Source: a bacterium (GTDB lineage: Bacteria; UBP6; UBA1177; JAKLFG01). Taken from it: a stretch of 64,000 bases of DNA. The stretch's first letter is position 1; every line of letters begins with the position of its first letter. The stretch is from positions 102,293-166,292 of the forward strand of contig JAKLIW010000003.1 of assembly GCA_022709425.1 (NCBI GenBank). Reading direction: 5' to 3'. A program made the translations under genes and the position numbers. The notes beneath the pieces were generated by a model. The model did no database searches, was not told where the DNA came from, and worked only from the letters and a program-made list of their open reading frames with translations. This document shows, piece by piece, positions 1 to 64,000 of the stretch.

Positions 1-71
1 CATGATCGGGTGGACTACTACGCCAAGCCCTAAAAAAAAGAACTCAAGGTGTGGTTGCCGAGAGAGTCATT

Positions 72-117
72 GGAGGCGGGCTTCTTGCCCGCCTCCTGTG
101 ACGTCTTTCTTTTTTTC
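72..117 (+). terminator. Putative rho-independent terminator: GC stem ggaggcgggc/gcccgcctcc followed by a T-rich tract
   Basis: A perfect 10-bp inverted repeat with a 6-nt loop, followed about 9 nt later by tctttctttttttc. It sits between an upstream plus-strand gene fragment and the convergent minus-strand gene that ends at 245. Confidence 0.4.
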
Positions 118-244
118 ATCTCGGCTCAGCATAGGTTGAAGAACGGGAAACGGCGGCAATAGAACGAGTGGCCGGGACAGACATGGGCGGTGGCTGGGGC
201 CGGTAGAACAGACAGGACTGCTAGAGCAGGCGGGGAAATATATT

Positions 245-2281
245 CTATGGTAACCACTTGGTAAGAAAAATGTCGCTCCATCCCCCACCGGCGTTTGTAT
301 TACCGTCAAGAGATCCGTCAGTATATCCCGTCACGAAGATGTTTCCGTTACTCTCGACTGCCACGGAAAAACCAGAATCACCCAATAACACACCCCACAA
401 TTTGGTCCAGGCCTTTGTCCCGTCGGCGTTCCATTTGGTGAGGAAAACGTCACCTCCGCCCACACTTGTATTGCCATCAAGCGAACCACCAGTCATTCCC
501 GTCACAAGAATTCCTTCATTATTATCCACTGCCACGGAGTACCCTTGATCAGACTGGGTTGTACCCCACTGTTTGGTCCAGGCCTTCGTCCCGTTGGCGT
601 TCCATTTGGTGAGGAAGATGTCCTCCGCTCCTGCGTTTGTGTTGCCGTCAAGAGCGCCCTGAGTCATTCCCGTCACGAAGATGTTGCCGCTACTATCCAC
701 TGCTACGGAATAACCCCATTCAATACTTGTCGCGCCCCATTGTTTGCTCCAAGCCTTTGTCCCATTGGCATTCCATTTCGTCAAGAATACATCATCGCAG
801 GGCTGGACCCCGACCTGGAAAGGATCACAGTCTCCTCCAGCACTAATATTGCCGTCGAGATCTCCTCCGACATATCCTGTCACAAAAACATTCCCATTGC
901 TATCTACTACCAAGGAAGTACCATGGTCCGGTCCTGTTGTGCCCCACAGTTTGGTCCATGCCTTCGTTCCGTCGGCGTTCCATTTGGTAAGGAACATATC
1001 TCCCGCGCCTATACTTGTGTTGCCATCAAGCGAGCCGATAGTATCTCCCGTCACAAAAATGTTTCCGCTACTATCAACAGCAACAGATTTGCCCCAATCG
1101 GTATCTGTTGTTCCCCACTGTTTGGTCCAGGCCTTCGTTCCGTCGGCGTTCCATTTTGTTAGAAACGCATCATCATATCCGGCACTTGTGTTGCCATCAA
1201 GAGATCCGCCAGTATATCCCGTCACGAAGATGTTACCATTGTTATCTACGGCTACTTCGTTACCATGTTCGATATTTGCCGTGCCCCACTGTTTGGTCCA
1301 GGCCTTCGTCCCGTTGGCGTTCCATTTGGTGAGGAAGATGTCTTCCTCTCCGAGATTTGTGTTGCCGTCAAGAGATCCCTTCGTATATCCCGTCACGAAG
1401 ATGTTCCCGTTACTATCCATTGCTGTAGAGACACCTTTTTCCGTAACATTCGTGCCCCACTGTTTGGTGACTCTACGAAGGATCCAATTACCCACAGCGC
1501 ACTCATAAACATCGCCCGTCTGCGCTTGCCATGTCCCATCAACACATTCGTCGGGGTCAAGACAAAGACCACCGGTCGGAATCCACTGACCTTCATCGCA
1601 AAGAGCCGGCTCAAGACCACGGTCATTGAGGCCACACGGGACATCTCCTTCAATCCCATTCTCGCACTCATCGGGATCGTCACACTCGCCGTCATTCTGC
1701 CATTGCAGCGAAACACACTTCTGTTTCTGGAGCCCGTTGCCGTTGTAACCGCACGCCAAGTACCGTATCTCGTTTTCAGTTGTACACGGTTGGGGAGCAA
1801 CGACATCGGTATCAACGGGTTCATTGTCGAGAAGGTCGTCCAACTGTTCGTCGGTAAGGATCGCGTCTTCATCGCTTCCTGTTACGATCTCGTCGTCACT
1901 CAATATTCCGTCGTCAGCAAGCTCGTCACTCTGTTCGTCAACAAGCAGGGCATCGCCGTCATTGGCCGGGTCATCGCTTATCGAGTCGGTTCCATCGCCA
2001 TCACTCTTCGTGTCGGACTTTTCATCGACAAGCAGCTCATCTTCGTCGACAGAGATAGCATCGTCGCTTTTTTCGTCGTCGGTCAACGCATCAGGCATCT
2101 CCACGCAAAGGCCCGACAGGCATTGCAGGCCGTCATTGCAGGTGCCGTTCGGGTAGCATGGCCCGCCTTCGGTCCCGACAGCAGGTGTAGTATCGGCATC
2201 GTTCTGGTTGCTGGGATTACTCTCACATCCGGCAACGAGAAGAAGCATCAGTACTGCAAAGCCCAGAATGGTTTTGGTCAT
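245..2281 (-). CDS. Secreted lipoprotein with an acidic D/E-rich linker, a Cys-rich EGF-like module, and 7 tandem SBBP-type beta-propeller repeats (FLTKWNANGTKAWTKQWGT...GNIFVTGYT.GSLDGNT)
   Basis: The ORF track gives a 700-aa frame. A lipobox signal peptide (MTKTILGFAVLMLLLVAGC) starts at an internal Met, so I set the start near 2281. The ~58-aa repeat recurs seven times. The antisense ORFs on the plus strand are repeat echoes. Confidence 0.7.
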   Translation of the reverse strand: MTKTILGFAVLMLLLVAGCESNPSNQNDADTTPAVGTEGGPCYPNGTCNDGLQCLSGLCVEMPDALTDDEKSDDAISVDEDELLVDEKSDTKSDGDGTDSISDDPANDGDALLVDEQSDELADDGILSDDEIVTGSDEDAILTDEQLDDLLDNEPVDTDVVAPQPCTTENEIRYLACGYNGNGLQKQKCVSLQWQNDGECDDPDECENGIEGDVPCGLNDRGLEPALCDEGQWIPTGGLCLDPDECVDGTWQAQTGDVYECAVGNWILRRVTKQWGTNVTEKGVSTAMDSNGNIFVTGYTKGSLDGNTNLGEEDIFLTKWNANGTKAWTKQWGTANIEHGNEVAVDNNGNIFVTGYTGGSLDGNTSAGYDDAFLTKWNADGTKAWTKQWGTTDTDWGKSVAVDSSGNIFVTGDTIGSLDGNTSIGAGDMFLTKWNADGTKAWTKLWGTTGPDHGTSLVVDSNGNVFVTGYVGGDLDGNISAGGDCDPFQVGVQPCDDVFLTKWNANGTKAWSKQWGATSIEWGYSVAVDSSGNIFVTGMTQGALDGNTNAGAEDIFLTKWNANGTKAWTKQWGTTQSDQGYSVAVDNNEGILVTGMTGGSLDGNTSVGGGDVFLTKWNADGTKAWTKLWGVLLGDSGFSVAVESNGNIFVTGYTDGSLDGNTNAGGGWSDIFLTKWLP

Positions 2282-2431
2282 CTTCCTTCTCCTTTTTCCT
2301 ATTTTAATAAGACCGTCAAGTTGACCCCCGCTACGCAGGAGTGTCACTTATATCATGCAGGTCAAAAGAAATCAACAAATTGTCACTTATTCCCTGTAGA
2401 CCCATAGCCTGCAAAAACTACAATTGGGGCT

Positions 2432-2656
2432 ATGAAAGTGAAGGACATAAAGACGCGCTTCGGCGCTCGGCTTCGGCAACTCCGTAAGGAGAAAGAGCTC
2501 AGCCAAGAACAGCTCATGATGGCGACCGGCATCCACCGCACATATATCTCAGAGGTAGAGCGCGGGATACGAAACATCAGCCTTCTCAACATCGAGAAGA
2601 TCGCTAAAGCGCTCGAAGTGGACATCCGAGACCTGTTTGACTTCCGCTCTTCGTAG
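2432..2656 (+). CDS. XRE-family helix-turn-helix transcriptional regulator (Cro/C1-type)
   Basis: The 74-aa sequence RLRQLRKEKELSQEQLMMATGIHRTYISEVERGIRNISLLNIEKIAKALEV is a canonical HTH_3 signature. Confidence 0.85.
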   Translation: MKVKDIKTRFGARLRQLRKEKELSQEQLMMATGIHRTYISEVERGIRNISLLNIEKIAKALEVDIRDLFDFRSS

Positions 2657-2702
2657 AAAACACCCCCGATGAATGAAAGAGGGCCTGCTGTCTGGGGATG
2701 GG

Positions 2703-2735
2703 GGTGGGGGTGAGCAGCAGACCCACCTTTTCTTA
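2703..2735 (+). terminator. Possible intrinsic terminator after the XRE gene (ggtggg...cccacc stem plus ttttctt)
   Basis: A hairpin with a 6-bp GC stem is followed directly by a T-tract, about 50 nt after the stop codon. Confidence 0.35.
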
Positions 2736-2768
2736 TCCGTCGCGGTCGACGATGTCCAGTAAAATCGC

Positions 2769-3254
2769 CTACCCGTAACGTCTGACGAAGATATCCAGCG
2801 CCTTTCCATCGAGGAACTGCGAAGCGAACTGTTCGTCGCTGTGCTTCGGATACGCCTTCCACCAGAACGAAGTCTCATCCATTCCGACGAGAGAGCCCTC
2901 CATACGCTCTTCGTCGCCGTCGCGTAAGAACTCGCCCGATGCGATGCTCGTCTTCATCTCGTATGCGTCGATGATCCGGCACAGGTGGTTCTTCCGGGTG
3001 TTGTAGCGGAGCAGACCGTTCACTTCTTCTTCCGAGAAGACCGGGACCTTATCGACCCGGTAGTACCGCGCCGGGTAGTAGAAATGCATGTCACAGAACG
3101 GTTCGTCGCACGATTTCATGTCGCGGGCCACGGTCTGCCGGGCCAGAAGACGATGGCATTCTTCGACGGTCAGATCAACGAGGACCACATCGGGACCGTC
3201 GGAGTACTCGCCGGCATGGACCGGCAACATGATCAGGAGCGTCGGGTTCTTCAT
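2769..3254 (-). CDS. Hypothetical protein (162 aa). It is the last gene of the WYL-led operon.
   Basis: The internal Met (MKNPTLLIMLPVHAGEYSD...) overlaps the stop of the upstream 60-aa ORF in an ATGA-type overlap. The long-ORF N-terminal extension is low-complexity S/G/R sequence. No family was recognised. Confidence 0.5.
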   Translation of the reverse strand: MKNPTLLIMLPVHAGEYSDGPDVVLVDLTVEECHRLLARQTVARDMKSCDEPFCDMHFYYPARYYRVDKVPVFSEEEVNGLLRYNTRKNHLCRIIDAYEMKTSIASGEFLRDGDEERMEGSLVGMDETSFWWKAYPKHSDEQFASQFLDGKALDIFVRRYG

Positions 3255-3433
3255 GATGCCCTCCTTTTTGCGTCTCTCTTCAGAGCCGTTACTCGTGCCT
3301 TTGCTGCACTCGTCATAGCCCGGTCTGCTTTCCAAGGAGCCGTTCGCCGCTTGCTCGTCGCTGCTTCCCACTTCCTCGCCGGCCAAATTGCGATTGCCGC
3401 TCGAAGGTCGCGTACGGTGTACTTCATGGCCAC
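3251..3433 (-). CDS. Small basic K/R-rich protein (60 aa), hypothetical
   Basis: Its start lies 6 nt after the stop of the 3439..3813 gene, and its stop overlaps the start of the 2769..3254 gene. This is classic operon tiling. The composition is highly basic. Confidence 0.4.
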   Translation of the reverse strand: MAMKYTVRDLRAAIAIWPARKWEAATSKRRTAPWKADRAMTSAAKARVTALKRDAKRRAS

Positions 3434-3438
3434 CTCCG

Positions 3439-3813
3439 TCAGTCTTCATCGGGGAACATGACCGTGACGACGGCGCGTTCGTCGTCGCCGGGCCCGCACA
3501 GCGTCCAGAGATCGACCTTCTCGGGCTGATGCCCTCCACGGGGAATCCTGAGAATGGAGAAGTGCATCACCGGGAGGGGGCATTCCAACGCCGTGCGGTG
3601 CATGATCGTAAGCAGGTCCCAGAGACGCCCCGGTTCGTCCTGGTAGACCTGTTCGCTGGCGTTGTCCCACGCCACGCATTCCTCCCAGACTAGGCGGGTC
3701 AGAGCGACCGGGTAGATGAAGCCGGCCTGTTTGGCCATGTCGGATACATCGACGAGGACGCCGTCGGCGAGGGCCTGAGTGCGGGAATAGGCATGAATAA
3801 TGTCGTTGTTCAT
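3439..3813 (-). CDS. Hypothetical protein (124 aa)
   Basis: Clean ORF in the same operon (MNNDIIHAYSRTQALADGVLVDVSDMAKQAGFIYPVALTRLVWEE...). No motif was recognised. It resembles small proteins carried on plasmids and phages. Confidence 0.5.
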   Translation of the reverse strand: MNNDIIHAYSRTQALADGVLVDVSDMAKQAGFIYPVALTRLVWEECVAWDNASEQVYQDEPGRLWDLLTIMHRTALECPLPVMHFSILRIPRGGHQPEKVDLWTLCGPGDDERAVVTVMFPDED

Positions 3814-3952
3814 TTTCCCTCCAAGTTGGTTGTAACTAATGACAGACTAGAACTAGTCCTTACCTACATATAACGCATTTGAGCGACATTTTTTCGTTGA
3901 AGAATTCTGCCGACTTCTTTGGCGGGGTTTGAAGAGAAAATACCGGAGACGA

Positions 3953-4354
3953 TTACTTCAAAAGCTTCTGCTTGCCTTTGTACCAAGCATCGTATTCTTC
4001 CATCATCGCCTCGACCTTCCCCATTATATCTTTCTTGTCTTTGGCCGTAGCTTCCGGATGGTCCTTGAAGTACTGCTCCACTCTTTTACCCCACCTCGAC
4101 AGGATCATGTGAATGGTTTCGACGGAAGCGCCCGGTAATTTAAAAGTGCTTCCCGACTCCACATTAATCCCGCTCAGACTCTGGTACCGATGCGTCAATA
4201 CGATCTTCACCTTTCCCTCTGTGCCCTCCATGATCTTCTCCATCGTTAGTGGTTTGTCATCCTGCTTCTCCTTGCAGCAGGAAACTTTCTTGTGCGTGAG
4301 ACTGGGGATGCCCGTGGAATTCTTGCCTTGACGGCTGGTTTTCTGCGTGGTCAT
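3953..4354 (-). CDS. Hypothetical protein (134 aa, start at the internal Met MTTQKTSRQGK)
   Basis: ORF in the same operon. The N-terminal extension in the ORF track looks non-coding. Confidence 0.45.
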   Translation of the reverse strand: MTTQKTSRQGKNSTGIPSLTHKKVSCCKEKQDDKPLTMEKIMEGTEGKVKIVLTHRYQSLSGINVESGSTFKLPGASVETIHMILSRWGKRVEQYFKDHPEATAKDKKDIMGKVEAMMEEYDAWYKGKQKLLK

Positions 4355-4513
4355 TTTGACCCTCCTCGTGAAATTGATCCAACAACCAACTTGCTTATCG
4401 CAGCAGGTCGCACAGGTATATAATAGCAGCTTCCGGAGCAATATCACGAAAGAATTACTTTCGTTTTTGACAGTGAATTACTTTTGTGATTACAGGCGGA
4501 TATGACTTTTGCG

Positions 4514-5395
4514 CTAGGGAGTTTCTCCCTTTTTTATGCCTTCCATTCTCTTACGGACGAGCCCATTTATTTCGGATTTTTTAAGGTTTTTTATAAAAAA
4601 GAGCGATTTTTCCTTCCCGTCCTTCTTATGTTCCGAGTGCTCAGTATACCACAACTTGCTGTATCTATTTAATATTCTCCACAGATGTGTCTTGCTGATC
4701 TGACCAGTCGAAGTAGGGCTCGATATCAAAACCGACTCTAAAATGTCCGTACTGCTCCATTCCTTGCTGCGCAATTTCTCCATCTTTCTGTATTTGTCAA
4801 CTGTTTCGCGAAGGATCATTTTCTCAAGTGAAAAGTGGTTGATCGTAAGAATCTCAGACATCCGCCTCTTTTGTTTTGACAATTCCAAAGACAGTTCTCT
4901 TTTCTTTTTTTTCTCTTCCTTAATTGTATTTCTGTGCCGTGAAACTATTCTTTCTGTGGGAATGATTGATATGGCCTTTTTGATGTCTTTTATGGGTACG
5001 AGTCCTTTTTTGTGAAGGTATAGGATTGTATTGTAAAAAGTTGTCGTAATGTCATCGCACATTTTCTGACTGTTGTTACCGTCAAGAAGGGAATTGATCA
5101 TGCTTCTCGTTAATATATATTCGCTTGGGGTATTGTTTGATTTGCGTTCATTTATATCAAGGCATTTGAACATATCATGTAAGAAATTATAGGATATGTT
5201 CATTATGCTCTGATCCAACTTAGAAGTTCTAGAGTATAGTTGGAAATGTTCACTGTTAATAATGACCAAAGTAAGCTTTTCTCCGATGAACGGCGTAAAC
5301 GCAATGCCGGCACGAAACCCATCCGTTACAGTTCCCACAGAAGAAATTATTCCTTCCTTTTGATAACGACAGGGCTCCATCATGTTTCTCCTCAC
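4514..5395 (-). CDS. Hypothetical protein (293 aa) encoded in a strongly AT-rich, low-GC segment. It is translationally coupled to the upstream WYL regulator.
   Basis: There is a 4-nt overlap with the stop of the WYL gene. GC is far below the window average and the protein is K/E/S-rich. No family was recognised. Confidence 0.6.
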   Translation of the reverse strand: MRRNMMEPCRYQKEGIISSVGTVTDGFRAGIAFTPFIGEKLTLVIINSEHFQLYSRTSKLDQSIMNISYNFLHDMFKCLDINERKSNNTPSEYILTRSMINSLLDGNNSQKMCDDITTTFYNTILYLHKKGLVPIKDIKKAISIIPTERIVSRHRNTIKEEKKKKRELSLELSKQKRRMSEILTINHFSLEKMILRETVDKYRKMEKLRSKEWSSTDILESVLISSPTSTGQISKTHLWRILNRYSKLWYTEHSEHKKDGKEKSLFFIKNLKKSEINGLVRKRMEGIKKGETP

Positions 5396-6342
5396 TTTTG
5401 ATTGAAAAGGTTATACGCAGTCCTTAGTCTGTTCAACCAGTACTTCCTATATTCCTTCGGTGCCGTGATTTCGGCGTGCGGAGTGAAGCCGAGGACCATG
5501 TAGGTGATCTCGATGGGATCGGCGACGGGTAGAGTCAGTTCGATGCACGGCTTGCCGGCGCAGGTCGTCTCGATCATCCGCTGCTTCGGATGCCATTCGC
5601 GGTCGCGGACGATATGCAGGATCGGCTCATGGAACCGTATCGTCACCTCCTGCGCCTCGGGCAACTTGAAGATGCCGTAGCCCTCCTCAAGGTACTTCTT
5701 GAGCAGCCGCTCGTCGAGTTCATGCTCGAACGGCTCGCCGGTGGCCATGATCTCGATGACGCGCGACAGGAGGAAGGTCCGGACCTCTTTCGAGGCGCGG
5801 CACCACGCGAGGAGATACCACTTCCCGGAGTAGTTCAGCAGATGCCACGGTTCGACGAACCGTTTCGACTGTTCCCCGGCCGCGTTCTGGTAGATGAGGC
5901 CGAGCGCCGTCGAGGAGCGCATCGCGTCGAGCACCTGTTTGACGATGCCGGGACGGAACCGTTCGTGGTCGGCGAGCTCGTAACTGATCCGGTCGAGGAT
6001 TGGGAGGTAATCCTTCAGGTACTTATCCTCGATGGAGTTCAGGAGCTCCTGCGATACGATCGGCATGAGCGAAAGGTTCTTGGCGATCCGCTGGACGAGC
6101 ACATAGAACAGCAGCATTTTCTCGTCGGCGTAATCGAAGAGGTCGTACGGCTTGGTATAGTAGTAGCCGTTCTGCTCTCGCGAGTATTCGATGGGCGCCT
6201 GCATCTCGGCCCGCATGTGGGCGATATCGCGCTTCACCTGCCGTTCGCATACCTCCAGTTCGGTAACCAGTTGTGCGAGCGATACGGTCCTCGACCGCTT
6301 GAGCGCCTGATGGATCAGATAGATGCGATGCGTGTTCGACAT
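5392..6342 (-). CDS. WYL-domain transcriptional regulator (HTH-WYL-WCX architecture, BrxR/CapW/PafBC-like)
   Basis: N-terminal DeoR-like HTH (IYLIHQALKRSRTVSLAQLVTELEVCERQVKRDI). Central WYL signature (NYSGKWYLLAWCRASKEVRTFLLSRV). C-terminal WCX-like extension. Length 316 aa. Confidence 0.8.
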   Translation of the reverse strand: MSNTHRIYLIHQALKRSRTVSLAQLVTELEVCERQVKRDIAHMRAEMQAPIEYSREQNGYYYTKPYDLFDYADEKMLLFYVLVQRIAKNLSLMPIVSQELLNSIEDKYLKDYLPILDRISYELADHERFRPGIVKQVLDAMRSSTALGLIYQNAAGEQSKRFVEPWHLLNYSGKWYLLAWCRASKEVRTFLLSRVIEIMATGEPFEHELDERLLKKYLEEGYGIFKLPEAQEVTIRFHEPILHIVRDREWHPKQRMIETTCAGKPCIELTLPVADPIEITYMVLGFTPHAEITAPKEYRKYWLNRLRTAYNLFNQK

Positions 6343-6454
6343 GGGCCCCTCCCAGGGTACAGATAAAAAGGAGTATCGCGTTTCTCTCCGATTTTGTCAA
6401 GTTGCGGGACAGCCCTTGTCACACCGGGTGTGCTAGAGTGAAAAACGACGAATA

Positions 6455-8113
6455 ATGGCTACGGAGGATCCGATGCAGACCGTCTTCGATCCTATGAACC
6501 TGGTTGAGGAAACGACCGTCGGTAAACGACTGTTCGTAGGGCGCGCCGCTCCCGGCCCGCAACAGCGTCTCCTGATGGAGCATTACGATCTGACGCACAT
6601 CGGCGCGGCAGTTTTCATGGTCGTCTTTGCGGCGCAGTTGGAAGAACGGCAGGAGAGCCTCACCGACATCGCGCAGCGCCACAACATCTCGGGGCCCCGC
6701 TACCGGACGCTCCTCAACGAATACTTCATGCTCGTGAAGAAGAAGCTCATCGTTCCCACCCCGTACCTGAAAAACGCCTCGCCTCTCTGCTGCGGCGTTG
6801 AGGCATCGGTCATGAAGGGGCTGATGCAGGGGGAACTGGGCGGAGAACCGTTCGATCCGGCCGAACCCTTTTCGATCATACAGTCGTTTTCCGAACTGTG
6901 GCAGCAACTCGACGACAAGGAGCTAACGGCCCGCCAGTTTCACAACGAGGGGAAGGAGCTCATCAAGCGGATGACCCCCGATAACCGCCTGCGGGAACTC
7001 GTCGCACCCTATCGTTTCACCGAACAGGTCATGATCATTGTCGCGGCGATAGACCATATCAACGCCCAGCGCAGCGGCGTCGACCTGCGCGAGTTCGCCA
7101 AGAACTTCTTCGCGGTGCTCCGTGACCGTGCCGCCTTCCTGCGGGACATTTCGCAGGGAACGGTTGAGGTCGTCAAGTCGGGACTCATCGTCCTCAACGA
7201 CCGCGGCGACGATCCCTTCTCGCGGTCGCCTGAATTCACCCTCTCCCTGAAAATGCGCTCGCAGCTTTTCGGCGTACAGAAGACCGGCCGCAAGGAGAAA
7301 CTCAACATCCCCGGCATCTTTTCGCACCGCTCGTGGCGCGATAAACAGCCCGAACTCTACTTCGACGACCGGCTTGCCGCCGAACTCGGCACCGTCGCTC
7401 GTGCCCTTTCCCGTTCCACCGGCGGCCGGCGGCTGTTCTCCAAACGGCTCCGGGAACGCGGTATGCCGACCGGTTTCACCGCCCTGTTTCACGGCGCCCC
7501 CGGCACCGGCAAGACAGCGTCGGTCCACGAACTGGCCCGGATGGTCAAACGCGATATCCTGCAGGTCGAGATGTCGGCCGTCCGCGACAAGTGGGTTGGG
7601 GAATCGGAGAAACGGACCCGCGCGATCTTCACCGAATACCGCACCGTCGCCGGATCGCTACCGGCCTGTCCCATCCTTCTCCTCAACGAGGCCGACGCTC
7701 TTCTCACCCGTCGCATGGATGCGCGGACCTCGGTCGAAACGATGAACAACACTATGCAGAACATCCTCCTCGAAGAGCTGGAAAAGTTCGAGGGGATCCT
7801 CGTCGCGACCACCAACCTCACCGGGATGCTCGACGACGCTTTCAGCCGCCGCTTCCTTTATAAACTGGAATTTCCGAACCCGACCCCGTCGATCCGCGCC
7901 CGGATCTGGCGCTCGAAACTGCCGGAACTGACTGGCGATGAGGCCGACACGCTCGCGGTCCATTCGCTCTCAGGCGGCGAGATAGAGAATGTGGCGCGCC
8001 GTTACATCGTCGACAGCCTCTTCAGCGGCAAGCCCGACCTCGACCGGCTCGAAGCTCTCTGCAGGGAAGAGTCGTCGCTGAAGAAAGGTATTGGAAGAAA
8101 GGTGGGGTTCTAA
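6455..8113 (+). CDS. AAA+ ATPase (classical clade, FtsH/CbbX-like module) with a ~330-aa N-terminal domain of unknown function
   Basis: Walker A GAPGTGKT. The VGESEK motif. Sensor-1 VATTNL. An RRF arginine-finger region. Walker B reads LLLNEAD (Asn in place of Asp). Confidence 0.8.
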   Translation: MATEDPMQTVFDPMNLVEETTVGKRLFVGRAAPGPQQRLLMEHYDLTHIGAAVFMVVFAAQLEERQESLTDIAQRHNISGPRYRTLLNEYFMLVKKKLIVPTPYLKNASPLCCGVEASVMKGLMQGELGGEPFDPAEPFSIIQSFSELWQQLDDKELTARQFHNEGKELIKRMTPDNRLRELVAPYRFTEQVMIIVAAIDHINAQRSGVDLREFAKNFFAVLRDRAAFLRDISQGTVEVVKSGLIVLNDRGDDPFSRSPEFTLSLKMRSQLFGVQKTGRKEKLNIPGIFSHRSWRDKQPELYFDDRLAAELGTVARALSRSTGGRRLFSKRLRERGMPTGFTALFHGAPGTGKTASVHELARMVKRDILQVEMSAVRDKWVGESEKRTRAIFTEYRTVAGSLPACPILLLNEADALLTRRMDARTSVETMNNTMQNILLEELEKFEGILVATTNLTGMLDDAFSRRFLYKLEFPNPTPSIRARIWRSKLPELTGDEADTLAVHSLSGGEIENVARRYIVDSLFSGKPDLDRLEALCREESSLKKGIGRKVGF

Positions 8114-8503
8114 ATGAACCAAGAAACGGCAATAACTCTCCGTGTCGAACCCTCCTTTGACGATCATCTCGAGGTGTTCGTAGAAATCCAAGCCGCCGGT
8201 GGAGAAGGACGCCTGACGGTCATCCGTGAAGGTTTTCGCGACCCACGGAAAGTCAAATGTCGATTGTCAGGAAAGGATGCCGATCACATAAGACGATTGC
8301 TTGATGGCCTGTGCATCAGCGGGGTGTCGCCTGCAATGATGGGGCTCGATGGCACCACCTACTCCCTGCGGGTCAACTCCTATCCTGTTATGTTGGAACT
8401 TGCGTGGTGGGTCAGCCCACCGACTTCCTGGGTCGGGGTGACCGCTCTGGTGGATGCACTTCGCGCGTTGGCGGGAGAATGCACAGATATCACTGACCGT
8501 TAA
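8114..8503 (+). CDS. Hypothetical protein (129 aa), co-operonic with the AAA+ ATPase
   Basis: Its start abuts the AAA gene stop. No motif was recognised. Confidence 0.5.
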   Translation: MNQETAITLRVEPSFDDHLEVFVEIQAAGGEGRLTVIREGFRDPRKVKCRLSGKDADHIRRLLDGLCISGVSPAMMGLDGTTYSLRVNSYPVMLELAWWVSPPTSWVGVTALVDALRALAGECTDITDR

Positions 8504-8515
8504 AAAGAGGTATTC

Positions 8516-9103
8516 ATGCCCGTTCCCATCACGATAACGAAGATACCGTTCTTCGCCGCAGCGGACATCCCCGGGTTTGTGCTGAAGGGTTTCGTTTCGC
8601 TTCTCATCGGACCGCTGGGCGAGGAGCGTTCATCGCTTGCCCGCACCATCGCGGCGGATTGGATAGAGGCGGGCATTCCGACGCTCTATCTGCAGGCCGG
8701 CGCCGAATCGAGGTTCTCATTCAGCGATATCGCGATGCAATGCGCGATGTACGAACGGAAATGCGGTTCGCCGCTCGGCGGACTGGTCATCGACTGCTGG
8801 GAGGAGGCCGCCTCGGAGCGTTACTTCAATTCACACTTCCTCGACATGCGGCTGGCGTTCCTAAAACTCAAGGTGTTCGCCTTCGAGCGGCAGATGCGGG
8901 TGCTCCTCGTGGGGCTCGACCGGTCCAAGCCGGGCGATCCGCCACGGCCGCGCCCGTTCCTTCCTTTCATGGCGTACGAGGCAAAGACGGTGATGGCGAT
9001 GGGAAAGGATGCCGCCGGAAAACCGCAGGCTACCGTCTGGCAGGGACAGATGAGGAGGTGGGAGAAGGGGCTAACCGTATGCTTATCTTTGGCGCAAGGC
9101 TAA
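8516..9103 (+). CDS. Hypothetical protein with a degenerate RecA/KaiC-like P-loop (GPLGEERSS)
   Basis: 195 aa. The segment VSLLIGPLGEERSSLARTIAADWIEAGIPTLYLQAG resembles an inactivated Walker A context. Confidence 0.45.
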   Translation: MPVPITITKIPFFAAADIPGFVLKGFVSLLIGPLGEERSSLARTIAADWIEAGIPTLYLQAGAESRFSFSDIAMQCAMYERKCGSPLGGLVIDCWEEAASERYFNSHFLDMRLAFLKLKVFAFERQMRVLLVGLDRSKPGDPPRPRPFLPFMAYEAKTVMAMGKDAAGKPQATVWQGQMRRWEKGLTVCLSLAQG

Positions 9104-9487
9104 TCAGTTCCCGCATATCACCAGCACGCGAAACTCGCGCCGGTCGTTTTTCCCGTATCCCCAGATCAGCGCTACCCGCTCCGACATTCCCTCGGTGAAC
9201 AGTTTCATCGCCGCCTCTATCTGCGTCAGCGGGACGGAAGGGCCGAGAAAGTAGAAGAGCGCATCATTGACCCATGCCGGGTCCATTTCATCTTCCCGCC
9301 GCATGTTCTTCAGAGCGTCCTCCATTGCGTCGTGGGGCGTGGCACCTTTGCCGACGACCGCGATCCCTTCTTCGCGGATGTCGAGAAGAACCTGCCCGAG
9401 GTCCTCATTGTCCACACAGATGATCTGGTCCTCGCGTTGCAGCATCCGCTGGATGAGTACCGCTACATCAAAGGCTCCTGACGACAT
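9104..9487 (-). CDS. Hypothetical protein, paralog A (~127 aa), ending in an ALIWGYGKND motif
   Basis: It shares the block (V/I)CVDN..LG..L..I.E....V.G.G.....A...A + LLWGYSD with the neighbouring gene. The start was set at the internal Met. Confidence 0.5.
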   Translation of the reverse strand: MSSGAFDVAVLIQRMLQREDQIICVDNEDLGQVLLDIREEGIAVVGKGATPHDAMEDALKNMRREDEMDPAWVNDALFYFLGPSVPLTQIEAAMKLFTEGMSERVALIWGYGKNDRREFRVLVICGN

Positions 9488-9515
9488 AGGTCTTCTCCTC
9501 ATGCAATTATTATCT

Positions 9516-10028
9516 TCACCTTCCGCACACAAGAAACACCACCACCCCATCCTCCTCGCCCGTTGCCCACTTTTTCCTCGGCTCAGCGGGAGGCGCCGGC
9601 GGGATAAGCATTTCTGAGAAATACCCCTTCCGATAACGCGCATGCTGCGTCATCCGGTCATACAGGTCCACTTTGTTATTCTCCTCGCTGAGTTTCCGGG
9701 AGTAGTAAGGAAGGAGGAGGGAGATGGGAACCGTGGTATCCGAATACCCCCACAGGAGATTATGTTTTTCCGGCACCAGATTCGAGTATAGCCTCAAAGC
9801 AACTTCGATATCATTGTCCGTCAGCGCGCCCCCGAAAATATAAAGCAGACTTGCCTCGGGGGGCATGTTGGCTAGATCGCATCGTGCATAGATTGCCGCC
9901 TCATCTACCGCTTCCAACGCAGTCTTGCCCAGACCGACGGAAACCACGCACTCATCCTCGATGAGCGACAGGAACATCCCCAGAGCGGCATTGTCCACGC
10001 AGACCCTCTGTTTTTCGGGTTCGAGCAT
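9516..10028 (-). CDS. Hypothetical protein, paralog B (~171 aa), with an LLWGYSD motif
   Basis: Internal Met start (MLEPEKQRVCVDNAALG...). The N-terminal part of the long ORF-track frame looks like spurious read-through. Confidence 0.5.
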   Translation of the reverse strand: MLEPEKQRVCVDNAALGMFLSLIEDECVVSVGLGKTALEAVDEAAIYARCDLANMPPEASLLYIFGGALTDNDIEVALRLYSNLVPEKHNLLWGYSDTTVPISLLLPYYSRKLSEENNKVDLYDRMTQHARYRKGYFSEMLIPPAPPAEPRKKWATGEEDGVVVFLVCGR

Positions 10029-10223
10029 CCACTGGACCAAGCGCAAGACCACGATGTTGCCGGTAAAGAGCACGGCATCCCCCAAGGATAGGTTGACGGT
10101 TATATATATTACAAGCAGAGGGACTCCCGGTGTCCCTGTGGCGGTGGTATGATACAAGTATGAGCGTGCCGATTTGGACCGGATTGCGGGGCACGAAAAA
10201 CGAACCGCTAAAAGGAGACTGTC

Positions 10224-10493
10224 ATGAGTGAGCACAAAGAGTTCAGACCGTTCGTTACGCGTCGTTATCTTGCCGCCGTCTATGAGCGCATCCCCGTTCC
10301 GGCGGAACTGACCACCGAGGAAGAGATGGCCGCCTTTGCGCGAGGGGCGACCCTCGGCCGCTTCAAATGTGTTCTGGCGCCGGGTCCCGGGCGGGCGATT
10401 TGGTTCAATGAAAAGGGCGAGATCACCGGGCGCGACGAACATGACGCCCAACTGCCGCGTGCAAAGCCCGATGTGGGGAGACTGATATTTTAG
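10224..10493 (+). CDS. Hypothetical protein (89 aa)
   Basis: Clean ORF that follows a promoter-like AT-rich stretch. No motif was recognised. Confidence 0.4.
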   Translation: MSEHKEFRPFVTRRYLAAVYERIPVPAELTTEEEMAAFARGATLGRFKCVLAPGPGRAIWFNEKGEITGRDEHDAQLPRAKPDVGRLIF

Positions 10494-10572
10494 CAGTCCA
10501 TATAAGGAAAATGGATTTCGCCGGCGGGCTTAGTTATACTGACCGGTCTCGAACACCGGGGGAGGAAAACAC

Positions 10573-11607
10573 ATGGCCAGATCGATCAGCCTTGACAACC
10601 AGCTTAAGCGGGTAGAGATCAACTCATTCGTCGTCGAGAACGAACTAATCCACGGTTACTTCAGCGGCGTGCCGGAGGCTGATCGGGAGGAACGACTTTT
10701 CAAGGCGCTTTATATTGGTGTCCTCGCCCTCATGGAGGAGCGCCTCGGAGCCTTTCTCGCCAAGACGAAGAACGAACTAGGCACCGAACTCGAATACCTG
10801 AAGATCCTCTTTGACATGAAGAAGTTCACTTACGACAAAACGACCGGAAAGGGCAAACTCGCGGAGCGCGACATCTTTGACTTCCTTACCGGCTACCTGA
10901 AAAAAAAGAATATCGCCGATACCGTCACCCTGACCGGCGACAAGGCGGGTGACCTGCCGAGGAATAAGACGGGCGATATCGTCTGCGACATTGCCGACAA
11001 CGGCGGGAAGCGGATCGCCATCGAGTGCAAATTTGACAAGGGGGTTGCGCTGGGCGACAGCACCGCGGTCAACATCACCCAGAAACGCGCCGATACTGCG
11101 TGGAGCCAATTGCTTGAAGCGCAGGTGAACCGCGGCGCCGACATTTCCCTCATCGTGTTCGACAAGGGAACCGCCAGTGCTTCAATAGTGAAGGCCTGCG
11201 ACGGCGTCATATTCCTTCCCGAAGTCGGGTTCGTCGTTGTGATAGATTCCCAGAAGGATGACTACACCAACCTCGCTATCGCCTATCTGCTGGCGCGCGA
11301 CATCGCCATTCATGCAAAGCCGGTCGAGCTGGACAAGGACACCCTCGCCGCACTCGTCAACCGTATTGTGACCGAGATGCGAGATTTCTTATCGATACGG
11401 GCATTGGTTGAGGCGAACATCGAGAACAACCGCGAGATCCTCAAGAAGATGCAGAAGGGGCTCCTGACCGTAGAGTTCACGGCCGAGTACCTGAGCCAGT
11501 TTCTTCAAAGCGGCATCATGACCAGAAAGGATTTCCTTGATTTCACCCGGGCCGAAGATATCCGGACGAAGTACAAAGCGATCGAACAGGGACTGGAAAA
11601 GATTTGA
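10573..11607 (+). CDS. PD-(D/E)xK-fold nuclease-like protein (restriction-endonuclease-like), 344 aa
   Basis: Motif GDIVCDIADNGGKRIAIECKFDKG gives D...(n)...E-C-K, the spacing of a PD-(D/E)xK catalytic core. It stands alone with no adjacent methyltransferase. Confidence 0.6.
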   Translation: MARSISLDNQLKRVEINSFVVENELIHGYFSGVPEADREERLFKALYIGVLALMEERLGAFLAKTKNELGTELEYLKILFDMKKFTYDKTTGKGKLAERDIFDFLTGYLKKKNIADTVTLTGDKAGDLPRNKTGDIVCDIADNGGKRIAIECKFDKGVALGDSTAVNITQKRADTAWSQLLEAQVNRGADISLIVFDKGTASASIVKACDGVIFLPEVGFVVVIDSQKDDYTNLAIAYLLARDIAIHAKPVELDKDTLAALVNRIVTEMRDFLSIRALVEANIENNREILKKMQKGLLTVEFTAEYLSQFLQSGIMTRKDFLDFTRAEDIRTKYKAIEQGLEKI

Positions 11608-11706
11608 GCATGAGGTGCTTGCAAAGCCTGTCCGGACGCCGTCCGGCACGACCAGAAACTCTTCTTAGCGGAAGTTTGCTCGTTCACAGAAGGGATTGCT
11701 TTTAAT

Positions 11707-11865
11707 ATGACTACAAAAAACTATACCGCCACCATCCGGACAAAAGCCGATGGCCACCCCGTTAAGATAACGGTGCAGGCCAACGATGTCCATCAGGCCC
11801 GCTCCATCATCGAGATGCGGCCCGAGTTTAAACAGTTTGTCTCCATGCCCAAAGAGTTGAAATAG
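11707..11865 (+). CDS. Small hypothetical protein (52 aa, MTTKNYTATIRTKADGHPVKITVQANDVHQARSIIEMRPEFKQFVSMPKELK)
   Basis: An ATG-to-TAG frame that is not in the ORF track because it is under 60 aa. It lies between two defence-like genes. Confidence 0.3.
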   Translation: MTTKNYTATIRTKADGHPVKITVQANDVHQARSIIEMRPEFKQFVSMPKELK

Positions 11866-11900
11866 AAATAGCCGCGAGGTTATGACATGACACTCATCAA

Positions 11901-12482
11901 ATGTCCCGATTGATGAAGGTAAAGGGTATGAAAAAAGGTGACAACAGCTGGATGTATGCCAACACACCATCGAATGATGCTCGCTTTCTCTTGGGGCAAC
12001 AGCTTAAAAAAACAGGACCAACCCTCATTTGTATAGGGGTAAATCCCAGCACTGCCGAACCAGATGATTTGGATCCTACTCTAGCGCGGGTTCGTAATAG
12101 GGCGGATGACCGAGATTATGCACGATGGGTCATGTTGAATTTATATCCGCAGCGCGCCACCGATCCGAATGATATGGATGAGGTCTGCAATATAGGTTGG
12201 CGCAGGGAAAACCTGCAGAAGATCGCGGCTCTGATAGACAGCCTTCTGCTCAAAGGGCCAATAGATATTTGGTGTGCATGGGGGAACCTCATCGACAAGA
12301 GGCCCTACTTGAGATCCTGCTTGAGAGAGATAGTTGAACTCCTGTTACATCGACCCGGACTTCATTTTCTCACTTTTGGTAAAGAGACAAAAAAAGGCAA
12401 TCCGCACCACCCACTTTTTCTAAAGAGAAAACTGAAGGCCAAAAAACTATCAAGGGAAGATATCAATCGTTTTTTGATATAA
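11901..12482 (+). CDS. DUF1643-family protein
   Basis: ICIGVNPSTAEPDDLDPTLARVRN...WVMLNLYPQRATDPNDM matches the NPSTA / DPT / NL..R.TdP hallmark blocks of DUF1643 as I remember them. Confidence 0.6.
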   Translation: MSRLMKVKGMKKGDNSWMYANTPSNDARFLLGQQLKKTGPTLICIGVNPSTAEPDDLDPTLARVRNRADDRDYARWVMLNLYPQRATDPNDMDEVCNIGWRRENLQKIAALIDSLLLKGPIDIWCAWGNLIDKRPYLRSCLREIVELLLHRPGLHFLTFGKETKKGNPHHPLFLKRKLKAKKLSREDINRFLI

Positions 12483-12503
12483 ACAACAGGTCGGGAGAAC
12501 AGG

Positions 12504-13583
12504 ATGGGTTTGCCGGCAATCAGAGGAGCGATTCTTGAAGAAATAGTTTTATACCTGCTCGCAAGAGTCGGGTATCGAGAAATTATTGCTGGTGAAGAGG
12601 GAACGCGGAGGGGACATTCCGGTCTTGAGGTGGAGGGGCGTGGGGAATGGCATCAAATTGATGCTTTTGCCGCCTTCGATCATTCCCCAGCTTTTATGTA
12701 TCCACTGCGGCTTATGGTGGAAGCGAAGTGTTATGTTGCTTCCCGTCCAGTTGGAATAGAAACTGTGCGAAATGCAGTCGGTGTATTGAAAGATATTTCA
12801 GAAAACTACTTTACACCTCGACTATATTCCAATCACCGGGATTCAATAAAGTTTCAACAATACAACTATCATGCAGCTATTTTCTCTACCAGCGGATTCA
12901 CGCGAGGCGCAGAACGTTATGCTATAGCACACCAAATATTTCTCATACAATATAAGGATGTTCATCTTTTTCACCCCATTTCGCAGGCATTGTTGGGCAT
13001 TGGCAACAAACATTTCAAGAAAACAATGCTTTCCAGAAATAACATTACAAATGTCTCGCGAGAGGCGGTTCGCCGATTACTTCGGGGAGATCCCTTAACG
13101 GATGTTATGCCTTTTACGCGATCTGGACTCAAATATCTCAGAGAGCAAATATTGAATCCATTGCACGCTATTGGTGGGTCATACTTCGGAATGTTGCAAG
13201 GCAAGTGGCCAATCCATCTGCTTTCAGAAACTCCCTTGCCCTTAGCTCTTTTTAGAGAGCAGGATGTGGTCAAGTGCAAGATATACGGACGCGAAAGCAA
13301 GCATTGGTCCTTTGTGCCTGTTGATCAAAGAGAGGGGAGCGAGAACTGGTTTCGTCTAGAATTTGATTTGCCTGAAGAAGTCTTAGAGCTTGTCTGGTCG
13401 GCTCAAGGCGATAGAATTGCAATTGCACAACTAAAAATAGAGCATTTCTCTTTTATATGTGTTTCAGGAATTATCGGTAATGTGCGCCGGCAGGTTATCC
13501 TGGAACTAGATGAAGGCTGGATAAATGATTACATAAACAAAATGCGCGAAGCTGCCAACAAGCAAAAGACAAGGCACCCATGA
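12504..13583 (+). CDS. Mrr-like restriction endonuclease-fold protein (PD-(D/E)xK)
   Basis: N-terminal GAILEEIVLYLLARVGYREI resembles Mrr_cat. HQIDAF...LMVEAKCY gives a D / E-A-K core. The start is 22 nt after the DUF1643 stop. Confidence 0.6.
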   Translation: MGLPAIRGAILEEIVLYLLARVGYREIIAGEEGTRRGHSGLEVEGRGEWHQIDAFAAFDHSPAFMYPLRLMVEAKCYVASRPVGIETVRNAVGVLKDISENYFTPRLYSNHRDSIKFQQYNYHAAIFSTSGFTRGAERYAIAHQIFLIQYKDVHLFHPISQALLGIGNKHFKKTMLSRNNITNVSREAVRRLLRGDPLTDVMPFTRSGLKYLREQILNPLHAIGGSYFGMLQGKWPIHLLSETPLPLALFREQDVVKCKIYGRESKHWSFVPVDQREGSENWFRLEFDLPEEVLELVWSAQGDRIAIAQLKIEHFSFICVSGIIGNVRRQVILELDEGWINDYINKMREAANKQKTRHP

Positions 13584-13647
13584 ACGAAACCGAAACCAGA
13601 ACCAAGCATATTGATCCTAAACAAATCCATGAGAGAATTATTGTTTA

Positions 13648-14574
13648 ATGTGGTGTTCAGAGGAGGGCTCTGAAATGTCAAGAAACTTAAGAAAAGAGCG
13701 GGCATGGTTGTTAACGGTGGCTCGGACTGTTGCCGTCAGACTCAAACAGTATAGCGATGGAACAAAAATACGTATAAGAAAGCCCACCCGTGTAACAGAA
13801 TCAAACACCGATGGTTGGTACGCTATCATTGGCGATATGGGGAAGAATCAACCGCGGCTTGAAATATGGCTCGATAGGTTTTCAGGGTATCCTGAGCGTA
13901 AACTATATGCTTGCTTTCGATCAGCAGAGAAAGAGCCGTTGATGAACCTCACCAAGCATGTCTCGCGGAACCTATGGCCGGTCCGTGTAATTACCATGAA
14001 AGATACCAACGGTGAAGAAAATGATTGTATTCTTACCGACCGTCTCAAGCGCGCTGAATTCAATGTCCCCATCCTCGAAAAATATGAAGAAGAGTGCGTA
14101 TACTACTTTGGCTTCTATGATCCAACTCGAAAATCTGAGGACAAAATAAACTCATATTTCTGTGATCGAGCCGTGGCTTTTTTCGAGGATGTGGCTCGTG
14201 CTCAGCCTAAGGCAACAGAGCAGGACGAGCAGCGAGAGGTTTATCCTCAACTGGAAAATCGACAACAAGTGGCATCGCATATCAGGCGCGAAAGAAGTCG
14301 CTACCTGTCCACAGAAAGGAAAATCCTTGACGATTACCAATGCCAGGTATGCGGTATGCGATTCGAGGAAGTTTACGGTGAGGCACTGGGGGCAAGATAT
14401 GCCGAAGCGCATCATTTGGTGCCACTGGGCAAATTGGAGGGTGCCGTCAAAACAAAAATCGAAGACCTGCGCACTGTTTGTGCTAACTGTCATCGAATGC
14501 TACACCGCATGGATGGTAAGCGAGATGACATTGCAAAGCTTAAAGCAACCCTTGATAAACATCGGAAGAAATAG
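13648..14574 (+). CDS. HNH endonuclease-domain protein with an unknown N-terminal domain
   Basis: C-terminal CQVCGMRFEE...AEAHHLVPLGKLEGAVKTKIEDLRTVCANCHRMLH is a canonical HNH (C-x2-C ... HH ... C-x2-C-H). Confidence 0.8.
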   Translation: MWCSEEGSEMSRNLRKERAWLLTVARTVAVRLKQYSDGTKIRIRKPTRVTESNTDGWYAIIGDMGKNQPRLEIWLDRFSGYPERKLYACFRSAEKEPLMNLTKHVSRNLWPVRVITMKDTNGEENDCILTDRLKRAEFNVPILEKYEEECVYYFGFYDPTRKSEDKINSYFCDRAVAFFEDVARAQPKATEQDEQREVYPQLENRQQVASHIRRERSRYLSTERKILDDYQCQVCGMRFEEVYGEALGARYAEAHHLVPLGKLEGAVKTKIEDLRTVCANCHRMLHRMDGKRDDIAKLKATLDKHRKK

Positions 14575-14609
14575 GGATGCTTTACAAGAATGCGGGAAAT
14601 GATGTCTGC

Positions 14610-14641
14610 GTAATAGGAGAAAAATGGATTTTGTTATAATG
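14610..14641 (+). promoter_or_regulatory. Candidate sigma-70 extended -10 promoter (tgtTATAAT) upstream of the methyltransferase operon
   Basis: TGnTATAAT lies at about 14632-14640, followed by a GAGGG RBS 7 nt before the ATG at 14686. Confidence 0.3.
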
Positions 14642-14685
14642 ATAAACTACAGTTACTGAGCCTTTAGCATCATGAGGGAAAAGCC

Positions 14686-16752
14686 ATGGTAAAAGAGCAG
14701 CATCAACCAGAGACCAGAGAAAAAAGCACGAATAGGAAAAAGAGTCTATCCGCTCTTAATACTATTCCAGCAGGGTACACCCTGGATTATATTTCCAGTA
14801 AACCAATCAAAGAGACTGCCAAGGAACAAGTTCGTCAGCGGGTGGTGCGTGCCCTGATTCACGAATATGGTTTTTCTCCAGAAGATATGGAGTTGGGTTT
14901 TTCCATTGGCGGTCGCAAGAAAGTTGATGTGGCCATTTTTCACCATGGCAAAGAACACACACTCGAAAATCTCGGCCGTGCCGTGATTTGCCGCCAGGAG
15001 CCAAATATTGGCAAGAACGCTGCCCGGATCCGGGACTTTGAACAGGCCGCAAATGACCTCGAAGAGATCGAGACTATTATGAGAGAGGTCGATGCGGTTC
15101 AGTATGGCCTGTGGACCAACGGTCTGGAATTCTTTTTTATCGAGAAAGAGCGGCAGCGCTTCGAAACCAAGTGCAACCCCATCGGTGACTGGCCGATGGC
15201 CGAAGAGTCAGTCGGTACCAAGGAGGTTATCTCCGATGCCCATACTCGCGTCGCCGACACAGAAATGCTCAAGATCACCTTCCGGCGTTGCCACAACTTC
15301 ATCCACGGCAACGAAGGCATGCCCAAGGACGCCGCATTCTGGCAGTTCCTTTATCTGATCTTCTGCAAAATGCATGACGAAAACCTGCGCGCCAAGCAGC
15401 GTCAGGCTTGGCAGTGCCGCTTCTGGGCTGGTCCCAAGGAGCAGTTCGAGGCCCAAGGCCGCAAGGCAATCCGCGTACGCATCGAGGATCTCTTCACCGA
15501 GGTCAAGAAGCAGTACAAGAACATTTTCCGAGGCAATGAGGAGATAGCCCTCTCCGACCGGGCACTGGCCTTTATCGTCTCTGAACTAGCCAAATACGAT
15601 TTCACCCGCACAGATGTCGATGCCAAGGGCGTGGCCTATCAGGAATTGGTGGGCGTCAACTTGCGCGGCGACCGTGGTCAGTATTTCACCCCCCGGGGCG
15701 TCGTGAAACTGGTAATTGAAATGCTCGATCCCCAGGAAAACGAAACTTTGCTGGACCCTGCCTGTGGCACCGGCGGTTTCCTGGTAGCCACATTGGGCCA
15801 TATGCTGAAGAAATTCCGCATAGAACAAAACACTCAGGTTGGGAAGGAGAGCACGACCGATTTTTTGAACGTTCACGAGCGGTTGAAAGAGTTTGCCGCT
15901 ACCAATGTGTTCGGGGCCGACTTTGACCCGTTTCTGATCCGAGCCGCGCAGATGAACATGGTTCTGGCAGGTGATGGTCGTGGGCATCTTTACAACATCA
16001 ATTCTCTAGAATTTCCACTAGGGCACCTAGCTGATTTGCCCTCTGCCAAGAAGGACCTCCCCTTTGGCTCTGTTGATCTCATTGCTACTAATCCACCGTT
16101 CGGTTCAGATATTCCAATTACCGATAGACACATCTTGGAGCAATATGAATTAGCTCACGAATGGAAGTCTGATGGAGAGGGTGGTTTTCGCAACACAGGC
16201 AGATTGCAGAGTAGCATGGCCCCTGAGATACTTTTTATTGAACGCTGCATTAAATGGATCAAGCCCGGTAAGGGTCGGATGGGCATTGTCCTGCCTGACG
16301 GGGTTCTCGGCAACCCAGCAGCGGAATACATCCGTTGGTGGATTATGCGCGAAACCCAAGTACTTGCCTCCGTTGATTTGCCGGTAGAATCCTTTATCGC
16401 CGAGGCCAATGTTAACATCCTCACCAGCCTGTTGTTCCTGCGCCGCAAGAGTGAAGAAGAAAAACGTACCGAGGCCATGGGCGCCATTGAAGAATATCCA
16501 GTCTTCATGGCCGTGGCCGACAAGGTTGGCTTCGACCGTCGCGGCAACAAACTCTACAAGCGCACTCCTGACGGCGAAGAAATCGTCGAAGCCAAGCAGC
16601 ATGTTGAGCGTATCCGCATCGGCGGACGCTTTGTGGAACGTACCCTGACTCGCAGTGAAAAGATTGAGGATAACGATCTGCCGGTTATCGCTGAAAAATA
16701 CCGAGAATTTATTAGGGAGCAAAAAGATGGGCGAAGAAAACGACATCATTGA
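14686..16752 (+). CDS. N6-adenine DNA methyltransferase (gamma-class, HsdM-like) fused to an N-terminal HSDR_N-type PD-(D/E)xK-like domain whose catalytic motif is degenerate
   Basis: Motif I LDPACGTGGFLV. Motif IV NPPFG. The N-terminus shows the HSDR_N pattern (RALIHEYGF...VDVAIF...AVICRQEP...GLWTNGLEFFF), but the canonical IE.K is replaced by ICRQ. Confidence 0.85.
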   Translation: MVKEQHQPETREKSTNRKKSLSALNTIPAGYTLDYISSKPIKETAKEQVRQRVVRALIHEYGFSPEDMELGFSIGGRKKVDVAIFHHGKEHTLENLGRAVICRQEPNIGKNAARIRDFEQAANDLEEIETIMREVDAVQYGLWTNGLEFFFIEKERQRFETKCNPIGDWPMAEESVGTKEVISDAHTRVADTEMLKITFRRCHNFIHGNEGMPKDAAFWQFLYLIFCKMHDENLRAKQRQAWQCRFWAGPKEQFEAQGRKAIRVRIEDLFTEVKKQYKNIFRGNEEIALSDRALAFIVSELAKYDFTRTDVDAKGVAYQELVGVNLRGDRGQYFTPRGVVKLVIEMLDPQENETLLDPACGTGGFLVATLGHMLKKFRIEQNTQVGKESTTDFLNVHERLKEFAATNVFGADFDPFLIRAAQMNMVLAGDGRGHLYNINSLEFPLGHLADLPSAKKDLPFGSVDLIATNPPFGSDIPITDRHILEQYELAHEWKSDGEGGFRNTGRLQSSMAPEILFIERCIKWIKPGKGRMGIVLPDGVLGNPAAEYIRWWIMRETQVLASVDLPVESFIAEANVNILTSLLFLRRKSEEEKRTEAMGAIEEYPVFMAVADKVGFDRRGNKLYKRTPDGEEIVEAKQHVERIRIGGRFVERTLTRSEKIEDNDLPVIAEKYREFIREQKDGRRKRHH

Positions 16753-18772
16753 AACCCTAGAGGAAGAACTCCTCGAAAAAGAGGATGTTGACGATGAAAG
16801 CGGTCCGGAGAAGTTCTTTATTGACATTCTGACCGGCAACAAAGAAAGCTCCTCGGCCAAGAAACTGCTAGTGCAGAAGGTCCTGCGCCAGCTCATCGAG
16901 AGTTACGGATTTGACCGAAATGATATTGAGGTTGATTACAAACATCGCATCAGGGGCGGCAAGCCGGCGAAAATTGATATTGTTATTTTTCGCCCCGATG
17001 CCGAACACACCAACGACAACCTGCAGCGAATCATCATCTGTAAGAATCAGAAGAAGCACGATAAGCTCCGCTCCGTTACCGAGGCCGACGCCGACCTGCG
17101 TCAGCTCAAGGAGCTGCTCGAGCTGATCCCCGGCACGACCCTGGGTATGTGGACCAATGGACACGAGGAATTCCTGTTCCAGGTCGAGCGCACCCGTTTC
17201 GAGGTCCGAACCAAACCTCTAGGCGTTTGGCCCATACCCGGAGAGGCAACAGTCGACCTTGAGCGCACAGGAGGAGTCATTCAGGTAAGCGCTGATGCGG
17301 AAGGCCTCGAAGATGCTCTTTCCCGTTGCTTCCTCTACCTTTCCAGCAATCAAAACATTGGCTTGGGTGACAGGGCTGGTTTTCAGCAGCTTGCTTTAAT
17401 TCTATTTTCGAAGATCTATGACGAAACGAAGCCTGCTGGTGAGAGACTGTTTTGGATCAAAGGGGAAGAGCCTTTTACACCAGAAGGTCAAGCGGCCATT
17501 CAACAGAGGATCGTTTCTTGTATAGAGGGGGCAATTGCATGGAAACCCAACCTCCTTGAACAAGGCTGGACTCTGAACCTAAGACCAAGCCAAACGGCTC
17601 GCGTGGTCATGGAGCTGGCTCGTTACTCTTTGAGCGAAACACTTCCTCGTTACCGAACCGGAGCTTTCAGATCAGTTGCTCGGTATGTAATGGACGGCAA
17701 AGATGGCCGCTATCCTACGCCACTCAATGTGGCCGAAATGGCGGTGGAGATGCTCGACCCGCAACCCGGTGAACGCATCATGGACTGCTCCAGCGGTACC
17801 GGCACTTTCTTGGCCATGGCCGCTGCGCACATCTTCAAGAAGAAACTGGCCGCCAGTGGCGCCACGCCTGAAGAGGCCACCAACAAACAGATCCGTCAGG
17901 CGCAAAACGAAACCGCCACCTGGGCGGCAAGCAATGCCCTGGGCTGTGACATTGATCCCTTTCTGGCCGTCGCCAGCCGCATGAATCTGCTGTTTACCAC
18001 CGGCAATCCCGGCCGAGTGTTCCGCATAGATGCCCGGACCTTCCCTGATGGAGATCAAGAGGGCATTGAAGTAGCTCGGCAATGCATGCCCCTCGGTAGC
18101 ATGGATGTGGTTTTGCTTAATCCATGGTTCTCCACCAAAAACACGGTGACCGATTCATTCATCCTAGAACGCTATGGCCTGGGCAATAACTGGGAGCGCG
18201 ATGAGGAAGGTGGATTCCGCAATACGGGCAATCTGAACACCGGTGGCGTACCACCCGAGGTTCTTTTTATCGAACGTGCCCTGCAGTGGGTGAAACCGGG
18301 CACCGGTCGTATCGCTATTTTATTGCCGGACGGGATCTTGGGTAACCCCGGAGATGAATACGTACGCTGGTGGATTCTGCGTCACTGCGAGGTGTTGGCC
18401 AGCGTCGACTTGCCCGTTGAACCCTTCAAGGTCACCGTCAAGGAGTATGGCCTGACGCCAGCTTTGCCTAGCCTACTGGTGCTGCGCCGTCGCAGCCAGG
18501 AAGAGCTGATCAACACAGAGTACCCGGAATACAAGGTCTTCATGGCCGTGGTGGATCGGGCCGGTGTGGATGCCCGAGGTAATCTGCTTTTCCAGCGAGC
18601 CCCCGATGGTGAAGAACTGGTTTTCGATGAGGAAGTGATCGAGCGGGTTCGTGAAGGTGGCGAAGTGAAAATCCGCCGCACCACGCGCCGCAACCGTCGC
18701 ATTCATGACGAACTGCCGCTGGTGGCAGAGAAATACAAGGAATTCCGCGCAACCGGCGAGGTGATGTTATGA
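16727..18772 (+). CDS. Paralogous HSDR_N-fused N6A-methyltransferase-like protein with an atypical motif IV (NPWF) and a degenerate nuclease motif (ICKN)
   Basis: Motif I MDCSSGTGTFLA. Motif IV reads NPWFSTKN instead of NPPF/Y. HSDR_N-like N-terminus (LRQLIESYGF...IDIVIF...RIIICKNQ...GMWTNGHEEFLF). Start set at the Met with an AGGGAG RBS; it overlaps the upstream gene. Confidence 0.8.
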   Translation: MGEENDIIETLEEELLEKEDVDDESGPEKFFIDILTGNKESSSAKKLLVQKVLRQLIESYGFDRNDIEVDYKHRIRGGKPAKIDIVIFRPDAEHTNDNLQRIIICKNQKKHDKLRSVTEADADLRQLKELLELIPGTTLGMWTNGHEEFLFQVERTRFEVRTKPLGVWPIPGEATVDLERTGGVIQVSADAEGLEDALSRCFLYLSSNQNIGLGDRAGFQQLALILFSKIYDETKPAGERLFWIKGEEPFTPEGQAAIQQRIVSCIEGAIAWKPNLLEQGWTLNLRPSQTARVVMELARYSLSETLPRYRTGAFRSVARYVMDGKDGRYPTPLNVAEMAVEMLDPQPGERIMDCSSGTGTFLAMAAAHIFKKKLAASGATPEEATNKQIRQAQNETATWAASNALGCDIDPFLAVASRMNLLFTTGNPGRVFRIDARTFPDGDQEGIEVARQCMPLGSMDVVLLNPWFSTKNTVTDSFILERYGLGNNWERDEEGGFRNTGNLNTGGVPPEVLFIERALQWVKPGTGRIAILLPDGILGNPGDEYVRWWILRHCEVLASVDLPVEPFKVTVKEYGLTPALPSLLVLRRRSQEELINTEYPEYKVFMAVVDRAGVDARGNLLFQRAPDGEELVFDEEVIERVREGGEVKIRRTTRRNRRIHDELPLVAEKYKEFRATGEVML

Positions 18773-20181
18773 GTAGAAAATTTCAATGCAAAGCGATACC
18801 AAGCACTTGGCTTGAGCACAATGGTCGCCGCCTTGATTGTGGTCCCTATATGTCCGGGGCTATAGAAGCCCGCGAACTTCTAAAAAGGCACGAAACAGAG
18901 GCTCTCCAATCTCTAACGGCGGGGTATAACGGAGGAATTTATAACGGGCCACAATTCGTTAGGAACTACGTTGAAGATCCAGCTTTCGGAGTCCCTTTTT
19001 TAACGACTTCAACAATGCAGCAAAGCGATACGAGTGGCCTTCCTATGATTAGTCGAAAAGACGCACATTCATCCAAGTTGCGCTACTTAAAAGTTAATGA
19101 GGGAATGACGCTGATCACATGCTCAGGAAGCATAGGGAAAATGGCCTATGCAAGAAAGGACATGGAAAAAGCGTGGTCAAACCAAGACATCATGAAGGTT
19201 GTTGCAGATCGAGCCAAAATCCTCCCTGGATATCTCTATGCCTACCTTTCTAGTCGTTTTGGTGTTCCGATGGTAGTCTCAGGCACTTACGGGGCAATCA
19301 TCCAGCATATTGAGCCGCATCACATTTCAGACCTTCCTGTTCCACGTCTCAGCGAAATTGAGAATCAAGCACATGACCTGATTCAAGGAGCAGCGAACCT
19401 GAGGGTTGAGGCTGCCGAAATAATTGCGCAGATCAGCGCAGAGGTCGAGAGAAGATTCGATTTGTGGGATGAGTCATTATCTGACAAGGCGAGAATAGCA
19501 AGAAACGGTTTTTTAACAACGTCTACTGCTCTTGCAGAGTCGGGCCGCTTTGAAGCCACTTACCATGACGCGATCGCTGCAGCAATCGCTGACAGGGTTC
19601 AATCTCAACCAAATACCCGAATAGACATTGTATGTAAAGTTAAGAAGCCAGGTATGTTCAAAAGGATCATGGTTGATGGCCCCGAACACGGCTATGGCTT
19701 TGTCCCTGGTTCTGAGTTATTTACATTGGCACCAAAGCCCGTGTACTGGGTCTCGCCGAGAACTCCGAATATCGAAGATTGTGTGATGTCTCCGTATTGG
19801 ATTCTCATCCAAGCGTTTGGGCAGCTTGGCGGATTGATTGGCCGATGTATTATGACTACTCCAATGCTGGAGGGTTGTGCCGCCACTGATCTTCAGATTC
19901 AACTCAGATTCGACAATAAGTTAGACGCTGGTTATGTGTTCGCGATTCTTTACAGTCGACCTGGTTATAAACTAATTACTAGAACTCCCATCGGTGGATC
20001 AATTCCGCACATTCATCCGAAAGACATTGAGTCACTTTGTATCCCTTGGCCAGAAGCAGATGTAAGACATGCTATTGGTGAAAGGATTATTGAGGCTTGG
20101 GATAAGCGTGAAGAAGCTGTTCGATTAGAGGATGAAGCCCGCTCCCTAGTCGAACGCACCATCGAGGAGGGAGGTCACTAA
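18769..20181 (+). CDS. HsdS-like specificity subunit with two target-recognition domains
   Basis: 470 aa. Two repeats of the TRD-end conserved block (GAIIQHIEPHHISDLPVPRLSEIENQAHDLIQ and GGSIPHIHPKDIESLCIPWPEADVRHAIGERIIEAW), the latter coiled-coil-like. Lower GC than the flanks. ATGA overlap with the upstream MTase. Confidence 0.7.
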   Translation: MSRKFQCKAIPSTWLEHNGRRLDCGPYMSGAIEARELLKRHETEALQSLTAGYNGGIYNGPQFVRNYVEDPAFGVPFLTTSTMQQSDTSGLPMISRKDAHSSKLRYLKVNEGMTLITCSGSIGKMAYARKDMEKAWSNQDIMKVVADRAKILPGYLYAYLSSRFGVPMVVSGTYGAIIQHIEPHHISDLPVPRLSEIENQAHDLIQGAANLRVEAAEIIAQISAEVERRFDLWDESLSDKARIARNGFLTTSTALAESGRFEATYHDAIAAAIADRVQSQPNTRIDIVCKVKKPGMFKRIMVDGPEHGYGFVPGSELFTLAPKPVYWVSPRTPNIEDCVMSPYWILIQAFGQLGGLIGRCIMTTPMLEGCAATDLQIQLRFDNKLDAGYVFAILYSRPGYKLITRTPIGGSIPHIHPKDIESLCIPWPEADVRHAIGERIIEAWDKREEAVRLEDEARSLVERTIEEGGH

Positions 20182-23100
20182 TGGCGAAGGTCATACCCAT
20201 CGGGCAACCCGCGAACGAATCTGAACGCCAGGCCATTGGTTTCCTTCGGGACCATTTGCCCGATGGATGGCTGATCTTCCACAACTTCGAGATGCGCCAG
20301 GGAGAGGAAGTGTTCGAAATTGACATTGCCATCCTCGCGCCTCACGCGGTGTACCTAGTGGATGTCAAGGGGACGCGGGGCAACATCGATGTGTATGGCT
20401 CCAAGTGGTACCCCGAAGGGCGGCAGCCTTTTCATTCGCCACTCGCTAAGTTGCGCAGCCACGCCAAGACCATGGCCACCATCATCCGCGAGAGCAATAC
20501 CGGCTTGATTGAGTTGCGCAAGGCCCATGTGCATGCTGCCGTGCTGCTCACCGCCGATGACGCTGTCGTGTTCGACCAGGCAGGCATAGACAGCCCAGAT
20601 GTGACCGACTTCAAACATTGCCTGAAATACTTCCGTGACCAAAGCCGCATCCCCGACAACCGTCTGGATAACATCACCCGCTTCCACTCCCAGATTGCCA
20701 AAGCGATTACCGGCAAAGCAAAGCCCAAGAGCGCTGCCCTGGTGTTCCGCGACTGGCAGGTTGAAGAGAAGCTCGGCGGCACCGACCGTTACACCGAATA
20801 TCGTGCCAAGCACAACCTGCTGGGCAAGAGCGGCGGCATGGCCCGCCTGCGCGTCTACCAAGCCGACCCCTATCAGGATGAGACCGCTCGCAAGGAAGAG
20901 TTCAAGAAAATCAGTAACGCATATCGTGCTGTCGCACATATGCCGACCCACGCCAACGTGCTGGCGGTGAAAGATCTCTTCAAGAATGAGGACGAGGATA
21001 AGATCGTACTGGTAACCGAGGACTTGCCCGGACAAGCTCTGCGCCTGCATATCAACAAGGCCTCCCTAGCGCTGACCTTCGATCAAAAACTACAAGTGAT
21101 GCGCGATGTATTGTCGGCGCTGGACCACGCGCATCGGCATGAGGTGATACACCGCAATCTCACCCCGGACGCCATTCTGGTTACCAAGGGTGGGCAAACA
21201 AGAGTTGTCGATTTTGATTATGCTCGTATTGGAAACAATCAAACACTTACTATTGCGCCCCTTATTATTGAGGATTTGGCAAAAAAAGAGTTTGAGAAAT
21301 ACCAAGCTCCAGAATGCGTGAGGTCTCCTGAGAAGGCTAGTATTGCATCAGATATCTATTCTTCAGGAGTTGTTTTTTATGAGCTACTAACTGGCGAACT
21401 ACCTTTTGAAAGTGTCGACCAGATGATAGAGGCCGCCGGCAAGTTCCCGGTGAACCCTTCAGAGCATAAGCCGGACCTGCCCAAAGGGATTGACGAGTGG
21501 ATACAGAAGTTCTGCGAGTTCGACCCCGAGGAACGGCACACCAACGCGGCCATTGCCCGCAAGGCCCTGGATGATCTGATTCTGCCCGAGGCCAAGAACG
21601 ACTCTGCTCCGGATGTTGGCGGCCCGGCCGCGGTTGTGCCTCAGCTCCCGGATGACTTGATGAACCTGCCGCAGAATTTCATACTGGCAGATCGCTTCCG
21701 CATTCAGAAAAAGCTGGGCAGTGGCGGCTTTGGGGTTGTCTACAAGGTATTTGATTCGCTAGGCGATGTGGTGCGGGTCATCAAACTGGTAACCAAAGAC
21801 CGCAACAGCGTATACGAACGACTACGCCGCGAATATAAAACCTTGATTAATCTGCCAGACCATCCGCGCGTAGCAAAGGTGATCTGGGCTGATCGCATGA
21901 ACGATACCCCTCAAACGCCCTACATAGTCTTTGAGTATCGGGAAGGTTTAGATGTTTCCGATCTGATCGATGCTAAAGCACTATCGGCGGAGGATGCCGC
22001 AAATATCGTTCGCGAGGCTGCTGAAGGATTGGCTCATCTCCACAAGCATGGTGTTTATCACCAGGATATCAAGCCGTCTAATCTGTTGTGGACTGACAAT
22101 GGTGTTTGCATCATCGATTTTAATATCGCAGTTTCCGAGAATGAAGAGCATCAAGGAGGCGGTGGTACGCGCCGCTATCTGCCGCCAGATTACGATTACT
22201 CCTCCAGGCCGGACACTTCTGATTGGATAGATCGCGACCTCTATGCCTTAGGTATTTCATTCTACGAGTGTCTGACCGGAACATATCCTTTCGACAGCCA
22301 CACACCACCGATCAAGGTGCAACCTAAGGACCCCAAGCAGTTCAAGGGTTGTGCCGACCTCAGTTCAACGCTTATAAATGTGTTGGTGAAGATGATTGCG
22401 CCGGAACGCAAGAATCGATTCGCCTCGGCGGAAGAGTTTTTGACCGCCCTGGCCGAGGTCAAGCGTCTGCGCTCGGTACTGACCACCGGAGAGGTTGGCG
22501 CCGGACACAAGGTCTTGTCCAAGCTAGGTTTCGAGCCGATTAAGCCCAACACCAATCCCTTTGTCACTCACCTGCTGACTCTCTACAGCCAGAGCCAGGT
22601 GTCTAACGCGGGCACCCGCGGTCTCGACGAAGTTGGCAAGGCCACCTACGTGCCGACCTATCTGGACGAAAAACTCAAGCCCGCGCTGCTCAAGGGAGAG
22701 TTCCGCCTGGTCATCATCAGCGGTAACGCCGGTGACGGTAAGACGGCTTTTATTCAGCAGTTCGAGGCTTTTGCCGAGAGCAAAGGCGCACAGATGCAGC
22801 GTGGCGCGAATGGGGCTGTTTTTCAGCTTAAGGGGTATACCTACCAGAGCAACTACGACGGTAGCCAGGATGAAGGCGACGAGCGCAACGACGCCGTGTT
22901 GCAGAAGTTCTTTGCCCCCTTCGCGGGCAAGGACGATTTCGGATGGCCCCAGAATCAGACCCGCCTGATCGCCATCAATGAAGGACGATTGGTCGATTTC
23001 TTTCTGGAACATGAAGAGGAGTTCCCTCTGCTCACCAAGCAGCTCCAGCAGGGGTTGGCCGGAGCCGCTCCGGAAGGGGGTATCGCAGTCATCAACCTCA

Positions 23101-24335
23101 ACCTGCGCTCGGTGGTTGCCGAACCCGAGGGAGGTCCGCCTTCGATTCTGGAGCGCCTGATCGCCCGCATGTCACAACAGGAATACTGGCAGGCCTGCGA
23201 GAAGTGTGATCTCAAGGGCAAGTGCTACGCCTATCACAACGCCCGGACCTTCCAGGATCCAGTTGCCGGTCCCAGGGTGATCGAGCGCCTAAAGATTCTT
23301 TATACCATTACCCACCTGCGCGGCCGCTTGCACATCACCATGCGCGATCTGCGTTCGGCGCTGGCATTCATGTTGGTGGGCACGCATGATTGCGACGCTA
23401 TTCACCAGCTCTATCAGAACGGCGGCGAGGAGACCCAGAATCGCATCCTTAACGGTTTCTATTTCAACTCATGGCTTGGCGGGGTAGAAGGCTCCTGTGA
23501 TCGGCTGATTGCCTTGCTGCGCGAGATCGATGTTGCCGAAGTCAGCAACCCCGAGCTTGATAGAAAATTGGGATTCCTAGCCCCCATACACCACAAATCG
23601 TCAAGGTATAATTTCGATGAACGAGCAAATTATGACGAGGATATTCTTAATACCTTGTTCCGCAATCTGCCTCGCGATTACTCGTCGAAGAACCGTGGTC
23701 GACTGATCGCCAAACACCGGATTTACCTATCTCACATGCGTCGTCGCCATTTCTTTGAACGACGCGACATTGGTTGGAAGAAGATGCTGCCTTACGGGAG
23801 TATTGATCCCTTCTTGGATGCTATTAAACAGCCTGGAGTGAAAAGTACCGATGAGGTTACCGCCATTCTACGAGCTATCAACCGCGGCGAAAGTCTGAGC
23901 GATCCGGCGCGATTGGGTAACCAGTTGGCGCTGCGTGTTCGCCAGGTGGACAAGGGCACAATCCGCAGTTACCGCCTCTTTGACGGCGACCATTTCACGC
24001 TCCGCACCGAGCAGAAAATGGCGACACATCCTTTCCTCGAGTGCCTGTCTCAGGTGTTGACGCTGCTTTATGATTCCGGCGACGGGCATAAGGCCAGCCT
24101 GCGCATCAATCTCGATATCTATGAAATGCTGATGCGGCTCAACAACGGTTACCGCCCCAGCATTGAGGAGCAGGAAGGCTTTTACCTGAGCCTAGCGGTA
24201 TTCAAGAATGTTCTATCCGCCGCTCCCTATCAGGAGGTCCTTCTCACCGAAAGCGGCTTTGAATTTTATCAGATCCGGCGTGACGAAAAGGGGATCTTAC
24301 ATTTTGGAAAAGTAAGCACGAGGACTGGAACATGA
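20181..24335 (+). CDS. Multidomain NERD nuclease + pseudokinase + Ser/Thr protein kinase + P-loop NTPase protein (1384 aa), PglW-like
   Basis: N-terminal NERD (GEEVFEIDIAILAPHAVYLVDVKGTRGNI). Kinase-like domain 1 has a degenerate catalytic loop HRNLTPDA and DFD. Kinase domain 2 has GSGGFGVVYKV, HQDIKPSNLLW and DFN. Downstream Walker A VIISGNAGDGKT. Confidence 0.85.
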   Translation: MAKVIPIGQPANESERQAIGFLRDHLPDGWLIFHNFEMRQGEEVFEIDIAILAPHAVYLVDVKGTRGNIDVYGSKWYPEGRQPFHSPLAKLRSHAKTMATIIRESNTGLIELRKAHVHAAVLLTADDAVVFDQAGIDSPDVTDFKHCLKYFRDQSRIPDNRLDNITRFHSQIAKAITGKAKPKSAALVFRDWQVEEKLGGTDRYTEYRAKHNLLGKSGGMARLRVYQADPYQDETARKEEFKKISNAYRAVAHMPTHANVLAVKDLFKNEDEDKIVLVTEDLPGQALRLHINKASLALTFDQKLQVMRDVLSALDHAHRHEVIHRNLTPDAILVTKGGQTRVVDFDYARIGNNQTLTIAPLIIEDLAKKEFEKYQAPECVRSPEKASIASDIYSSGVVFYELLTGELPFESVDQMIEAAGKFPVNPSEHKPDLPKGIDEWIQKFCEFDPEERHTNAAIARKALDDLILPEAKNDSAPDVGGPAAVVPQLPDDLMNLPQNFILADRFRIQKKLGSGGFGVVYKVFDSLGDVVRVIKLVTKDRNSVYERLRREYKTLINLPDHPRVAKVIWADRMNDTPQTPYIVFEYREGLDVSDLIDAKALSAEDAANIVREAAEGLAHLHKHGVYHQDIKPSNLLWTDNGVCIIDFNIAVSENEEHQGGGGTRRYLPPDYDYSSRPDTSDWIDRDLYALGISFYECLTGTYPFDSHTPPIKVQPKDPKQFKGCADLSSTLINVLVKMIAPERKNRFASAEEFLTALAEVKRLRSVLTTGEVGAGHKVLSKLGFEPIKPNTNPFVTHLLTLYSQSQVSNAGTRGLDEVGKATYVPTYLDEKLKPALLKGEFRLVIISGNAGDGKTAFIQQFEAFAESKGAQMQRGANGAVFQLKGYTYQSNYDGSQDEGDERNDAVLQKFFAPFAGKDDFGWPQNQTRLIAINEGRLVDFFLEHEEEFPLLTKQLQQGLAGAAPEGGIAVINLNLRSVVAEPEGGPPSILERLIARMSQQEYWQACEKCDLKGKCYAYHNARTFQDPVAGPRVIERLKILYTITHLRGRLHITMRDLRSALAFMLVGTHDCDAIHQLYQNGGEETQNRILNGFYFNSWLGGVEGSCDRLIALLREIDVAEVSNPELDRKLGFLAPIHHKSSRYNFDERANYDEDILNTLFRNLPRDYSSKNRGRLIAKHRIYLSHMRRRHFFERRDIGWKKMLPYGSIDPFLDAIKQPGVKSTDEVTAILRAINRGESLSDPARLGNQLALRVRQVDKGTIRSYRLFDGDHFTLRTEQKMATHPFLECLSQVLTLLYDSGDGHKASLRINLDIYEMLMRLNNGYRPSIEEQEGFYLSLAVFKNVLSAAPYQEVLLTESGFEFYQIRRDEKGILHFGKVSTRTGT

Positions 24336-26008
24336 GCATTAGGGGCAAAGATAAGGAGTTCCGAACTCCCAAAATTACCTATATCGACTTCAAGCACATC
24401 GAGATGGATCGAGTGCTGACCCTGCTCTTCCCCCGACTGAAATATGACGGGTATACGAGCAGGTTCAGCAGAGCGAGAAAACTGGAAGTCGAGGACTTCC
24501 TGACCGAGTTCATGGAGCATGATGAGTGGTTTGACGGATTTGATAAACATAAGGAAATAATAAAGAAATGGCTTGAGACAGATCTGCTTGATCTTGTGAA
24601 TAGGGGAAGGGCAAATCAAGCAGTGGCGGCTCCTCGACCGCTTCATGGGAATACCTATAAGTTTCGCAATGTAAAACACACGAGGGATTATGGGGCGGCA
24701 GAACACCTATATTGGATGCTTTATTATGCCCGTAGAGGTAGATGTGAGGCGGCTAGAAGCTCCTTAAAAAAATTCTTCTTTACAGGATACGATTTTCACA
24801 CTGACAAATATGATGCTGGTCTCAATGTAGATGTCGAAACACAAGCGATTTTGAGACTCGACCTCCAAGTAACTCAGGATACAAAAAGCAACGATGAGCC
24901 GGAGAGATATCAGCCTCTATGTGTTGGCCAAGCCGACATAATGGCCGACGACATTCTACGACTTCTGGCCTATGAGTCTTATGTCCCACGTTCGGTGTTA
25001 GTGGATTACCTCAAAACTCTAATGGCATTCCATCTGGCACTTTACCATCTCAAGTTGTTACAGATGCTACCAAGGCTGGTGAAACAGCGATCCGAAAACG
25101 ATCTTTGCACCACCAAGGAATGCCCGATCAATCCGAGCCTCGACAATGTGTTGGAATGCTGTCCTTACCGCTTAGCGCTGGTCGTAGACATGGGCAACAT
25201 CAACAATCCTCATATTGCCGAGCTGGCCCGCAAGTCAACGGAGCGGTTCTATCGCCAGATCCCGGCATTCGTGCAATCTAATTTTATCGTTAAAAAGCTT
25301 GATGAGATGGCGGAGAATATGCGTCTTCAAGGGAAACTGGCATTGCCTTCGAGTGGTCACTTTTCAGCTGGTGATTTAATTGGTCTGCTTAAGTCTGAAC
25401 ATGATTCAAATCGGGAGGCCTATTTTACGGCTCGCCTTTCAAAATTGATCGAAGAGGCAGGAACAAGCGGGGAGGAAATTGACCCGGAGATCCGAGATGT
25501 TACTTCGATGAACCTGAATGCGTTTGAGAAATTCATCGAAATTCTGATGGCGTATCGAGGCAAGTATCACCGCCAGTACATCACCGAGTGTCTAGATTCC
25601 CTTCTGCTGAAGAACAAAGAGAACGGTCTGCTGGCCCAACCCCGGACCAAGGGAAGTCCTCGGCGGTTTGTGTTGGGGAGCAAGTTACTTGAAGTGCTGC
25701 TTCAGGTGGCCGTGCTCACCCAAGACGGCGGTCGCTTCGTGACCCGCGAGGTTCGCATTGAGGAGTTGCTGGCTTTTTTGAGAAATCGTTACGGCCTTTA
25801 CATTGACCGACTGCCAGAAGGAGCCCATGCCAACAGCAGCATCCTCGACAGGCGCGCTTTGCGCCTCAACCTTGAAGCCTTTAAGCGTCGACTTCGTGAA
25901 ATCGGATTTTACGAGGATCTGTCGGATGCCTATGTGACCCAGAAGGTATCGCCCCGCTATGCGATTGAGAGAAATGACGGAACAGATAAAAACGGGAGGC
26001 ACGCATGA
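24332..26008 (+). CDS. Hypothetical protein (558 aa), translationally coupled within the defence-like operon
   Basis: 4-nt overlaps at both ends. No motif was recognised. The 5' half has lower GC. Confidence 0.6.
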   Translation: MSIRGKDKEFRTPKITYIDFKHIEMDRVLTLLFPRLKYDGYTSRFSRARKLEVEDFLTEFMEHDEWFDGFDKHKEIIKKWLETDLLDLVNRGRANQAVAAPRPLHGNTYKFRNVKHTRDYGAAEHLYWMLYYARRGRCEAARSSLKKFFFTGYDFHTDKYDAGLNVDVETQAILRLDLQVTQDTKSNDEPERYQPLCVGQADIMADDILRLLAYESYVPRSVLVDYLKTLMAFHLALYHLKLLQMLPRLVKQRSENDLCTTKECPINPSLDNVLECCPYRLALVVDMGNINNPHIAELARKSTERFYRQIPAFVQSNFIVKKLDEMAENMRLQGKLALPSSGHFSAGDLIGLLKSEHDSNREAYFTARLSKLIEEAGTSGEEIDPEIRDVTSMNLNAFEKFIEILMAYRGKYHRQYITECLDSLLLKNKENGLLAQPRTKGSPRRFVLGSKLLEVLLQVAVLTQDGGRFVTREVRIEELLAFLRNRYGLYIDRLPEGAHANSSILDRRALRLNLEAFKRRLREIGFYEDLSDAYVTQKVSPRYAIERNDGTDKNGRHA

Positions 26009-29000
26009 GCAATGCGTTCATCAAGCTTTCCTATGATAAATTGAACGCAGCGGTCGCTTGTCTGCTGTGCCCGCGTATCGAAACAATCCTGGGTGACCGT
26101 GGCCCAGGCCACTGCATGCGGATCACCGATCTCGATGACGATGTAATGGAGTCTGTCTGCAAGGAACTGCGCCGAACCCGACCCGACGGAAACATCTTTA
26201 TCCTTGGTAGCCATGATCAGGAAAGTCTGCCTTTCCGAGTCACTTCCACCAAACTGGTGGAATTGCGCAACCCGGACTCGAACGGCGAGTTGCGTCAGCC
26301 TTTGATGGTCTTTATACCCACCTCGCTTCGCACCAGCGCCGAGGATTCTTTCGGCGTGGCGACCTTCGAGGAGCTGGCCTTCACCGGTATCTATGAGAAC
26401 CTTATCGACTCACTACTAGATCGGATCCCGACAACACTGGTCGGCCCTGTTCGCGACCTTTTTGGTTTCCTCACAGAGGAGGAATGGCTGTTTGCCGATG
26501 ATGTTTCTCGTGTGCGGTACCTGCTCACTGCGCTCGAAAACGGGATTGATGGAGAAACCCTCGGGGCCAGCCTGTATGAATTGACTTTGATCCCGGACTT
26601 CAAGCTTTTTGCCGATCCTGGCATGCTCAGGGGCAAGATTCGCCGTAACCTCGACAGCGTCCGTAGTTTGATGATTTCTCACAAGTCGGTTCGTGGACGC
26701 ATTGCCGGTTTGGGCCTCAGCGACAAGACCTTGGAATCGCGCCTATTCGCCTACTTTGAAAAACACGATGTCCATGAGCCGGAATCCTGGACCTTGCCCA
26801 TCGCGACTGATAAGAGCTGGTGGAGCATTTCTTTCGACAAATGGACATTCCGGGGAGAGCTTTACCTAGACAAGGTTCTGCTGACGGTGCTGGGAACCGA
26901 CTTGCCGGTTGTTCAGAAGGAAGAGACCGATGACCAGCTTTCCGGCCTGATTGGACAACAGGTTCTGATCCCGAATGATCGCCGCAAAATGAATGTGGAG
27001 TTCGAGGTCAATCCTCACCCGGGCAAGGTCAGCGGTCTTGACCATTTTACGGTTCAGATCGTTTCGCAGAATGATGGCCCGGTAGGAAAATCAAAAAAGG
27101 TTAAAGCGTGGACGCCGAATCGCCTTCAATGTACGACTAATCTTGCAAAGCTCAATAAGGTTGAATTCGAGGAAGGATGGCATTTCATTCGTATCTTGCC
27201 TTGGTCGGCAGACGGCGATCAAATTCCGCTGGAAGCGGGTTCTTCCTCCGAAGGTGCTAAACACTCCTATGAAAGCGAACCATTCTATGTCCTGCCCGGT
27301 GGCAACATTGAGGAGGAACCGCCGCAAAGAGCCATACCCATTGAACAGAGCCTAGAGCATGCACGTTTCCGGTTGCAACTGACGGCATTGGGCGATGAGC
27401 GCGATCCGGAAGACATCGCTATCAGTAGTGTCGTTTGGGCCGAAGGCAACAGTTCGAAGAAGGTCTCCCGACATGAAACCTTGCTTGCGAAATTTGGTCG
27501 CGAGGGCGCTTTTCAGATACCGCTTTCGCGCATGCTCAAAACCATTGAGCAACGCATCTTGGCTGAGCCCAAGCATCCATCAGGCTGGCGAATGCAGATC
27601 AATCTGGATACCCCTGAGTTGCCATCTGAGGTTGGTCTCACGCTGCCTTCTTCTGCCGCAATGGCCTCTTTTTTGGCCGCTCGCGAAGAGTTTTTTGCAG
27701 CGGTACGCAAAGACACTGCCGAGTTGATTATGCAAGGGCTTTCGTTCCGAGACTCGGAAAAGGAATGCCTTGCCTATGCGGAAGGGTACCTTGATCTAGT
27801 AAGAAATCTTATCCGCCAAGCCGAGACGACTTCTGGTGCCGACCGCCAACAACACCTACAATCGCTCAGGAATGTGTTGGCCGTTGATTCCATTCATGTC
27901 GTCTTAACTGATTTCCGCGGAAGACACCGGGAGGCTGTTTTGGTCTCTCCAACCCATCCGCTCCGTGCTTTGTGGCTAAGCAGCTGGGTCACCCTGGGTA
28001 AGGATTGGATCGAGAAGATCAAATCAGGCGGAAAGGATTACATTCCTCATGTTCGTTCTGCGCTCCTAGAACGCCTTGCGCCATCTGCCTATCCGGTCGG
28101 TATTCCAGTCGAGGATGGCCGAATCTTCACTCCGGTCGACAACCTGAATGCGTTCTGGGCACTTTACGCCCCAACAACCGAGGAAAATTCCAGAGGCCTG
28201 ATGGCGGAAATCTGTTCAGCGCTTGGCTTGGCCGAGCCCTCTGCGGCGGGAACAGATGTTTGCGGAAAGGTCATTGCGGACAAGATCGAGCGCTATCTCT
28301 CCCAGCATCCGTATGTGCGAGAGTTATCACTAAACATCTTCAACCCGGGCGCCGCATCAGTAATTGCGGATGCCCTGCTCTCGCTCCAGCAAAAGCGTGA
28401 GCATGCCGATTTGCGCTATGACATCCGGCTCTTCACATCGGACCCCGATTCGCCAGTTTTAGGTGAGGCACTTGAATCGATGGTCCGTCCCGGGGCAACA
28501 GTAAACGAGGCCGCTGACGCGTTTGCGATTTCGACGGGCAGCCATCTGTTCTCCAAGCTGAACTTGGCTAAGCACGCGCTGAATGAGTTTCGTTCAAATT
28601 CCAAGGAATTCCCGGCACACATCAGCGTTCTTCTGGATGTGTTTCCCGCCGAGGAGATATCCATTACAGAGAAGCCGATGGGCGTGACCCCATTGCATGG
28701 GCTGATACAGGACTTTGACACTGACTTCGTTGATGACGATACGGGTACCTTCTGGAACAAGCGGCCGATTGTCGGACGATCCCTCGCTGCGGATAGCCAC
28801 GCGACATGCTTTGATTTGTTGTCGTCCCTGAGCCGAAACCTCAGTTTCGCTACCTCAGCGATTGCTGCTTCTGGTGCCAGTTTTAAATCTGTGCCCGTCA
28901 TAACCCTTGGCCTCGATGCCGTTCAACGAGAACTAATCTACGAAGTGCACCAGATTAGCGATTGGGTGTTCACCATCGACCGAAATATGGGGATTGAATT

Positions 29001-31467
29001 TTTCGATCATGGTGGCCGGAAGAATAGACCAGACTATCTGATTGACTATGTGCCTGGAGCCAGTTCTCAGGCGACACACAACCTAATCATCTCTTCGCGA
29101 TCGAACGATGAGCTGGAGGCAATGCTGAAGCCGGTGCTGCTCGAGCACGGATTGTCCGCCGACGGTGAGCAGTCGGTTCAGATATTGGCAAATCTGCGGT
29201 CGCTTTCCGGCCAGCTTGCCCTGAAGCTGATTTCTGCTCGTACGCAACAGGCGGAAGCACTTGGTTTGGCTTTGGCACGGCTCTATCTCGAATATCAGGG
29301 CGCATTGAGCAACCAAGTAATTGTGCCGTTGGACGCGCATACGGACCTTTACCGCTCAAGCGATGAGTCAAACGACGTCAACGACGCTATAAGCCTTCAA
29401 CGCACTGACTTGGGACTGTTTGACTTAGATTTGAACACTAGGACGATCACTTGCAACCTGATCGAAGTGAAATGCTATTCGCAGGTGGGCAATTTCGCAG
29501 CCTTTAACCAACTGAAGGAACGAATTTCCGCCCAAATCAATCAGAGCGAGCGAATTCTCCAGCGCCACTTCGACCCGGCCCTAAAAAAACCGGACCGGCC
29601 GGATAGGCTGCTCAAGAGCCGAGAGTTTGCGCAGATCCTTCGTTTCTATCTAGAACGCTCTTTGCGCTACGGGATCTTTGATGCGACCGCTGCGCAAGAG
29701 TCGCGAGGATTACTTGAGTCCATCGAGCAAGGCTACTCGCTTCAGTTCAAACGCTGCGCTCTGATCTTTGATTTTGAAAAGGCGGGCACCGATGCTCCGG
29801 ACAACGAAGTGGGCATTGAATTCCACCGCATCGGCAAAGATCTCATTCATGCCTTGCTGGAGAGTTGCCGCAAGTCTGTTTCTGTCGAGACGGAGAAAGA
29901 GCCGACTACACATCTTCTAAGCGAGCAGTTTATCCACAATGTGCCGAAGCTCGAGACAGCGGTCTTTATTGCACCCAAGAGAACCCGGTCAACATCTTGG
30001 ACTTTGGATGAACTCTGGGACGATGAGCCGGAGGTGCCAATCACTCCGCCAGCATCCTCGGCCGCACGGGAAACACCCAAGGTAGCCAAGGAGAAAACAG
30101 AAAAACAGTCGAAACCTTTTGAGCAAGCACCTCGACCTCCCGCAATCGCTTCTGAAGAAGATGGCGAACAACTCGCCTCCGTGGATGCCTTATCAGAAGC
30201 CCCTGCTAAATCCGAACCCGAAATGCAAGAGACTCAGACGTCTAAACCTGTCTCACAAGCAGAGGTCAGCTATGACATTATGCTCGGCGTCAATGGCGGC
30301 TCGCCTCAATACGGATTACTCGGAGAGATTTCCGGCAGAAAAGTCGCGCTGGATCTCAATCACACCCACACGATCAGTTTATTCGGGGTTCAAGGTGGCG
30401 GTAAGAGCTACACCCTTGGAACGGTGATTGAGATGGCATCCATGCCGCTTCAGCACATCAATGTGCTGCCAAGCCCCCTCGCTACGGTCATTTTCCATTA
30501 CAGCCCGACGCAGGATTATGCGCCGGAGTTTACCTCGATGATCCATGCCAACTCAGTGGAAGAGGAAATTCGCATTCTGCGAGAGCATTACAAGGCTATG
30601 CCGAAGGCTCTGAAGGATGTGTTGGTCCTTACCCCGGCGAATAAGGTGAGTGATCGCCGGGCCGAGTACCCAGATATCGAGATTAAGCCGATAGCTTTTT
30701 CTGCCTCCGAGCTTAAAGCGGCTCACTGGAAATTCCTGATGGGTGCGATTGGTAGTCAAAGCATGTATATGCGGCAAATCAATCTCATCATGAGAGGCCT
30801 GAGGGATAACCTAACATTGGATGCTCTGCGAGCAGGTATTGACAACTCAGGTCTGTCCGATCATCTCAAAGAGCTAGCCCAGACGCGCCTTCTTTTCGCC
30901 AGCGAATACATCGACGATAACCAGCGACTTCAAGATCTGATTCGTCCAGGCCGTTTGATCATCGTTGATCTGCGCGATGAATACATTGAGAAAGACGAGG
31001 CCCTGGGTCTGTTTGTGGTGATGTTGCAGATTTTCTCGGAAGCAACCTACCAGGGGAGCGCCTTTAACAAGCTGGTGGTTTTCGATGAAGCCCACAAATA
31101 CATCGAAAACGATGACTTGGTTTCTGGCCTTGTTGAGGTTGTCCGTGAGATGCGACATAAAGGGACCAGTATCATGGTGGCATCTCAGGATCCGCCATCG
31201 GTCCCTGTCTCCCTTATTGAGCTGTCATCGCAAATCATCATGCACAAGTTTAACTCACCTGCCTGGTTAAAACATATTCAGAAGGCAAATGCTGCCCTGG
31301 GAAGACTGTCTTCTGACAAGATGAGCCGCTTGAGCACAGGCGAAGCTTATGTTTGGTCATCAAAATCTTCAGATGAAGCATTCACAAAGGAAGCGATAAG
31401 AATAAAGCTGCGTCCCAGAGTCACTCAGCATGGAGGCGCCACAAAGACTGCCGTAGCCGACAAATGA
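26005..31467 (+). CDS. Giant protein (1820 aa) with an internal PD-(D/E)xK-like motif and a C-terminal HerA/FtsK-like (DUF87-type) P-loop ATPase
   Basis: The C-terminal region has ALDLNHTHTISLFGVQGGGKSYTLG (Walker A in HerA-like context) and LVVFDEAHKYI (Walker B DEAH). Around aa ~1135, LFDLDLNTRTITCNLIEVKCY gives a D...E-V-K core. The N-terminal ~1100 aa is unassigned. Confidence 0.75.
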   Translation: MSNAFIKLSYDKLNAAVACLLCPRIETILGDRGPGHCMRITDLDDDVMESVCKELRRTRPDGNIFILGSHDQESLPFRVTSTKLVELRNPDSNGELRQPLMVFIPTSLRTSAEDSFGVATFEELAFTGIYENLIDSLLDRIPTTLVGPVRDLFGFLTEEEWLFADDVSRVRYLLTALENGIDGETLGASLYELTLIPDFKLFADPGMLRGKIRRNLDSVRSLMISHKSVRGRIAGLGLSDKTLESRLFAYFEKHDVHEPESWTLPIATDKSWWSISFDKWTFRGELYLDKVLLTVLGTDLPVVQKEETDDQLSGLIGQQVLIPNDRRKMNVEFEVNPHPGKVSGLDHFTVQIVSQNDGPVGKSKKVKAWTPNRLQCTTNLAKLNKVEFEEGWHFIRILPWSADGDQIPLEAGSSSEGAKHSYESEPFYVLPGGNIEEEPPQRAIPIEQSLEHARFRLQLTALGDERDPEDIAISSVVWAEGNSSKKVSRHETLLAKFGREGAFQIPLSRMLKTIEQRILAEPKHPSGWRMQINLDTPELPSEVGLTLPSSAAMASFLAAREEFFAAVRKDTAELIMQGLSFRDSEKECLAYAEGYLDLVRNLIRQAETTSGADRQQHLQSLRNVLAVDSIHVVLTDFRGRHREAVLVSPTHPLRALWLSSWVTLGKDWIEKIKSGGKDYIPHVRSALLERLAPSAYPVGIPVEDGRIFTPVDNLNAFWALYAPTTEENSRGLMAEICSALGLAEPSAAGTDVCGKVIADKIERYLSQHPYVRELSLNIFNPGAASVIADALLSLQQKREHADLRYDIRLFTSDPDSPVLGEALESMVRPGATVNEAADAFAISTGSHLFSKLNLAKHALNEFRSNSKEFPAHISVLLDVFPAEEISITEKPMGVTPLHGLIQDFDTDFVDDDTGTFWNKRPIVGRSLAADSHATCFDLLSSLSRNLSFATSAIAASGASFKSVPVITLGLDAVQRELIYEVHQISDWVFTIDRNMGIEFFDHGGRKNRPDYLIDYVPGASSQATHNLIISSRSNDELEAMLKPVLLEHGLSADGEQSVQILANLRSLSGQLALKLISARTQQAEALGLALARLYLEYQGALSNQVIVPLDAHTDLYRSSDESNDVNDAISLQRTDLGLFDLDLNTRTITCNLIEVKCYSQVGNFAAFNQLKERISAQINQSERILQRHFDPALKKPDRPDRLLKSREFAQILRFYLERSLRYGIFDATAAQESRGLLESIEQGYSLQFKRCALIFDFEKAGTDAPDNEVGIEFHRIGKDLIHALLESCRKSVSVETEKEPTTHLLSEQFIHNVPKLETAVFIAPKRTRSTSWTLDELWDDEPEVPITPPASSAARETPKVAKEKTEKQSKPFEQAPRPPAIASEEDGEQLASVDALSEAPAKSEPEMQETQTSKPVSQAEVSYDIMLGVNGGSPQYGLLGEISGRKVALDLNHTHTISLFGVQGGGKSYTLGTVIEMASMPLQHINVLPSPLATVIFHYSPTQDYAPEFTSMIHANSVEEEIRILREHYKAMPKALKDVLVLTPANKVSDRRAEYPDIEIKPIAFSASELKAAHWKFLMGAIGSQSMYMRQINLIMRGLRDNLTLDALRAGIDNSGLSDHLKELAQTRLLFASEYIDDNQRLQDLIRPGRLIIVDLRDEYIEKDEALGLFVVMLQIFSEATYQGSAFNKLVVFDEAHKYIENDDLVSGLVEVVREMRHKGTSIMVASQDPPSVPVSLIELSSQIIMHKFNSPAWLKHIQKANAALGRLSSDKMSRLSTGEAYVWSSKSSDEAFTKEAIRIKLRPRVTQHGGATKTAVADK

Positions 31468-31496
31468 AAACATCGCCATAAAAGAATTCTGAGAAG

Positions 31497-31787
31497 ATGG
31501 ACAAACTGACGACGACGATACAGCGAGATCCGCTCCGAGAAATAGTCGCCGGTCGGAAGCCTGTCGAGTATCGCGACATCAAGCCTTATTGGGACAAACG
31601 CCTTGCCGGCCGGAAGTGTCCCTTCCTGTTGCGGCTCATTAACGGCATGTCGGCGACGGCGCCGGAGGCAACGGTGCGGATAGATCGTATTCGCAAGAAC
31701 ATCCGAACCAACAAGTACGAACTCCATATCGGCAAGGTGGTACAGGTCCTCAACTGGGACCGACGCCGCGAAGAGCCGACGGCCTGA
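31497..31787 (+). CDS. ASCH-domain (PUA-like fold) protein
   Basis: 96 aa. LREIVAGRKPVEYRDIKPYW matches the ASCH GxKxxExR signature. It lies 30 nt downstream of the giant gene. Confidence 0.6.
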   Translation: MDKLTTTIQRDPLREIVAGRKPVEYRDIKPYWDKRLAGRKCPFLLRLINGMSATAPEATVRIDRIRKNIRTNKYELHIGKVVQVLNWDRRREEPTA

Positions 31788-31797
31788 CGGCAGGTCT

Positions 31798-31998
31798 ATG
31801 AAAAAGAAAGTCGTGGAGAATCATCCGGTTCCGGCGCCGCGTTATAACCTTACTGAGTGCGCCGAACTCCTTGACCGCCCCGAGAATCCGTTCTTCATGT
31901 TCGGCATCGACGCCTGCCGTTTCCAGACATGGGAGAACTACCGCGACGGGCTCCTGACCCGCGAAAATGCTATTGAGCGCCTTTTCCAAGATCAATGA
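31798..31998 (+). CDS. Hypothetical small protein (66 aa)
   Basis: ORF 10 nt after the ASCH gene stop. No motif was recognised. Confidence 0.35.
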   Translation: MKKKVVENHPVPAPRYNLTECAELLDRPENPFFMFGIDACRFQTWENYRDGLLTRENAIERLFQDQ

Positions 31999-32044
31999 CA
32001 AATCTCAACCAGACCAATGACAATTTACCCCTTATTCATAACAG

Positions 32045-32110
32045 TCACCCTTGGATAATTCGGTGAAACTGGCCACCTGTTTCGGGCAAACTGGCCACCC
32101 CTTGGAAGAG
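32045..32110 (+). repeat. Solo IS21-family terminal-repeat-like end (tggataattcggtgaaactggccacc...gggcaaactggccacccc)
   Basis: Read on the plus strand, it closely matches the reverse complement of the multi-repeat terminus of the IS21 element at 41636-41705 (tggaaaattcggtccaaactgaccggcc...). No transposase gene is adjacent. Confidence 0.55.
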
Positions 32111-32185
32111 GTCAGCTGGACAGCAAATCCAGTATGTCTTTCAATTCATCAGAGTCAACATTTTTGATTTCGGGCACCAATCTTC

Positions 32186-33829
32186 TTACCGTTTCTCCCC
32201 GTTAGGGCGGGTTCCGGCCTTCACATCCTTTGGATTGTCTGGTTGAGGTGTGTAATCGTCGAATGGACAAAGTTCCGGGTGCCGGTCGCAGTAACATTCC
32301 ATGTCGCGGGCTTTCATATAGGGAGCACTACTATCCTGCCAAACAACCCAATGGTTCTCAAATTCGGTATAGGATTGACGATATTCCAGTACCCCATCTT
32401 TATGCGGTGTCGGTAAAGAGCAGTAGCTTTTCTTTAGATCGAGTCTAAAAAAACATGCTCGGATATCCCAGTCATCTTTCTCGGTATTGGTGTAGAAATT
32501 GTTGTTATAAATTAAAAGAACACCCTTGGCGCTGACGGGGTACACACTCATTAAGGGATCTATCAGTTCCTCCATTTTCAAGTATTCATACTGTATCGGT
32601 GTTTTGCTTAGATCGACGCGAAGAAGAGAATCTCTCGTCTTATAAGCATCGGCGTAATAAAGGATATCTTCATTCGTTGAGTCGAGTACAAGATTAAGGG
32701 CGCCTTCTCCTTCGCGATTAACTACCCGACATTCGTCAAGAGAAAGCGGCTTCTTGTCGAGGTCGCAAATATAACCTTTAAAGTTATTGGCATGAAATAC
32801 CAACCGATTGTTCACAATGCTGGGCTCATTTGCTACGCCGTCTCCCAAACCGATCCATTTCCATTCGCCGATCTTGGCGTACATCATCTTTGTGGAGAGC
32901 GCATCCGATTCTTTTATATTGGCAAAAGCCCACGTCTCATTGATCACCGGATTATACACTGTTTGTCGGATCTTTTTGGGATAAGCGACTTGCCATGAAG
33001 AATTGTTCGAGTAGAGCAGATATTCCATTTTATCGTCACGGCCCGATTTTACATTGCTGAGCTTTGCGCCTTTGTAATAGGTCAGTACATCGATACCGGG
33101 ATCCATTGCAGAATACTTCCGTGTATTCAAGTCGAATTCAAAGTTTTTGGTCCATACCTGAGGATAGTTTTGCCAAGCCGAATCGACGTGTGACATCACG
33201 AACCCAACTTTACCTAGGCTCAGGTTGAAGTGTTTGAAGGTTCGAATGGCCATTTGCCATCCTTTGGGGTTGTTGGGGTTCAACATCATGTCGCATTCGT
33301 CGAGATAATACCCCTCCCTCTCATCTTTGTAAAAAGGCGTCAGTTTTCCCATCGTGCAGGGATAGCCGCAACAATCGTAATCGGGCATCGCAGTACAGAG
33401 CGCGCAGTTTTGTTCCTTCCACAAATTGCGAACGCACTGAGGGTCGCTCTTCCATACCTTGTCGCACTTCCGGCAGAAGTGTATCTTGCTGTCGGTGTCA
33501 TAGTAAGGAAACGCTACTTGGGAGAGGTCTGGGCACTCTTCGTTCCCGGTGTGGGTGTTGGTTATGTACTCGATCCCTTCGGGATCGGCAAGGCACGAGC
33601 CTCCTATTACATCTTTATCTGACTGTGCATTGTCCATTTCAACAAATTCCTCGTCGTCGGACAAGGTATCGTCTGTTTGGTCAGCTTGAACTATAATATC
33701 AACATCAGTAACGGTGTCTATCTCTTTGATTTGTTTATTTTTTTCACAGGCACAAGCAGAGAATAAGAAGAATGCTGAAATGCTTAGGATGCGGCAATAA
33801 ACCAGCTTCTTGGTTGTCTGCTGTTTCAT
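32186..33829 (-). CDS. Secreted lipoprotein (547 aa) with an acidic linker and a Cys-rich domain, lower GC
   Basis: Lipobox signal MKQQTTKKLVYCRILSISAFFLFSAC. The D/E-rich stretch DDTLSDDEEFVEMDNAQSDKD. Many conserved Cys. Its start is 2 nt after the stop of the upstream giant gene. Confidence 0.6.
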   Translation of the reverse strand: MKQQTTKKLVYCRILSISAFFLFSACACEKNKQIKEIDTVTDVDIIVQADQTDDTLSDDEEFVEMDNAQSDKDVIGGSCLADPEGIEYITNTHTGNEECPDLSQVAFPYYDTDSKIHFCRKCDKVWKSDPQCVRNLWKEQNCALCTAMPDYDCCGYPCTMGKLTPFYKDEREGYYLDECDMMLNPNNPKGWQMAIRTFKHFNLSLGKVGFVMSHVDSAWQNYPQVWTKNFEFDLNTRKYSAMDPGIDVLTYYKGAKLSNVKSGRDDKMEYLLYSNNSSWQVAYPKKIRQTVYNPVINETWAFANIKESDALSTKMMYAKIGEWKWIGLGDGVANEPSIVNNRLVFHANNFKGYICDLDKKPLSLDECRVVNREGEGALNLVLDSTNEDILYYADAYKTRDSLLRVDLSKTPIQYEYLKMEELIDPLMSVYPVSAKGVLLIYNNNFYTNTEKDDWDIRACFFRLDLKKSYCSLPTPHKDGVLEYRQSYTEFENHWVVWQDSSAPYMKARDMECYCDRHPELCPFDDYTPQPDNPKDVKAGTRPNGEKR

Positions 33830-33830
33830 T

Positions 33831-36800
33831 TTAACACCCGCTGTCGTAGCAGTCGCCGTTATCCCAAGCGGTACAGGTGCTATTACAGATTGCCGAACCG
33901 CTGTCCCATTGTGTCGGATCGACCATCGCGCAATCTTCGCTGTTCCCGTCGCAGAACTCGCCCGGTTCGATGATGCCGTTGCCGCAGATAGCGGGAACGG
34001 TGTTATTCGTCGAAAGCTTTACCTTGTTCCCGTCAGGGATGTAGACCCAACCGTTGTACAGGTAGTTCTCCTGCATTTCGCGCATGTCGCCATCCAACTC
34101 AGTGTAGTCGATGTAGGTATTCGGCAGACCGGCGAAGCGATACTCATACCCGTCACAGGAGAGGTAGAACGCGCCGTGGTCGGTCGTCAGCTCTCCGGTC
34201 GAGCAGTACGGATAGTCCCACGCCTTCCGTGTTGCAAGGTTATCGACATCGCGGATATCGATGCCCGATGACCAGAAGTCGTCCCAGTACATCGCGATCT
34301 CGCCGTTCGTAATGGCGAAGTCCATGGTACTGCCGATGTTGACATAGGCTACGCGGGCAAAGTTTTCGGGGTTGCGGATGTTAATGCCGTTGTCGTCGCC
34401 GACATAGAGATTGCCGTTATAGAGTTGGATGCGGTACTGGTAGTTGTACGGCGTGCTGTAGAAGGAACCGATGATCGAAAGGGTGTCGGGATTGACGGTA
34501 TTGAGTTTGTAGATGCCGCCGCTGGTCGCCGCGTACATGATATCGCCGTCGGCCACTTCGAGGTCGTAGACGGTCTTGTTGGTGGTAAAGGTGCTCTTGA
34601 GAACCATCGCGTTCGGGTCGCTGATGTCGTAAACCTTGATTGCACTGCCGGTACCGACATAGAGGCGATCCCCCTTGCCTGCTACGCTGTAAACGGTCGA
34701 GCCGATCGAGTACTGCTTGTACCACGGGTGGGTGAATGGGGTGCAGATATTTCCGATAAAGGTACCCCCTTCAAGAATATCATCATTGTCATTCAAGCAA
34801 TAACTTGGTGGCGCGGTAATCTTTTGCTTAATGGTTATAGTTCTCTCAGCAAGAACGTCGCTTGCTCTATCAATCGTCAGCATGGATGTCGTTGTTTCCT
34901 CAGATTGTGGTTGGGTAATGAATTTAATCGTTTCGTCATCAATGATGGTAAATGTTTTATAAAGATCTATTTGCAGATTCTCTGCCAGCTGCTCAAGCCC
35001 ACCACTGGGAGAATAACGCCAGACATCGTTGATTGGCGTCGGGATTCCATTGTACAGATTGAAGCCTCCTAGCAGATAGATAACCCCATCGGGAGTTGTT
35101 GATATGTTGACAAAATTGCGAGGCAATGGCTTGGCGACCATGGGAATAACGTCAAATGTTGTAGTGGCAGAGTTGAATCTATGAAGTGTCAGCCCATCAA
35201 GCTCATGAGTCAAGGTATATAGTTTCGTGCCAGCTGCTATCAAATGGATAGCTCCGCTTACCTCTGGTAAAGTTCCAACATGGGTTAAAACATGGGTATA
35301 AGTTGTGGGCATTGTGAATTGCAGAGCCGATGAATCGCGTTGCTGTACGGAATAAAGGCTAGCGCCAATAGACACATAGAGCCTATCGTTTAATATCGCT
35401 CCACTCATTAGGTGTGCGCTTGCTGGGAGTGCAAAGGATCCGGCATATGCGGTGTCGCTGGGGCGAGCATCATTCTGGTACCGCAGTTCGACATATCTTT
35501 CATCTTCATGTTCGTAAAAAAGAATTGTCTCTCCAGCATATTGCAGGCCAAACTTTAGATTGGTTTGAGGAATGATTCTCTGGTTTTTTTCCAATTCTTG
35601 CGTGATACTGTTATACCGCCATAGGTCGAAACGGTCATCAGCATAAGGATATCCAGGTGTTGCCTCAGGCATAGTGTAGGTGATTTCAAAAGGAAGGCGA
35701 GGGGGAACGATAAAAACCTGATCGGGCGCGTAACTCATTCCTATCGCATAGGAAAGGGGCGTGCCGGAGAAGCTGTCTCGTGTTGAACGGGCAAAGATTC
35801 TGTCGTTCTTGAAGCAGGCGCTATTTTGTGTTTTGCCACCTTCGCCATCATCTACGAGGTCGTTGGCTTCTGTGCATTTCACGGTACCTTGAGGACCACC
35901 CGAAACGGCATAAGTGATAAAGGGATCGAGCGAAGGGTTATAAGTTGGCTCCTCATTAGCGACATGTTCTTCATATAAATCCAAGTATTCTCCTTCTAAG
36001 TCTGGTTTCCAGTCCCAAAGATGCGTTTGGTCCGGAGATTCTTCGTAGATTCCCTTTTGGCTTACGATATTATTTCCGGTAGGTACTTGCCATGATGGAT
36101 CAGTCCCCTGTCTGAGTGGCATAGGGTCGCTTCCGTGACTGTACGCGAAATCGCTAGAAAAGAGGAAGTGAATTGAAGATTCGTTGCTCGTTGTGCAGTA
36201 ACCGCCAGTACCCCAACGATTGCTATAATCACTTTGAGGCACCCAACAATAGCGAAGAATACTGGGATGCGCTATACTGTTGTAGACTGGCGCTCCTTGA
36301 GATATGACTCCTGAGTCATGATCTATTGCGACAAGACTGTTTATTTCACGAGATTGTACCTGACCACCATAAACGATTTCGTTCTTTGGAGAGCCATTAA
36401 CAAAACGAGAAGAAATAACAGTATGATGCCATCCGTCTCCCACAAGATTGTCAGGGCCTATCCCTTTGGGAGTATCACAGGCATCTCCGGTACCGTCCAA
36501 ATCATGATCGGGCTGCCATGTCCATTTTGAGAAAGATAAAAAAAGGTTAGGAGATGTTTTCAGATAACCGTATTTGAAAGTCTTTTTGTTGTATCGTGCT
36601 CCGCCCTCGTTTTCATTGGTACAGTGGGGCAGGGAAAGATCTCCATTTTGAAAGTAAGAAACTCCTGTTCTACATTCCCCCTGAATAAGTTCACTGTTCC
36701 AATCTTCAGCTTCCACAAAGGGGTTCCCCTTTTGTGGACAATTATCGCAGATGTCAGCGATACCATCGGTATCCGAGTCGGCAATGGGAGTTCCAAACTG

Positions 36801-38900
36801 ATCTATCCAATTACTGATGGCATACAGAGTAGGGCAAGGATCGACACAGTTCGGAACACCGTCGTTGTCGGCATCTCCAGAACTACCGCCCATCGGACAT
36901 GGATCACATTCATCAAGTATTCCGTCATTATCAAGGTCGCTGTATTCATAATAAGGAATGTTCTCTTCCACGTCATATCTATGTGGGCATAGGTCGCAGA
37001 CATTGCCCGCACCATCAAGATCATAGTCTTCCTGTGTAGAATTGTAGGTAGAGGGACAATTATCTATTAGGTCGGGCACTCCATCGTAGTCAGTGTCAAT
37101 GCTAACCGCCACCTCGGTATTCCAATCGAAGGTAAGCCTTCCCGTAGCAAGGTCGGCCGAACTTATCAGCCCTATATGCACCTTCTCCATCATCCAATAC
37201 TCCGATAACCTTTGACCCCGTGGCGCATTAATGCATCCGTTGACAGGATTATCTTTATCGCAATTACCGTAGGGACGGAATGAGAAAATGTATCGCGTAG
37301 TTGGATCCAATGTCGGAGACGGAAGCAACAGATATGTATCCTTGCCTTGATCTCTATCGCCATGACTATTGCGAATGATGTAGTAAATATCTTGGAAACC
37401 GTCACCGTTGGTGTCGCCTCCGCGTAGATAACCAACGATGTCAACGATGTGTCCTCTTATTCCAAAGTTATAGATTTGTGGTTGCCCCTGATTGTCGAAA
37501 TCCAAAGCCTCTGGATCAAGATTCCACGAACAGTCTTCCATTTTGTCGATGTTAGGCTTATCAAGACATGCCCCAATGTTTTGACCCGTTTCAGGCACAA
37601 TTTTGTAGTGTGCTTTATCTTGTGCGTGAATAAGCCTAAAATGAATATTGAGATCTTCTATTGATTGCGGCACCGTATTGTCGTGACGCAAATGCTCATT
37701 CCATGGCATCGGAATAATTACAACTCGGCCTCGGTTTATGGTCGTCATTATCTTTCTGTCCACCTCATACCAGTTTACCTGAAGCCTATCGAGAACCCAC
37801 TCGCCATTCGCATCTTTGTGATAGCCGCCGAAGGCTTCGCCTTGATCACCCATAGGATTTCCTCCCCACGGGCAAGCGGCCACACATAATGGGTGTTCGA
37901 GATCAAGATCACATGTAAACCCTTGCGGACAACTTCCGTTGTTGACGCACAATTTTCTCGGATTGTTTTTATCAACACAGTTCGGCCAAATATGGGCCAT
38001 GTACTGTTCGCTGATTTGCATTTCAGCCTTGTAGGCAGGGTAGAATCCCACTATGGGGTATGGAGCTTCCCATGCCGTTTTCACCATACAGGAGGAAGCT
38101 AAATCGTAATATAAGTTGAAATAACAATTCTCATTTGCACAATCGGAAAGATTGCCCGTACATGCAAAATACAGTTCGCTTTCGAAGGCTCCAAGCGATT
38201 GACACTCAGGGATACTTTGATATTTTTCAGCATAATGAGTAGCAGCAAACCCCAGTCGATTCCGCAACTCTTCCAAATAGGCCGTGGGACTATCTTCGCA
38301 TTCTGAAATTTCTGAGAATCCGGATTCTTTCTTCTTTCCTGGAAAGAAAGCATATGGAAATATTCTTTCCGGCAGAGACTTGTGCATTTCTCCTCCGCCC
38401 AAATAATCTTGAGTGTAATAACTTGCTTCTGAAAGATTGGTCGTGATGGGGCGACTCTGATCTTGTCCAATGTGCCGGAAAAGATTGTCGGGGAAACGTT
38501 GATACAACTCAATAGCCAGTAGCGATTCGAGGGAAGCATTTTCGCCGAAATCCCAGCATAGGCCAAAATCTTGTTGATTCCTCACCGGACCAAGAAAATT
38601 TTCGGGGCAGTGAAGAAGCGAGACCATCGCGTACTCACTCCCATTGAGCGACACCTGTAGGGGGAAAAGATCACATTGCTCTGTCACTGTGAGATCGTAG
38701 GGTGTTCGCTGTGGCACGGCGATATCGAACGAGTGTTGTAGGAGGTAAAGATTTTGCAATTCGGGAGACAGAAGAGGAATGGTCTCTTCCCCGTACACAT
38801 GAGTCACGAAGAAGAATATTATCAAGAAAAATCCCTTGGGTATTTTCCTTCCCAAAAGCAAATTGCCAATTCGACCCATGATACGATTAGAACTCTTCAT
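33831..38900 (-). CDS. Giant secreted protein (1689 aa) with thrombospondin type-3-like Ca-binding repeats and beta-propeller (LVIVD-like) repeats
   Basis: Signal peptide. Repeated DxDxDGxxDxxDNCP blocks (DTDYDGVPDLIDNCP, DLDNDGILDECDPCP, DADNDGVPNCVDPCP, DSDTDGIADICDNCP). Propeller-like repeats toward the C-terminus. GC is about 45%, against more than 60% for the flanks. Confidence 0.7.
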   Translation of the reverse strand: MKSSNRIMGRIGNLLLGRKIPKGFFLIIFFFVTHVYGEETIPLLSPELQNLYLLQHSFDIAVPQRTPYDLTVTEQCDLFPLQVSLNGSEYAMVSLLHCPENFLGPVRNQQDFGLCWDFGENASLESLLAIELYQRFPDNLFRHIGQDQSRPITTNLSEASYYTQDYLGGGEMHKSLPERIFPYAFFPGKKKESGFSEISECEDSPTAYLEELRNRLGFAATHYAEKYQSIPECQSLGAFESELYFACTGNLSDCANENCYFNLYYDLASSCMVKTAWEAPYPIVGFYPAYKAEMQISEQYMAHIWPNCVDKNNPRKLCVNNGSCPQGFTCDLDLEHPLCVAACPWGGNPMGDQGEAFGGYHKDANGEWVLDRLQVNWYEVDRKIMTTINRGRVVIIPMPWNEHLRHDNTVPQSIEDLNIHFRLIHAQDKAHYKIVPETGQNIGACLDKPNIDKMEDCSWNLDPEALDFDNQGQPQIYNFGIRGHIVDIVGYLRGGDTNGDGFQDIYYIIRNSHGDRDQGKDTYLLLPSPTLDPTTRYIFSFRPYGNCDKDNPVNGCINAPRGQRLSEYWMMEKVHIGLISSADLATGRLTFDWNTEVAVSIDTDYDGVPDLIDNCPSTYNSTQEDYDLDGAGNVCDLCPHRYDVEENIPYYEYSDLDNDGILDECDPCPMGGSSGDADNDGVPNCVDPCPTLYAISNWIDQFGTPIADSDTDGIADICDNCPQKGNPFVEAEDWNSELIQGECRTGVSYFQNGDLSLPHCTNENEGGARYNKKTFKYGYLKTSPNLFLSFSKWTWQPDHDLDGTGDACDTPKGIGPDNLVGDGWHHTVISSRFVNGSPKNEIVYGGQVQSREINSLVAIDHDSGVISQGAPVYNSIAHPSILRYCWVPQSDYSNRWGTGGYCTTSNESSIHFLFSSDFAYSHGSDPMPLRQGTDPSWQVPTGNNIVSQKGIYEESPDQTHLWDWKPDLEGEYLDLYEEHVANEEPTYNPSLDPFITYAVSGGPQGTVKCTEANDLVDDGEGGKTQNSACFKNDRIFARSTRDSFSGTPLSYAIGMSYAPDQVFIVPPRLPFEITYTMPEATPGYPYADDRFDLWRYNSITQELEKNQRIIPQTNLKFGLQYAGETILFYEHEDERYVELRYQNDARPSDTAYAGSFALPASAHLMSGAILNDRLYVSIGASLYSVQQRDSSALQFTMPTTYTHVLTHVGTLPEVSGAIHLIAAGTKLYTLTHELDGLTLHRFNSATTTFDVIPMVAKPLPRNFVNISTTPDGVIYLLGGFNLYNGIPTPINDVWRYSPSGGLEQLAENLQIDLYKTFTIIDDETIKFITQPQSEETTTSMLTIDRASDVLAERTITIKQKITAPPSYCLNDNDDILEGGTFIGNICTPFTHPWYKQYSIGSTVYSVAGKGDRLYVGTGSAIKVYDISDPNAMVLKSTFTTNKTVYDLEVADGDIMYAATSGGIYKLNTVNPDTLSIIGSFYSTPYNYQYRIQLYNGNLYVGDDNGINIRNPENFARVAYVNIGSTMDFAITNGEIAMYWDDFWSSGIDIRDVDNLATRKAWDYPYCSTGELTTDHGAFYLSCDGYEYRFAGLPNTYIDYTELDGDMREMQENYLYNGWVYIPDGNKVKLSTNNTVPAICGNGIIEPGEFCDGNSEDCAMVDPTQWDSGSAICNSTCTAWDNGDCYDSGC

Positions 38901-39266
38901 GAAGGCTCCCTCTTATTTGGGTAAGAAATACATCGCAAATTACTTTTTTCATCTATTGGGTAAGACCCCTCGCTTGGCGATTGAAGAAACAAAGCCGCAA
39001 TCAAAAACTCCCGTTCCTTGCCCTTTGAGATACCAAAAAACCCATGAAGGATTCAGGGTTTTCCAATATATTTTGTATCCTTCCGTTTTTATTTGGCTAT
39101 ATCTTTCTCTGACTGAGAGTCTGATCTCGCCTTGCTTCGGCAAGAAGACTTGCCCCCGCATCAACCCCATGCAGATACCTTCCGGCTTTTGACTAATTAC
39201 TCCCATATTAGGGATGGTTCCGCAGAAGAAATCAAGTTTTCCGTGAGAGAGGATATTACCGGTTCC

Positions 39267-40028
39267 TCACTTCTTCCCGATGGCCTTCTTCTTGCGCATA
39301 GACTCGCCCTTGATCTCGATGCGGTGAGCCGAATGGACCAGACGGTCGAGGATGGCGTCGGCGATGGTGTGGTCGCCGATCACATCGTGCCACTCCTTGA
39401 CCGGCAGTTGCGAGGTGATGATGGTGGCTTGTTTGCCGTGGCGGTCCTCGAGAAGATCAAGAAGGATCAGGCGTGCCTCACCATCGAGCGGTTGAAGACC
39501 AAAGTCATCGAGAATGAGGAGCTGCTGCTTGGCGATACGGGCGATGGCGCGGGGATAGGAGTTGTCGGCTTTCGACATCTTGAGATCGGCAAGGAGCCGG
39601 TTGGTGTTGGCGTAGAGTACCCGGTACTGCTTGAGGCAGGCATGGTGACCGATCGCCGAGGCGACATAGCTCTTGCCGGCGCCGGTCGCCCCGGTGACGA
39701 TGATGTTCTCGGCCTGATCGATGAATGTGCAGGCGGCCAGACGGGCCAATTGGGTCTTGTCGATGTTGCGGGCGGCCGAGAAGTCGAGTTCGGCCACCAA
39801 TGCCTGATACCGGAACTTCGCCTGCTTGATACGGCGGGCCTGTGTCTTCTGCTGCCGGTACAGCCACTCGGCCTCCACCAACATGTTCACGATCTCGTCG
39901 TTGGTGTAGCGGGCCCGGGTCTCCTGCGCGGTGTTCCATGCGTCGCGCATGCCGAACAGCTTGAGTTCGTTCATCTTAGCGATGGTGGTGCTCATCTGGT
40001 GCCTCCTAGCGGTAATCGTTTCGTACAT
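39267..40028 (-). CDS. istB: IS21-family helper ATPase IstB
   Basis: 253 aa. Walker A NIIVTGATGAGKSY. DnaA/IstB-like AAA. Overlaps the istA stop. Confidence 0.9.
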   Translation of the reverse strand: MYETITARRHQMSTTIAKMNELKLFGMRDAWNTAQETRARYTNDEIVNMLVEAEWLYRQQKTQARRIKQAKFRYQALVAELDFSAARNIDKTQLARLAACTFIDQAENIIVTGATGAGKSYVASAIGHHACLKQYRVLYANTNRLLADLKMSKADNSYPRAIARIAKQQLLILDDFGLQPLDGEARLILLDLLEDRHGKQATIITSQLPVKEWHDVIGDHTIADAILDRLVHSAHRIEIKGESMRKKKAIGKK

Positions 40029-41541
40029 TATGGTGCAACGGCAAGGCGTACTGTGTCGGGGCGGGCGTCAGGCGGTCGAGGTCTTTTTTCAGGATTGACT
40101 CGATGCTGTGGTAGCTGTAGTTGTCGAAGAGGGCGGCCCGCTTGCAGGCATTGTTGAGTCGGTACGGGCCGTACCGGTTCTCCTTGGCCAGAGCGAGAAT
40201 GCCCAAACAGGCGCGAAACGCGATGTGGGGATGCGGTCTGCTCGCTATCAGCGCCTTGAGGTATGCCGCCGTTTCGGGACCGATGGTCGCACCCTTGGCG
40301 ACGATGCGTTCCTCGCTCCATTCGGTGAGTTCGGGTTGGTGTTTCGGCGGGAGGTGGGCCGGGATCAGTTGGTACCGTTCCCCGGTGCGGACATGGTAGG
40401 CGATGCGACGATTGTTGTGGATGACCTCAAGGTGTCGGGCGCTGTAGACGACCTCCACGGTCTTGCCGATATAGGGATAGGGAACGCTGTAAAAGTTCAG
40501 GTCTTCGCTTGCCTGTATGAAACAGAACTTGCTCACCTTCTTCGTCTCGTAGCGCTTCGGTTCATAGCGGTCTATCGGGAGCGGCCTCAGAGTTTCCTTC
40601 TCTCCCGTCTCGAAGAGGTCGCGTCTACTCTCGCTCCTGTTGGTCAGCGGCGCGTCGTTCAGGGCGTCAACGAGTTCTCTGATGCGCCGGTTAAGGGTCT
40701 CAAGGTCGAAGAAGGTCTCATTCCTGAGTAGAGCGTAGACATTCCGGTAGACGATCTTCACCATGTTCTCGACATGGGCTTTGTCCTTGGGAGCGGCGGT
40801 TCTCGTCGGATGCGCCGAGGTGCCGTAGTGGGTACAGAAGTCCTCGAAGGTGCGGTTCAATTCTGGTTCGTACCGGTGCGCCTTGGTGACGGCGCTTTTC
40901 ATGTTGTCGGGTACGATGAGGGAGGGGACCCCGCCCAGGTACTCGAGGGCGTTCTCCAAGCCGTAAAGAAAATGGGCCGTCTTCTGGCTCTGGACCGCCT
41001 CCGCGTAGCCGAGGCCGCTGTAGGGAAGAACGGCGACCAGTACCTCGGCTTCCCATATCTCGCCCGTGTCGCGGTCGACCAGCGGCAGTTTGCCGCCCGC
41101 GAAGTCCACGAACAGCTTGTCGCCCGCCTTGTGCCGGAGGTAAACCGAGCTTTCCATCTGCCGCAGGGCGCGTTTCAGGTGGGCACAGAACTGGGTGTAG
41201 GCGTACCCATCGGCATGGCGTTCCCGGTACTCCACCCACAGGCGTTTCTTGTCCACGCCACGCTTGCCGAGTTCCTTTTCCATGTAGGGGATCTCTTCCA
41301 TGAGCGTCTTGAAGCGTTCCGGTTCCGCCGGACCTTTATAGAAAAGCTCCTCGAGGTCCTCATCGCTGAGTTCGAGCACCTCGGCAAGGGGGAGTTCGCT
41401 CCTGAGGAAGGCTTGGTAGTAGTTGCCGACCGTCGTCTTGCTGACATCAAGTATCCTCGCCACGCTTCGGTCGCTCCGGCCTTCCTCCAATCTCAGTTTC
41501 AGCAGTTTGCGTACTTTCATGCGGTCCTTCCTCCGGTTCAT
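40006..41541 (-). CDS. istA: IS21-family transposase IstA (HTH + DDE)
   Basis: 511 aa. N-terminal HTH (RSVARILDVSKTTVGNYY). Integrase-core region. Typical IstA length and organisation. Confidence 0.9.
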   Translation of the reverse strand: MNRRKDRMKVRKLLKLRLEEGRSDRSVARILDVSKTTVGNYYQAFLRSELPLAEVLELSDEDLEELFYKGPAEPERFKTLMEEIPYMEKELGKRGVDKKRLWVEYRERHADGYAYTQFCAHLKRALRQMESSVYLRHKAGDKLFVDFAGGKLPLVDRDTGEIWEAEVLVAVLPYSGLGYAEAVQSQKTAHFLYGLENALEYLGGVPSLIVPDNMKSAVTKAHRYEPELNRTFEDFCTHYGTSAHPTRTAAPKDKAHVENMVKIVYRNVYALLRNETFFDLETLNRRIRELVDALNDAPLTNRSESRRDLFETGEKETLRPLPIDRYEPKRYETKKVSKFCFIQASEDLNFYSVPYPYIGKTVEVVYSARHLEVIHNNRRIAYHVRTGERYQLIPAHLPPKHQPELTEWSEERIVAKGATIGPETAAYLKALIASRPHPHIAFRACLGILALAKENRYGPYRLNNACKRAALFDNYSYHSIESILKKDLDRLTPAPTQYALPLHHNVRNDYR

Positions 41542-41704
41542 GCATTCCTCCGCCGTTGTTAAAAAGGCGGCGGAAGTCTAGTCCGTTTTTCTTCCTGCGC
41601 TATTTATGCTGTCTGGCTGACCCCTCAGAAGAGGGTGGCCACTTTGACCGAATTACCCGGCCAGTTTGCTCCGAATTGGCCGGTCAGTTTGGACCGAATT
41701 TTCC

Positions 41705-41788
41705 ATGGGGCCTCGGTTCGGGGATGGGGATCTCTTTCAGTTGCAGGACCTCGGGCGGTCCGTATTCGGTGTAGACGACGGCTTTCAT
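41705..41788 (-). pseudogene. 5' fragment (28 codons) of a zinc-type quinone oxidoreductase/MDR-family gene truncated by the IS21 insertion
   Basis: The reverse complement reads RBS GGAG, then ATG AAA GCC GTC GTC TAC ACC GAA TAC GGA CCG CCC GAG GTC CTG CAA CTG AAA GAG... (MKAVVYTEYGPPEVLQLKE), running straight into the IS terminus. Confidence 0.6.
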
Positions 41789-41799
41789 GCGCTCACTCC
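41744..41799 (+). repeat. Repeat A copy 1 (~55 bp: RBS plus the first ~15 codons of the oxidoreductase-like gene)
   Basis: aggacctcgggcggtccgtattcggtgtagacgacggctttcatgcgctcactcc recurs almost identically at 42986-43041. Confidence 0.7.
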
Positions 41800-41869
41800 T
41801 TTGCGGCATAGTTCACACTCGGTCTACCATGGCGGTCGCGCCGGGTGAAGTCAAGAGAAATCGGGCTGG

Positions 41870-41967
41870 CGCATCACCGCGTCTTTCTCACCAAAGGCCA
41901 GTACCGCAAGTTGGAGAAGAAGGGAAATGAAAAGTTGTGTTAATATAGATGTGACCCCGTTTGGCCC
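41870..41967 (+). repeat. Repeat B copy 1 (~95 bp: gcgcatcaccgcgtcttTctcaccaaaggccagtaccgcaagttggagaagaag...tagatgtgaccccgtttggccc)
   Basis: Three copies in the window (41870, 42887, 44153). All have an identical ~50-bp core and a conserved 3' tagatgtgacccc box. Each lies downstream of a minus-strand accessory gene. Confidence 0.75.
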
Positions 41968-41997
41968 TCTACATCCCCAAAGGGCTGACCAGCGTAT

Positions 41998-42759
41998 TCA
42001 TATGTGTTTTCTAGCCCTTACCCAAAGGAATCCTTCTTGGCCGAGCGTATAAGACAAGTTTCCGGTGAGGAAAGGTAGGTATATGTTTTCCGGAGGCCCC
42101 TTCACGGCTACCCGATACGACACTATATCCAGCATATTCAGCAAATTGTTTTTGATGATTTCCTCATTCAATTGCTGAGGTTCACAAGATGTGGCCGGTT
42201 CTTCCAAATTAAAACTACCGATAAACTCTCCCCCCGGTTTCAGAACTCGAACGATTTCATGGCACATGGCGGCGAAATTATCGACATGGTCTATCGCATT
42301 CAAGGTGAACATCACATCAACAGAGTCCGATGGCAGAGGAATAACTTTCTCTGTGGATTTCAAGTAGATCATGCCGTGAGAAATGATGTTGTCCGTGAAC
42401 TCATCGGCATATCTGTCCGCAAGCACATCAATCCCGATCCGCAGAGATGCCTGCTCCGCCCAAACAAGGCTTCCGCGTGGGCCGCAACCGAAATCAGCAA
42501 CGATCTTTCCTTTGAGAAAATCGTCCGTGGATTCCCCTGCTATCGCAAGCATCAATTCCTTATAGTGGGCGTTACGAAACTTGCCTTTGTCGATTTCCAA
42601 TCTGCTTCTCCAAAAGGACAATTCGGCCGCATCCTTTGTAATAAACAACAATTCGACACCATGTCTTCTGGCCATGGCGACGAGGCTCCTTCGTGCCGGG
42701 TGATAGAGCCGTTTCAAGAATTTCGGAGAGATGCGCTTCAGAATATCTCGTAGCGACAT
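41998..42759 (-). CDS. Class I SAM-dependent methyltransferase (Methyltransf_11-like)
   Basis: 253 aa. Motif I IVADFGCGPRGSLV. Post-I acidic residue. LKPGGEFIGSFN. Confidence 0.7.
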   Translation of the reverse strand: MSLRDILKRISPKFLKRLYHPARRSLVAMARRHGVELLFITKDAAELSFWRSRLEIDKGKFRNAHYKELMLAIAGESTDDFLKGKIVADFGCGPRGSLVWAEQASLRIGIDVLADRYADEFTDNIISHGMIYLKSTEKVIPLPSDSVDVMFTLNAIDHVDNFAAMCHEIVRVLKPGGEFIGSFNLEEPATSCEPQQLNEEIIKNNLLNMLDIVSYRVAVKGPPENIYLPFLTGNLSYTLGQEGFLWVRARKHI

Positions 42760-42886
42760 GGGAACTTCCTCTTAAGCGGTGGTATTTCATCCGTCGGCGG
42801 AACGGCCTATGCTAACCGATAGCTCTCCATTAGTCAAGGTCGATCCGGCAACTCTTCTGTCGTCCGGCATCTTGCGTCCCATAATC

Positions 42887-42982
42887 GCATCATCGCGTCT
42901 TCCTCACCAAAGGCCAGTACCGCAAGTTGGAGAAGAAAGGGGAAAAAAGTTGCGTTAATATAGATGTGACCCCGTTTGGCCC
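42887..42982 (+). repeat. Repeat B copy 2
   Basis: cgcatcatcgcgtcttcctcaccaaaggccagtaccgcaagttggagaagaaagg...tagatgtgaccccgtttggcccc. Repeat A copy 2 follows it directly. Confidence 0.75.
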
Positions 42983-42985
42983 CCC

Positions 42986-43041
42986 AGGACATCGGGCGGT
43001 CCGTATTCGGTGTAGACGACGGCTTTCATGCGCTCACTCCT
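42986..43041 (+). repeat. Repeat A copy 2 (a partial duplicate of the oxidoreductase 5' end, fused to the NTase gene stop)
   Basis: caggacatcgggcggtccgtattcggtgtagacgacggctttcatgcgctcactcc. The reverse complement gives MKAVVYTEYGPPDVL and then diverges into repeat B. Confidence 0.7.
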
Positions 43042-43564
43042 TCATTTTACTGAATTCATTGAACTTCGCGGTCATTCCTTCGGCCTTCGACCAGCGTTCT
43101 ATCTCCTTCATATCGACCGGATGGGTCCGCGCCACCATCAGTGCCTGTTCCAGCGACTGCCGGTCGTTCCAGAAATAGAATGCCGCCAGCCGGTCCATCA
43201 CGCAGTAGGTCGGCGTCAGCAGTTTCAGATAGCCGCTCCGCGTCGTTATCTCGTTGAATTCCCGCACCGGTTTGTCTCCCACCGAGAGCGGTGGAGAGGG
43301 AAACTCGACGAACAGTTCGGTGTCGGGGTGGGTGAAGTAGCGCCCTTTGTTCTTCGCGAATCCGATGGCGGCGATTGCCTCTTCGATCTCCTTCATCGAT
43401 GCCGACGAGATGAAATCGAGATCGTTGGAGCGGTAGCGGTTCTCGGTGTAGATGGATACCACCGCGCCGCCGGTCAGCACCGCGTCGATCCCGTTCTTTT
43501 TCAGCGCCCCGCAAACGATGAGCGCCAGATCCTTGATGGTCGTCTTTGCCGTTATCTTTTTCAT
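43034..43564 (-). CDS. Nucleotidyltransferase-fold protein (MNT-like), likely one half of an NTase/HTH pair
   Basis: 176 aa. GGAVVSIYTENRYRSNDLDFI resembles the G[GS]...D.D motif of the minimal NTase fold. 4-nt overlap with the upstream HTH gene. Confidence 0.5.
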   Translation of the reverse strand: MKKITAKTTIKDLALIVCGALKKNGIDAVLTGGAVVSIYTENRYRSNDLDFISSASMKEIEEAIAAIGFAKNKGRYFTHPDTELFVEFPSPPLSVGDKPVREFNEITTRSGYLKLLTPTYCVMDRLAAFYFWNDRQSLEQALMVARTHPVDMKEIERWSKAEGMTAKFNEFSKMKE

Positions 43565-43887
43565 GCCGGTTTTCCTCTGCGGCGCGGCCGCGTCCGGACG
43601 GTGTAGCGTTCCTGTTCCTCCGGCGTCAGGTAGTCGTACGCCTTGGCGAGGAGCGCCTTCAATTCGTTGAGGAACGGATAGCGCGGATTCCAGAGATACA
43701 GGAGCGTCCGTCCTTTTTCGGCGCTGACGAGTATCCCGGCCGTCTCGAACTTCGCCAACTGTTTCTGCACCGGAGCGAGCGCCGTCCCGAAATGCTGGGC
43801 GATGCCCCGCGCATAGCCTTCATCGAAGCGGGAGAGGTACAACAGCACCCGTTCCGCCGTTACGCTGCCGAAGAGAGGAGCCAGCAT
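43561..43887 (-). CDS. Winged-helix (ArsR/MarR-like) DNA-binding protein
   Basis: 108 aa. ERVLLYLSRFDEGYARGIAQHFGTALAPVQKQLAKFETAGILVS is a typical wHTH recognition region. Confidence 0.5.
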   Translation of the reverse strand: MLAPLFGSVTAERVLLYLSRFDEGYARGIAQHFGTALAPVQKQLAKFETAGILVSAEKGRTLLYLWNPRYPFLNELKALLAKAYDYLTPEEQERYTVRTRPRRRGKPA

Positions 43888-44152
43888 TGATGACCTCCGA
43901 AGTAGTTCACATGACCCACAATAACGGTCGTTTGGAAAGAAGTCAAGAGAAAGTTTCTGAGCGGCACTTACTTGATATTCGGCGGCGGTTGTTTTATCAT
44001 GCGCAGGTCATGGCAGGGAGATTCTCATGGTAACGAAAAGAGTAGAGGATGCGAACACGCGGTATTATATCGATCTGGACTTGAGAAAGGGGGTGATCAT
44101 CGGGTGGGATTTCGGTCAGCGGGAGCAGTTGTCTCAGGAACTGCCCGACCCG

Positions 44153-44240
44153 GCGCATCACCGCGTCTTCCTCACCAAAGGTCAGTACCGCAAGTTGGAG
44201 AAGAAGAAATCTATAAAAAATTAGATGTGACCCCAATGGT
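44153..44240 (+). repeat. Repeat B copy 3 (core conserved, with a divergent AT-rich 3' variant)
   Basis: cgcatcaccgcgtcttcctcaccaaaggtcagtaccgcaagttggagaagaag...ttagatgtgaccccaatggtcc. It lies inside the 3' end of a 65-aa ORF (44027..44224). Confidence 0.7.
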
Positions 44241-44332
44241 CCTTCCAATGGTCCATTCGAGGCGGAAAACATAACGACATGGTTTGCGGAATAGAATGTT
44301 CCTCGGTGTTAAACTGATGGAGAGAAAACACT

Positions 44333-45340
44333 ATGAAACACTTTTTATGGATGCTTGTCTTTGTAAGTGCTGTGTTCCTGCTTACCCCTGCCGTCGGCGG
44401 AGAAACAAAAAAACCAGATACTGTTAAATGGACAGAACACGCCGGGTTGCAATGGTCTGACAAATCAACCGATGCAATGCAATGGCAGGCCGGAGAGGAT
44501 TACTGTACCGCGATGGGCGGTAGACTCCCAACCATATCAGAACTGCGTAAGCTCATTATCAATTGCCCCGAATTGGAATCGGGCGGATCCTGCAAGGTAT
44601 CATCAGAAGCGCCGGTATGTCTCGAGTATGTTTGTCAGGTTCCTTCCAAAACATGCATGTGTGCATCCCGCAATGCTAGTGCCGCCACCTATTCAGCGTT
44701 AGGTGATGCTACTAACACTGCGCTCTGGTCGTCATCGTCCGATCCTTATGGCTCTAACAATGCATGGCATGTGTATTTCCCGGGCCTTTTGGCCAGCGCT
44801 AATAATAATAAGTACGACAAACACAATGTCAGGTGTGTGAAGAATATCACATCGAAAACAGGGGAGGCTGTTGTTGTCCCGGCCACTGCAAAAAAGGACA
44901 ATAATAACCCCCAACCTGAAGAAACAGCAGCTGTTAAATGGACAACTCACGCAGGGCTTGAATGGTCGCCACGGTCAGAAGAGATGATGAATTGGCAGGC
45001 CGCAAATCATTATTGTAGCTCTATTGGCGGCAGACTTCCCACCATATCAGAATTGCGTAAAATCATCATAAACTGCCCCGGTAGCACCTACGGCGGAGCC
45101 TGTAAAGTAATTTCGGAAGAACCGGTATGTCTGGATGTTAGTTGTTATGAAGATAGCAAATGCCAATGTGACGGCTCTGCCGATTCATATTCAGCGTTGA
45201 ATGATGACAAGAATGGCCATCTATGGTCATCTACGTCCCTTGTCAAATACTCCGACGCCGTATTTGTTGTCCACTTCGTCAGCGGCAGTATCTACACCCC
45301 CAATAAGTACCACAACTTCCAAGCCCGCTGTGTGAGATGA
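44333..45340 (+). CDS. Secreted protein with two DUF1566 (Lcl C-terminal-like) domains, low GC
   Basis: Signal peptide. Two repeats of VKWTEHAGLQWS...MQWQAGEDYCTAMGGRLPTISELRKLIINCP, matching the DUF1566 pattern. An AT-rich segment. Confidence 0.65.
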   Translation: MKHFLWMLVFVSAVFLLTPAVGGETKKPDTVKWTEHAGLQWSDKSTDAMQWQAGEDYCTAMGGRLPTISELRKLIINCPELESGGSCKVSSEAPVCLEYVCQVPSKTCMCASRNASAATYSALGDATNTALWSSSSDPYGSNNAWHVYFPGLLASANNNKYDKHNVRCVKNITSKTGEAVVVPATAKKDNNNPQPEETAAVKWTTHAGLEWSPRSEEMMNWQAANHYCSSIGGRLPTISELRKIIINCPGSTYGGACKVISEEPVCLDVSCYEDSKCQCDGSADSYSALNDDKNGHLWSSTSLVKYSDAVFVVHFVSGSIYTPNKYHNFQARCVR

Positions 45341-45364
45341 TCGCAGTTTGAATTTCAGATAAGT

Positions 45365-46771
45365 TTACACATACACATCGACCGCGCCGTCCTCTATCTT
45401 CTTGAGCGACGCGGCGGTCTTCTGGCGCAGTTCCTCCTGCGGGATATCGGCGAGCATCTTCCCGATGAGCGCGTCGCCCACCTTCCGGGTCTCGGGCGTC
45501 GCGTAGTTGACCAGATATTCCTTGAAACTCGTGATCGCGTTGGGCAGACAGAAATGCTTGATGAGCCCCGGCTTGGCGAGATCCATGAAATCCTGACCGG
45601 TGCGCCCGAGCCGGTAACAGCCGGTGCAGAACGACGGGATATAGCCCATCGTCGCGATATCGCGGATCACCTCTTCCAGAGAACGGTGGTCGCCCAGCGA
45701 GAACTGTTCGCCGCCCGAATCCTCGGAATAGCCGCCGGGGTTGGTGCGCGACCCGGCCGATATCTGCGAGATGCCCAGCGACAGGGCGTCGCGGCGCGTC
45801 TGGGCGTTCTCGCGCGTCGAGAGTATCATCCCGGTGTAGGGGACGGTGATGCGGAGGATGGAGATTATCTTGCGGAAATCGCGGTCGCTCACGGCGTGGG
45901 GCGGATTGAGCGATACCTCCGACCCGGTCGCCGGCTCCAAGCGCGGCACCGATATGGTGTGGACGCCGGTGCCGAACCGTTCCTCAAGGTGGTGGATGTG
46001 CTGGAGCAGCGCCATCACCTCGAACCGGTAATCCTCAAGCCCGAAGAGGATGCCGACGCCGACATCGTCGATGCCCGCTTCCATCGCGCGGTCCATCGCG
46101 GTGAGGTGGTAGAGGTAATCGGACTTGGGCCCCGACGGGTGCATCGTCTTGTAGGTATCGGCCTGATAGGTCTCCTGAAAGAGTTGGTAGGTGCCGATGC
46201 GCGCCGCTTTGAGCGTCTTGTAGCCCTCGACCGGCAGCGCGGCGATGTTGATGTTGATGCGCCGTATCTCGCCTTTCCCCATCTTGACGCTGTAGACCGT
46301 CTCTATCGCCTTGACGGTGTAGTCGAGCGCCTGCATCCCGAGCCCTTCTCCCGTGAGGAGGAGCACCCGCTTGTGTCCCTGCTGGATGAGCGACTGCGTC
46401 TCGCGGCGTATCTCGTCGAAGGTGAGCGTCCGGCGCGGTATCATCTTGTTGGTGCGGCGGAAGGCGCAGTAGAGGCAGTCGTTGTTGCAGAGGTTCGACG
46501 CGTAGAGCGGCGCGAAGAGGACCAGCCGCTTGCCGTAGATCTCTTCTTTAATGAAGCGCGCGGTGTCGGAAATGCGGGCGAGGTGGGCGTCGTCCTCGAC
46601 CATCAGCAGTCGTTCCGCCTCGGCGTAGGAGATGCCCTTCAGTTCCTTGGCGTGGGCGAGTATCTCGTCCAGTTCCTTCGCGTCGGGCGGCGTGGTGTTC
46701 TTGAGGTAATCGTAGATCCTGCCGTGGTCGATAAAACCGGTATCCATGGAAGCCTCCGTAAGAATGATCAA
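45365..46771 (-). CDS. hydG: [FeFe]-hydrogenase H-cluster maturase HydG (radical SAM, 2-iminoacetate synthase family)
   Basis: 468 aa. Radical-SAM CNNDCLYC. C-terminal CTGC-x22-C auxiliary cluster motif, which is HydG-specific and absent from ThiH. Confidence 0.85.
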   Translation of the reverse strand: MIILTEASMDTGFIDHGRIYDYLKNTTPPDAKELDEILAHAKELKGISYAEAERLLMVEDDAHLARISDTARFIKEEIYGKRLVLFAPLYASNLCNNDCLYCAFRRTNKMIPRRTLTFDEIRRETQSLIQQGHKRVLLLTGEGLGMQALDYTVKAIETVYSVKMGKGEIRRININIAALPVEGYKTLKAARIGTYQLFQETYQADTYKTMHPSGPKSDYLYHLTAMDRAMEAGIDDVGVGILFGLEDYRFEVMALLQHIHHLEERFGTGVHTISVPRLEPATGSEVSLNPPHAVSDRDFRKIISILRITVPYTGMILSTRENAQTRRDALSLGISQISAGSRTNPGGYSEDSGGEQFSLGDHRSLEEVIRDIATMGYIPSFCTGCYRLGRTGQDFMDLAKPGLIKHFCLPNAITSFKEYLVNYATPETRKVGDALIGKMLADIPQEELRQKTAASLKKIEDGAVDVYV

Positions 46772-46912
46772 GCGCTCTGTTAGGCTATACTAACCACAAA
46801 AAAGTAGAAATCAACCTTTGAAGTCCAAATATTAGGTAAATTTCGCGCAACGCCCCTTGATACTTTGTTTTTTCGCTCTATACTGATACCCAACACCGGT
46901 GGAGGAGGCATC

Positions 46913-48004
46913 ATGCGGCTAGGGATAGAGAAGATACTGCAAAAAGATGATCTGGGCCGCGACGACCTTATCGCGCTGCTCGACATCGACGACCCGGCAG
47001 AGGAGGCGGCGCTCTTCAAGCGCGCCTACGAGGTGAAGCAGAGATATGTCGGGACGAAGGTCTATTTCCGCGGGCTCATAGAACTGTCCAACCTCTGCGT
47101 CAAGAACTGTTTCTACTGCGGCATCCGGCGCGGCAACGGGGCGGTGAAACGCTACACCCTTTCCGAAGAGGAGGTGCTCGACGCGGTGAAGTTCGCCCAT
47201 GCGGCGCGCTACGGATCGGTCGTCATCCAGAGCGGCGAGCGGCAGGACGAGGAGTTCGTCTCCTTCATCGAACGGCTGGTTACGCGGGTGAAAGAGGTGT
47301 CGCATAACGAACTCGGCATCACCCTGTCGCTGGGCGAACAGTCGGAAGCGACCTACCGGCGCTGGTACGCGGCGGGGGCGCACCGCTACCTCCTGCGCAT
47401 CGAGACCAGTAACGCACTGCTTTATAAGACGCTCCACCCCGACGACCACGATTTCGAGGCGCGGCTGGAATCGCTCCGGACGCTGTACAAACTCGGTTAT
47501 CAGGTGGGGACCGGCGTCATGATAGGACTCCCGGGGCAGACGACCGCCGACCTCGCCGACGATATCGCCTTTTTCAAGAAGATGGATGTGGCGATGATCG
47601 GGATGGGCCCCTTCATCCCGCACCATGAGACGCCGCTTGCCGCCTCGATCCCTGACTGGCAGGAGCAGAAGGAGCGGCAGTTGCGCCGCGCTCTGCGGAT
47701 GATCGCGGCGGTCCGCATACAGTTGAAGGATGTCAACATCGCCTCGACCACCGCCCTGCAGGCGATAGACCATGTCGGCCGCGAGATGGGGCTCCTCGCC
47801 GGGGCCAACATCATCATGCCCAATCTCACCGACACCGAATACCGCACCGGCTACCAACTCTACGACGGCAAGCCCTGCATGGACGAGAACGCGACGATGT
47901 GCGCCGGGTGTCTGGAGCGGCGCATCACCTCCATCGGCGAGACCATCGGCTACGGCGAGTGGGGCGATTCGCCGCATTTCAAGAACGCGAAAAAAGAACA
48001 CTGA
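46913..48004 (+). CDS. hydE: [FeFe]-hydrogenase H-cluster radical SAM maturase HydE
   Basis: BioB-like radical SAM CVKNCFYCGIRR. Start at a Met preceded by a GGAGGAGG RBS. Adjacent to hydG and hydF. Confidence 0.8.
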   Translation: MRLGIEKILQKDDLGRDDLIALLDIDDPAEEAALFKRAYEVKQRYVGTKVYFRGLIELSNLCVKNCFYCGIRRGNGAVKRYTLSEEEVLDAVKFAHAARYGSVVIQSGERQDEEFVSFIERLVTRVKEVSHNELGITLSLGEQSEATYRRWYAAGAHRYLLRIETSNALLYKTLHPDDHDFEARLESLRTLYKLGYQVGTGVMIGLPGQTTADLADDIAFFKKMDVAMIGMGPFIPHHETPLAASIPDWQEQKERQLRRALRMIAAVRIQLKDVNIASTTALQAIDHVGREMGLLAGANIIMPNLTDTEYRTGYQLYDGKPCMDENATMCAGCLERRITSIGETIGYGEWGDSPHFKNAKKEH

Positions 48005-48017
48005 CGGAGCATACCCC

Positions 48018-49226
48018 ATGAAAGTACAGCGCGGCGACAGCCTCTTCATCGGCATCTTCGGGCGGCGCAATTCGGGCAAATCGTCGCTCATCAACGCCGT
48101 CACCAAACAGGAGATCGCCATCGTTTCCGCCGTGCCGGGAACGACCACCGATCCGGTCTTCAAGGCGATGGAACTCCTGCCGGTCGGCCCGGTCACCTTC
48201 ATCGACACCGCCGGTATCGACGACACCGACGGAACTCTCGGCGAAGAGCGGGTGAAGCGGACCGAACGGATTCTGGCCAAGACCGATCTCGCACTGCTCG
48301 TCATCCCGGCCGAGGCGACCTCGTTCGCCTTCGAGGATCAGCTCATCGCGAGTTTCGACAAATACCGCATCGAGTTCGTGACGATCATCAACAAGGCCGA
48401 TACGGCGGTGGCGCCCGAACTCCTGAAATGGCTCGGCGACCGCCCCGCGACGCGGATATCGGCGCTCAAGAAAGAGGGGATAGAGGAACTGAAAAAGGCG
48501 ATCATCGCCGCCGCCCCGAAGGAATGGGAACCGCCGCTCCTGCGCGATCTGTTCGAGCCGGGTGACGCGGTGCTCCTCATCACCCCGATAGACCGCGGCG
48601 CGCCCAAAGGCCGCATGATCATGCCGCAGGCAAAGGCGATCCGCGAGGTGCTCGACGGCCACGGCATCGTCATCGACATCACCGAATACGAGATCGAGGC
48701 GGCGCTGAAGGCGCTCAAGGTGAAGCCGGTCCTCGCCGTCACCGATTCGCAGGCTTTCGAAAAGGTCGCCCCGGCGGTCCCCGAGGATATCCCGCTCACC
48801 GGCTTTTCGGTCCTCTCGATACGGCAGAAAGGGGAGTTGCGCCCGATGGTCGAGGGGGTCATGGCGGTCAAGAGTTTGAAACCGGGCGACAAGGTGCTCA
48901 TCGCCGAGAGTTGTACCCACCACCCGATGGAGGACGATATCGGCCGCCTCAAGATACCGCGCTGGCTGTCGGAGTATGTCGGCGGCCCGCTCGATGTCCA
49001 TGTCGTCCCCGGCTACGACTACCCCGACGACCTGTCGACCTACAAACTGGTCGTCCACTGCGGCGGCTGTACCCTCAACCGGCGCGAGGTCCTGCGCCGT
49101 CAGGCGGTCCCGGCGAAGTTTCATGTGCCGATGACCAACTATGGTATCCTCATCGCTTTCCTTCGCGGGGCCTTCCCGCGCGCTCTCAAACCCTTTCCTG
49201 AGGTCGCTGATCTCATAATTATTTAA
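48018..49226 (+). CDS. hydF: [FeFe]-hydrogenase maturation GTPase HydF
   Basis: G1 GRRNSGKSSLINA. G2 GTTTDP. G3 DTAGID. About 400 aa with a C-terminal cluster-binding region (CGGC). Confidence 0.8.
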   Translation: MKVQRGDSLFIGIFGRRNSGKSSLINAVTKQEIAIVSAVPGTTTDPVFKAMELLPVGPVTFIDTAGIDDTDGTLGEERVKRTERILAKTDLALLVIPAEATSFAFEDQLIASFDKYRIEFVTIINKADTAVAPELLKWLGDRPATRISALKKEGIEELKKAIIAAAPKEWEPPLLRDLFEPGDAVLLITPIDRGAPKGRMIMPQAKAIREVLDGHGIVIDITEYEIEAALKALKVKPVLAVTDSQAFEKVAPAVPEDIPLTGFSVLSIRQKGELRPMVEGVMAVKSLKPGDKVLIAESCTHHPMEDDIGRLKIPRWLSEYVGGPLDVHVVPGYDYPDDLSTYKLVVHCGGCTLNRREVLRRQAVPAKFHVPMTNYGILIAFLRGAFPRALKPFPEVADLIII

Positions 49227-49408
49227 ATCTAATTAGGATTCTATTTGCGGACTACTCTGTCCGTTAATCCATAAATGATACAAAAAAAATTGACTTTGAA
49301 TGGTCCCCCATACTAGGGTGGGCCGATATTTGTTCCCGCACTGACAATCGAGTCTAGTTAGCGATACGGTAGTTTACCGCAACGAACAACACGAAGAGGA
49401 GGTCTTCA

Positions 49409-50683
49409 ATGTCTCAGCAGAATCCCGGGAATCGGTGGCTTATCGCCATCATGGGCACCACGCTCCAGTTGGTGCTCGGCACCGTCTATGCGTGGAGTTT
49501 CTTCCAGAAACCGATCATGGCCGCCTACGGCTGGAACAATGTGCAGGTCATGTGGATCTTCAGCATCGCCATCTGTTTCCTCGGTATCGGCGCCACCATC
49601 GGCGGTCTGAACCTTGCCAAGTTCGGCCCGCGTAAGCTGGCGACCACCGGCGCCGTCATGTGGGGTGTCGGCTGGCTTATCGGTTCTTTCGCGATGTCGA
49701 TCCAGAATCTTCCGTTGTTCTATCTCGGCTATGGGGTGATCGGCGGTCTCGGCCTCGGCCTCGGCTATGTTACTCCGGTCGCCACGGCGGCGAAGTGGTT
49801 CCCCGACCGCAAGGGATTCATCACCGGTATGGTCGTCATGGGATTCGGTCTCGGCGCCCTTCTTATGTCGAAGGTCGTTGCGCCGCTCATCATGAACGCG
49901 GTCGCCAATGATCTTCCCACTGCGTTCCTCTACATCGGCATCGTCCTGCTTGCGATGGGTATACCCGCCGGCCTGATCATGAAGAACCCGCCCGCCGGCT
50001 TCGTTCCGGCCGGCTGGACGCCGCCCGCCACCACCGCCGCCGCGCAGGGTCATCAGGACGATCTTACCGTCAAGACCTGCATCACCTCCAGCAAATTCAT
50101 CCGCATGTGGATAATCTTCTTCCTCAACATCAGCGCCGGTATCATGTTCATCGGTCTTCAGTCGCCGATGCTGCAGGATCTTCTGAAAATAGGCGATCCG
50201 ACCATGGATACCGCCGCTCTGGCCGCTGCGGGCGCGACCCTCATCGGCATCAGCTCGCTCTTTAACGGCATCGGCCGCTTCTTCTGGGGCGGTCTTTCCG
50301 ATAAGATCGGTCGCGTGCAGGCATTCCGTCTTATTCTCGGCACCCAGATGGTGGTCTTCCTGCTGCTTACCATCGTCGGGAATCCGTGGATATTCGGCGC
50401 GGCTGTTTGCTATGTCCTTCTCTGCTACGGCGGCGGCTTCGGCACGATGCCTTCCTTCGTGCTCGACGTGTTCCACGCCCGCCTGATGCCCATCGTCTAC
50501 GGTATCATCCTGACCGCGTGGTCGACCGCCGGTATCGTCGGTCCTCAGATCGCCGCGTATCTCAAGGACAATTTCGCCGGTCAGGCGGCCACCTACACCT
50601 TCATCGCGGGCGCGATCATGCTGGGTATCGGCCTGCTGATCGCTTTTACCCTGAACAACAAGTCCATCACCGACAAGAGCTAG
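49409..50683 (+). CDS. MFS transporter, oxalate/formate antiporter (OFA) family
   Basis: 424 aa with 12 predicted TMs. N-terminal WLIAIMGTTLQLVLGTVYAWSFF is characteristic of the OFA family. Strong AGGAGG RBS. Confidence 0.75.
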   Translation: MSQQNPGNRWLIAIMGTTLQLVLGTVYAWSFFQKPIMAAYGWNNVQVMWIFSIAICFLGIGATIGGLNLAKFGPRKLATTGAVMWGVGWLIGSFAMSIQNLPLFYLGYGVIGGLGLGLGYVTPVATAAKWFPDRKGFITGMVVMGFGLGALLMSKVVAPLIMNAVANDLPTAFLYIGIVLLAMGIPAGLIMKNPPAGFVPAGWTPPATTAAAQGHQDDLTVKTCITSSKFIRMWIIFFLNISAGIMFIGLQSPMLQDLLKIGDPTMDTAALAAAGATLIGISSLFNGIGRFFWGGLSDKIGRVQAFRLILGTQMVVFLLLTIVGNPWIFGAAVCYVLLCYGGGFGTMPSFVLDVFHARLMPIVYGIILTAWSTAGIVGPQIAAYLKDNFAGQAATYTFIAGAIMLGIGLLIAFTLNNKSITDKS

Positions 50684-50719
50684 AGTCTTTTTGTTCTATT
50701 CTTCCATAAGGACAGCCCC

Positions 50720-52123
50720 ATGAAGGATTTCGGGACCGCCGCGATACTCGCCGGGGGAAAAAGCATCCGCATGGGGTTCGACAAGCAGTTGCTGGAGGTC
50801 GGTGAGAAGCGGATCATCGAGACCCTTATCGCCGCGCTCAAAGAGGATTTCGACGACATACTGGTCGTTTCCTACCGTCCCGAATTCTACGAAGGACTCG
50901 GCGTGCGGGTGGTTCCCGACATCCTGCCCGACAACGGACTCCTCGGCGGCATCCATGCAGCGCTTACCCATGCGGCGAGCCGCTACGCCTACATCGTTGC
51001 CTGCGATATGCCGCACCTCAATCCGTTCTACATCGAGTTCATGAGAAGGGAGATGGAGAAAGAGGGGGGGGAGGCCTGCGTCACCCGCAACGGTGAGTGG
51101 ATAGAGTCGATGAACGCTTTCTACGCAAAGGACCTTGTCCCCGCCCTCGAGCGTTATCTCGCCGGGGGCGGCCGGTCGGTCTATCCATTCCTCAGGGAGC
51201 GGACGGTCCGCTATATCGACGAGACGGTCGCCCGCAAATTCTGTCCCGATTACCGGATGTTCCTCAATCTTAACACCGAAGAAGACCTGCGAAAGTACCG
51301 GGACCGCGTCGCCGCGGGGTCGGCGCCCGCCGTGACGATGGGGCGTCGGGTGAAAAAGTACCGCAACGGCGCGATGCAGTGGGTCGATGATCCGGTGGTG
51401 ACCGAATACGGGCTGACCATCCGCATCAACGGCCGTGAGTTCGCGACCCTGCTGTGCACCCCCGCCGCGCTGAAGGAACTGGCGGTCGGCTATCTGTTCT
51501 CGGAGGAGGTGATCGACGCGGCGGCCGATCTTGCCGGGCTCATGCTCGACACCGCGACCGGCATCGTCGAGGTGTCGGTGAGTGACGATCGCGCCGGCCG
51601 GGCGTTCGCACGGGACCGAAAGCGGACGGTCACCAGCGGTTGTGGCGGCGGCGTCACAACGCTCGATCCGCTCGATCGGGGCAAAGATCCCTCCCCGATC
51701 ACCGGCGCTCCCGTCGATCTGGACCGCATCGCCGCACTGATGGACGCATTCAACAACCGGTCGAAGATATTCATCGAAACGGGCGGCGTCCACAGTTGCG
51801 CGATCGCCGACGGGGAGGGGATACTCCTCTTTCAGGAGGATATCGGGCGGCACAATGCGTTGGACAAGATAACGGGCGAAGCTCTCCTGCGCGGCATCAC
51901 CCCGGACGGGAAACTGGTGCTGACCAGCGGCCGCATATCGTCCGAGATCGTTGCCAAGAGCGTCAGGCTCCGGCCGGCCGCGATCGTATCTCGTTCGGCG
52001 CCCACCGCCACGGCGATAACGCGGGCCGCGGAATTGGGTATTGGGCTCGCCGGTTTTGCGCGGGGGAGGAACATCAACATGTATACCTGTTTCGAACGCT
52101 TCACCGTTGGAGAGAAGCAATGA
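50720..52123 (+). CDS. Fusion of molybdenum cofactor guanylyltransferase MobA (N-terminal) with formate dehydrogenase accessory sulfurtransferase FdhD (C-terminal)
   Basis: MobA block AAILAGGKSIRMGFDKQLLEVGEKRIIE. FdhD blocks TSGCGGG and GRHNALDKITGEAL. 467 aa. Confidence 0.75.
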   Translation: MKDFGTAAILAGGKSIRMGFDKQLLEVGEKRIIETLIAALKEDFDDILVVSYRPEFYEGLGVRVVPDILPDNGLLGGIHAALTHAASRYAYIVACDMPHLNPFYIEFMRREMEKEGGEACVTRNGEWIESMNAFYAKDLVPALERYLAGGGRSVYPFLRERTVRYIDETVARKFCPDYRMFLNLNTEEDLRKYRDRVAAGSAPAVTMGRRVKKYRNGAMQWVDDPVVTEYGLTIRINGREFATLLCTPAALKELAVGYLFSEEVIDAAADLAGLMLDTATGIVEVSVSDDRAGRAFARDRKRTVTSGCGGGVTTLDPLDRGKDPSPITGAPVDLDRIAALMDAFNNRSKIFIETGGVHSCAIADGEGILLFQEDIGRHNALDKITGEALLRGITPDGKLVLTSGRISSEIVAKSVRLRPAAIVSRSAPTATAITRAAELGIGLAGFARGRNINMYTCFERFTVGEKQ

Positions 52124-52170
52124 CCCATAACGAACCGTTCAACCTTAACATCATGTAACGGAGGAGATCC

Positions 52171-53598
52171 ATGAGAAAGATCCTGTTCCTGTTCATTCTG
52201 TGCTTCATGGCGGTAGCCGTGGCGCAGGAAGAGGCCGCTCCGGTCCCGGCTCCGGCCGAAGAAAAGGCCGCTCCCGCGACTGGCGACGCCGTCGAGGCGC
52301 GCATCAAGGCGATCGAAGAGAATCAGGCGAAACTCGAGGAGGAGAACAAAAAGCTCCGCGAAGAACTCGCCGCCAAGAAAGAGGTCGCCGAAGCGCCGAA
52401 AGCGGAATCGGCGAAAGAGGAAAAGAAGGAAGAGAAAAAAGCGGTCGAGTTCGCCCCCTACGGGTTCATCGAACTCTACGGCTGGGCTCATGATGCGGCG
52501 TTCAATGCCGGCGACTTCCCGATAAAAGTGGTGGACGAAGGCAAGAGCACCACCGGCATGACCGCCAAGAATTCACGGTTTGGGACGAAGATCATGTTCC
52601 CTCGTATCGAAGAGGTCAAACTCGGGGCGACCCTTGAGATCGACTTTTTCACCAATATGGCCGACACCGGCTATGCCGAGTCTTACCCGATGATCCGCAT
52701 GCGCCACGCCTTCTTCGAACTCAGCAAGACGTGGGATAATTCGACGCTCGGCTTTAAGGCCGGTCAGACCTGGTCGACCGCGACCCCGATACTGTTCCCG
52801 GCTCAGATCAACCCGTCGCTCGGCTGGGGTCTGGGCAACCTGTGGCAGCGGATGCCGCTGGTCGAAATATACTTCACTCAGAAATTCGCCGAGACCTTCG
52901 CCTTCACGACCCAGTTGGCCGCTGTGCGCGCCATGAGCGGCGCTTCGGCCAACAAGAACGGTTTCCTCGAGGTCAATATCGATGCGGGCGACGCGTCGCA
53001 CATCCCGCAGATACAGGGCCAGCTTTCGCTCAAAGGCGCTTTTGCGGGTCTCGATCTGCTCGTCGCCGTCGGCGGCGCGTGGGGCCGTGAGAGCTACAAG
53101 GGCGGCGTGATCCCGAACAAGGACACCAAGAAAAAACTGATCGGTGATACGGCCGATGTGGTCTTGGTCAATCCGGCGCTCAAGCTGTCGCATGAATACT
53201 TCGAAGTGGCCGGCAAGTTCTTCTGGGGTCAGAATGTCGATGTGTTCGGCGCGTTCGGCGGCGCTCTCATAACCGAACTGGTCGCTGCAGAGACCCCGAC
53301 CACCCCGAAGACCAGCCGTGTCACCGGCAGTCAGACGACTCTGGGTTACTGGGCGCAGGCCACCGGCAAACCGCTTAAAGGGTGGAACCTCAATGTCGGC
53401 TACGGCGCTGAAGATCCCGAAAAGGAGGCCGGGGCCGACCTAACATTCCTGAGCAATTCTTCAGTTTGGGTCTCCTCTTTTTATACCTTCTTCGAGCGGG
53501 TGACCATCGGTGTGCAGTGGTCGCATGTCTGGACCGAACTGTTGACGAAGGATATCTCCGGCAACACCATCATGGGTAGCGCGAAGGTCAGCTTCTAA
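52171..53598 (+). CDS. Outer-membrane porin-like beta-barrel protein with an N-terminal coiled-coil/low-complexity region
   Basis: Signal peptide. KEE-rich coiled coil. Alternating amphipathic strands. C-terminal aromatic residue (…AKVSF). Confidence 0.5.
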   Translation: MRKILFLFILCFMAVAVAQEEAAPVPAPAEEKAAPATGDAVEARIKAIEENQAKLEEENKKLREELAAKKEVAEAPKAESAKEEKKEEKKAVEFAPYGFIELYGWAHDAAFNAGDFPIKVVDEGKSTTGMTAKNSRFGTKIMFPRIEEVKLGATLEIDFFTNMADTGYAESYPMIRMRHAFFELSKTWDNSTLGFKAGQTWSTATPILFPAQINPSLGWGLGNLWQRMPLVEIYFTQKFAETFAFTTQLAAVRAMSGASANKNGFLEVNIDAGDASHIPQIQGQLSLKGAFAGLDLLVAVGGAWGRESYKGGVIPNKDTKKKLIGDTADVVLVNPALKLSHEYFEVAGKFFWGQNVDVFGAFGGALITELVAAETPTTPKTSRVTGSQTTLGYWAQATGKPLKGWNLNVGYGAEDPEKEAGADLTFLSNSSVWVSSFYTFFERVTIGVQWSHVWTELLTKDISGNTIMGSAKVSF

Positions 53599-53622
53599 GA
53601 CCCATTCCCGTATCGTCATTCA

Positions 53623-53652
53623 GAGGCGCTCCTCCGGGGGCGCCTTTTTTTG
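53623..53652 (+). terminator. Rho-independent terminator after the porin gene (aggcgctcctccgggggcgcct + ttttttt)
   Basis: A GC-rich hairpin is followed directly by a 7-T tract. Confidence 0.7.
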
Positions 53653-53734
53653 TTTGCCGATTATATTGACTCGCTCGTCGCCGTTCGCTAGTATTGGACG
53701 CTATGGTCCGAATAACAACCGAAGGGAGCGAATC

Positions 53735-54235
53735 ATGACCGATGCGAAGACGATCGATATCCTGAAACAGGCCATTCTCGGCGAGCGGCGCGGCGCGGCG
53801 CTCTACGATCAGGTGGCGAAGCAGACCAAGAATCCCAAGATGGCCGAGTTCTTCAAAGGGATGGCCGAAGAGGAGAAGGGACACGAGGCGCTGCTGGCGG
53901 CCCAGCTCAAAAGCGCGATGAACGGCAAGCCCTTCACCGCGGCGCAGATGAACGATTTCGGCAAGAAGGTGACCACCGCTTTCATTTCCCGCGAGACCAT
54001 CGCCGGTATCAACGCGGCGGGGTTCGAGGCGGCCGCCATCGCGTCGGCGATAAACCTTGAGAAGAACGCGGTCGAATTCTACGGCAAACGCGCCGATGCG
54101 GCGACCGACGACAACGAGAAGAAACTCTACCGCTGGCTCTCCGACTGGGAGAAGGGGCATCTCGACATGCTCAACAAGATGGATCAGGACCTCACCGAGT
54201 CGGTGTGGGACTCCAACCAGTTCTTCCCGTACTAA
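53735..54235 (+). CDS. Ferritin-like/rubrerythrin-family diiron protein
   Basis: 166 aa. Two E-x-x-H motifs (EEEKGHEALL, WEKGHLDML). Start at a Met after a GAAGGGAG RBS. Confidence 0.55.
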   Translation: MTDAKTIDILKQAILGERRGAALYDQVAKQTKNPKMAEFFKGMAEEEKGHEALLAAQLKSAMNGKPFTAAQMNDFGKKVTTAFISRETIAGINAAGFEAAAIASAINLEKNAVEFYGKRADAATDDNEKKLYRWLSDWEKGHLDMLNKMDQDLTESVWDSNQFFPY

Positions 54236-54314
54236 GCATTTTTTCTTTTTGACAATCCTTTTATTCTCTGATTAGATAGCGCAGAATATCTTTCATTGAA
54301 CCGGGGGTAGACCC

Positions 54315-56525
54315 ATGCGGAAATTCATGTTAGCGATCATTCTGTTTCTGTTCGCCTCTTACGCCGGTGTCGCCTTTGCCGCGCCCGGAGACGAGCGGTG
54401 GATCAGCATGAACCCCGAATTGGCGGGGACCAACGGACCGGTCACCGTCATGAAACGCGCCGGGGGGTATCTCTATGTCGCCGGGAGTTTCACGGTGGTC
54501 AGAGATGTCTTGGCGCGGAATATCGCGCGGCTGCATCTGCCGACCGATGTGTGGGAACCGCTGGGCACCGGCTTCTCCGCGGTCCGCGATATTGCTGTCG
54601 CAGATGATGGCACGATCTATCTGTATGCCGTCTCCGATGAGGGGATGACGGGTATTTTCCACGGGAAGGATGGCCTCTACGAACTCATCGGGACGGTGAC
54701 GGAGGAGGCGGTGGTCAATTCGATGGGAACCGACGGCACCGGGAATCTGTATGTTTCGGGCGATCTCAGTGCGGTGAACGATACCCCGGTCAGGGGGATG
54801 GCCCGGTGGGACGGTGTTTCATGGGAGGATATCGGCGATGCCAGAGCCATGCCCGAAAATGGGTTTTGGCTTGTTGTCGATGTCGCGGGGGGGCTGTACC
54901 GCTATGATCGCTGGGCCCTTTGCGAACGCCGGGCCGGCGCCGTATGGGAGGATATCGCCCCGGCGGACGTCGGCAACTATCCTGCTGTGCTGGCGCTCGA
55001 CGCCACGGGGGATCTGTATGCGCAAGTGTTGCATCTGCCCGGCGACGGCACACCCGGATATGTTCAGGTGTATCGCTGGGAAGGGGGCAATCAATGGACT
55101 TCTTTCTGCGATGGTCTTTCGGGGCTCTATGACGATATGTTGTTCGACCCGGACGGACGGCTCTTTCTCCGATCGGCCGAGGAACAGCAGATAAGCGTCT
55201 GCGGAGAGGGCTCGCTGACCCTGCTCCGGAATTTTGGAGCCGCTGTCCATGCCATGGCGGTCGGTGATGACGGCGATTTCTATGCGGCGGGAGCATTCCC
55301 CGGCTACCTGTTGCGCCGCGAAGGCGGTTCGTGGGGACCGGTCGGCGATGGTATGTTGAGCGCCCTTTCCGGCATGATAACGGATGCACAGGGGACGCTT
55401 CACCTCAGCGGCTCGTTCTCCGCGACTGATGCCTGTCTGGCGCGGTACGACGACGGGTTAGCCGCCCCGTTCGGTAACGATACCGCCGGCTGTGGGCTGT
55501 TGGGCTTCGACACGCAGGATCGCCTGATCGTCAGCGGCTGGTGGGAAATGCCGCGGAGAAGCGTCAGTTGGGTCACGCATGTTCGGCGATGGGATGGCGC
55601 GTGGACGACACTTGGGGAGAACGGTTTTGGAGATGGCGCATACGGATTTGCGAATGTCGCTGTTTGGGATGCGACGGGCGATCTCTATGTCGCCGGAACT
55701 TTCGAGTTCTTCGGCGACGCGGTGAATAACATCGCTCGTCTGGACGGCACGACATGGGCTCCTTTGGGTGCGGGGACCAATGAGGAGGTGCTGGCACTGG
55801 CGGCTGGTATCGATGGCGGTATCTACGCGGGCGGCCTGTTCACCACGGCGGGAGATATGAATGCGGCGCATGTGGCCCATTGGGACGGCACGTCGTGGCA
55901 TTCGCTCGGTGCCGGAACCGACGGAACGGTCAACTCCCTCGCGGTCGGCCCGACCGGCATGCTCTATGCGGGCGGCGATTTCACCGTGGCGGGCGATAAG
56001 GCCGCGTCGCACATCGCACGGTGGGACGGAACGGCGTGGCACCGGCTCGGTAGCGGCATGAACGGGACGGTCTCTAAGATAGTGGTCGATGGGGCCGGGC
56101 GGCTGTATGCGGCGGGCGATTTCACCGAAGCGGGCGGGGTGGCGGTCAACCATCTGGCGCGCTGGGACGGGACGGTGTGGCACCCGCTCGGAAGCGGCGC
56201 GGACGACACCGTGAAGTATCTGGCGGCGGGGAAAAGCGATACGCTCTATGCCGGCGGTGAATTCACCAGTGTCGGCGGCAAGTCCAGTTTCTATCTTGCC
56301 GCTTACTCTACGGAGAACGAAGAGTCGGTTTCCGGGGAGGAGGTGTTGGACGACGAGTTCATCCCTGACGATGATGCATTGATAGGGGACGAAAGTGACG
56401 AAAATGATCTGGTGGATGAGGAAGAAATAGGGGACTCGCCGTTCACAGCTCACGACTCACTTGTCGCGGATGCCGACACCGCCACGCCCAACGACCACGG
56501 CTGCGGCTGTTCGATGGTGTTCTAA
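54315..56525 (+). CDS. Secreted protein with ~10 delta-60-like beta-propeller repeats (ARWDGT.WH.LG.G.NG.V..L.V...G.LYAGG.FT.AG) and an acidic C-terminal tail ending GCGCSMVF
   Basis: Signal peptide MRKFMLAIILFLFASYAGVAFA. Tandem ~55-aa repeats. A D/E-rich tail. Confidence 0.6.
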   Translation: MRKFMLAIILFLFASYAGVAFAAPGDERWISMNPELAGTNGPVTVMKRAGGYLYVAGSFTVVRDVLARNIARLHLPTDVWEPLGTGFSAVRDIAVADDGTIYLYAVSDEGMTGIFHGKDGLYELIGTVTEEAVVNSMGTDGTGNLYVSGDLSAVNDTPVRGMARWDGVSWEDIGDARAMPENGFWLVVDVAGGLYRYDRWALCERRAGAVWEDIAPADVGNYPAVLALDATGDLYAQVLHLPGDGTPGYVQVYRWEGGNQWTSFCDGLSGLYDDMLFDPDGRLFLRSAEEQQISVCGEGSLTLLRNFGAAVHAMAVGDDGDFYAAGAFPGYLLRREGGSWGPVGDGMLSALSGMITDAQGTLHLSGSFSATDACLARYDDGLAAPFGNDTAGCGLLGFDTQDRLIVSGWWEMPRRSVSWVTHVRRWDGAWTTLGENGFGDGAYGFANVAVWDATGDLYVAGTFEFFGDAVNNIARLDGTTWAPLGAGTNEEVLALAAGIDGGIYAGGLFTTAGDMNAAHVAHWDGTSWHSLGAGTDGTVNSLAVGPTGMLYAGGDFTVAGDKAASHIARWDGTAWHRLGSGMNGTVSKIVVDGAGRLYAAGDFTEAGGVAVNHLARWDGTVWHPLGSGADDTVKYLAAGKSDTLYAGGEFTSVGGKSSFYLAAYSTENEESVSGEEVLDDEFIPDDDALIGDESDENDLVDEEEIGDSPFTAHDSLVADADTATPNDHGCGCSMVF

Positions 56526-56614
56526 CGCGGTGCGGCCTCTTTTTTATTGACATCGATATACCTTTTCCGTACCTTGTGACACAGCATATTTTCTTTTTCC
56601 AATAGGAGGATGCG

Positions 56615-57373
56615 ATGAACATCGAGAGAAAAGAACGCGTTCAGATGACCGGATTCCTCGCCAATGTGAAGGTCGACGGCATCTACAACACCTTCCCGCT
56701 GGTCGACATTAATGAAGAAGGGATCGCCATTCATGTACCGGTCCAGCTCCAGATGAAAGAGGGCGATCAGTTCGAGATCCGCTACGATATCATCGACGAG
56801 AAGTACGGTGGGTTCGACACCAAGGTCAACTATCTGGTTAAGAAGGACGGCATCGCCGGCACCGGAATCGTCATGCGCGTCATCCCGATCAACAGCAAGA
56901 CCAAACTCATCGGCCTCAAGATGGACTATATATCCGACGAGGCGAAAGAGGCCAAGGAGAAGGTCAAAAAGGCCCGCGACATCATAAAGAAGCTTGCCGA
57001 TTCGCCCAAATCGTATGTCGAGTTCGGCTTTCAGGTCGAAGAGCAGGCGCGCGATCCGCGGCTTCGCGGCTATCCCACCTTCGAGGGGGTGGTCACCACC
57101 GACGACAATATGCTCAAGTTCCTCGTCGATGCCGAGTACGAATACCTCTTCCTCGAGAACGACTACGTCTCCATCAAGTTCCCCATCAAGGCCAACGAGA
57201 AGGATTTCTTCACCGTGCAGGGCCACCTCAAGCAGAACCAGATATTCAACATGTACAAGAACCTCATCACCGTCGAACTCGACCTGTGGGACAAGAACGA
57301 TCAGGAACTCCTGAAGCGGGAACTTGCCCGCCACAACATCGAGAATGAAGACATCCTCCGTTTCCCCCGGTAA
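56615..57373 (+). CDS. Hypothetical protein, possibly PilZ-like
   Basis: An N-terminal ERKER..(n)..DINEEG pattern loosely fits the PilZ RxxxR / DxSxxG motif. This is weak. Confidence 0.3.
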   Translation: MNIERKERVQMTGFLANVKVDGIYNTFPLVDINEEGIAIHVPVQLQMKEGDQFEIRYDIIDEKYGGFDTKVNYLVKKDGIAGTGIVMRVIPINSKTKLIGLKMDYISDEAKEAKEKVKKARDIIKKLADSPKSYVEFGFQVEEQARDPRLRGYPTFEGVVTTDDNMLKFLVDAEYEYLFLENDYVSIKFPIKANEKDFFTVQGHLKQNQIFNMYKNLITVELDLWDKNDQELLKRELARHNIENEDILRFPR

Positions 57374-57436
57374 TCGATCTTTTCGATACGTTCTCTTTTT
57401 TTACCGCCATACATCGGATATGACCGAGGAGACTCT

Positions 57437-58684
57437 ATGATGAAACCGACGGGCATGCTGATCGGTTGCCTTTTGTTCATCGCACTTTCCTGTTCGACGG
57501 CCGAGGAGTCTCCGGTGGATGAAAGCGGTGTGATCGACAACGCGGTGCCCGCCGATGCCGATGCTGTTGTCAGCGATGCAAGCGATCCGACGCCGGATGG
57601 TGGCGACGAAGCGGTCGACGAAACGCCCGATGAGAGCTCCGATGAGGTCGTCGATGAACCGGTGACCGACGAAACGCCGGATGAGGTCGAAATCGATCCG
57701 GATGACGACGGCGTCATCGATCCGGGCGACGGCTGGCTCCACACCGATGGGAACCGCATTCGTGACCATGCCGGCGCAGTGTGGCAGGGGCACGGCGCCA
57801 ATATCCACGATACCCGTTCCTGCTGGTCCTGCGCGTGGAACGAACCCGACCCCGGCGAGGTGATGCGCCGCATCGACACGCTGGTCGATGATTGGGGCGC
57901 CGATTTCCTGCGGCTCGATCTGGAAAGCTACGCCGAACCCTCCGACGAATACATGATCCAGTGGCAAGGGGTGCTGGACGACGAAGAATATCTGGCCGAT
58001 ATCGTGGAGATCGTCGATCATATCGGCACCAAGCCGGGGGTCTATGTGCTCGTTTCCCTGTGGGTCGAACCGACGGTGACCGATCTGGGCTGGCCCACGG
58101 CCGCCACCAACGAGGTCTGGAAGAAACTCGCCGAAACCTTCGCCTTTGCTCCGCACGTCCTCTACGGCATCATCAATGAGCCGGAGAGCAACTACGATGG
58201 ATCACGCGATGCGGAGGTCTGGCAGGCGATGAACGATGCCGTGGGGGCGATCCGCGCGGTGGAGGAGGAGCTCGGCGCGCCGCATCATATCGTCGCCGTT
58301 CAGGGGACGGGCGGCTGGTCGCGGTTCCTGCAGTATTATATCGATCATCCGATAACGGCGGGCAATAGCGAGAACATCGCCTACGAAGTGCATGTCTACG
58401 ATCCGCAGTCGACCTTCGGCGACCGTTTCGTGACGCCGTCGGCGACCCTGCCGGTCATCATCGGCGAATTCGGTCCGGTGGCCGAGGCGGACATGACCGA
58501 GGCCGACTGTTCGGCGCTCATCGCGCAGGCCGCCGCGCACGAGGTGCCGTGGCTCGCGTGGACCTTCCACAGCAACTGTCCGCCCAATCTGCTCGAAGCG
58601 ACCGAAAGCGGTTGCGGGGTAGGGATGGAGTTGCGGCCGACCTCATGGGGCGAATTGATCAAGACTGCCTTGGCGTCGGATTAG
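57437..58684 (+). CDS. Secreted glycoside hydrolase family 5 (cellulase-like) enzyme with an acidic N-terminal linker
   Basis: Signal/lipobox. GH5 acid/base block IINEPES (NEP). Nucleophile block IIGEFG. Conserved aromatic clusters. Confidence 0.7.
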   Translation: MMKPTGMLIGCLLFIALSCSTAEESPVDESGVIDNAVPADADAVVSDASDPTPDGGDEAVDETPDESSDEVVDEPVTDETPDEVEIDPDDDGVIDPGDGWLHTDGNRIRDHAGAVWQGHGANIHDTRSCWSCAWNEPDPGEVMRRIDTLVDDWGADFLRLDLESYAEPSDEYMIQWQGVLDDEEYLADIVEIVDHIGTKPGVYVLVSLWVEPTVTDLGWPTAATNEVWKKLAETFAFAPHVLYGIINEPESNYDGSRDAEVWQAMNDAVGAIRAVEEELGAPHHIVAVQGTGGWSRFLQYYIDHPITAGNSENIAYEVHVYDPQSTFGDRFVTPSATLPVIIGEFGPVAEADMTEADCSALIAQAAAHEVPWLAWTFHSNCPPNLLEATESGCGVGMELRPTSWGELIKTALASD

Positions 58685-58705
58685 AACGGGAAGGACTTCG
58701 CGTTA

Positions 58706-60208
58706 TCACTCCACGAAGAATACGCCGCGCAGGTCCTCGGTGGTGGAGATCGGGCCGCCCTTGCGATAGGAGACCGCTTTCCACTGATAGTACATCCCCG
58801 TTTCGAGCGCCGGCCCTTCGTAGGGTACCTCGACATTCTCCGCGCCGCTCACCCCGCCGTCCATCTGTTTTTCCCAGACCAGATCGCCGTAGATATTGTA
58901 GACCTTGAGGTTGTAGGCATCCTCGCTCGAATCGTCGGCCCATTTGAAGGTCGGGGTGCCGGTGACCGCTTCGGGTGCCTCCGCGCCGGGCGAGACCATG
59001 GCAAGCGCCTCGGTTATCTTGAAGCTCTCAAGTTCAACGGTAAGGGTCGCCGCCGCTATCTCAAAGTGGACGATCTGCGTTCCGGCGATGTTCGGGTCGG
59101 GGTCGCGCACGAGGCCGTCGTTCTCGTAGGCGGCCAGCACCACATACTTTCCTTCCGGTATCCCCGTTATCTCGAAGGCGCCGTTGATGTTGGGTACGGT
59201 GGGCGGTTCGGGGGCGCGCAGACCGGGGCCGACCACGCCGGTCACCAGCGTTTCGTGAAAGGTCGATTCGGGGATGAGTACCACCGATGTCGCCGAGCCG
59301 CCGGGGGCGTTGACGATATTGACCGAACCGCTCACGGTGCCGCCGGCGAACTCCTTGATCGTCAGGGTGATGTGGTCTATGGCGACCGCTCCCATTTCAA
59401 TAGCCTTTTTCTCGACATAAAGCCCTTTTTTATAGGCTGCCAGCGTATAGTTCCCCGGCGCGACATTGAAGATGACGAAGTTGCCGCGCTTATCGGTATA
59501 GTTGTAGGGACAAGGAGGCGTGGCGCATTCGGCGACGATAAGAGCACCGCCGATATCGCTGGAGAGCGATCCGGCGAGCGCGGCGCGGCCCTTTTCATCA
59601 TCCTTGACCGGCAGGAGGCCGATATCGGTCAGTTTCGAAGAGAATTCCCACGCGCTGGAGGGGAGGTCGGCCGTTTCGGGGTCGAACTGGGTGAGTGTCA
59701 CCGGCAGGGCGGGACGCATGAGCGAGGGATAGGGGATATGGTCGTAGGCCGATGCATAGAGGGTATAGATGTCGCCGGTCGCCGGGTCGCCGTGGCTGTT
59801 GCGGGTGACCCGTATCTCAAGTGACCATGAACCGTCGGCCGCCGTCGTCACCACATCGGTCGCGATGCCGTCCTTGGTGTTCTGCGCCATGACCAGCGCG
59901 TTCTCCAGTGCCGCGTCGGAGGCGAGGTCGAAGACTTTGCCTTTCAGATAGACCTTGGTCACGCAGGCGGTGCGATTCCCCTGATCGGTTATCTGTTCGC
60001 AGACGTAGCCCTCTTCACAGGCGTCGGCGGCAAGCGGATCGCAGGCGTCGGTGCAGTAGTAGTCGCCCTTCACGCGGTCGAAGAGGCAGACGCCGTCGTC
60101 TGCGCATTTGAGTTCGGCCGGGTCGCAGGTCCCCGCGGTGTCCTTTTTCTCCTCGGCGCAGGCAAGACAGAGCAGAACCGCGAACACGGAAAACATACTG
60201 TTTCTCAT
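58706..60208 (-). CDS. Secreted Cys-rich protein with carboxypeptidase-regulatory-like/Ig-like beta-sandwich domains, hypothetical
   Basis: Signal peptide MRNSMFSVFAVLLCLACA. The N-terminus contains many Cys. Confidence 0.5.
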   Translation of the reverse strand: MRNSMFSVFAVLLCLACAEEKKDTAGTCDPAELKCADDGVCLFDRVKGDYYCTDACDPLAADACEEGYVCEQITDQGNRTACVTKVYLKGKVFDLASDAALENALVMAQNTKDGIATDVVTTAADGSWSLEIRVTRNSHGDPATGDIYTLYASAYDHIPYPSLMRPALPVTLTQFDPETADLPSSAWEFSSKLTDIGLLPVKDDEKGRAALAGSLSSDIGGALIVAECATPPCPYNYTDKRGNFVIFNVAPGNYTLAAYKKGLYVEKKAIEMGAVAIDHITLTIKEFAGGTVSGSVNIVNAPGGSATSVVLIPESTFHETLVTGVVGPGLRAPEPPTVPNINGAFEITGIPEGKYVVLAAYENDGLVRDPDPNIAGTQIVHFEIAAATLTVELESFKITEALAMVSPGAEAPEAVTGTPTFKWADDSSEDAYNLKVYNIYGDLVWEKQMDGGVSGAENVEVPYEGPALETGMYYQWKAVSYRKGGPISTTEDLRGVFFVE

Positions 60209-60294
60209 CTATTTCCTCCCACAGTATAGAATACACCTACAAAGCGCTCCCATTATAGCGCTTCCTCCTGCAATGTCACGGAATAGTTTGAGTT

Positions 60295-61365
60295 TCAGGC
60301 GTGCGGTTCGCGGCGTTCGGCGACCCATTCTTTGAGGGGGTTTCTGATGAAGCGCGGCGCCGTGGCCAGTTCGCGGGATGCGCGGCAGCCGGTCAGGAGC
60401 GTCGCGGCGCGCAGACCGTGCAGGAGCGAGCCGATATAGTTGCGCGCCCCTTCGAGTCCGCCGGCATAGTAGGCGCGCAGGACCGGACTGGCCGCTCCGA
60501 CGAGCGTTGCCCCCAGCGCCAGCGCCCGTGCCGCGTCGATGCCGGTGCGGATGCCGCCCGATGCGATGACCTCAAGGCCGAGTCCGCCGGTTTCGCAGAC
60601 GGCGGCGGCGGTGGGTATGCCCCAATCCCAGAAGGCGGTCGCCTGCGGGTCCTTGTCACGGTGAGAGCGCAGTATCTCGACGCCGATCCAGCTCGTGCCG
60701 CCGGCGCCGGCGATATCGAGATGCCGCACCCCGGCGTCGCGGAGGCGCAGCGCCGTTTCGCGGCTTATCCCCGCGCCGGTCTCCTTAACGATGAGCGGTA
60801 TGTCGAGTTCATGGGTCAGTTGTTCTATGGCCGTGAGGATCCCCTTAAAACTGCGGTCGCCTTCCGGTTGTAGTATCTCCTGCGCCGGATTGAGGTGGAT
60901 GCATAGAGCGCTCGCCCCGATGCGGTCGGCGAGCCGGCATATCTCCGAGACCGGATAGCGGGTCGCCTGTACGCCGCCGATGTTCCCGGCGATAAAGGCG
61001 GTCGGCGCTACTTCACGCACTGCGTAGGTCGTGGTCAGATCGTCGTCCTGCAGCATCGCCCGCTGGGAGCCGAGCCCGAACCCGATGCCGAACTCTTCGG
61101 CGATGCGCGCGAGCGTCCGGTTTATCGTCGCCGCTTCGGGTGTGCCGCCGGTGATGCCGGTGATGAAGAAAGGGGCGCGGAAATGGTGTCCCGCGAAGGA
61201 GGTGGAGAGATCTATTTCGTCGAGCGCCGTTTCGGGAAGCGCGCAGTGGATGAATTGTACGCATTCCAGCAGAGTCGTGGTCCAGCGCGAATCGATCGGT
61301 GCCGCGCGGAAAAGTTCCAGATGGTCCTTCTTGCGTTTGACCGTCACGCTCTTGTTGTCGTACAT
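60295..61365 (-). CDS. fni: Type 2 isopentenyl-diphosphate delta-isomerase (FMN-dependent, IDI-2)
   Basis: 356 aa. N-terminal KKDHLELF....FIHCALPE..LDEIDLSTSF.G..F.APFFITGITGG. TIM-barrel FMN sites (ASGGIRTG). Confidence 0.85.
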   Translation of the reverse strand: MYDNKSVTVKRKKDHLELFRAAPIDSRWTTTLLECVQFIHCALPETALDEIDLSTSFAGHHFRAPFFITGITGGTPEAATINRTLARIAEEFGIGFGLGSQRAMLQDDDLTTTYAVREVAPTAFIAGNIGGVQATRYPVSEICRLADRIGASALCIHLNPAQEILQPEGDRSFKGILTAIEQLTHELDIPLIVKETGAGISRETALRLRDAGVRHLDIAGAGGTSWIGVEILRSHRDKDPQATAFWDWGIPTAAAVCETGGLGLEVIASGGIRTGIDAARALALGATLVGAASPVLRAYYAGGLEGARNYIGSLLHGLRAATLLTGCRASRELATAPRFIRNPLKEWVAERREPHA

Positions 61366-61530
61366 GCCGGTGTCTCCTCCGTATGGTCGTCAATCCGCCG
61401 TCGTGCGATTACGGCGCACACCGCGTGCGCCGCCGCACCGCCGAGAGCCCGAAAAGGGCGTCGGGAGGCTGCGGCCGGGGACGTTAAGAGCAACAAGCGT
61501 GCCGGAGGATCGAGTGGACGAAAAGAGGCG

Positions 61531-62955
61531 TTATTGTTCTTCGGAAGGTTCGTTGAGACCGTATTTTTCGATGCGGCGCAGGAGTTGGAAACGGCTGATG
61601 CCGAGGATGTCGGCCGCCGCCGATTTCACCCCCTTGGTCCGTCGCAGGGCGCTCACGATCATCTTCTTCTCGAGCGATTCGAGCGTGTCGACCCCCGGGA
61701 TGAAGTCGACCGGGACGCCGATGGTCTCGGCGCCAGCCACATTCGGGACCGCCGGGACGCGCATCATCCGTTCGGGGAGGTGTTGAGGGCCGATGGGTTC
61801 GTTCCCCGCCAGCACCAGCGCCCGCTCGAGGATGTTCTTGAGCTCGCGCACATTGCCGGGGTAACTGTAATTCTGCAGTATCTCTTCGACCTCGCGGGCG
61901 GGCGGCGCGACGGGTCGCTGGAGCTTCTGCGAGATGAATTCGATGAAATGGCGGGCGAGCGGCAGGATGTCCTCGCGTCGTTCGCGCAGCGGCGGTATCG
62001 CGATGGGGAATACCGAAAGGCGTTGATAGAGATCGAAACGGAATTTTCCTTCTTTGACCAGTTCGCCCAGATCGCGGTGGGTGGCCGCGACGATGCGCGC
62101 CTTGAGGGGGTACTGCTGTACCGAACCGACCCGCTGGAACTTGCGGCTTTCAAGTAGACGCAACAACTTCCCCTGTAGATCGAGGTTCATGTCGCCGATC
62201 TCGTCGAGGAATACCGTGCCATTTCCCGCCTTGGAGAAAGCGCCGTCGGTCGCTTTGTCGGCGCCGGTGAAGGCGCCCTTTTCATGACCGAACAGGATGC
62301 TTTCCACCAGCGTCGCGGGGAGCGCCACGCAGTCGACCGGGATGAAGGGGCTTCCCTCGGGGGCCGCCATGCGGTGCAGATGGAGCGCCGCCACCTCCTT
62401 GCCGACGCCCGATTCACCGGTGATGAGGACCGTGGTGTCGGGGCTTTTGGCGACCTTCTCGATGGCCGCCACGGCCCGTTGTATCGCCGCTGAGCGGCCG
62501 ATGAGCCCGCTGCGGTTATGTTCTTCCCAGCCGCCGTCCGCGCCGTGGGCCGAAAGACGATCACGCACCTCTTTGACCTTCTCGAGGAGCGGCTTCATGG
62601 AGGTCTGCTTGACCAGATAGTCCTCGGCCCCCTGCCGTATGGCCGCCACGGCGTTGGGTATCGTTTCGAACGCGGTCATCATCACCAGCGTCGCACCGAC
62701 CTGCCGCGACAGGAGCATCGGGATGATCCGGATGCCGTCATCGTCGGGCAGTTTGTGATCGAGCAGGAACAGGTGGTAGGTGTTGGTCGCGGCGAGCCGC
62801 AGGGCATCGGCGGCGGTGTAGGCCAGATCGCACAGGATGCCGAGCCGTTCTATCTCGCGGCCGACCGCCTGACAGAAAAGTTGTTCGTCGTCGACCACCA
62901 GCACGCGGAATTCGACGCCGTTCTCTTTCGGGGTGCCTTTGCCTTTTTCGTTCAT
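61531..62955 (-). CDS. Sigma-54-dependent response regulator (NtrC family: REC + AAA+ + HTH)
   Basis: REC VLVVDDE...D. AAA+ GESGVGKEVAA, GAFTGA and ESELFGHEKGAFTGA. C-terminal Fis-type HTH. 4-nt overlap with the upstream kinase gene. Confidence 0.9.
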   Translation of the reverse strand: MNEKGKGTPKENGVEFRVLVVDDEQLFCQAVGREIERLGILCDLAYTAADALRLAATNTYHLFLLDHKLPDDDGIRIIPMLLSRQVGATLVMMTAFETIPNAVAAIRQGAEDYLVKQTSMKPLLEKVKEVRDRLSAHGADGGWEEHNRSGLIGRSAAIQRAVAAIEKVAKSPDTTVLITGESGVGKEVAALHLHRMAAPEGSPFIPVDCVALPATLVESILFGHEKGAFTGADKATDGAFSKAGNGTVFLDEIGDMNLDLQGKLLRLLESRKFQRVGSVQQYPLKARIVAATHRDLGELVKEGKFRFDLYQRLSVFPIAIPPLRERREDILPLARHFIEFISQKLQRPVAPPAREVEEILQNYSYPGNVRELKNILERALVLAGNEPIGPQHLPERMMRVPAVPNVAGAETIGVPVDFIPGVDTLESLEKKMIVSALRRTKGVKSAAADILGISRFQLLRRIEKYGLNEPSEEQ

Positions 62956-63965
62956 GGGGAAGACCTCCGTGGCAGGGAAACGGTGGCGCGGCAGCCCCCT
63001 TCGGGCCTGTTCTCGAGCGCGATGGTGCCGCCGTGAGCCTCTATTATCTTCTTACAGACGGTCAGGCCAAGCCCGGTCCCGTTCTTTTTGGTGGTGAAGA
63101 AGGGGGCGAAGATGTCGCCGGCGTCGGCGGGAAGACCCGGCCCCTCGTCGTCGACCGTGACCACGATGCGGTCCTCCTCCTGCGCGGCGCGACAGACGAC
63201 CGCCGCCTGCGGAGGACTGATCTCGATGGCGTTGAGGATGAGGTTGAAGAAGACGTGTTTCATACCCTCGTAATCGGTCACCGCCCACAGTTCCGGAGGC
63301 AATTCGGCCTCGATGCGCTTGCCGCCGATCTTCTGCATCCCCGACAGGAGTTCGCGCACCTCGGCGATCGCTTCGCTGAGATTGATCCGTGTGACGGTGG
63401 CGTTCTGGCGCACCGCGAGCGAGAGATAGTCCTTGAGTATCATGTCGAGCCGCACGATCTCCTTGGCGAGCATCGTGAAGAGCGCTTCGTCCCTCTGGCC
63501 GATGCGGTCCTTGGCGAGCGATTCGAGCGTCGCGCCGATGGCGAGGATGGGGTTGCGTATCTCGTGGGCCAGTTGCGCCGCCATCTCGCCCATGCTGGCG
63601 AGTCGTTCCTGTCGGTGAGTCTCGTCGCGTCCGATGGGCCGTTTCTCTGAACCGCGCCGCAGGAGCATCATGAACCCGACCACGTGCGATTTTTCGTCGG
63701 CGAGCAGGAGCGCCTCTATCGTGCAGGGGATCTGTTCGCCGCTTTTGGTCAGGACCGCCGCCGCCTCTTCGTAACGGCCGTCGGAGAAGAAAAGGAACTG
63801 GTGGTTGAGTATCGTGTGGATGTTCTGGGTCGGCGGGAAGAGGATGCCGATATCGCGTCCGATCAGTTCCTTGTCGGCATACCCGAGCAGACTCGATGTC
63901 GTTTCGTTGCAGGAGGTGATGCGGAAGTCGGGATCGAGCAGGAGGGTCGGGGCCGATTCGCCCAT
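62952..63965 (-). CDS. PAS-domain sensor histidine kinase (HisKA + HATPase_c). The N-terminus may extend beyond the window edge.
   Basis: H-box LAHEIRNPI. N/G boxes. GTGLGLTVCKKIIEAHGG. An upstream PAS-like segment. Confidence 0.8.
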   Translation of the reverse strand: MGESAPTLLLDPDFRITSCNETTSSLLGYADKELIGRDIGILFPPTQNIHTILNHQFLFFSDGRYEEAAAVLTKSGEQIPCTIEALLLADEKSHVVGFMMLLRRGSEKRPIGRDETHRQERLASMGEMAAQLAHEIRNPILAIGATLESLAKDRIGQRDEALFTMLAKEIVRLDMILKDYLSLAVRQNATVTRINLSEAIAEVRELLSGMQKIGGKRIEAELPPELWAVTDYEGMKHVFFNLILNAIEISPPQAAVVCRAAQEEDRIVVTVDDEGPGLPADAGDIFAPFFTTKKNGTGLGLTVCKKIIEAHGGTIALENRPEGGCRATVSLPRRSSP

Positions 63966-64000
63966 CGCGATCTGGAGCAGTTGGTTCTGGACGGCGTTCT

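Follow-up and report, generated by a model that had tools for sequence, protein, structure and literature searches.

The locus described here raises the question of how a very long bacterial protein, in which a nuclease-like motif is followed by a HerA/FtsK-type ATPase on the same chain, should be understood: as a fusion of unusual design, as the original prediction proposed from the DNA alone, or as a member of an established family. The open reading frame (positions 26005-31467, + strand, 1820 aa) is among the longest of the window, by which we mean the entire 64,000-nucleotide stretch that was analyzed. It begins with an ATG codon, which is preceded by a GGGAGG ribosome-binding site 6 nt upstream and overlaps the end of the preceding gene, stop codon included, by 4 nt (ATGA). 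In the orthologues an in-frame stop codon occurs immediately 5' of the equivalent Met residue, and the start is thus well supported. Public databases contain one 100% identical protein and more than 1000 homologues (E<=1e-5), and 194 loci of the same type are found in species-representative genomes; a chance open reading frame was therefore rejected, and the predicted gene is real. A terminator scan 3' of the gene gave no signal over background.

We are nearly certain that this gene is mad8, the final gene of an operon for the Methylation-Associated Defence System (MADS), whose description by Maestri et al., in addition to the preprint cited below, has reportedly appeared in Cell Host Microbe in 2024. 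The protein scores 233 bits against the NCBIfam equivalog model antiphage_MADS8 (NF047742, cut-off 175), with residues 35-238 covering the complete model (1-200 of 200), and residues 1440-1817 match positions 13-314 of the 314-position PADLOC mad8 model (PDLC04140) with an E-value of 5e-40. Orthologues named MAD8 in RefSeq are 81-89% identical. The assignment as the DndH/SspH-like multidomain ATP-binding protein of MADS is thus based on NCBIfam, PADLOC and named orthologues; Pfam provides nothing at E<=0.01 for the full-length protein. The idea of an orphan fusion does not survive these results, as the protein exceeds the NF047742 cut-off and its gene closes an operon that is annotated as MADS in E. 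coli.

The operon (14686-31467, + strand) consists of six tightly overlapping genes in the order MAD2-MAD2'-MAD5-MAD6-MAD7-MAD8, and all six products exceed the cut-offs of the NCBIfam equivalog MADS models and match the PADLOC models for mad2, mad5, mad6, mad7 and mad8. The first gene, mad2 (14686-16752, 688 aa, herein MAD2a), codes for an N6-adenine DNA methyltransferase with a canonical motif I and an NPPF motif (antiphage_MADS2, 1018 bits; Pfam N6_Mtase, 2.3e-28). The second mad2 gene (16727-18772, 681 aa, MAD2b; its start is the gene call of the source contig) also passes the antiphage_MADS2 model (768 bits, cut-off 720); its product is 37% identical to MAD2a and has a non-canonical motif IV, NPWF versus NPPF. 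The mad5 gene (18769-20181, 470 aa) encodes a Type I-like specificity (S) subunit, which matches antiphage_MADS5 (495 bits, cut-off 400), PADLOC mad5 and Type I S subunits. Between loci whose MAD8 proteins are 46-90% identical, the identity of MAD5 is only 33-53%.

The mad6 product (20181-24335, 1384 aa; antiphage_MADS6, 828 bits, cut-off 460) contains a NERD nuclease-like domain (Pfam, 1.7e-15), two protein-kinase domains (Pkinase, 5e-64 in two stretches) and a C-terminal SspF/DndF-like core (residues 801-1384; SspF 4.5e-28, DndF 2e-7), and it also matches PADLOC PglW (8e-71). MAD7 (24332-26008, 558 aa; antiphage_MADS7, 661 bits, cut-off 410; PADLOC mad7, 3e-123) is a DndG/SspG-like protein, presumed to be a DNA-binding partner, with matches to SspG (3.4e-9) and, on the source contig, to PF26611. 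The mad6, mad7 and mad8 genes follow one another with 4-nt overlaps, and the order of this trio is kept in about 70 loci. Indeed, inspection of homologues and their neighbourhoods, as had been recommended, revealed that the order and spacing of MAD2-MAD5-MAD6-MAD7-MAD8 are common to these approximately 70 loci from many phyla. The gene order is identical in RefSeq E. coli, where the genes are annotated mads1/2/2/5/6/7/8. The anti-phage context that had been surmised is therefore that of a complete, named MADS operon. In its surroundings, a Mu-type transposase gene is located 8.5 kb downstream of the operon, and a tRNA scan of the window found none and hence no tRNA-linked island boundary.

The operon represents a MADS subtype with two MAD2 paralogues and MAD5 to MAD8, lacking MAD1, MAD3 and MAD4. 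None of the latter three was matched by PADLOC or NCBIfam among the long open reading frames between 2.7 and 42.8 kb of the window, and tblastn with the E. coli MAD1 gave no match. The detection model of the MADS authors treats MAD6, MAD7 and MAD8 as mandatory and MAD1, MAD3 and MAD4 as accessory.

The modular composition of MAD8 was assessed from the N terminus onwards. Approximately 1100 N-terminal residues had originally been left unassigned; residues 1-640 have a confident model and fold into recognizable modules, whereas the poorly resolved remainder lies at about residues 641-1039. The first region (residues 1-280; 26005-26844, + strand) comprises an alpha/beta lobe (residues ~1-140), which resembles the second (C-terminal) RecA-like lobe of the SWI2/SNF2-type SF2 helicases and is devoid of Walker motifs, followed by an all-helical region (residues ~141-280). 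The next (residues 281-640; 26845-27924, + strand) contains a beta-sandwich (residues ~290-430) and then an alpha+beta and helical segment. The middle region (residues 641-1039; 27925-29121, + strand) is homologous to the middle of DndH and SspH, according to partial and weak PADLOC matches to SspH (2e-6; residues 755-1096 versus model positions 772-1104) and DndH (9e-7; residues 897-1081 versus model positions 842-1015). Its AF2 model (residues 621-1030) has pLDDT values mostly below 60, and fold searches gave no clear match. The DndH counterpart has been described as a target-recognition region and an inactive adenine methyltransferase into which a further recognition domain is nested (PMC10853773).

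Such matches, the common domain layout and the name "DNA phosphorothioation-dependent restriction protein DptH", given by JGI to many of the homologues, might imply that the protein is a true phosphorothioate-dependent DptH/DndH or SspH that reads a sulphur modification of the DNA backbone. The operon, however, has an S subunit gene and a pair of genes for N6-adenine methyltransferases, all in fixed synteny, and PADLOC detected no dnd or ssp modification genes (dndABCDE, sspABCD) among the long open reading frames in and around it (2.7-42.8 kb). Moreover, the protein scores above the cut-off of the MAD8 equivalog, whereas its DndH and SspH matches are partial, at about 1e-6, and the NCBIfam DptH model yields no match at E<=1e-3. 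Phosphorothioate dependence is thus very improbable and was rejected.

The nuclease-like domain of MAD8 occupies residues 1040-1300 (29122-29904, + strand), with its R1133 to K1156 motif at nt 29401-29472. The segment originally highlighted as having the spacing of a nuclease core, LFDLDLNTRTITCNLIEVKCY, is indeed found at residues 1138-1158, and the PD-(D/E)xK (restriction endonuclease-like) assignment holds. In the predicted structure the motif is embedded in an alpha-beta-beta-beta-alpha-beta core (pLDDT 76-92), i.e., in a nuclease-type fold, which consists of a helix (1079-1098), three strands (1105-1108; 1136-1142, with D1135 just before it; and 1147-1158, bearing E1154 and K1156), a second helix (1164-1189) and a further strand (1245-1256). 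Candidate catalytic residues are E1084, D1110/H1112, D1135, E1154 and K1156, all of which are invariant from orthologues of 46% identity to far more distant relatives. In the distant relatives the R1133-x-D1135, P1108-x-D1110-x-H1112 and E1154-x-K1156 patterns are conserved, whereas D1140 and D1142, the aspartates quoted in the original prediction, are not; the latter were dropped as candidates, and conservation makes D1135 the more likely partner aspartate of E1154-x-K1156. On the basis of the model, residues 1040-1300 form a PD-(D/E)xK domain with intact candidate catalytic residues, and a nuclease is predicted.

Pfam at E<=10 on 13 segments of the nuclease-like domain returned noise only, a profile of the domain retrieved nothing at E<=10 from all PDB sequences, and a Foldseek search of PDB with the model of residues 621-1330 gave a best E-value not under 0.07, to which the poor N-terminal half of the model was probably harmful. 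In one relative, a nuclease-like domain of the MAD8 type (1.5e-40) is joined to an ATPase domain whose best score is with DndH (1.1e-48).

The lack of a sequence-level match between this domain and any curated nuclease family leaves room for a different division of labour, in which MAD8 would supply just the motor and the scaffold, with the PD-(D/E)xK-like domain as a non-catalytic DNA-binding or regulatory element. Cutting would then be performed by the NERD nuclease-related domain of MAD6, or would not occur at all, as in BREX-like exclusion or kinase-driven abortive infection. MAD6 possesses the appropriate modules, its NERD domain being accompanied by two kinase domains, and in published analyses of DndF and PglW the NERD and kinase modules count as co-effectors (PMC10853773, PMC12839542). 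How MADS restricts DNA is still given as unknown in a review of 2026 (PMC12904381). A comparison of the MAD8 nuclease-domain alignment with the MAD6 NERD alignment by hhalign gave a probability of 0.2%. Inactivated nuclease domains usually lose catalytic residues of the kind that remain invariant here, out to the distant relatives. The DndH counterpart is also reported to retain all of its catalytic residues, and DndFGH nicks DNA (PMC10853773, PMC11662687). A purely motor function for MAD8 is on balance unlikely, and the domain is treated below as a predicted nuclease.

The nuclease-like domain is followed by a Pro/Glu/Ala/Lys-rich linker (residues 1301-1425; 29905-30279, + strand), which, judging from conservation and pLDDT, is presumably disordered: its column conservation is the lowest of the protein (0.39-0.61), indels are present, the identity between clades is 14-33%, and the pLDDT at its start is about 30. 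The C-terminal HerA/FtsK-type ATPase (30280-31464, + strand), by comparison the most conserved part of MAD8, carries the two remaining motif strings quoted in the original prediction, i.e., ALDLNHTHTISLFGVQGGGKSYT (residues 1448-1470), which contains K1467/S1468 of Walker A, and VVFDEAHKY (residues 1691-1699), which contains D1694/E1695 of Walker B. Walker A (G1461-S1468, nt 30385-30408) and Walker B (V1691-E1695, nt 31075-31089) are invariant in the orthologues, as is E1715-x-R1717-x-x-G1720...Q1728, which aligns with the same residues in TdpA and a DUF87 protein and provides the arginine finger (R1717) and sensor-1 glutamine (Q1728). Towards the C terminus, IRIKLRPRVTQHGGAT (I1798-T1813, nt 31396-31443) agrees with the "clade-6" motif hxhxxRxRhsxDsGx[ST] (PMC10853773), except that H replaces D.

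The close match to the HerA/DUF87 signature claimed for this region requires some qualification. Pfam DUF87 and HerA_C remain below threshold in all five orthologues (12.5-21.5 bits versus cut-offs of 23.2 and 22), but HerA-type models from other sources do match: the PADLOC mad8 and HerA models, NCBIfam CedD and HerA_antiphage_2 (weakly), and, as the best PDB sequence matches, TdpA (8wet, 2e-4), a DUF87 protein (8yho) and HerA (4d2i). Searches of PDB with the whole protein and with its full-length profile recovered the HerA-type part only and missed both DndG and the DndH C-terminal domain of solved structure.

HerA/FtsK, VirB4 and TraG ATPases are related, and the possibility, raised in the original prediction itself, was weighed that the MAD8 ATPase belongs to a DNA-transfer locus, either as a coupling protein for conjugation or as an enzyme of the VirB4 type. 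Pfam AAA_10 gives a very weak signal (E 0.07-0.2), which could be taken in favour of this reading, as could the transposase gene downstream of the operon. Relaxase, pilus and T4SS genes were not found around the operon, however, and the ATPase has no FtsK_SpoIIIE, T4SS-DNA_transf, VirB4 or TraG match; its best matches are HerA-type defence ATPases, and mad8 is fixed in MADS synteny. A role in DNA transfer is extremely improbable on these grounds and is effectively refuted.

The domain assignments and residue conservation of MAD8 lend themselves to a mechanistic proposal. MAD2 and MAD5 would constitute a Type I-like methyltransferase that places an m6A mark on the host DNA at a bipartite site, and MAD6, MAD7 and MAD8 a DndF/G/H-like (SspF/G/H-like) restriction module. 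Within MAD8, the inactive helicase-like lobe, helical region, beta-sandwich and middle region may contribute to DNA binding and/or target sensing, the HerA/FtsK-type ATPase would drive the complex along double-stranded DNA at the expense of ATP, and the PD-(D/E)xK domain (D1135, E1154, K1156) would nick or cut unmethylated DNA. At methylated sites the motor would be halted or disarmed, in the way that phosphorothioate marks act on DndFGH, a 2:2:1 complex which couples nicking to translocation and in which the modification represses the ATPase (PMC11662687). By analogy, MAD8 probably couples translocation to the cutting of DNA that is free of the operon's methyl mark. The conserved trans-acting arginine suggests that the protein oligomerizes, and the stoichiometry reported for DndFGH argues against a simple MAD8 hexamer. 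Taken as one explanation, a mad8 gene of a MADS operon coupled with DndFGH-like, translocation-coupled restriction of unmethylated DNA appears to us to be probable. The absence of MAD3 and MAD4 from this locus, both essential in the only MADS tested, weighs against it, as do the weak and partial DndH/SspH similarity, the poorly modelled middle region and the NERD domain of MAD6, which might be the actual cutter.

A more far-reaching formulation is that MADS is a restriction machine of the DndFGH type whose partner is now a Type I-like m6A methyltransferase and in which the PD-(D/E)xK domain of MAD8, driven by HerA/FtsK, is the restriction effector, and that the widespread subtype with two MAD2 proteins (NPPF and conserved NPWF) employs a heteromeric methyltransferase and dispenses with the OLD-like and DUF4276 components needed in P. 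aeruginosa. We would give this proposal an even chance of being correct.

The locus is nothing new in kind, but a further copy of a named and widespread defence system: MAD8 and MADS have already been described, and the combination of nuclease and motor is normal for the MAD8 family. Its value lies in the residue map, comprising the nuclease-like core (D1135, E1154, K1156), Walker A (K1467), Walker B (D1694/E1695) and the arginine finger (R1717), which makes the idea of a DndFGH-like translocating nuclease directly testable by mutagenesis and biochemistry. In addition, the conserved second methyltransferase paralogue with its NPWF motif, together with the absence of MAD3 and MAD4, defines a MADS subtype distinct from the one tested.

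As in the MADS of P. aeruginosa SMC4386, mad8 comes after mad6, which codes for the kinase, and mad7, and shares an operon with the genes for the MAD2 methyltransferase and the MAD5 S subunit. The present operon differs in that it contains two MAD2 paralogues, one with NPWF, and has no MAD1, MAD3 (AbiEii/Toprim-type) or MAD4 (DUF4276). In strain SMC4386, mad2-4 and mad6-8 are each required for defence, m6A at TCAGNNNNTCC protects the DNA, and unmarked DNA is restricted (bioRxiv 10.1101/2023.03.30.534895). The same preprint ascribes to Mad8 HerA homology only, with no nuclease-like or N-terminal modules.

A single-chain nuclease and HerA-type ATPase with a large N-terminal part, at first regarded as unusual, is the defining layout of DndH, DptH, SspH and MAD8 (PMC10853773). 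Like MAD8, DndH and SspH are about 1700-1800 aa long, and the modules that models and fold searches indicate for MAD8 follow one another as in DndH: an inactive SWI2/SNF2-like lobe with a helical region, the beta-sandwich, the middle region, PD-(D/E)xK and HerA/FtsK (PMC10853773). The similarity of MAD8 to DndH and SspH is weak and partial (PADLOC 13-25 bits, ~1e-6), albeit colinear. The partner proteins are likewise homologous, the C terminus of MAD6 to SspF/DndF and MAD7 to SspG/DndG, and a subset of the DndF proteins is described as having an N terminus of NERD, pseudokinase and kinase, which recalls MAD6. The self-mark differs: in MADS it is methylation of adenine at N6, set by an enzyme of the Type I-like kind, and in Dnd/Ssp it is phosphorothioation.

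BREX type 2 PglW and MAD6 have a common NERD-kinase-kinase arrangement, whereas PglZ and BrxC of BREX are absent from the MADS operon. HerA-NurA, SIR2-HerA, DUF4297-HerA and TdpAB, like MAD8, contain a HerA-class ATPase with Walker A and B, an arginine finger and a sensor glutamine. In these systems, however, ATPase and effector reside on different proteins, which form hexamer-based assemblies, as opposed to MAD8, where the two are connected on one chain by a flexible linker of about 125 residues and preceded by some 1000 additional N-terminal residues. Like Type I restriction-modification, MADS employs a methyltransferase and an S subunit that mark bipartite sites, and an ATP-driven motor coupled to a PD-(D/E)xK domain that would act on unmarked DNA. 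The motor of MADS is a HerA/FtsK P-loop ATPase, in contrast to the SF2 helicase-like HsdR of Type I systems, and the predicted nuclease and motor of MADS are, as far as known, situated outside the methyltransferase complex.

The gene at 26005-31467 (+ strand, 1820 codons, ATG start), judged by the family matches of its product and neighbours, is mad8, the closing gene of a Methylation-Associated Defence System (MADS) operon. A GGGAGG ribosome-binding site lies 6 nt 5' of the ATG, the start overlaps the stop of the preceding gene (ATGA), and orthologues carry an in-frame stop immediately 5' of the equivalent start Met. The operon consists of six genes in the same orientation (+ strand), with mad8 at its end and most pairs overlapping by a few bases: those for the paralogous methyltransferases MAD2a (14686-16752; NCBIfam MAD2, 1018 bits, cut-off 720) and MAD2b (16727-18772; 768 bits, same cut-off), the S subunit MAD5 (18769-20181; 495 bits, cut-off 400), MAD6 (20181-24335; 828 bits, cut-off 460; PADLOC mad6, 2e-120), MAD7 (24332-26008; 661 bits, cut-off 410; PADLOC mad7, 3e-123) and MAD8 itself (233 bits, cut-off 175; PADLOC mad8, 5e-40). 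All six products exceed curated NCBIfam equivalog cut-offs for MADS components, and the PADLOC assignments (mad6, mad7, mad8) agree with them. Databases already contain an identical protein ('MAG TPA: ATP-binding protein'), and over 1000 matching sequences reach E<=1e-5, the top 120 of them with 81-100% identity across the full length; the open reading frame is thus far from chance. Many homologues bear the name 'methylation-associated defense system ATP-binding protein MAD8'. The original prediction regarded the polypeptide as an unusual single-chain fusion, but such a layout is the norm in this named, widespread family, which belongs to a named system that annotation pipelines already recognise.

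MADS was described in P. aeruginosa SMC4386, where defence requires each of mad2-4 and mad6-8, and where the system places m6A on both strands of TCAGNNNNTCC and restricts unmethylated DNA with this site (bioRxiv 10.1101/2023.03.30.534895). Neither MAD1, MAD3 (AbiEii/Toprim-type) nor MAD4 (DUF4276) was detected by PADLOC or NCBIfam among the long ORFs scanned at 2769-42759 of the window. The operon, without MAD3/MAD4 and with a second MAD2, is a different MADS subtype from the P. aeruginosa reference. An 82% identical gene occurs in ten complete E. coli genomes; in E. coli B-JRPT-4119, PGAP annotates mads1, mads2, mads2, mads5, mads6, mads7 and mads8 beside tRNA-Phe and an integrase, a version with mads1 and two mads2 genes, likewise without mads3/mads4. 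The tandem paralogues MAD2a and MAD2b share 37% identity, and at motif IV MAD2a has the canonical NPPF and MAD2b NPWF. Counts across related loci were 52 for NPPF and 35 for NPWF, which marks NPWF as a conserved variant rather than a one-off mutation. The pairing suggests that the methyltransferase is heteromeric and that one of its subunits is non-canonical and possibly inactive.

Scanning a single genome from each species gave 194 loci in Proteobacteria, Acidobacteria, Cyanobacteria, Spirochaetes, Planctomycetes, Chloroflexi, Actinobacteria and others, with MAD8 identities from 46% to 90%. The MAD2-MAD5-MAD6-MAD7-MAD8 order and spacing are unchanged in about 70 of the retained loci. Among the related loci L001-L079, MAD8, MAD6 and MAD7 retain 75-90% identity between very distant phyla (sources include Acidobacteria, Opitutaceae, Collinsella, Omnitrophota, Chloroflexi and many Proteobacteria), whereas MAD5 retains merely 33-53%; this difference points to a module that has been transferred horizontally, widely and recently, and whose target specificity turns over quickly.

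Three + strand genes immediately precede the operon. They encode a protein of family DUF1643 (11901-12482), a protein with an Mrr-type restriction-endonuclease domain (12504-13583) and an HNH endonuclease with a weak match to a Type IV methyl-directed restriction model (13648-14574). These may form a separate modification-dependent restriction unit; the trio was not found in the covered stretches of other MADS loci, which for most of them include 10 kb of upstream flank, ending within MAD2 or shortly before it. A WYL-WCX-HTH regulator (5392-6342, - strand), divergent from an AAA ATPase (6455-8113, + strand) with weak IetA- and TRIP13-like PADLOC matches, looks like part of a defence island with the MADS operon. 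Just downstream of mad8, on the opposite strand, is a pair of large genes encoding a 547-aa protein with no family match (32186-33829) and a 1689-aa protein with thrombospondin type 3 repeats (33831-38900); neither has a defence-system match, and both are probably unrelated to MADS and either secreted or located at the cell surface. A Mu-type transposase (rve integrase core and Mu transposase C-terminal domain; 40006-41541, - strand) lies about 8.5 kb downstream of mad8. Its presence and the G+C contrast (45-54% across about 12-40 kb vs 58-64% at 46-64 kb) would fit an island gained by horizontal transfer; a tRNA scan of the whole 64-kb window detected no gene.

The motif strings on which the PD-(D/E)xK and HerA/FtsK calls were based are present, at aa 1138-1158, 1448-1470 and 1691-1699 of MAD8, and both domain calls hold good. 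The most conserved part is aa 1426-1820 (66-83% identity even to distant clades), preceded by a poorly conserved Pro/Glu/Ala/Lys-rich linker (aa ~1301-1425). It contains a Walker A (GVQGGGKS, K1467) and a Walker B (VVFDE, D1694/E1695), and E1715-x-R1717-x-x-G1720 and Q1728 align with the defining residues of the HerA/FtsK clade, its arginine finger and its sensor-1 glutamine (PMC10853773). HerA-type models match (PADLOC HerA, 4e-7; NCBIfam CedD and HerA_antiphage_2), as do the PDB entries TdpA (8wet, 2e-4), DUF87 (8yho) and HerA (4d2i). Pfam DUF87 and HerA_C gave below-threshold matches in all five orthologues tested, in which FtsK_SpoIIIE, VirB4 and TraG gave none; with no transfer locus around the operon either, it is extremely improbable that this is a conjugative coupling or VirB4 ATPase. 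Conservation of the arginine finger suggests contacts between subunits. The C-terminal end, I1798-RIKLRPRVTQHGGA-T1813, with RPR and HGG invariant in orthologues, fits the DndH clade-6 extension motif hxhxxRxRhsxDsGx[ST] (PMC10853773) with H replacing D; by this pattern match MAD8 is a candidate member of that clade.

The remainder was assessed using two AlphaFold2 models of MAD8 segments, built from 105-sequence alignments spanning two clades. Residues 1-640 form a confident fold (mean pLDDT 85). The model of aa 621-1330 is mixed: aa 621-1030 are poor (mostly below 60), and aa 1040-1290 are well modelled (76-92), with helix 1079-1098, strand 1105-1108, hairpin strands 1136-1142 and 1147-1158, helices, and strand 1245-1256. 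Invariant in 73 orthologues are E1084, P1108-x-D1110-x-H1112, R1133-x-D1135, D1140 and E1154-V-K1156. The original prediction placed the nuclease core in LFDLDL...IEVKCY (aa 1138-1158) and was right about E1154-x-K1156, but not about its aspartates: much more distant relatives keep R-x-D1135, P-x-D-x-H and E-x-K and lose D1140 and D1142, so D1135, which opens strand 2 and precedes that string by five residues, is the most likely partner. The motif was not found to lie in a non-nuclease fold, and the core is probably active. That the domain is non-catalytic, with the work done by the MAD6 NERD domain or with no cleavage at all, would fit the weak support that sequence comparisons give to the nuclease assignment, but is unlikely given the invariant catalytic-type residues. 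Between clades the N-terminal modules share 30-47% identity vs 66-72% for the ATPase; these fast-evolving parts are candidate sensors of DNA or of invaders.

The present analysis shows to which family MAD8 belongs, the synteny of its locus, its domain folds and the conservation of its residues; for homologues, published work shows that MADS marks a bipartite site with m6A and restricts unmarked DNA, and describes the biochemistry of DndFGH. The most likely mechanism, which is inferred, is as follows. MAD2a/MAD2b and MAD5 would mark host DNA; MAD6-7-8 would assemble on DNA and be moved along by the MAD8 ATPase; unmarked DNA would be nicked or cut by its PD-(D/E)xK domain, and the complex stopped or disarmed at marked sites. 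For Mad8 the MADS preprint noted HerA homology alone (bioRxiv 10.1101/2023.03.30.534895), and a 2026 review still lists the restriction mechanism as unknown (PMC12904381). Slightly beyond that preprint go a residue-level map covering the probably active core as well as the ATPase motifs, the recognition of DndH-like modules at the N-terminus, and a common subtype with a second, NPWF-type MAD2 and without MAD3/MAD4; the main value of the map lies in testable mutants for the restriction step of MADS.

The closest comparison is with the phosphorothioate-dependent DndFGH and SspFGH modules. MAD8 aa 755-1096 give weak colinear matches to five DndH models and one SspH (~1e-6), MAD7 matches SspG (3.4e-9) and, in the HHpred search of the MADS authors, DndG (7EXX) (bioRxiv 10.1101/2023.03.30.534895), and the C-terminal 584 residues of MAD6 match SspF (4.5e-28) and DndF; the NERD and two kinase domains of the MAD6 N-terminus recur in a DndF subset and in PglW (PMC10853773, PMC12839542). 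DndH comprises, in order, an inactive SWI2/SNF2 lobe with HTH, beta-sandwiches, a target-recognition domain, a dead adenine methyltransferase, a restriction-endonuclease domain and a HerA/FtsK ATPase (PMC10853773), a layout that agrees with every MAD8 module that could be resolved. A profile of the nuclease-like domain, searched against 1.84 billion representative proteins, matched 472 clusters (163 at E<=1e-30); among the matches listed, near-full-length relatives (~1,700-2,300 aa) carry the domain at residues ~970-1350, and shorter ones look like fragments. One relative, P0343 (1685 aa), has a MAD8-type nuclease-like domain (aa 1023-1252, E 1.5e-40) and an ATPase domain (aa 1272-1610) much closer to DndH (1.1e-48) than to mad8 (1.6e-28), an apparent mosaic that links the two families, consistent with reported HerA/FtsK domain swapping. 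Filing MAD8 as DndH/SspH was rejected: it falls short of the full-length family models, no phosphorothioate modification (dnd/ssp) genes were found among the long ORFs scanned in and around the operon, and a methyltransferase and an S subunit are encoded in the operon itself. For these last two reasons, and because the synteny of methyltransferase and S subunit is fixed and the MAD8 cut-off is passed, a genuine phosphorothioate-dependent DptH (DndH) is very unlikely. DndFGH is a 2:2:1 complex in which nicking is coupled to translocation and the ATPase is repressed by modification (PMC11662687), a stoichiometry that, by analogy, argues against a plain MAD8 hexamer. MAD6-7-8 is best described as a DndFGH-like module.

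Follow-up and report, generated by a model that had tools for sequence, protein, structure and literature searches.

A very probable cargo-carrying member of the IS21 family with a secreted-protein and lipoprotein gene pair in uncultured digester bacteria

Canonical IS21 elements measure ~2-2.6 kb and are not known to have genes beyond istAB. In the window, i.e., the whole 64-kb stretch of DNA analysed here, an istA/istB pair shares a single pair of inward-facing ends with two further genes, which raises the question of whether the entire segment moves as a unit or whether an IS merely lies beside ordinary genes. The preliminary description of this locus had seen inverted ends bracketing a ~9.7-kb unit, and this layout was recovered, except that one limit given there as 32045 had to be moved to the actual tip at 32052. 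The element thus delimited spans 32052..41705 and consists, in this order, of a left terminal inverted repeat (IRL), istA, istB, a leader, a 1689-aa gene, a 547-aa gene and a right terminal inverted repeat (IRR), with all four ORFs on the minus strand. At 9,654 bp, and with two genes in addition to istA/istB, it departs from the compact IS (~2-2.6 kb, istA/istB only). It is very probably an IS21-family copy that has turned into a cargo-carrying unit transposon, or 'transporter IS': exact boundaries, target-site duplications (TSDs), varied cargo and the existence of cargo-less relatives point to a family of IS21-derived cargo transposons rather than to a solo end or a composite transposon. All data, those on the window included, derive from metagenome assemblies, in which repeats are error-prone.

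The two transposition genes have intact ORFs and catalytic motifs. The istA gene (40006..41541) encodes a 511-aa IS21-family DDE transposase, recognized with NCBIfam NF033546 (254.7 bits, cutoff 160) and Pfam, in which an N-terminal HTH is joined to an rve core and a Mu-transposase-C-like barrel; its catalytic residues D146/D212/E258 fall opposite D124/D187/E233 of the IS5376 IstA in the alignment to 8q4d/8b4h (PMC10122671). The istB ORF (39267..40028), which overlaps the end of istA, encodes a 253-aa AAA+ helper ATPase (NCBIfam NF038214, 249.9 bits, cutoff 200; Pfam IstB_IS21, E = 1.8e-67) whose Walker A (GATGAGKS, residues 113-120) and Walker B (LLILDD, 170-175) motifs are both preserved. 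Exact-sequence look-ups with the window IstA and IstB gave no match, probably owing to start-codon or allele differences, and PLSDB plasmids encode no IstA closer than 43% identity.

Both termini carry the signature expected from IS21 and IS5376, whose ends have a terminal CA and at least two repeats each, at a spacing of ~23 bp (PMC10122671). IRL (41607..41705, minus strand) starts with the tip 5'-TGGAAAATTCGG at 41705 and holds the three sub-repeats, corresponding to IstA sites, that had been reported for the left terminus (41682-41698, 41659-41675 and 41637-41652; 23 bp spacing), while IRR (32052..32125, plus strand) starts with 5'-TGGATAATTCGG at 32052, reading inward, and holds two (32059-32074 and 32081-32096; 22 bp spacing). 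Past the sub-repeats, the two ends have an inner motif in common, GGTCAGCCAGACAGCA at 41607-41622 in IRL and GGTCAGCTGGACAGCA in IRR. The tip pattern TGGANAATTCGG(N2-3)AAACTGNCC has two matches in the 64-kb window, facing inward at 32052-32074 (+) and 41682-41705 (-), and none in 100 shuffled sequences; the sub-repeat TTCGG(N2-3)AAASTGRCC occurs only five times (32059 and 32081 on the plus strand; 41637, 41659 and 41682 on the minus strand), versus 0.01 expected. In a repeat search, the two sites additionally pair with each other as inverted repeats of 17 nt (88%), 25 nt (88%) and 35 nt (80%). TGGA.../...TCCA tips and multiple direct repeats 22-23 bp apart are thus present, as in the IS21 family. 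With one istAB, one IRL and one IRR in the 64 kb, and no internal IRR or IRL, the composite structure also considered in the preliminary description is ruled out, because it would need more than the single istAB and single pair of ends found here.

Between istB and IRR lie 7.2 kb in the window element and 8 to >11 kb in sister elements. The cargo stands out by its GC content (0.47, versus 0.59 for istAB and 0.55 for the remaining window), which bears out the low GC noted earlier for 'two giant' secreted-protein genes, of which only one is in fact giant. This first cargo gene (33831..38900, minus strand) encodes a 1689-aa secreted multidomain protein, as judged by signal peptide and domain searches, which runs from a putative papain-like head at the N-terminus through thrombospondin type-3 Ca-binding repeats (~residues 600-730) and a Kelch/beta-propeller region to a Cys-rich C-terminus. 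The head is a weak match in the window protein (cathepsin H, E = 0.14), but its homologue in the sister elements of type B has a Peptidase_C1 head above the Pfam threshold, and that of the distant element L002 a Peptidase_C25 head plus propeptide; overall identity is 39% and 40%, respectively, and the C-terminal 300 aa share 83% nucleotide identity with another distant element, L003. The second cargo gene (32186..33829, minus strand) encodes a 547-aa lipoprotein, identified by its lipobox (...LFSAC), which is followed by a disordered acidic linker, a Cys-rich domain and a beta-propeller. Its family counts at least 152 uncharacterised proteins from uncultured bacteria. Its AlphaFold2 model (pLDDT 86, pTM 0.83) retrieves only generic beta-propellers in fold searches (TolB, prolyl oligopeptidase, WD40), and comparison with Pfam, NCBIfam and PDB sequences gave no match, so that no function is assigned from sequence.

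The limits of the element were read from other assemblies, which the preliminary description had named as the place to look for the same unit in different contexts. Three contigs (L021, L022 and L023) are 100% identical to 41401..32052 and end this identity exactly at 32052, beyond which two of them (L021 and L022) continue into a different flank (EamA, ProRS); identity to L024-L028 breaks at the same nucleotide, and in L024 homology runs exactly from 41705 to 32052. In addition, contig L001 begins exactly at the IRL tip (41705), L029, from an independent assembly, confirms the junction between flank and IRL, and L030, which bears the flank, terminates at 32051. A tip scan of the metagenomes found four left and six right flanks in total, and IRRs of the window-element type always after cargo, never after istB. 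At least six cargo variants have the same ends. The flanks of the other contigs are absent from elsewhere in the 64-kb window, which excludes an inversion within it.

Target-site duplications in the IS21 family are short and of fixed length (4-8 bp; 5 bp in IS5376), and 5-bp duplications were found in sister copies. In Ga0302237_1000202 and Ga0302247_1000221, IRL, istAB and IRR, >10.1 kb in all, have CGGGG on both sides, and this element sits in a single 63-kb contig. A transporter IS or unit transposon is defined by passenger genes inside one pair of ends, duplications outside it and several genomic contexts, and all three were observed here, the duplications in sister copies. The exact boundaries, differing flanks, 5-bp duplications and at least six cargo variants bear out the option of an extended IS21 derivative with two cargo genes, raised earlier for this locus.

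A second duplication came to light at an alcohol dehydrogenase (ADH) gene. Outside the IRL tip, positions 41706..41788 (minus strand) hold the start, 27 codons long, of a Zn-dependent alcohol dehydrogenase/quinone reductase gene that the insertion has interrupted, and the last 5 nt of this flank, CCCCA, are one copy of a target duplication. When the window stub is joined to the right flank of the B-type element, minus one CCCCA, an in-frame 338-aa ADH results. It aligns collinearly and without gaps to an intact ortholog (91% aa) in a sister genome, where the syntenic HydF/HydE/HydG locus has an empty site. Since the partner of its left flank is the right flank of a sister element, the window copy lacks a duplication of its own; the proposed check at 32045/41705 accordingly found none (the left flank ends ...GGCCCCA, the right one starts AGGGTGA...). 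None was found in L024 either, and the other flanks are unpaired (left, J_L2 GTAGG and J_L3 TTGAT, versus right, AGGGT, CTAAG, TTCCA and CCTCC).

Judged by its flanks, the window copy is therefore a hybrid, whose left side goes with the right flank of a B-type sister, and this pairing stems either from recombination of copies or from a mis-join within an identical istAB core. It is quite possible, though not the likelier case, that the family is real and the window copy an assembly chimera, entered via the left end of the B-type copy at the ADH site and left via an A-type copy, which would then be the one beside the defence island. Besides the pairing by duplication and reading frame, this would account for the relationship with L024, which has 100% identity with the window from 41309 to 39660 (1.65 kb of istAB) but departs from it by 4-5% to the left and by up to ~15% to the right; the B-type contig L025, covering window positions 40286 to 39154, differs from the window within that very core. 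L024 is a mosaic across the 100% identical istAB core, and the window copy probably is one as well, so that left flank and window cargo may not be linked in one genome. Breaks in short-read assemblies also fall at 41275/41401, the IRR tip and 32051. On the other hand, the picture would be no different if two copies had undergone homologous recombination in a real genome, and L029, bearing the left flank, and L021, bearing the A-type cargo, are identical across a 127-nt overlap.

The copies could also be fossils, with istAB and ends conserved by recent common descent and the various contexts produced by chromosomal rearrangement. The lack of an IRR in L002 fits this scenario, which is nonetheless improbable: A-type copies from four assemblies share 9.35 kb at 100% identity, yet occur in two right-flank contexts, ORFs and catalytic motifs are intact, the 5-bp duplications are clean and the site in the sister genome is empty. 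The element is probably still able to transpose and would thereby move a secreted-protein gene and its lipoprotein partner among the genomes of uncultured digester bacteria.

Comparison with relatives suggests how the cargo was acquired. L074 (2577 bp) and L076 (2530 bp) are ordinary, cargo-less IS21 elements with an IstA 73% identical to that of the window and a homologous IRR 41-86 nt after istB; the window IRR is homologous to theirs over ~100 nt, and the IRRs of elements with near-identical istAB are conserved for ~75 nt before diverging. Elements whose IstA and IstB are 92-99% and 95-99% identical, respectively, have cargo lipoproteins that are only 26-63% identical. Even in the distant L002 and L003 (IstA, 71% and 66%), the gene pair directly follows istB; L002 has no detectable IRR, its cargo abutting a convergent gene, and L003 has none within 11.7 kb, so that some copies may be immobilised or longer. 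Two short segments frame the cargo. Directly 3' of the istB stop, a conserved ~113-nt segment (39154..39266, minus strand), defined by alignment of elements A, B and L002, is common to these cargo-bearing elements and absent from the cargo-less relatives; in blastn, the B-type element and L002 remain homologous as far as 39154/39162. It may serve as promoter or 5' leader of the cargo operon; consensus promoter and terminator scans gave chance-level counts and nothing in this leader, and an Rfam search of 31500-42500 returned no RNA family. At the other side, between the cargo stop codon and IRR, every cargo element has a ~25-nt segment (32142..32165, minus strand, in the window) resembling the last istB codons, as seen by comparison with L074/L076; it is most readily recognised in elements of types B and C and has decayed further in the window copy. 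In that comparison, this remnant is a marker of the cargo position relative to the cargo-less relatives.

The remnant is also what would be expected if 32052 were the solo right end of a second IS, most of which had been deleted, the two genes being ordinary chromosomal ones and nothing moving as a unit. The missing duplication in the window copy and the occurrence of the gene pair without any istAB in L031-L036 and L063 can be read in the same way. The scar of a single deletion in one genome cannot explain, however, why at least six cargo alleles, in different flanks, are arranged in the order IRL-istAB-cargo-IRR, why inter-contig identity breaks exactly at both tips, or why 5-bp duplications bracket whole elements. 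As an account of the present window content, the solo end offered in the preliminary description is thus very unlikely and was rejected; a history of this kind may nonetheless echo the origin of the family, which, given the istB-like remnant beside IRR, may have started as IS-cargo-IS or a similar rearrangement. Least credible of all is a cryptic functional right end at ~39150-39260, bounding an IS of ~2.5 kb to which the cargo is merely adjacent (e.g., through insertion preference upstream of such genes), since, although the leader is conserved among cargo-bearing elements and cargo-less relatives have their IRR at that position, neither the regular-expression and sub-repeat scans, even with two substitutions allowed, nor Smith-Waterman alignment of leader and IRRs, no better than shuffles, revealed an IRR-like site there, as the preliminary description had itself failed to see a good terminus beside istB, while homology between elements of different cargo and flanks returns at the distal IRR and stops at its tip, and target duplications lie outside the cargo.

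For the IS21-derived cargo transposon, a plausible course of events can be proposed. The family would have arisen from an ordinary 2.5-kb IS21 by placement of cargo between the 3' end of istB and IRR, after which the cargo module would have been exchanged or have strongly diverged, while the transposition backbone stayed nearly constant. During transposition, IstA would bind the 22-23-bp-spaced repeats, at three sites in IRL and two in IRR, synapse the two ends over a distance of 9.65 kb and cleave at the terminal CA; the AAA+ protein IstB would select and bend the target, and the whole segment would be inserted with a 5-bp target duplication, so that the leader and the secreted-protein/lipoprotein operon travel between istB and IRR. 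A bolder and rather doubtful proposal casts the IS21 backbone as a shuttle devoted to a hypervariable cassette of secreted protein and lipoprotein, swapped with chromosomal paralogues, the leader and the IRR-proximal segment acting as recombination anchors. If true, a near-invariant transposon would spread and reshuffle surface or extracellular enzyme repertoires among uncultured anaerobes, both between strains and between species, as a cassette-exchange platform built on an IS instead of an integron.

IS21 has been treated as a minimal two-gene IS and as a structural model for ATPase-assisted transposition; the elements described here suggest that 7 to >11 kb of cargo can be carried with these ends and this two-protein engine. 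A near-invariant backbone combined with divergent alleles of secreted proteins (with protease-like heads) and lipoproteins points to a route for spreading and diversifying extracellular enzyme and surface-protein repertoires in uncultured digester bacteria. On the practical side, pipelines for IS annotation that assume ~2.5 kb will mis-call such cargo elements as partial IS, and identical istAB cores are points at which metagenome assemblies break or mis-join, the window being probably an example.

Like IS21, IS5376 and IS408, the window element has istA (DDE) followed by istB (AAA+) between 5'-TG...CA-3' termini, and it shares with the IS21 family direct repeats ~23 bp apart, more numerous at the left than at the right end; a 5-bp duplication is seen in its sister copies. 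In contrast to canonical members, which are ~2-2.6 kb long and hold istAB only (PMC10122671), it has 7.2 kb between istB and IRR. A literature search for IS21-family elements with passenger genes found none. Transporter IS (tIS), i.e., IS with passenger genes, have been described in several other IS families (PMC3129680, PMC7986276) and likewise combine one IS transposition module and one pair of ends around genes unrelated to transposition; in the surveyed literature, the passenger genes of a tIS are small and number one or a few, whereas the cargo here has 3-5 times the length of the IS and forms a conserved two-gene module that differs strongly between near-identical elements. As in composite transposons, cargo would be mobilised by IS ends, but these rely on two IS copies and the window element on one istAB and one pair of ends. 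A DDE transposase working with an AAA+ protein is also the engine of Mu (A/B), Tn7 (TnsB/TnsC), Tn5053/Tn402 (TniA/TniB) and Tn552, with which the window family shares multi-repeat asymmetric ends, 5-bp duplications and large cargo, and IstA is structurally close to MuA and TnsB (PMC10122671). Mu/Tn7/Tn5053-type elements have different end sequences and extra targeting or resolution proteins (TnsD/E, TniQ, resolvase), whereas the window element has only IstA and IstB, both passing IS21 equivalog models; a cargo-bearing family of this kind would narrow the gap between IS21 and Mu, Tn7 and Tn5053.

A complete copy of an IS21-derived cargo transposon very probably occupies 32052-41705 of the window. 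Read on the minus strand, the element opens with the left terminal repeat (IRL), whose tip, 5'-TGGAAAATTCGG, lies at 41705 and which contains three sub-repeats of the AATTCGGnnnAAACTGnCC type down to 41637; istA (41541..40006) and istB (40028..39267) follow and, after a gap of 366 nt, ORFs of 1689 aa (38900..33831) and 547 aa (33829..32186). The right repeat (IRR) starts at 32052 on the plus strand and points inward, with the tip 5'-TGGATAATTCGGTGAAACTGGCCACC-TG-TTTCGGGCAAACTGGCCACC. The tip pattern occurs exactly twice in the 64 kb and never in 100 shuffles, and the sub-repeat pattern has exactly five occurrences versus 0.01 expected, three of them in the IRL (23 bp apart) and two in the IRR (22 bp apart). 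These counts confirm the inverted IS21-type termini that the preliminary description had seen around the cargo and istAB, with the right tip at 32052 rather than at 32045. A repeat search additionally found inverted matches of 17, 25, and 35 nt (80-88%) between the ends, which have in common GGTCAGC(C/T)(A/G)GACAGCA, internal to the sub-repeats. GC content falls from 0.59 in istAB to 0.47 in the cargo, the rest of the window having 0.55.

A cryptic right end beside istB, raised earlier as an option, did not hold up. With two substitutions allowed, the only sub-repeat-like sites in the whole element (about 9,655 nt) are the five terminal ones, and 39154-39266, the ~113-nt leader 3' of the istB stop that alignment shows to be kept in other cargo-bearing elements, aligns with IRRs no better than shuffled sequence does. 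The leader carries TTGATT...(19 nt)...TAATAT-like hexamers, conserved in elements with the window's cargo type (A-type), in B-type sister elements with other cargo (L024-L028), and in a more distant relative, L002, and it may be the cargo promoter; a consensus scan with 16-18-nt spacers did not detect the hexamer pair.

The suggested check for the unit in different contexts was positive in other assemblies, identity stopping exactly at the tips, with four left and six right flank contexts in all. Relatives came from a genome scan with IstA, and further junctions from searching metagenome contigs with the tip pattern. Among the former, the L001 contig (93% identity) starts exactly at the IRL tip, and L002 (71%) and L003 (66%) have homologues of both cargo genes directly 3' of istB. 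Contigs that encode an identical 547-aa protein show 100% identity to the window starting at 41401 and stopping exactly at 32052. Beyond this tip, L021 and L022 run on into a different flank, with EamA, a metallo-beta-lactamase-fold protein, and ProRS; L023 goes no further than the tip, and L030, which has the window's own right flank, ends at 32051. The B-type elements encode a cargo lipoprotein of 556 aa, 63% identical to that of the window. In L024, the only full B-type copy, similarity to the window begins exactly at 41705 and holds to 39154 (97% nt); it resumes at ~70% identity in the lipoprotein gene and stops exactly at 32052, a single base differing between B-type and window in the final 59 nt. 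The tip scan added two left flanks (L048; L051/L053), three right flanks (L054/L069; L061; L066), and a contig starting at the IRR tip (L068); at its junctions, the IRR of this element type is preceded by cargo genes in every case and never by istB.

Three assemblies (L037 1600-1682, L041, and L046) contain an IRR-like sequence (TGGATAATTCGGTGAAACTGACCACTCGTTTCGGCCAAACTGGCCACT...) with one common flank, and beside it, in place of istB or the cargo pair, lies a radical-SAM gene; either a solo end or an element with different cargo could account for it. Another, ordinary IS21 relative (IstA ~39-41% identical; L040, L042, L043, L049, L059, L060, L062, L064, L065, L070, and L073) agrees with the window element in the outermost 12 nt of the tip (TGGAAAATTCGG) and is found with many different flanks in one metagenome set (Ga02478xx). 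Directly outside the right end of the window copy, PADLOC places a methylation-associated defence system (MADS, 14686-31998), with matches to mad2 (two copies), mad5, mad6 (NERD plus kinase, 1384 aa), mad7, and mad8, the latter to the C-terminus of a 1820-aa protein; two small ORFs (96 and 66 aa) follow, and the IRR starts 53 nt beyond this island.

Target duplications, expected at the element ends, were found for sister copies but not for the window copy. The C-type element, another sister with its own cargo (Ga0302237_1000202 and Ga0302247_1000221; at least 10,168 bp), has a left flank ending in ...CAGCCGGGG and a right flank starting with CGGGGAGG..., i.e., a 5-bp duplication, CGGGG, with both copies in a single 63-kb contig. 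The window's left flank (41706-41788, minus strand) is the start of a Zn-dependent alcohol dehydrogenase (ADH)/quinone reductase gene, cut after codon 27 and ending in ...CCCCA, and the B-type right flank, which begins CCCCACGAGG..., encodes the remainder of this gene (L024-L028). Joining the two with one CCCCA removed restores an uninterrupted 338-aa protein that aligns with a paralogue from residue 1; the frame breaks if CCCCA is kept twice. An intact ortholog (91% aa), placed within the conserved HydF/HydE/HydG neighbourhood of a sister genome (L078), is collinear with the reconstructed gene, ungapped and 90% identical over 130 nt, and the junction between the ADH stub and the IRL is independently confirmed by L029. 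The window's own two flanks (...GGCCCCA and AGGGTGA...) have no duplication in common.

Judged by this ADH evidence, the window's left flank belongs with B-type cargo, though its cargo is A-type. L024 and the window are 100% identical between 41309 and 39660; on the left of this core L024 diverges by 4-5%, and on the right by up to ~15%. L025, which is the one further B-type contig reaching the core (from 40286), differs from the window there. L024 is thus a mosaic built around 1.65 kb of identical istAB sequence, and so, presumably, is the window copy. Its linkage of left flank and cargo could be that of a real recombinant, generated between copies in vivo. Alternatively, assemblers walking through the repeat may have mis-joined the two, a tentative reading to which we give somewhat less than even weight and with which the breaks of short-read assemblies at 41275/41401, at the IRR tip, and at 32051 agree. 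Either way the nature of the element stands; only the linkage within the window is in doubt.

As for its origin, most IstA relatives at 40-51% identity in a protein search lie on contigs of ~2-3 kb, often ~2.6 kb, as long as an ordinary IS21. In a closer clade (73% identity), two members are complete cargo-less copies, L074 (2,577 bp, five left repeats) and L076 (2,530 bp), with the IRR 41-86 nt 3' of the istB stop. For ~100 nt, their istB end and IRR align with the sequence next to the IRR in the cargo elements, which there keep a ~25-nt remnant resembling the last istB codons. This IRR homology and istB remnant place the cargo and leader between the istB 3' end and the IRR of an ancestral 2.5-kb IS. 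Capture may have occurred by insertion, or through an IS-cargo-IS arrangement followed by deletions.

The 1689-aa protein has a signal peptide, a Kelch-like region, thrombospondin type-3 repeats (E = 1.6e-14 in Pfam, with COMP and thrombospondin-2 as PDB matches), and a Cys-rich C-terminus. The N-terminal heads of its homologues differ between sister elements: Peptidase_C1 in B-type (24.6 bits versus 20.7), Peptidase_C25 with its propeptide in L002, and a weak cathepsin-H-like match in the window protein. The 547-aa lipoprotein received no family assignment; an AlphaFold2 model (pLDDT 86) predicts a Cys-rich domain and a beta-propeller, with generic structural neighbours only. The large B-type gene is intact in L028 (1712 aa); in the four other assemblies with this flank (L024-L027), gene calls give 842-870 aa and small fragments, reflecting either pseudogenisation in some strains or assembly/frameshift errors.

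Elements whose IstA and IstB are 92-99% identical carry lipoproteins only 26-63% identical. Cargo pairs also occur without istAB (L031-L036 and L063), with three tandem paralogues in one 2.95-Mb genome, and the lipoprotein of the free chromosomal copy L063 is 63% identical to that of C-type. Cargo GC is consistently lower than that of istAB, and than that of the flanks where measured (window, B, C, and L003), and free copies reside in genomes of 35-39% GC. Two elements, L066 (at least 13.6 kb) and L003, harbor two cargo pairs. Cargo variation, free copies, GC contrast, and double pairs together fit a cargo module that may have been exchanged repeatedly on a stable backbone. Of note, the free, IRR-less pair of L063 (121-6018) lies 2.9 kb upstream of another element's IRL (8890), an ADH paralogue and a DUF4395 gene lying between them. 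Over its final ~300 codons (33835-34754), the window's 1689-aa gene matches L003 19045-19958 (83% nt, about 85-90% aa), versus ~30-40% identity for the remainder of the protein, the L003 element being much more distant, and L061 is 91% identical (aa) over the last 86 residues; such a mosaic gene suggests that recombination may occur within cargo genes.

Both transposition proteins pass the NCBIfam equivalog cutoffs for IS21, IstA as transposase (254.7 bits versus 160) and IstB as helper ATPase (249.9 versus 200), and Walker A and Walker B of IstB are intact; the best plasmid IstA in PLSDB is 43% identical. Transposition of the IS21 type is expected to pass through circle or tandem intermediates, recognisable as abutted IRR-IRL junctions (...CCGAATTATCCA-N(2-5)-TGGARAATTCGG...). 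D146/D212/E258 of the window IstA align with the catalytic D124/D187/E233 of IS5376 IstA (solved structure 8q4d/8b4h; PMC10122671). IS21-family ends carry a terminal CA and several direct repeats spaced by 23 bp (L1/L2, R1/R2); IstA needs two repeats per end, and insertions generate 5-bp duplications (PMC10122671). The window ends match this description. Proteins, gene order, and end structure are all those of the IS21 family, with the 5-bp duplication present at the level of the element's family. The searchable literature yielded no IS21-family member described as carrying passenger genes. The window element departs from the compact two-gene IS and instead agrees with the transporter-IS or unit-transposon concept (PMC3129680, PMC7986276).

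Follow-up and report, generated by a model that had tools for sequence, protein, structure and literature searches.

Two truncated starts of a quinone-oxidoreductase-like gene beside an IS21-family element as probable scars of rearrangement

Elements of the IS21 family, such as IS21 and IS5376, carry an istA-istB operon, which encodes a DDE transposase (IstA; N-terminal HTH, rve core, and Mu-transposase-like C-terminal domain) and an AAA+ helper ATPase (IstB), have sub-terminal direct repeats at the left end, and end in CA. The target-site duplication made by the family is in the range of 4-8 bp. The TIRs consist of at least two direct repeats (L1/L2), which are needed for integration (PMC10122671). 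The element described here has the operon, the left-end repeats, and the terminal CA, but it differs from the family in having neither a right TIR nor a target duplication, and in being fixed beside the same gene in a distant relative. The gene that ends at its left terminus belongs with the MDR NAD(P)H quinone oxidoreductases (Qor/zeta-crystallin, PIG3 type). Two fragments of it are present, and these match the first 28 and the first 15 residues of intact orthologues. However, what is left of the coding sequence is 83 nt and 45 nt, with no GroES-like core and no Rossmann domain, and the fragments are therefore pseudogene fragments.

Adjacent deletions associated with insertion sequences, and the pseudogenes that they form, are seen in IS-rich genomes such as those of Yersinia pestis and Shigella. 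The present locus is similar in that a gene is cut at the IS terminus, its remainder is missing, and there is no target duplication. Furthermore, the gene truncated at this IS end is not the same in two lineages that share the other junction. It differs in that the IS lacks one end and that recombination with a second copy is assumed. Because the element is without one end, a classical two-ended intramolecular transposition is unlikely. Homology-facilitated illegitimate recombination is said to have been described by de Vries and Wackernagel in 2002 and, together with unequal crossing-over, to be a source of short duplications. The 58-nt repeat discussed below fits this process, since one of its boundaries is the start of homology, at a ribosome-binding site (RBS), and the other is a joint without homology. 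In our case, however, the process is deduced purely from the anatomy of the locus, and the donor/recipient pair is not observed.

Two other systems are also relevant for comparison. A small winged-helix (wHTH) protein and an NTase-like protein of about 175 aa, encoded as a unit with its own promoter and found in many unrelated contexts, resemble the AbiEi/AbiEii-like type IV toxin-antitoxin systems and DUF2204 NTases. However, the profile matches are below threshold, and both proteins are much smaller than AbiEi and AbiEii. Cassette-type exchange of genes is known for integron cassettes and for the Xer-dependent dif (pdif) modules of Acinetobacter. As in these, the locus has co-oriented single genes, including a pair resembling a toxin-antitoxin, that are spaced by a repeat of about 100 nt. 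In contrast to these, there is no integrase nearby and no attC-like or dif-like site is recognised, and the repeat is a fragment of a protein-coding gene, on the strand opposite to that of the genes it separates.

Two starts of one gene

The features of the locus are given in Table 1. Positions refer to the window, by which we mean the whole stretch of 64,000 nucleotides that was analysed.

Table 1. Positions of the features of the locus in the window.
Feature	Position	Strand	Description
AT-rich flank (38901-39228) and gene for a 1689-aa TSP3/Kelch-repeat protein	33831..39228	-	right-hand neighbour of the IS; no qor sequence
IS21-family element	39229..41705	-	left TIR about 41625-41705; istA 41541-40006; istB 39995-39267; low-coordinate boundary approximate, because the right TIR is absent
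qor' copy 1	41706..41788	-	first 27 codons plus 2 nt of the MDR/quinone-oxidoreductase-like gene, up to the left IS terminus
A1, 58-nt repeat copy 1	41744..41801	-	RBS AAGGAG, 7 nt, ATG, and 15 codons
P1, promoter-like relic upstream of qor'	41802..41867	-	TTGACT ... GTGAACTA
B1, 3' relic of an orf65 paralogue	41868..41967	+	nt 126-180 of the gene and a variant tail
Class I SAM-methyltransferase gene (253 aa)	41998..42759	-	between B1 and B2; Methyltransf_11, E = 5.5e-10 (Pfam)
B2, second orf65 3' relic	42884..42984	+	93% identical to B1; abuts A2 without a spacer
A2, 58-nt repeat copy 2	42985..43042	-	begins with the end of the NTase-like gene; 15 qor codons; abuts B2
Two-gene module	43034..43887	-	108-aa ArsR-like winged-helix (wHTH) protein, 43887-43561; 176-aa NTase-like protein, 43564-43034
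orf65, full gene (65 aa)	44027..44224	+	3' part and trailer are B3 (44152-44243)

A repeat search of the 64-kb window gave a 58-nt direct repeat, A1 and A2, with the copies 1241 nt apart and identical at 57 of the 58 positions, which is far beyond chance in 64 kb. On the minus strand, both copies read AAGGAGTGAGCGC-ATG-AAAGCCGTCGTCTACACCGAATACGGACCGCCCGA(G/T)GTCCTG, that is, GGAG-N7-ATG followed by MKAVVYTEYGPP(E/D)VL. The sole mismatch is C at 41750 versus A at 42991, so that codon 13 is GAG (E) in A1 and GAT (D) in A2. The duplication of the 5' start of a quinone-oxidoreductase-like gene together with its RBS, which the original prediction had put forward, is thus present as described.

Copy 1 starts with the ATG at 41788 and reads LQLKEIPIPEPRP plus CA, down to 41706. 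Position 41705 is the first base of the IS and of its left terminus, TGGAAAATTCGG. The peptide originally listed for this copy does run into the IS terminus, but its last two residues (H and G) are partly or wholly encoded by the IS. The first nine nucleotides of A2, AAG-GAG-TGA (43042-43034), close the 176-aa NTase-like ORF as its final two codons and stop codon, and past codon 15 (42985) the sequence changes into repeat B (42984-42884). The prediction of a second copy that contains the NTase stop and then switches abruptly to repeat B was therefore accurate. The ATG of A2, at 43029, is the start of a 24-codon ORF that runs into B2 (MKAVVYTEYGPPDVLGGQTGSHLY, then stop).

Intact qor orthologues were located by a DNA pattern scan for B and by way of a member of the NTase cluster. 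A 333-aa qor is found at the same locus in the related MAGs L061 (5705-6706) and L067 (8198-9199). Both proteins have the ADH_N, ADH_zinc_N, and ADH_zinc_N_2 domains, their best NCBIfam model is quinone_pig3 (PIG3-type), and quinone oxidoreductases in the PDB also match, in agreement with the MDR/Zn-ADH identity proposed for the truncated gene. A tblastn search of the window with the L061 protein matched aa 1-28 at 41788-41705 (75% identity, E = 2e-9) and aa 1-15 at 43029-42985 (87% identity), with no qor sequence past aa 28 across the 64 kb. The qor frame thus ends at the IS21 end, at 41705, and the rest of the oxidoreductase is missing from the window, both as had been claimed. At the nucleotide level, the homology of the fragments to the orthologues is 84-88%, upstream region included, and the reading frame of copy 1 is carried on in L061, L067, and the contig L006. 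The fragments, of 27 and 15 codons, contain neither ADH_N nor ADH_zinc_N. Pfam was blank for the 28-aa peptide and gave only E = 0.12-0.18 for P0002, a 49-aa relative, and a protein search with the 41-aa read-through ORF returned three short fragments only, with no full-length close homologue.

The layouts around the orthologues differ. In L061, there is a partial B, then P1, and then qor, homologous to window 41907-41715 (blastn, L061 5589-5778 vs 41907-41715, 84%). P1 also resembles the promoter P3 of the wHTH-NTase module (43918-43952 onward; 71%). In L067, qor follows an acetyltransferase, and the homology to the window begins at the RBS, at 41802. On L006, qor comes directly after the wHTH gene, with no NTase gene, has the GAT (D13) allele as in A2, and extends to codon 47; this is a short contig (715 nt) of low coverage, each end of which repeats the other in inverted orientation. 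The assignment of A1 and A2 to two alleles is based on a single SNP, and the arrangement of the NTase gene followed directly by a full-length qor was not seen among the related loci. The locus, which is beside hydGEF, is a recombination hot spot in the clade, with the 333-aa qor sitting behind different upstream partners. Judged from these layouts, B1-P1-A1 next to the IS appears to be the ancestral context, common to L061, and the copy behind the NTase gene appears to be a secondary scar.

The wHTH and NTase-like genes of the module overlap by 4 nt, and a promoter scan predicted their promoter, P3, at 43946-43918. The pair is adjacent and co-oriented in about 45 of 53 related metagenome loci. 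The wHTH protein matches PDC-M05A (5.9e-9). The matches of the NTase-like protein to family profiles are weak, with DUF2204 at E = 0.0013 (18.8 bits vs a cut-off of 20.3) and the PADLOC profile AbiEii at E = 0.031, and no sequence match to it was obtained in the PDB. In L008, the closest relative of the module, the homology to the window ends at the A2 boundary, 43041, and in L011 and L012 it ends about 10 nt earlier. The C-terminal tails of the NTase-like proteins vary, with KMKE in the window versus KMNN, KMTA, RGAL, and AAV in relatives. A further point for annotation is that the last two codons of the NTase gene derive from the ribosome-binding region of another gene. The exact methyltransferase protein was found only on contigs with the same layout as the window, and tblastn detected no copy of it in the related loci. 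The GC content of this gene, 48.5% versus 47-48% in native neighbour genes, was uninformative as a sign of foreign origin.

An IS21-family element with one end

The assignment to the IS21 family is confirmed by the domains of both proteins. IstA matches the rve and Mu-transpos_C_2 domains in Pfam (PF22483, E = 9.9e-13; rve, E = 4.3e-6, with 27.4 bits below the cut-off of 32.6 bits; HTH_23, weak), and IstB matches PF01695, IstB_IS21 (E = 1.8e-67). Both ORFs are intact, and the istB start (RBS and ATG, 39995) is 8 nt past the istA stop. The best annotated relatives are labelled 'IS21 family transposase', with about 43% amino acid identity. The nearest complete elements found have 73-77% nucleotide identity, and the element in the window is no named IS. 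The ORFs are under purifying selection, with dN/dS of 0.16-0.24.

The left TIR contains three direct repeats of about 23 nt, CCGAATTNNCCGGNCAGTTTG twice and a third imperfect copy, and ends with ...TTTTCCA at 41705, that is, with the terminal CA. A complete related IS in L065 aligns from exactly 41705, which confirms the left terminus. No copy of the left-end repeat motif was found elsewhere in the 64 kb. A right TIR (R1/R2) was absent by an inverted-repeat search, by two motif searches with up to 3 mismatches, and by local alignment, for which shuffles and a positive control were run. For L065, the control, the inverted-repeat score of the left against the right end is 33 (null maximum 18); it is 9 for the window and 10 for the element in L064, both at null level. 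An 8-nt vestige of the right end (..TTTCCA) is seen in L063 and L064 and is mutated in the window. The flank on the left reads ...GAGGCCCCA, and by inspection no matching bases, and hence no target-site duplication, were seen past istB.

L064 has the same IS, at 77% nucleotide identity, with a homologous giant protein downstream (48% amino acid identity, E = 4e-161). On its left side, that IS is bordered by ndk and by a 144-aa gene that is cut at about codon 3. By this comparison, the junction of the IS with the giant-protein gene, common to this distant relative, appears to be old, and the junction of qor with the IS appears to be lineage-specific. The copy in the window is probably immobile. 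It is conceivable, though quite unlikely, that this one-ended copy is a domesticated IstA/IstB pair, kept by the giant surface-protein gene across distant lineages with its ORFs intact and under purifying selection.

Origin of the two gene starts

We consider it probable that both qor starts are rearrangement scars with no function of their own, produced by an IS-associated loss and an illegitimate joint. The anatomy of the locus, the family assignments, the intact orthologues, the missing right TIR, and the shared right and differing left junctions are given directly by the data, and from these we infer the order of events and the mechanism of recombination. Copy 1 (B1-P1-A1-qor') would be the ancestral context, and the body of the gene past codon 28 would have been lost in an event at the left end of the IS. 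This loss may have been an adjacent deletion mediated by the IS end, or it may have occurred by recombination between this IS and another copy inserted earlier in qor, if such a copy is assumed. We favour IS-associated deletion or recombination for the loss of the qor remainder because the right TIR and the target duplication are absent and the left junction differs from that in L064.

Copy 2 (A2) would be the remnant of an alternative arrangement, in which qor came directly after the wHTH-NTase module. The NTase>qor arrangement would then have been joined to the segment B2-methyltransferase-B1-P1-qor by one illegitimate joint, from qor codon 15 to the outer end of B2, and the other side of the exchange would have been in homologous qor sequence. 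Unequal crossing-over or homology-facilitated illegitimate recombination could have brought about the joining. The most likely reading of the second qor start, in our view, is a scar left where NTase>qor was joined illegitimately to B-promoter>qor. Both boundaries of the repeat follow from this model: it would start at the RBS, where the two contexts become homologous, and end at an arbitrary codon, where the illegitimate joint was made. The order of events is not uniquely reconstructible, because each related genome (L061, L062, L067, and L069) differs in layout.

A local tandem duplication within this lineage, of a segment with the outer end of B and qor codon 15 as its limits, would give exactly the junction that is found between these two points. 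In such a scheme there would be no second allele and no incoming DNA, and what the upstream copies contained would later have been replaced or deleted. The two boundaries and the tail variant, missing from B3, that B1 and B2 have in common would be expected, and all of the repeats are direct. However, the spacing is not that of one unit, since the distance is 1241 nt between the A copies but 1015-1016 nt between the B copies, and the order is A-B...B-P-A. Furthermore, A2 is preceded by the NTase gene and not by P1, and no relative has a counterpart of the methyltransferase; the scheme would need several more events. Thus, we regard a tandem duplication as unlikely.

Repeat B and the remaining alternatives

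Repeat B is the relic 3' end of orf65, a small, lineage-specific protein-coding gene. In alignment, the B copies correspond to nt 126-180 of orf65, and their substitutions are all at synonymous third codon positions of the orf65 frame. The orf65 family is lineage-restricted, with 11 clusters, a conserved core, and variable tails, and orf65 had no match in Pfam, NCBIfam, or PADLOC. The window has only three B copies. The common boundaries of B1 and B2 also fit local duplication.

Several other identities for B were considered and rejected. A known RNA or a dispersed repeat is not indicated, with no Rfam match, three copies in the window, and two genome matches to the B core pattern among 185,579 GTDB species representatives. 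B and the promoter do not form one longer repeat unit, as the homology of units 1 and 2 is convincing within B only, and the TTGACT box past B that these units have in common is not significant by pairwise alignment. A template/variable repeat pair of a diversity-generating retroelement (DGR) is not supported, as the copies do not differ specifically at adenines and the neighbourhood showed no reverse transcriptase. The reading of B as dif-like or attC-like was also rejected; there is only a weak resemblance to a XerD arm (8/11) in B1 and B2, but not in B3.

The distribution of orf65 in related genomes bears on two further readings. The gene, or pieces of it, is found at the edges of variable genes in five genomes (the window, L061, L062, L067, and L069). 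In L069, a one-gene insert is flanked by a duplication of about 40 nt of B, and in the window three B-promoter>gene units are in tandem. It could be, though we think it quite unlikely, that orf65 and the relic B copies mark a lineage-specific hot spot of gene exchange beside hydGEF, cassette-like but without a dedicated recombinase nearby. Promoter-bearing single-gene units would then be gained, lost, and stacked by recombination that uses as its anchor the 55-nt core conserved in orf65, with the 58-nt qor relic as one by-product of the exchange.

The same three observations would be expected if B and the adjacent promoter served as the site of recombination for the swapping of single-gene modules in a cassette-exchange system, again with the 58-nt relic as a by-product. 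However, no integrase or recombinase is present among the called genes within about 10 kb, and no integrase (IntI) was found among the Pfam-labelled called genes for about 10 kb on one side of the array and about 7 kb on the other. Core pairs of the integron attC type (R''/L''...L'/R', RYYYAAC...GTTRRRY) were not seen by eye in B1, B2, or B3, and there is no Rfam match. The ends of the orf65 fragments are at no fixed position, the inner ends ranging over nt 126-158 and the outer ends over nt 165-180. The two matches to the B core in the species representatives are not those of a dispersed site, and the homology of units 1 and 2 past B is not convincing. Such a cassette-exchange system is therefore decidedly improbable.

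The repeats of 58 nt and about 100 nt could also have produced a chimeric or collapsed contig, the true genome having one qor, either intact or simply interrupted, and the contigs of the independent short-read assemblies do all break inside the IS. However, the A2|B2, B1-P1-A1, and qor'|IS-left junctions are the same in L001 (ENA ERZ27257456; 99.976% over 12.3 kb) and in L002/L003 (JGI 3300010429; 100%). The junction of istB with the giant-protein gene is identical, at 100%, in L004 (ENA ERZ761563) and L005 (JGI). L001 and L005 share an overlap of about 158 nt within istA, and the whole path is therefore covered. Both repeats are also shorter than the k-mer length, 141, that the ENA MEGAHIT-style assemblies give in their contig labels, and the identity between B1 and B2 is no more than 93%. 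Because three independent metagenome assemblies show the same junctions with 99.98-100% identity, a misassembly is extremely unlikely.

A simple recent insertion of an IS21 element that split an intact qor, the rest of which would lie just across the element, is already refuted for this window and retains next to no probability: the left terminus does meet qor precisely at the terminal CA and the istA and istB ORFs are intact, but there is no qor past aa 28, no right TIR, and no target-site duplication, and on the right the element is flanked by the upstream region of the giant-protein gene, as it is in L064, where the left flank is different. The original prediction was thus correct that this is not a simple insertion.

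With both qor starts read as scars, the locus shows genome decay of an ordinary kind, in a part of the chromosome that changes readily, and no new biological mechanism is required. It illustrates, in a natural setting, the reshuffling of small gene modules by short anchors and IS elements. In annotation, two ORFs, one of 34 codons by the IS and one of 24 codons behind the NTase gene, should be treated as pseudogene fragments and not as genes. The gene content of the locus adjacent to hydGEF is different in each of the five related genomes examined, which makes this region a useful marker for strain typing in this uncultured clade.

The truncated gene and its duplicated start

The locus adjoins hydGEF, and most of its genes are coded on the minus strand. 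The 28-aa peptide of qor', the gene fragment cut off at the IS21-family element, has no match in Pfam, as it is too short for a profile match, and a 49-aa relative gave only E = 0.12-0.18. The identity of the gene was settled by intact orthologues. Contig L061 (JAKQHE010000082.1), retrieved by a DNA pattern scan for the core of repeat B among the GTDB representative genomes, is 87.5% identical to the window over hydG and its neighbours, and has a partial B and a homologue of the promoter-like stretch P1 followed by an intact 333-aa gene beginning MKAIVYTEYGPPEVLHLQEVPTPEPKPNEV. In a second syntenic relative, L067 (GCA_964412895.1; 85% identical), the 333-aa orthologue is 90% identical to that of L061. 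ADH_N, ADH_zinc_N and ADH_zinc_N_2 are all found in both proteins. In NCBIfam the L061 protein scored best with quinone_pig3, at E = 1.9e-50 and under the cut-off of that family, and its PDB matches are quinone oxidoreductases, e.g. 3tqh (E = 3e-32) and 1qor. These orthologues bear out the original prediction of an MDR quinone-oxidoreductase-like gene. The remainder was predicted to be missing, and within the 64-kb window tblastn with the L061 protein found aa 1-28 and aa 1-15 only. The fragments are thus orthologous to MDR quinone oxidoreductases, yet they are not functional members of the family.

The two copies of the direct repeat, A1 and A2, are identical at 57 of 58 nt. Both read AAGGAGTGAGCGC-ATG and then 15 codons, MKAVVYTEYGPP(E/D)VL, and the duplicated qor start as originally noted is correct to within 1-2 bases. 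The NTase-like ORF ends inside A2: its final two codons and stop are the first nine bases of this copy (AAG GAG TGA). The reading frame of A2 passes into B2 after codon 15 to give a 24-codon ORF. The frame of A1 runs on as LQLKEIPIPEPRP and CA, up to the IS terminus, TGGAAAATTCGG.

Features of the locus, and orf65 genes and fragments in the window and related contigs
Feature	Contig	Position	Strand	Remarks
orf65	window	44027-44224	+	65 aa; final ~90 nt = B3
Intergenic region with promoter P3	window	43946-43918		TTGACT-17-TATTGT
wHTH protein gene	window	43887-43561	-	108 aa, ArsR-like
NTase-like protein gene	window	43564-43034	-	176 aa; 4-nt overlap with wHTH gene
A2	window	43042-42985	-	58-nt repeat, copy 2
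B2	window	42984-42884		orf65 3' relic
SAM-methyltransferase gene	window	42759-41998	-	253 aa
B1	window	41967-41868		orf65 3' relic
P1	window	41867-41802		promoter-like stretch
A1	window	41801-41744	-	58-nt repeat, copy 1
qor' beyond A1	window	down to 41706	-	stops at IS terminus
IS21-family element	window	left terminus 41705	-	istA 41541-40006, istB 39995-39267
AT-rich flank beyond istB	window	38901-39228		328 nt
Giant TSP3/Kelch-repeat protein gene	window	38900-33831	-	1689 aa
orf65 family gene	L061	4453-4650
orf65 family gene	L062	2495-2704
orf65 family gene	L067	3761-3976
orf65 family gene	L069	5823-6029
orf65 fragment	L061	orf65 nt 129-165		upstream of qor
orf65 fragment	L061	orf65 first 12 codons		upstream of second MDR gene
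orf65 fragment	L062	orf65 nt 158-178		after a different methyltransferase
orf65 fragment	L069	orf65 nt 144-180		duplicated, both sides of 128-aa gene

Contigs from three other assemblies were retrieved by exact-protein look-up. L001 (ENA ERZ27257456) is 99.976% identical to window 53564-41244. The remainder are 100% identical to the window: L002 and L003 (JGI 3300010429), reaching down to 41275, L004 (ENA ERZ761563) over 39613-32052, and L005 (JGI) over 41401-33267. Each junction of interest was found independently at least twice in these contigs. The overlap of L001 and L005 falls within istA; the contigs end within the IS, which is expected for a multi-copy element. Furthermore, the ENA MEGAHIT-style contig labels give k = 141, which exceeds the length of both the 58-nt repeat and the ~100-nt B repeats (93% identical). 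Judged from the assembled contigs, an assembly artefact is very unlikely.

The IS21-family element and the loss of the qor body

IstA and IstB contain IS21-family domains. At its left end the element carries three direct repeats of ~23 nt, with the motif AATTCGG-N2-3-CAAACTGRCC, and it terminates in CA. In IS21, each TIR is built from two or more direct repeats (L1/L2, R1/R2) with CA at the terminus, and integration by IstA requires two complete repeats in a TIR (PMC10122671). The alignment of a complete related element, L065 (73% identical), to the window IS begins exactly at 41705, and its right end has two inverted repeat copies ~90 nt past the istB stop, and ...CCGAATTGTCCA. In the 64-kb window, the repeat motif was found nowhere beyond the left end. 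Local alignment of the reverse-complemented left end with the istB-distal 320 nt gave a score of 9, the null level (null maximum, 18), while the L065 control scored 33. No target-site duplication was found around the window IS. The element belongs to the IS21 family as a new member without a name, and it lacks two of the family's features, the right TIR and the target duplication.

Contig L064 (ENA ERZ6864144) carries an IS 77% identical to the window copy. The two share the unusual sequence that follows istB (GGAAAACTTGATTTC...), and the right TIR was likewise not found in L064. After this IS comes a homologue of the giant protein, 48% identical over 573 aa (E = 4e-161). The left terminus of the L064 IS abuts another gene, beside ndk, whose 144-aa ORF is truncated at about codon 3. 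In L010, an Lcl_C-like gene and the wHTH-NTase module come after this 144-aa gene; the DNA lost in L064 plausibly included genes like those of the window. The comparison of L064 with the window is decisive: the right junction is old and common to both, while the left terminus is joined precisely to different sequences in the two lineages. Therefore, at least one of the left junctions arose by an event that kept the IS terminus and replaced the flank. This could be an adjacent deletion mediated by the IS end, or homologous recombination with a second, complete IS copy inserted nearby. We infer that the latter is more likely, because the window IS has no right TIR. Replacement of the left flank would explain the absence of the qor body. 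The original prediction that this is not a simple insertion agrees with the absent right TIR, the lack of a target duplication, and the proposed replacement of the left flank.

Between the window IS (39229-41705) and that of L064 (919-3416), identity is 82% for IstB and 71% for IstA, against only 48% for the giant protein. The istA and istB ORFs are intact and under purifying selection (dN/dS 0.16 and 0.24, dS 0.66-0.85). An IS lacking the right TIR has thus stayed beside the same giant gene in a distant relative, perhaps because active copies converted it or because it was domesticated. The giant protein is secreted and contains Kelch-like motifs as well as thrombospondin type 3 repeats; its N-terminal half is very different in the window and in L064, and it is the central 570 aa that are 48% identical.

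Origin of the second copy

The wHTH and NTase genes form a conserved module of two genes under a promoter of their own, and ~45 of 53 related metagenome loci contain it. The module is likely a toxin-antitoxin or defence-like pair; the wHTH protein matches PADLOC PDC-M05A at 5.9e-9, and matches to AbiEii and DUF2204 are sub-threshold only. The module (window 43034-43960; loci L008-L060) recurs across many environments. Close relatives show sharp module boundaries, at the -35 box and at the final NTase codons, and their C-terminal tails vary.

In the closest relatives, L008-L012, the -35 box (43939-43960) is where homology to the window begins. L008 is the closest of them, and its homology ends exactly at the A2 edge, 43041; in L011 and L012 it is lost ~10 nt earlier, at 43051-43052. 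The NTase ends ...KMNN* (AAAATGAATAACTGA) in L008, versus ...KMKE* (AAAATGAAGGAGTGA) in the window. The stop of homology at A2 and the differing tails indicate that the end of the window NTase ORF was made from the qor ribosome-binding region, the joint falling at 1-2 nt of microhomology.

In L067, qor follows an acetyltransferase gene, and its match to the window starts at 41802, at this same RBS. NTase and qor of L067 lie in the same orientation, 2.65 kb apart, and a deletion in an L067-like ancestor would yield the arrangement NTase>qor, which we call alpha. On the 715-nt contig L006, wHTH is directly followed by qor, which has the D13 (GAT) allele as in A2 and reads to codon 47. A relative therefore has the wHTH module linked directly to a longer qor, although the contig is short and its ends are inverted copies of each other. 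Positions 1-20 and 696-715 of L006 are reverse complements (CCCAGTCACGATA / TATCGTGACTGGG), so what looks like a stop codon in qor on this contig is probably a contig-end assembly artefact. The other arrangement, beta (B-P1>qor), is common to L061 and the window, and so is older than the window lineage.

The window has the 5' end of alpha, and then a complete beta unit. The simplest route would be a single recombination between alpha and beta, whether these came from two strains or were two copies. It would combine a crossover within homologous qor sequence and an illegitimate joint from qor codon 15 to the outer end of B2. Such a recombination would explain both boundaries of the 58-nt repeat, one as the start of homology and the other as an arbitrary joint. 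The main rival, a purely local tandem duplication giving A2, fits the A|B joint, but the spacings differ (1241 vs 1015 nt) and the sequence upstream of A2 is different. An exchange of cassettes with B as the recombination site is unlikely, given that no recombinase is among the called genes near the locus, no attC or dif-like site was recognised by eye in B, the breakpoints are scattered with no fixed position, and B was matched only twice among GTDB representative genomes.

The overall picture is a gene truncation associated with the IS, together with a short duplication left by illegitimate recombination. Both are well known from IS-rich genomes; the repeat and truncation are real and of an ordinary kind. 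The original interpretation as a whole is supported.

orf65, repeat B and other repeats

The homology of B1, B2 and B3 to orf65 covers nt 126-180 of that gene, which belongs to a tiny lineage-restricted family (11 clusters in 5.8 billion proteins). No match to orf65 or B was found in Pfam, NCBIfam, PADLOC or Rfam. The proteins of the family have 64-83 aa and share a strongly conserved core, ..TRYYIDLDL..GWDxGQR..HHRVFLTKGQYxKLEKK; their C-terminal tails are variable, changing after ..YRKLEKK. In the clearly homologous coding part, four substitutions distinguish the three B copies (CAC/CAT, TTT/TTC, AAG/AAA and GGC/GGT), all of them synonymous changes at the third base of a codon in the orf65 frame. 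The B copies therefore diverged while they belonged to functional genes; they are relics of orf65 paralogues or alleles, and no non-coding repeat.

In related genomes, further pieces of orf65 are found at borders between genes. In L061 (7700-7785), the first 12 codons of orf65 (ATGGTAACGAAGAAGATCGAAGATGCGAACACGCGG) lie directly 5' of the RBS of the second MDR paralogue, which is convergent to qor. In L069 (5823-6460; also in L070 and L071), a 128-aa gene is inserted at the orf65 3' end, flanked by a ~37-41-nt direct duplication of the B core. This is another case of a single-gene insertion with B sequence at its borders. orf65 is a constant neighbour of hydG, and everything around it varies. 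The gene content between hydG and the orf65/qor area is different in all five genomes examined; the region beside hydG is a recombination hot spot.

The window has other repeats. Tandem arrays at 283-1412 (period 171 nt, ~6 copies, 62-78% identical) and 55802-56212 (period 141 nt, 3 copies) probably both encode repeats inside genes. The Lcl_C/DUF1566 lipoprotein gene at 44333-45340 has an internal duplication (44409-44570 vs 44919-45080, 76-79%), and shorter, single-domain versions occur in relatives (167 aa in L067 and 157 aa in L062).
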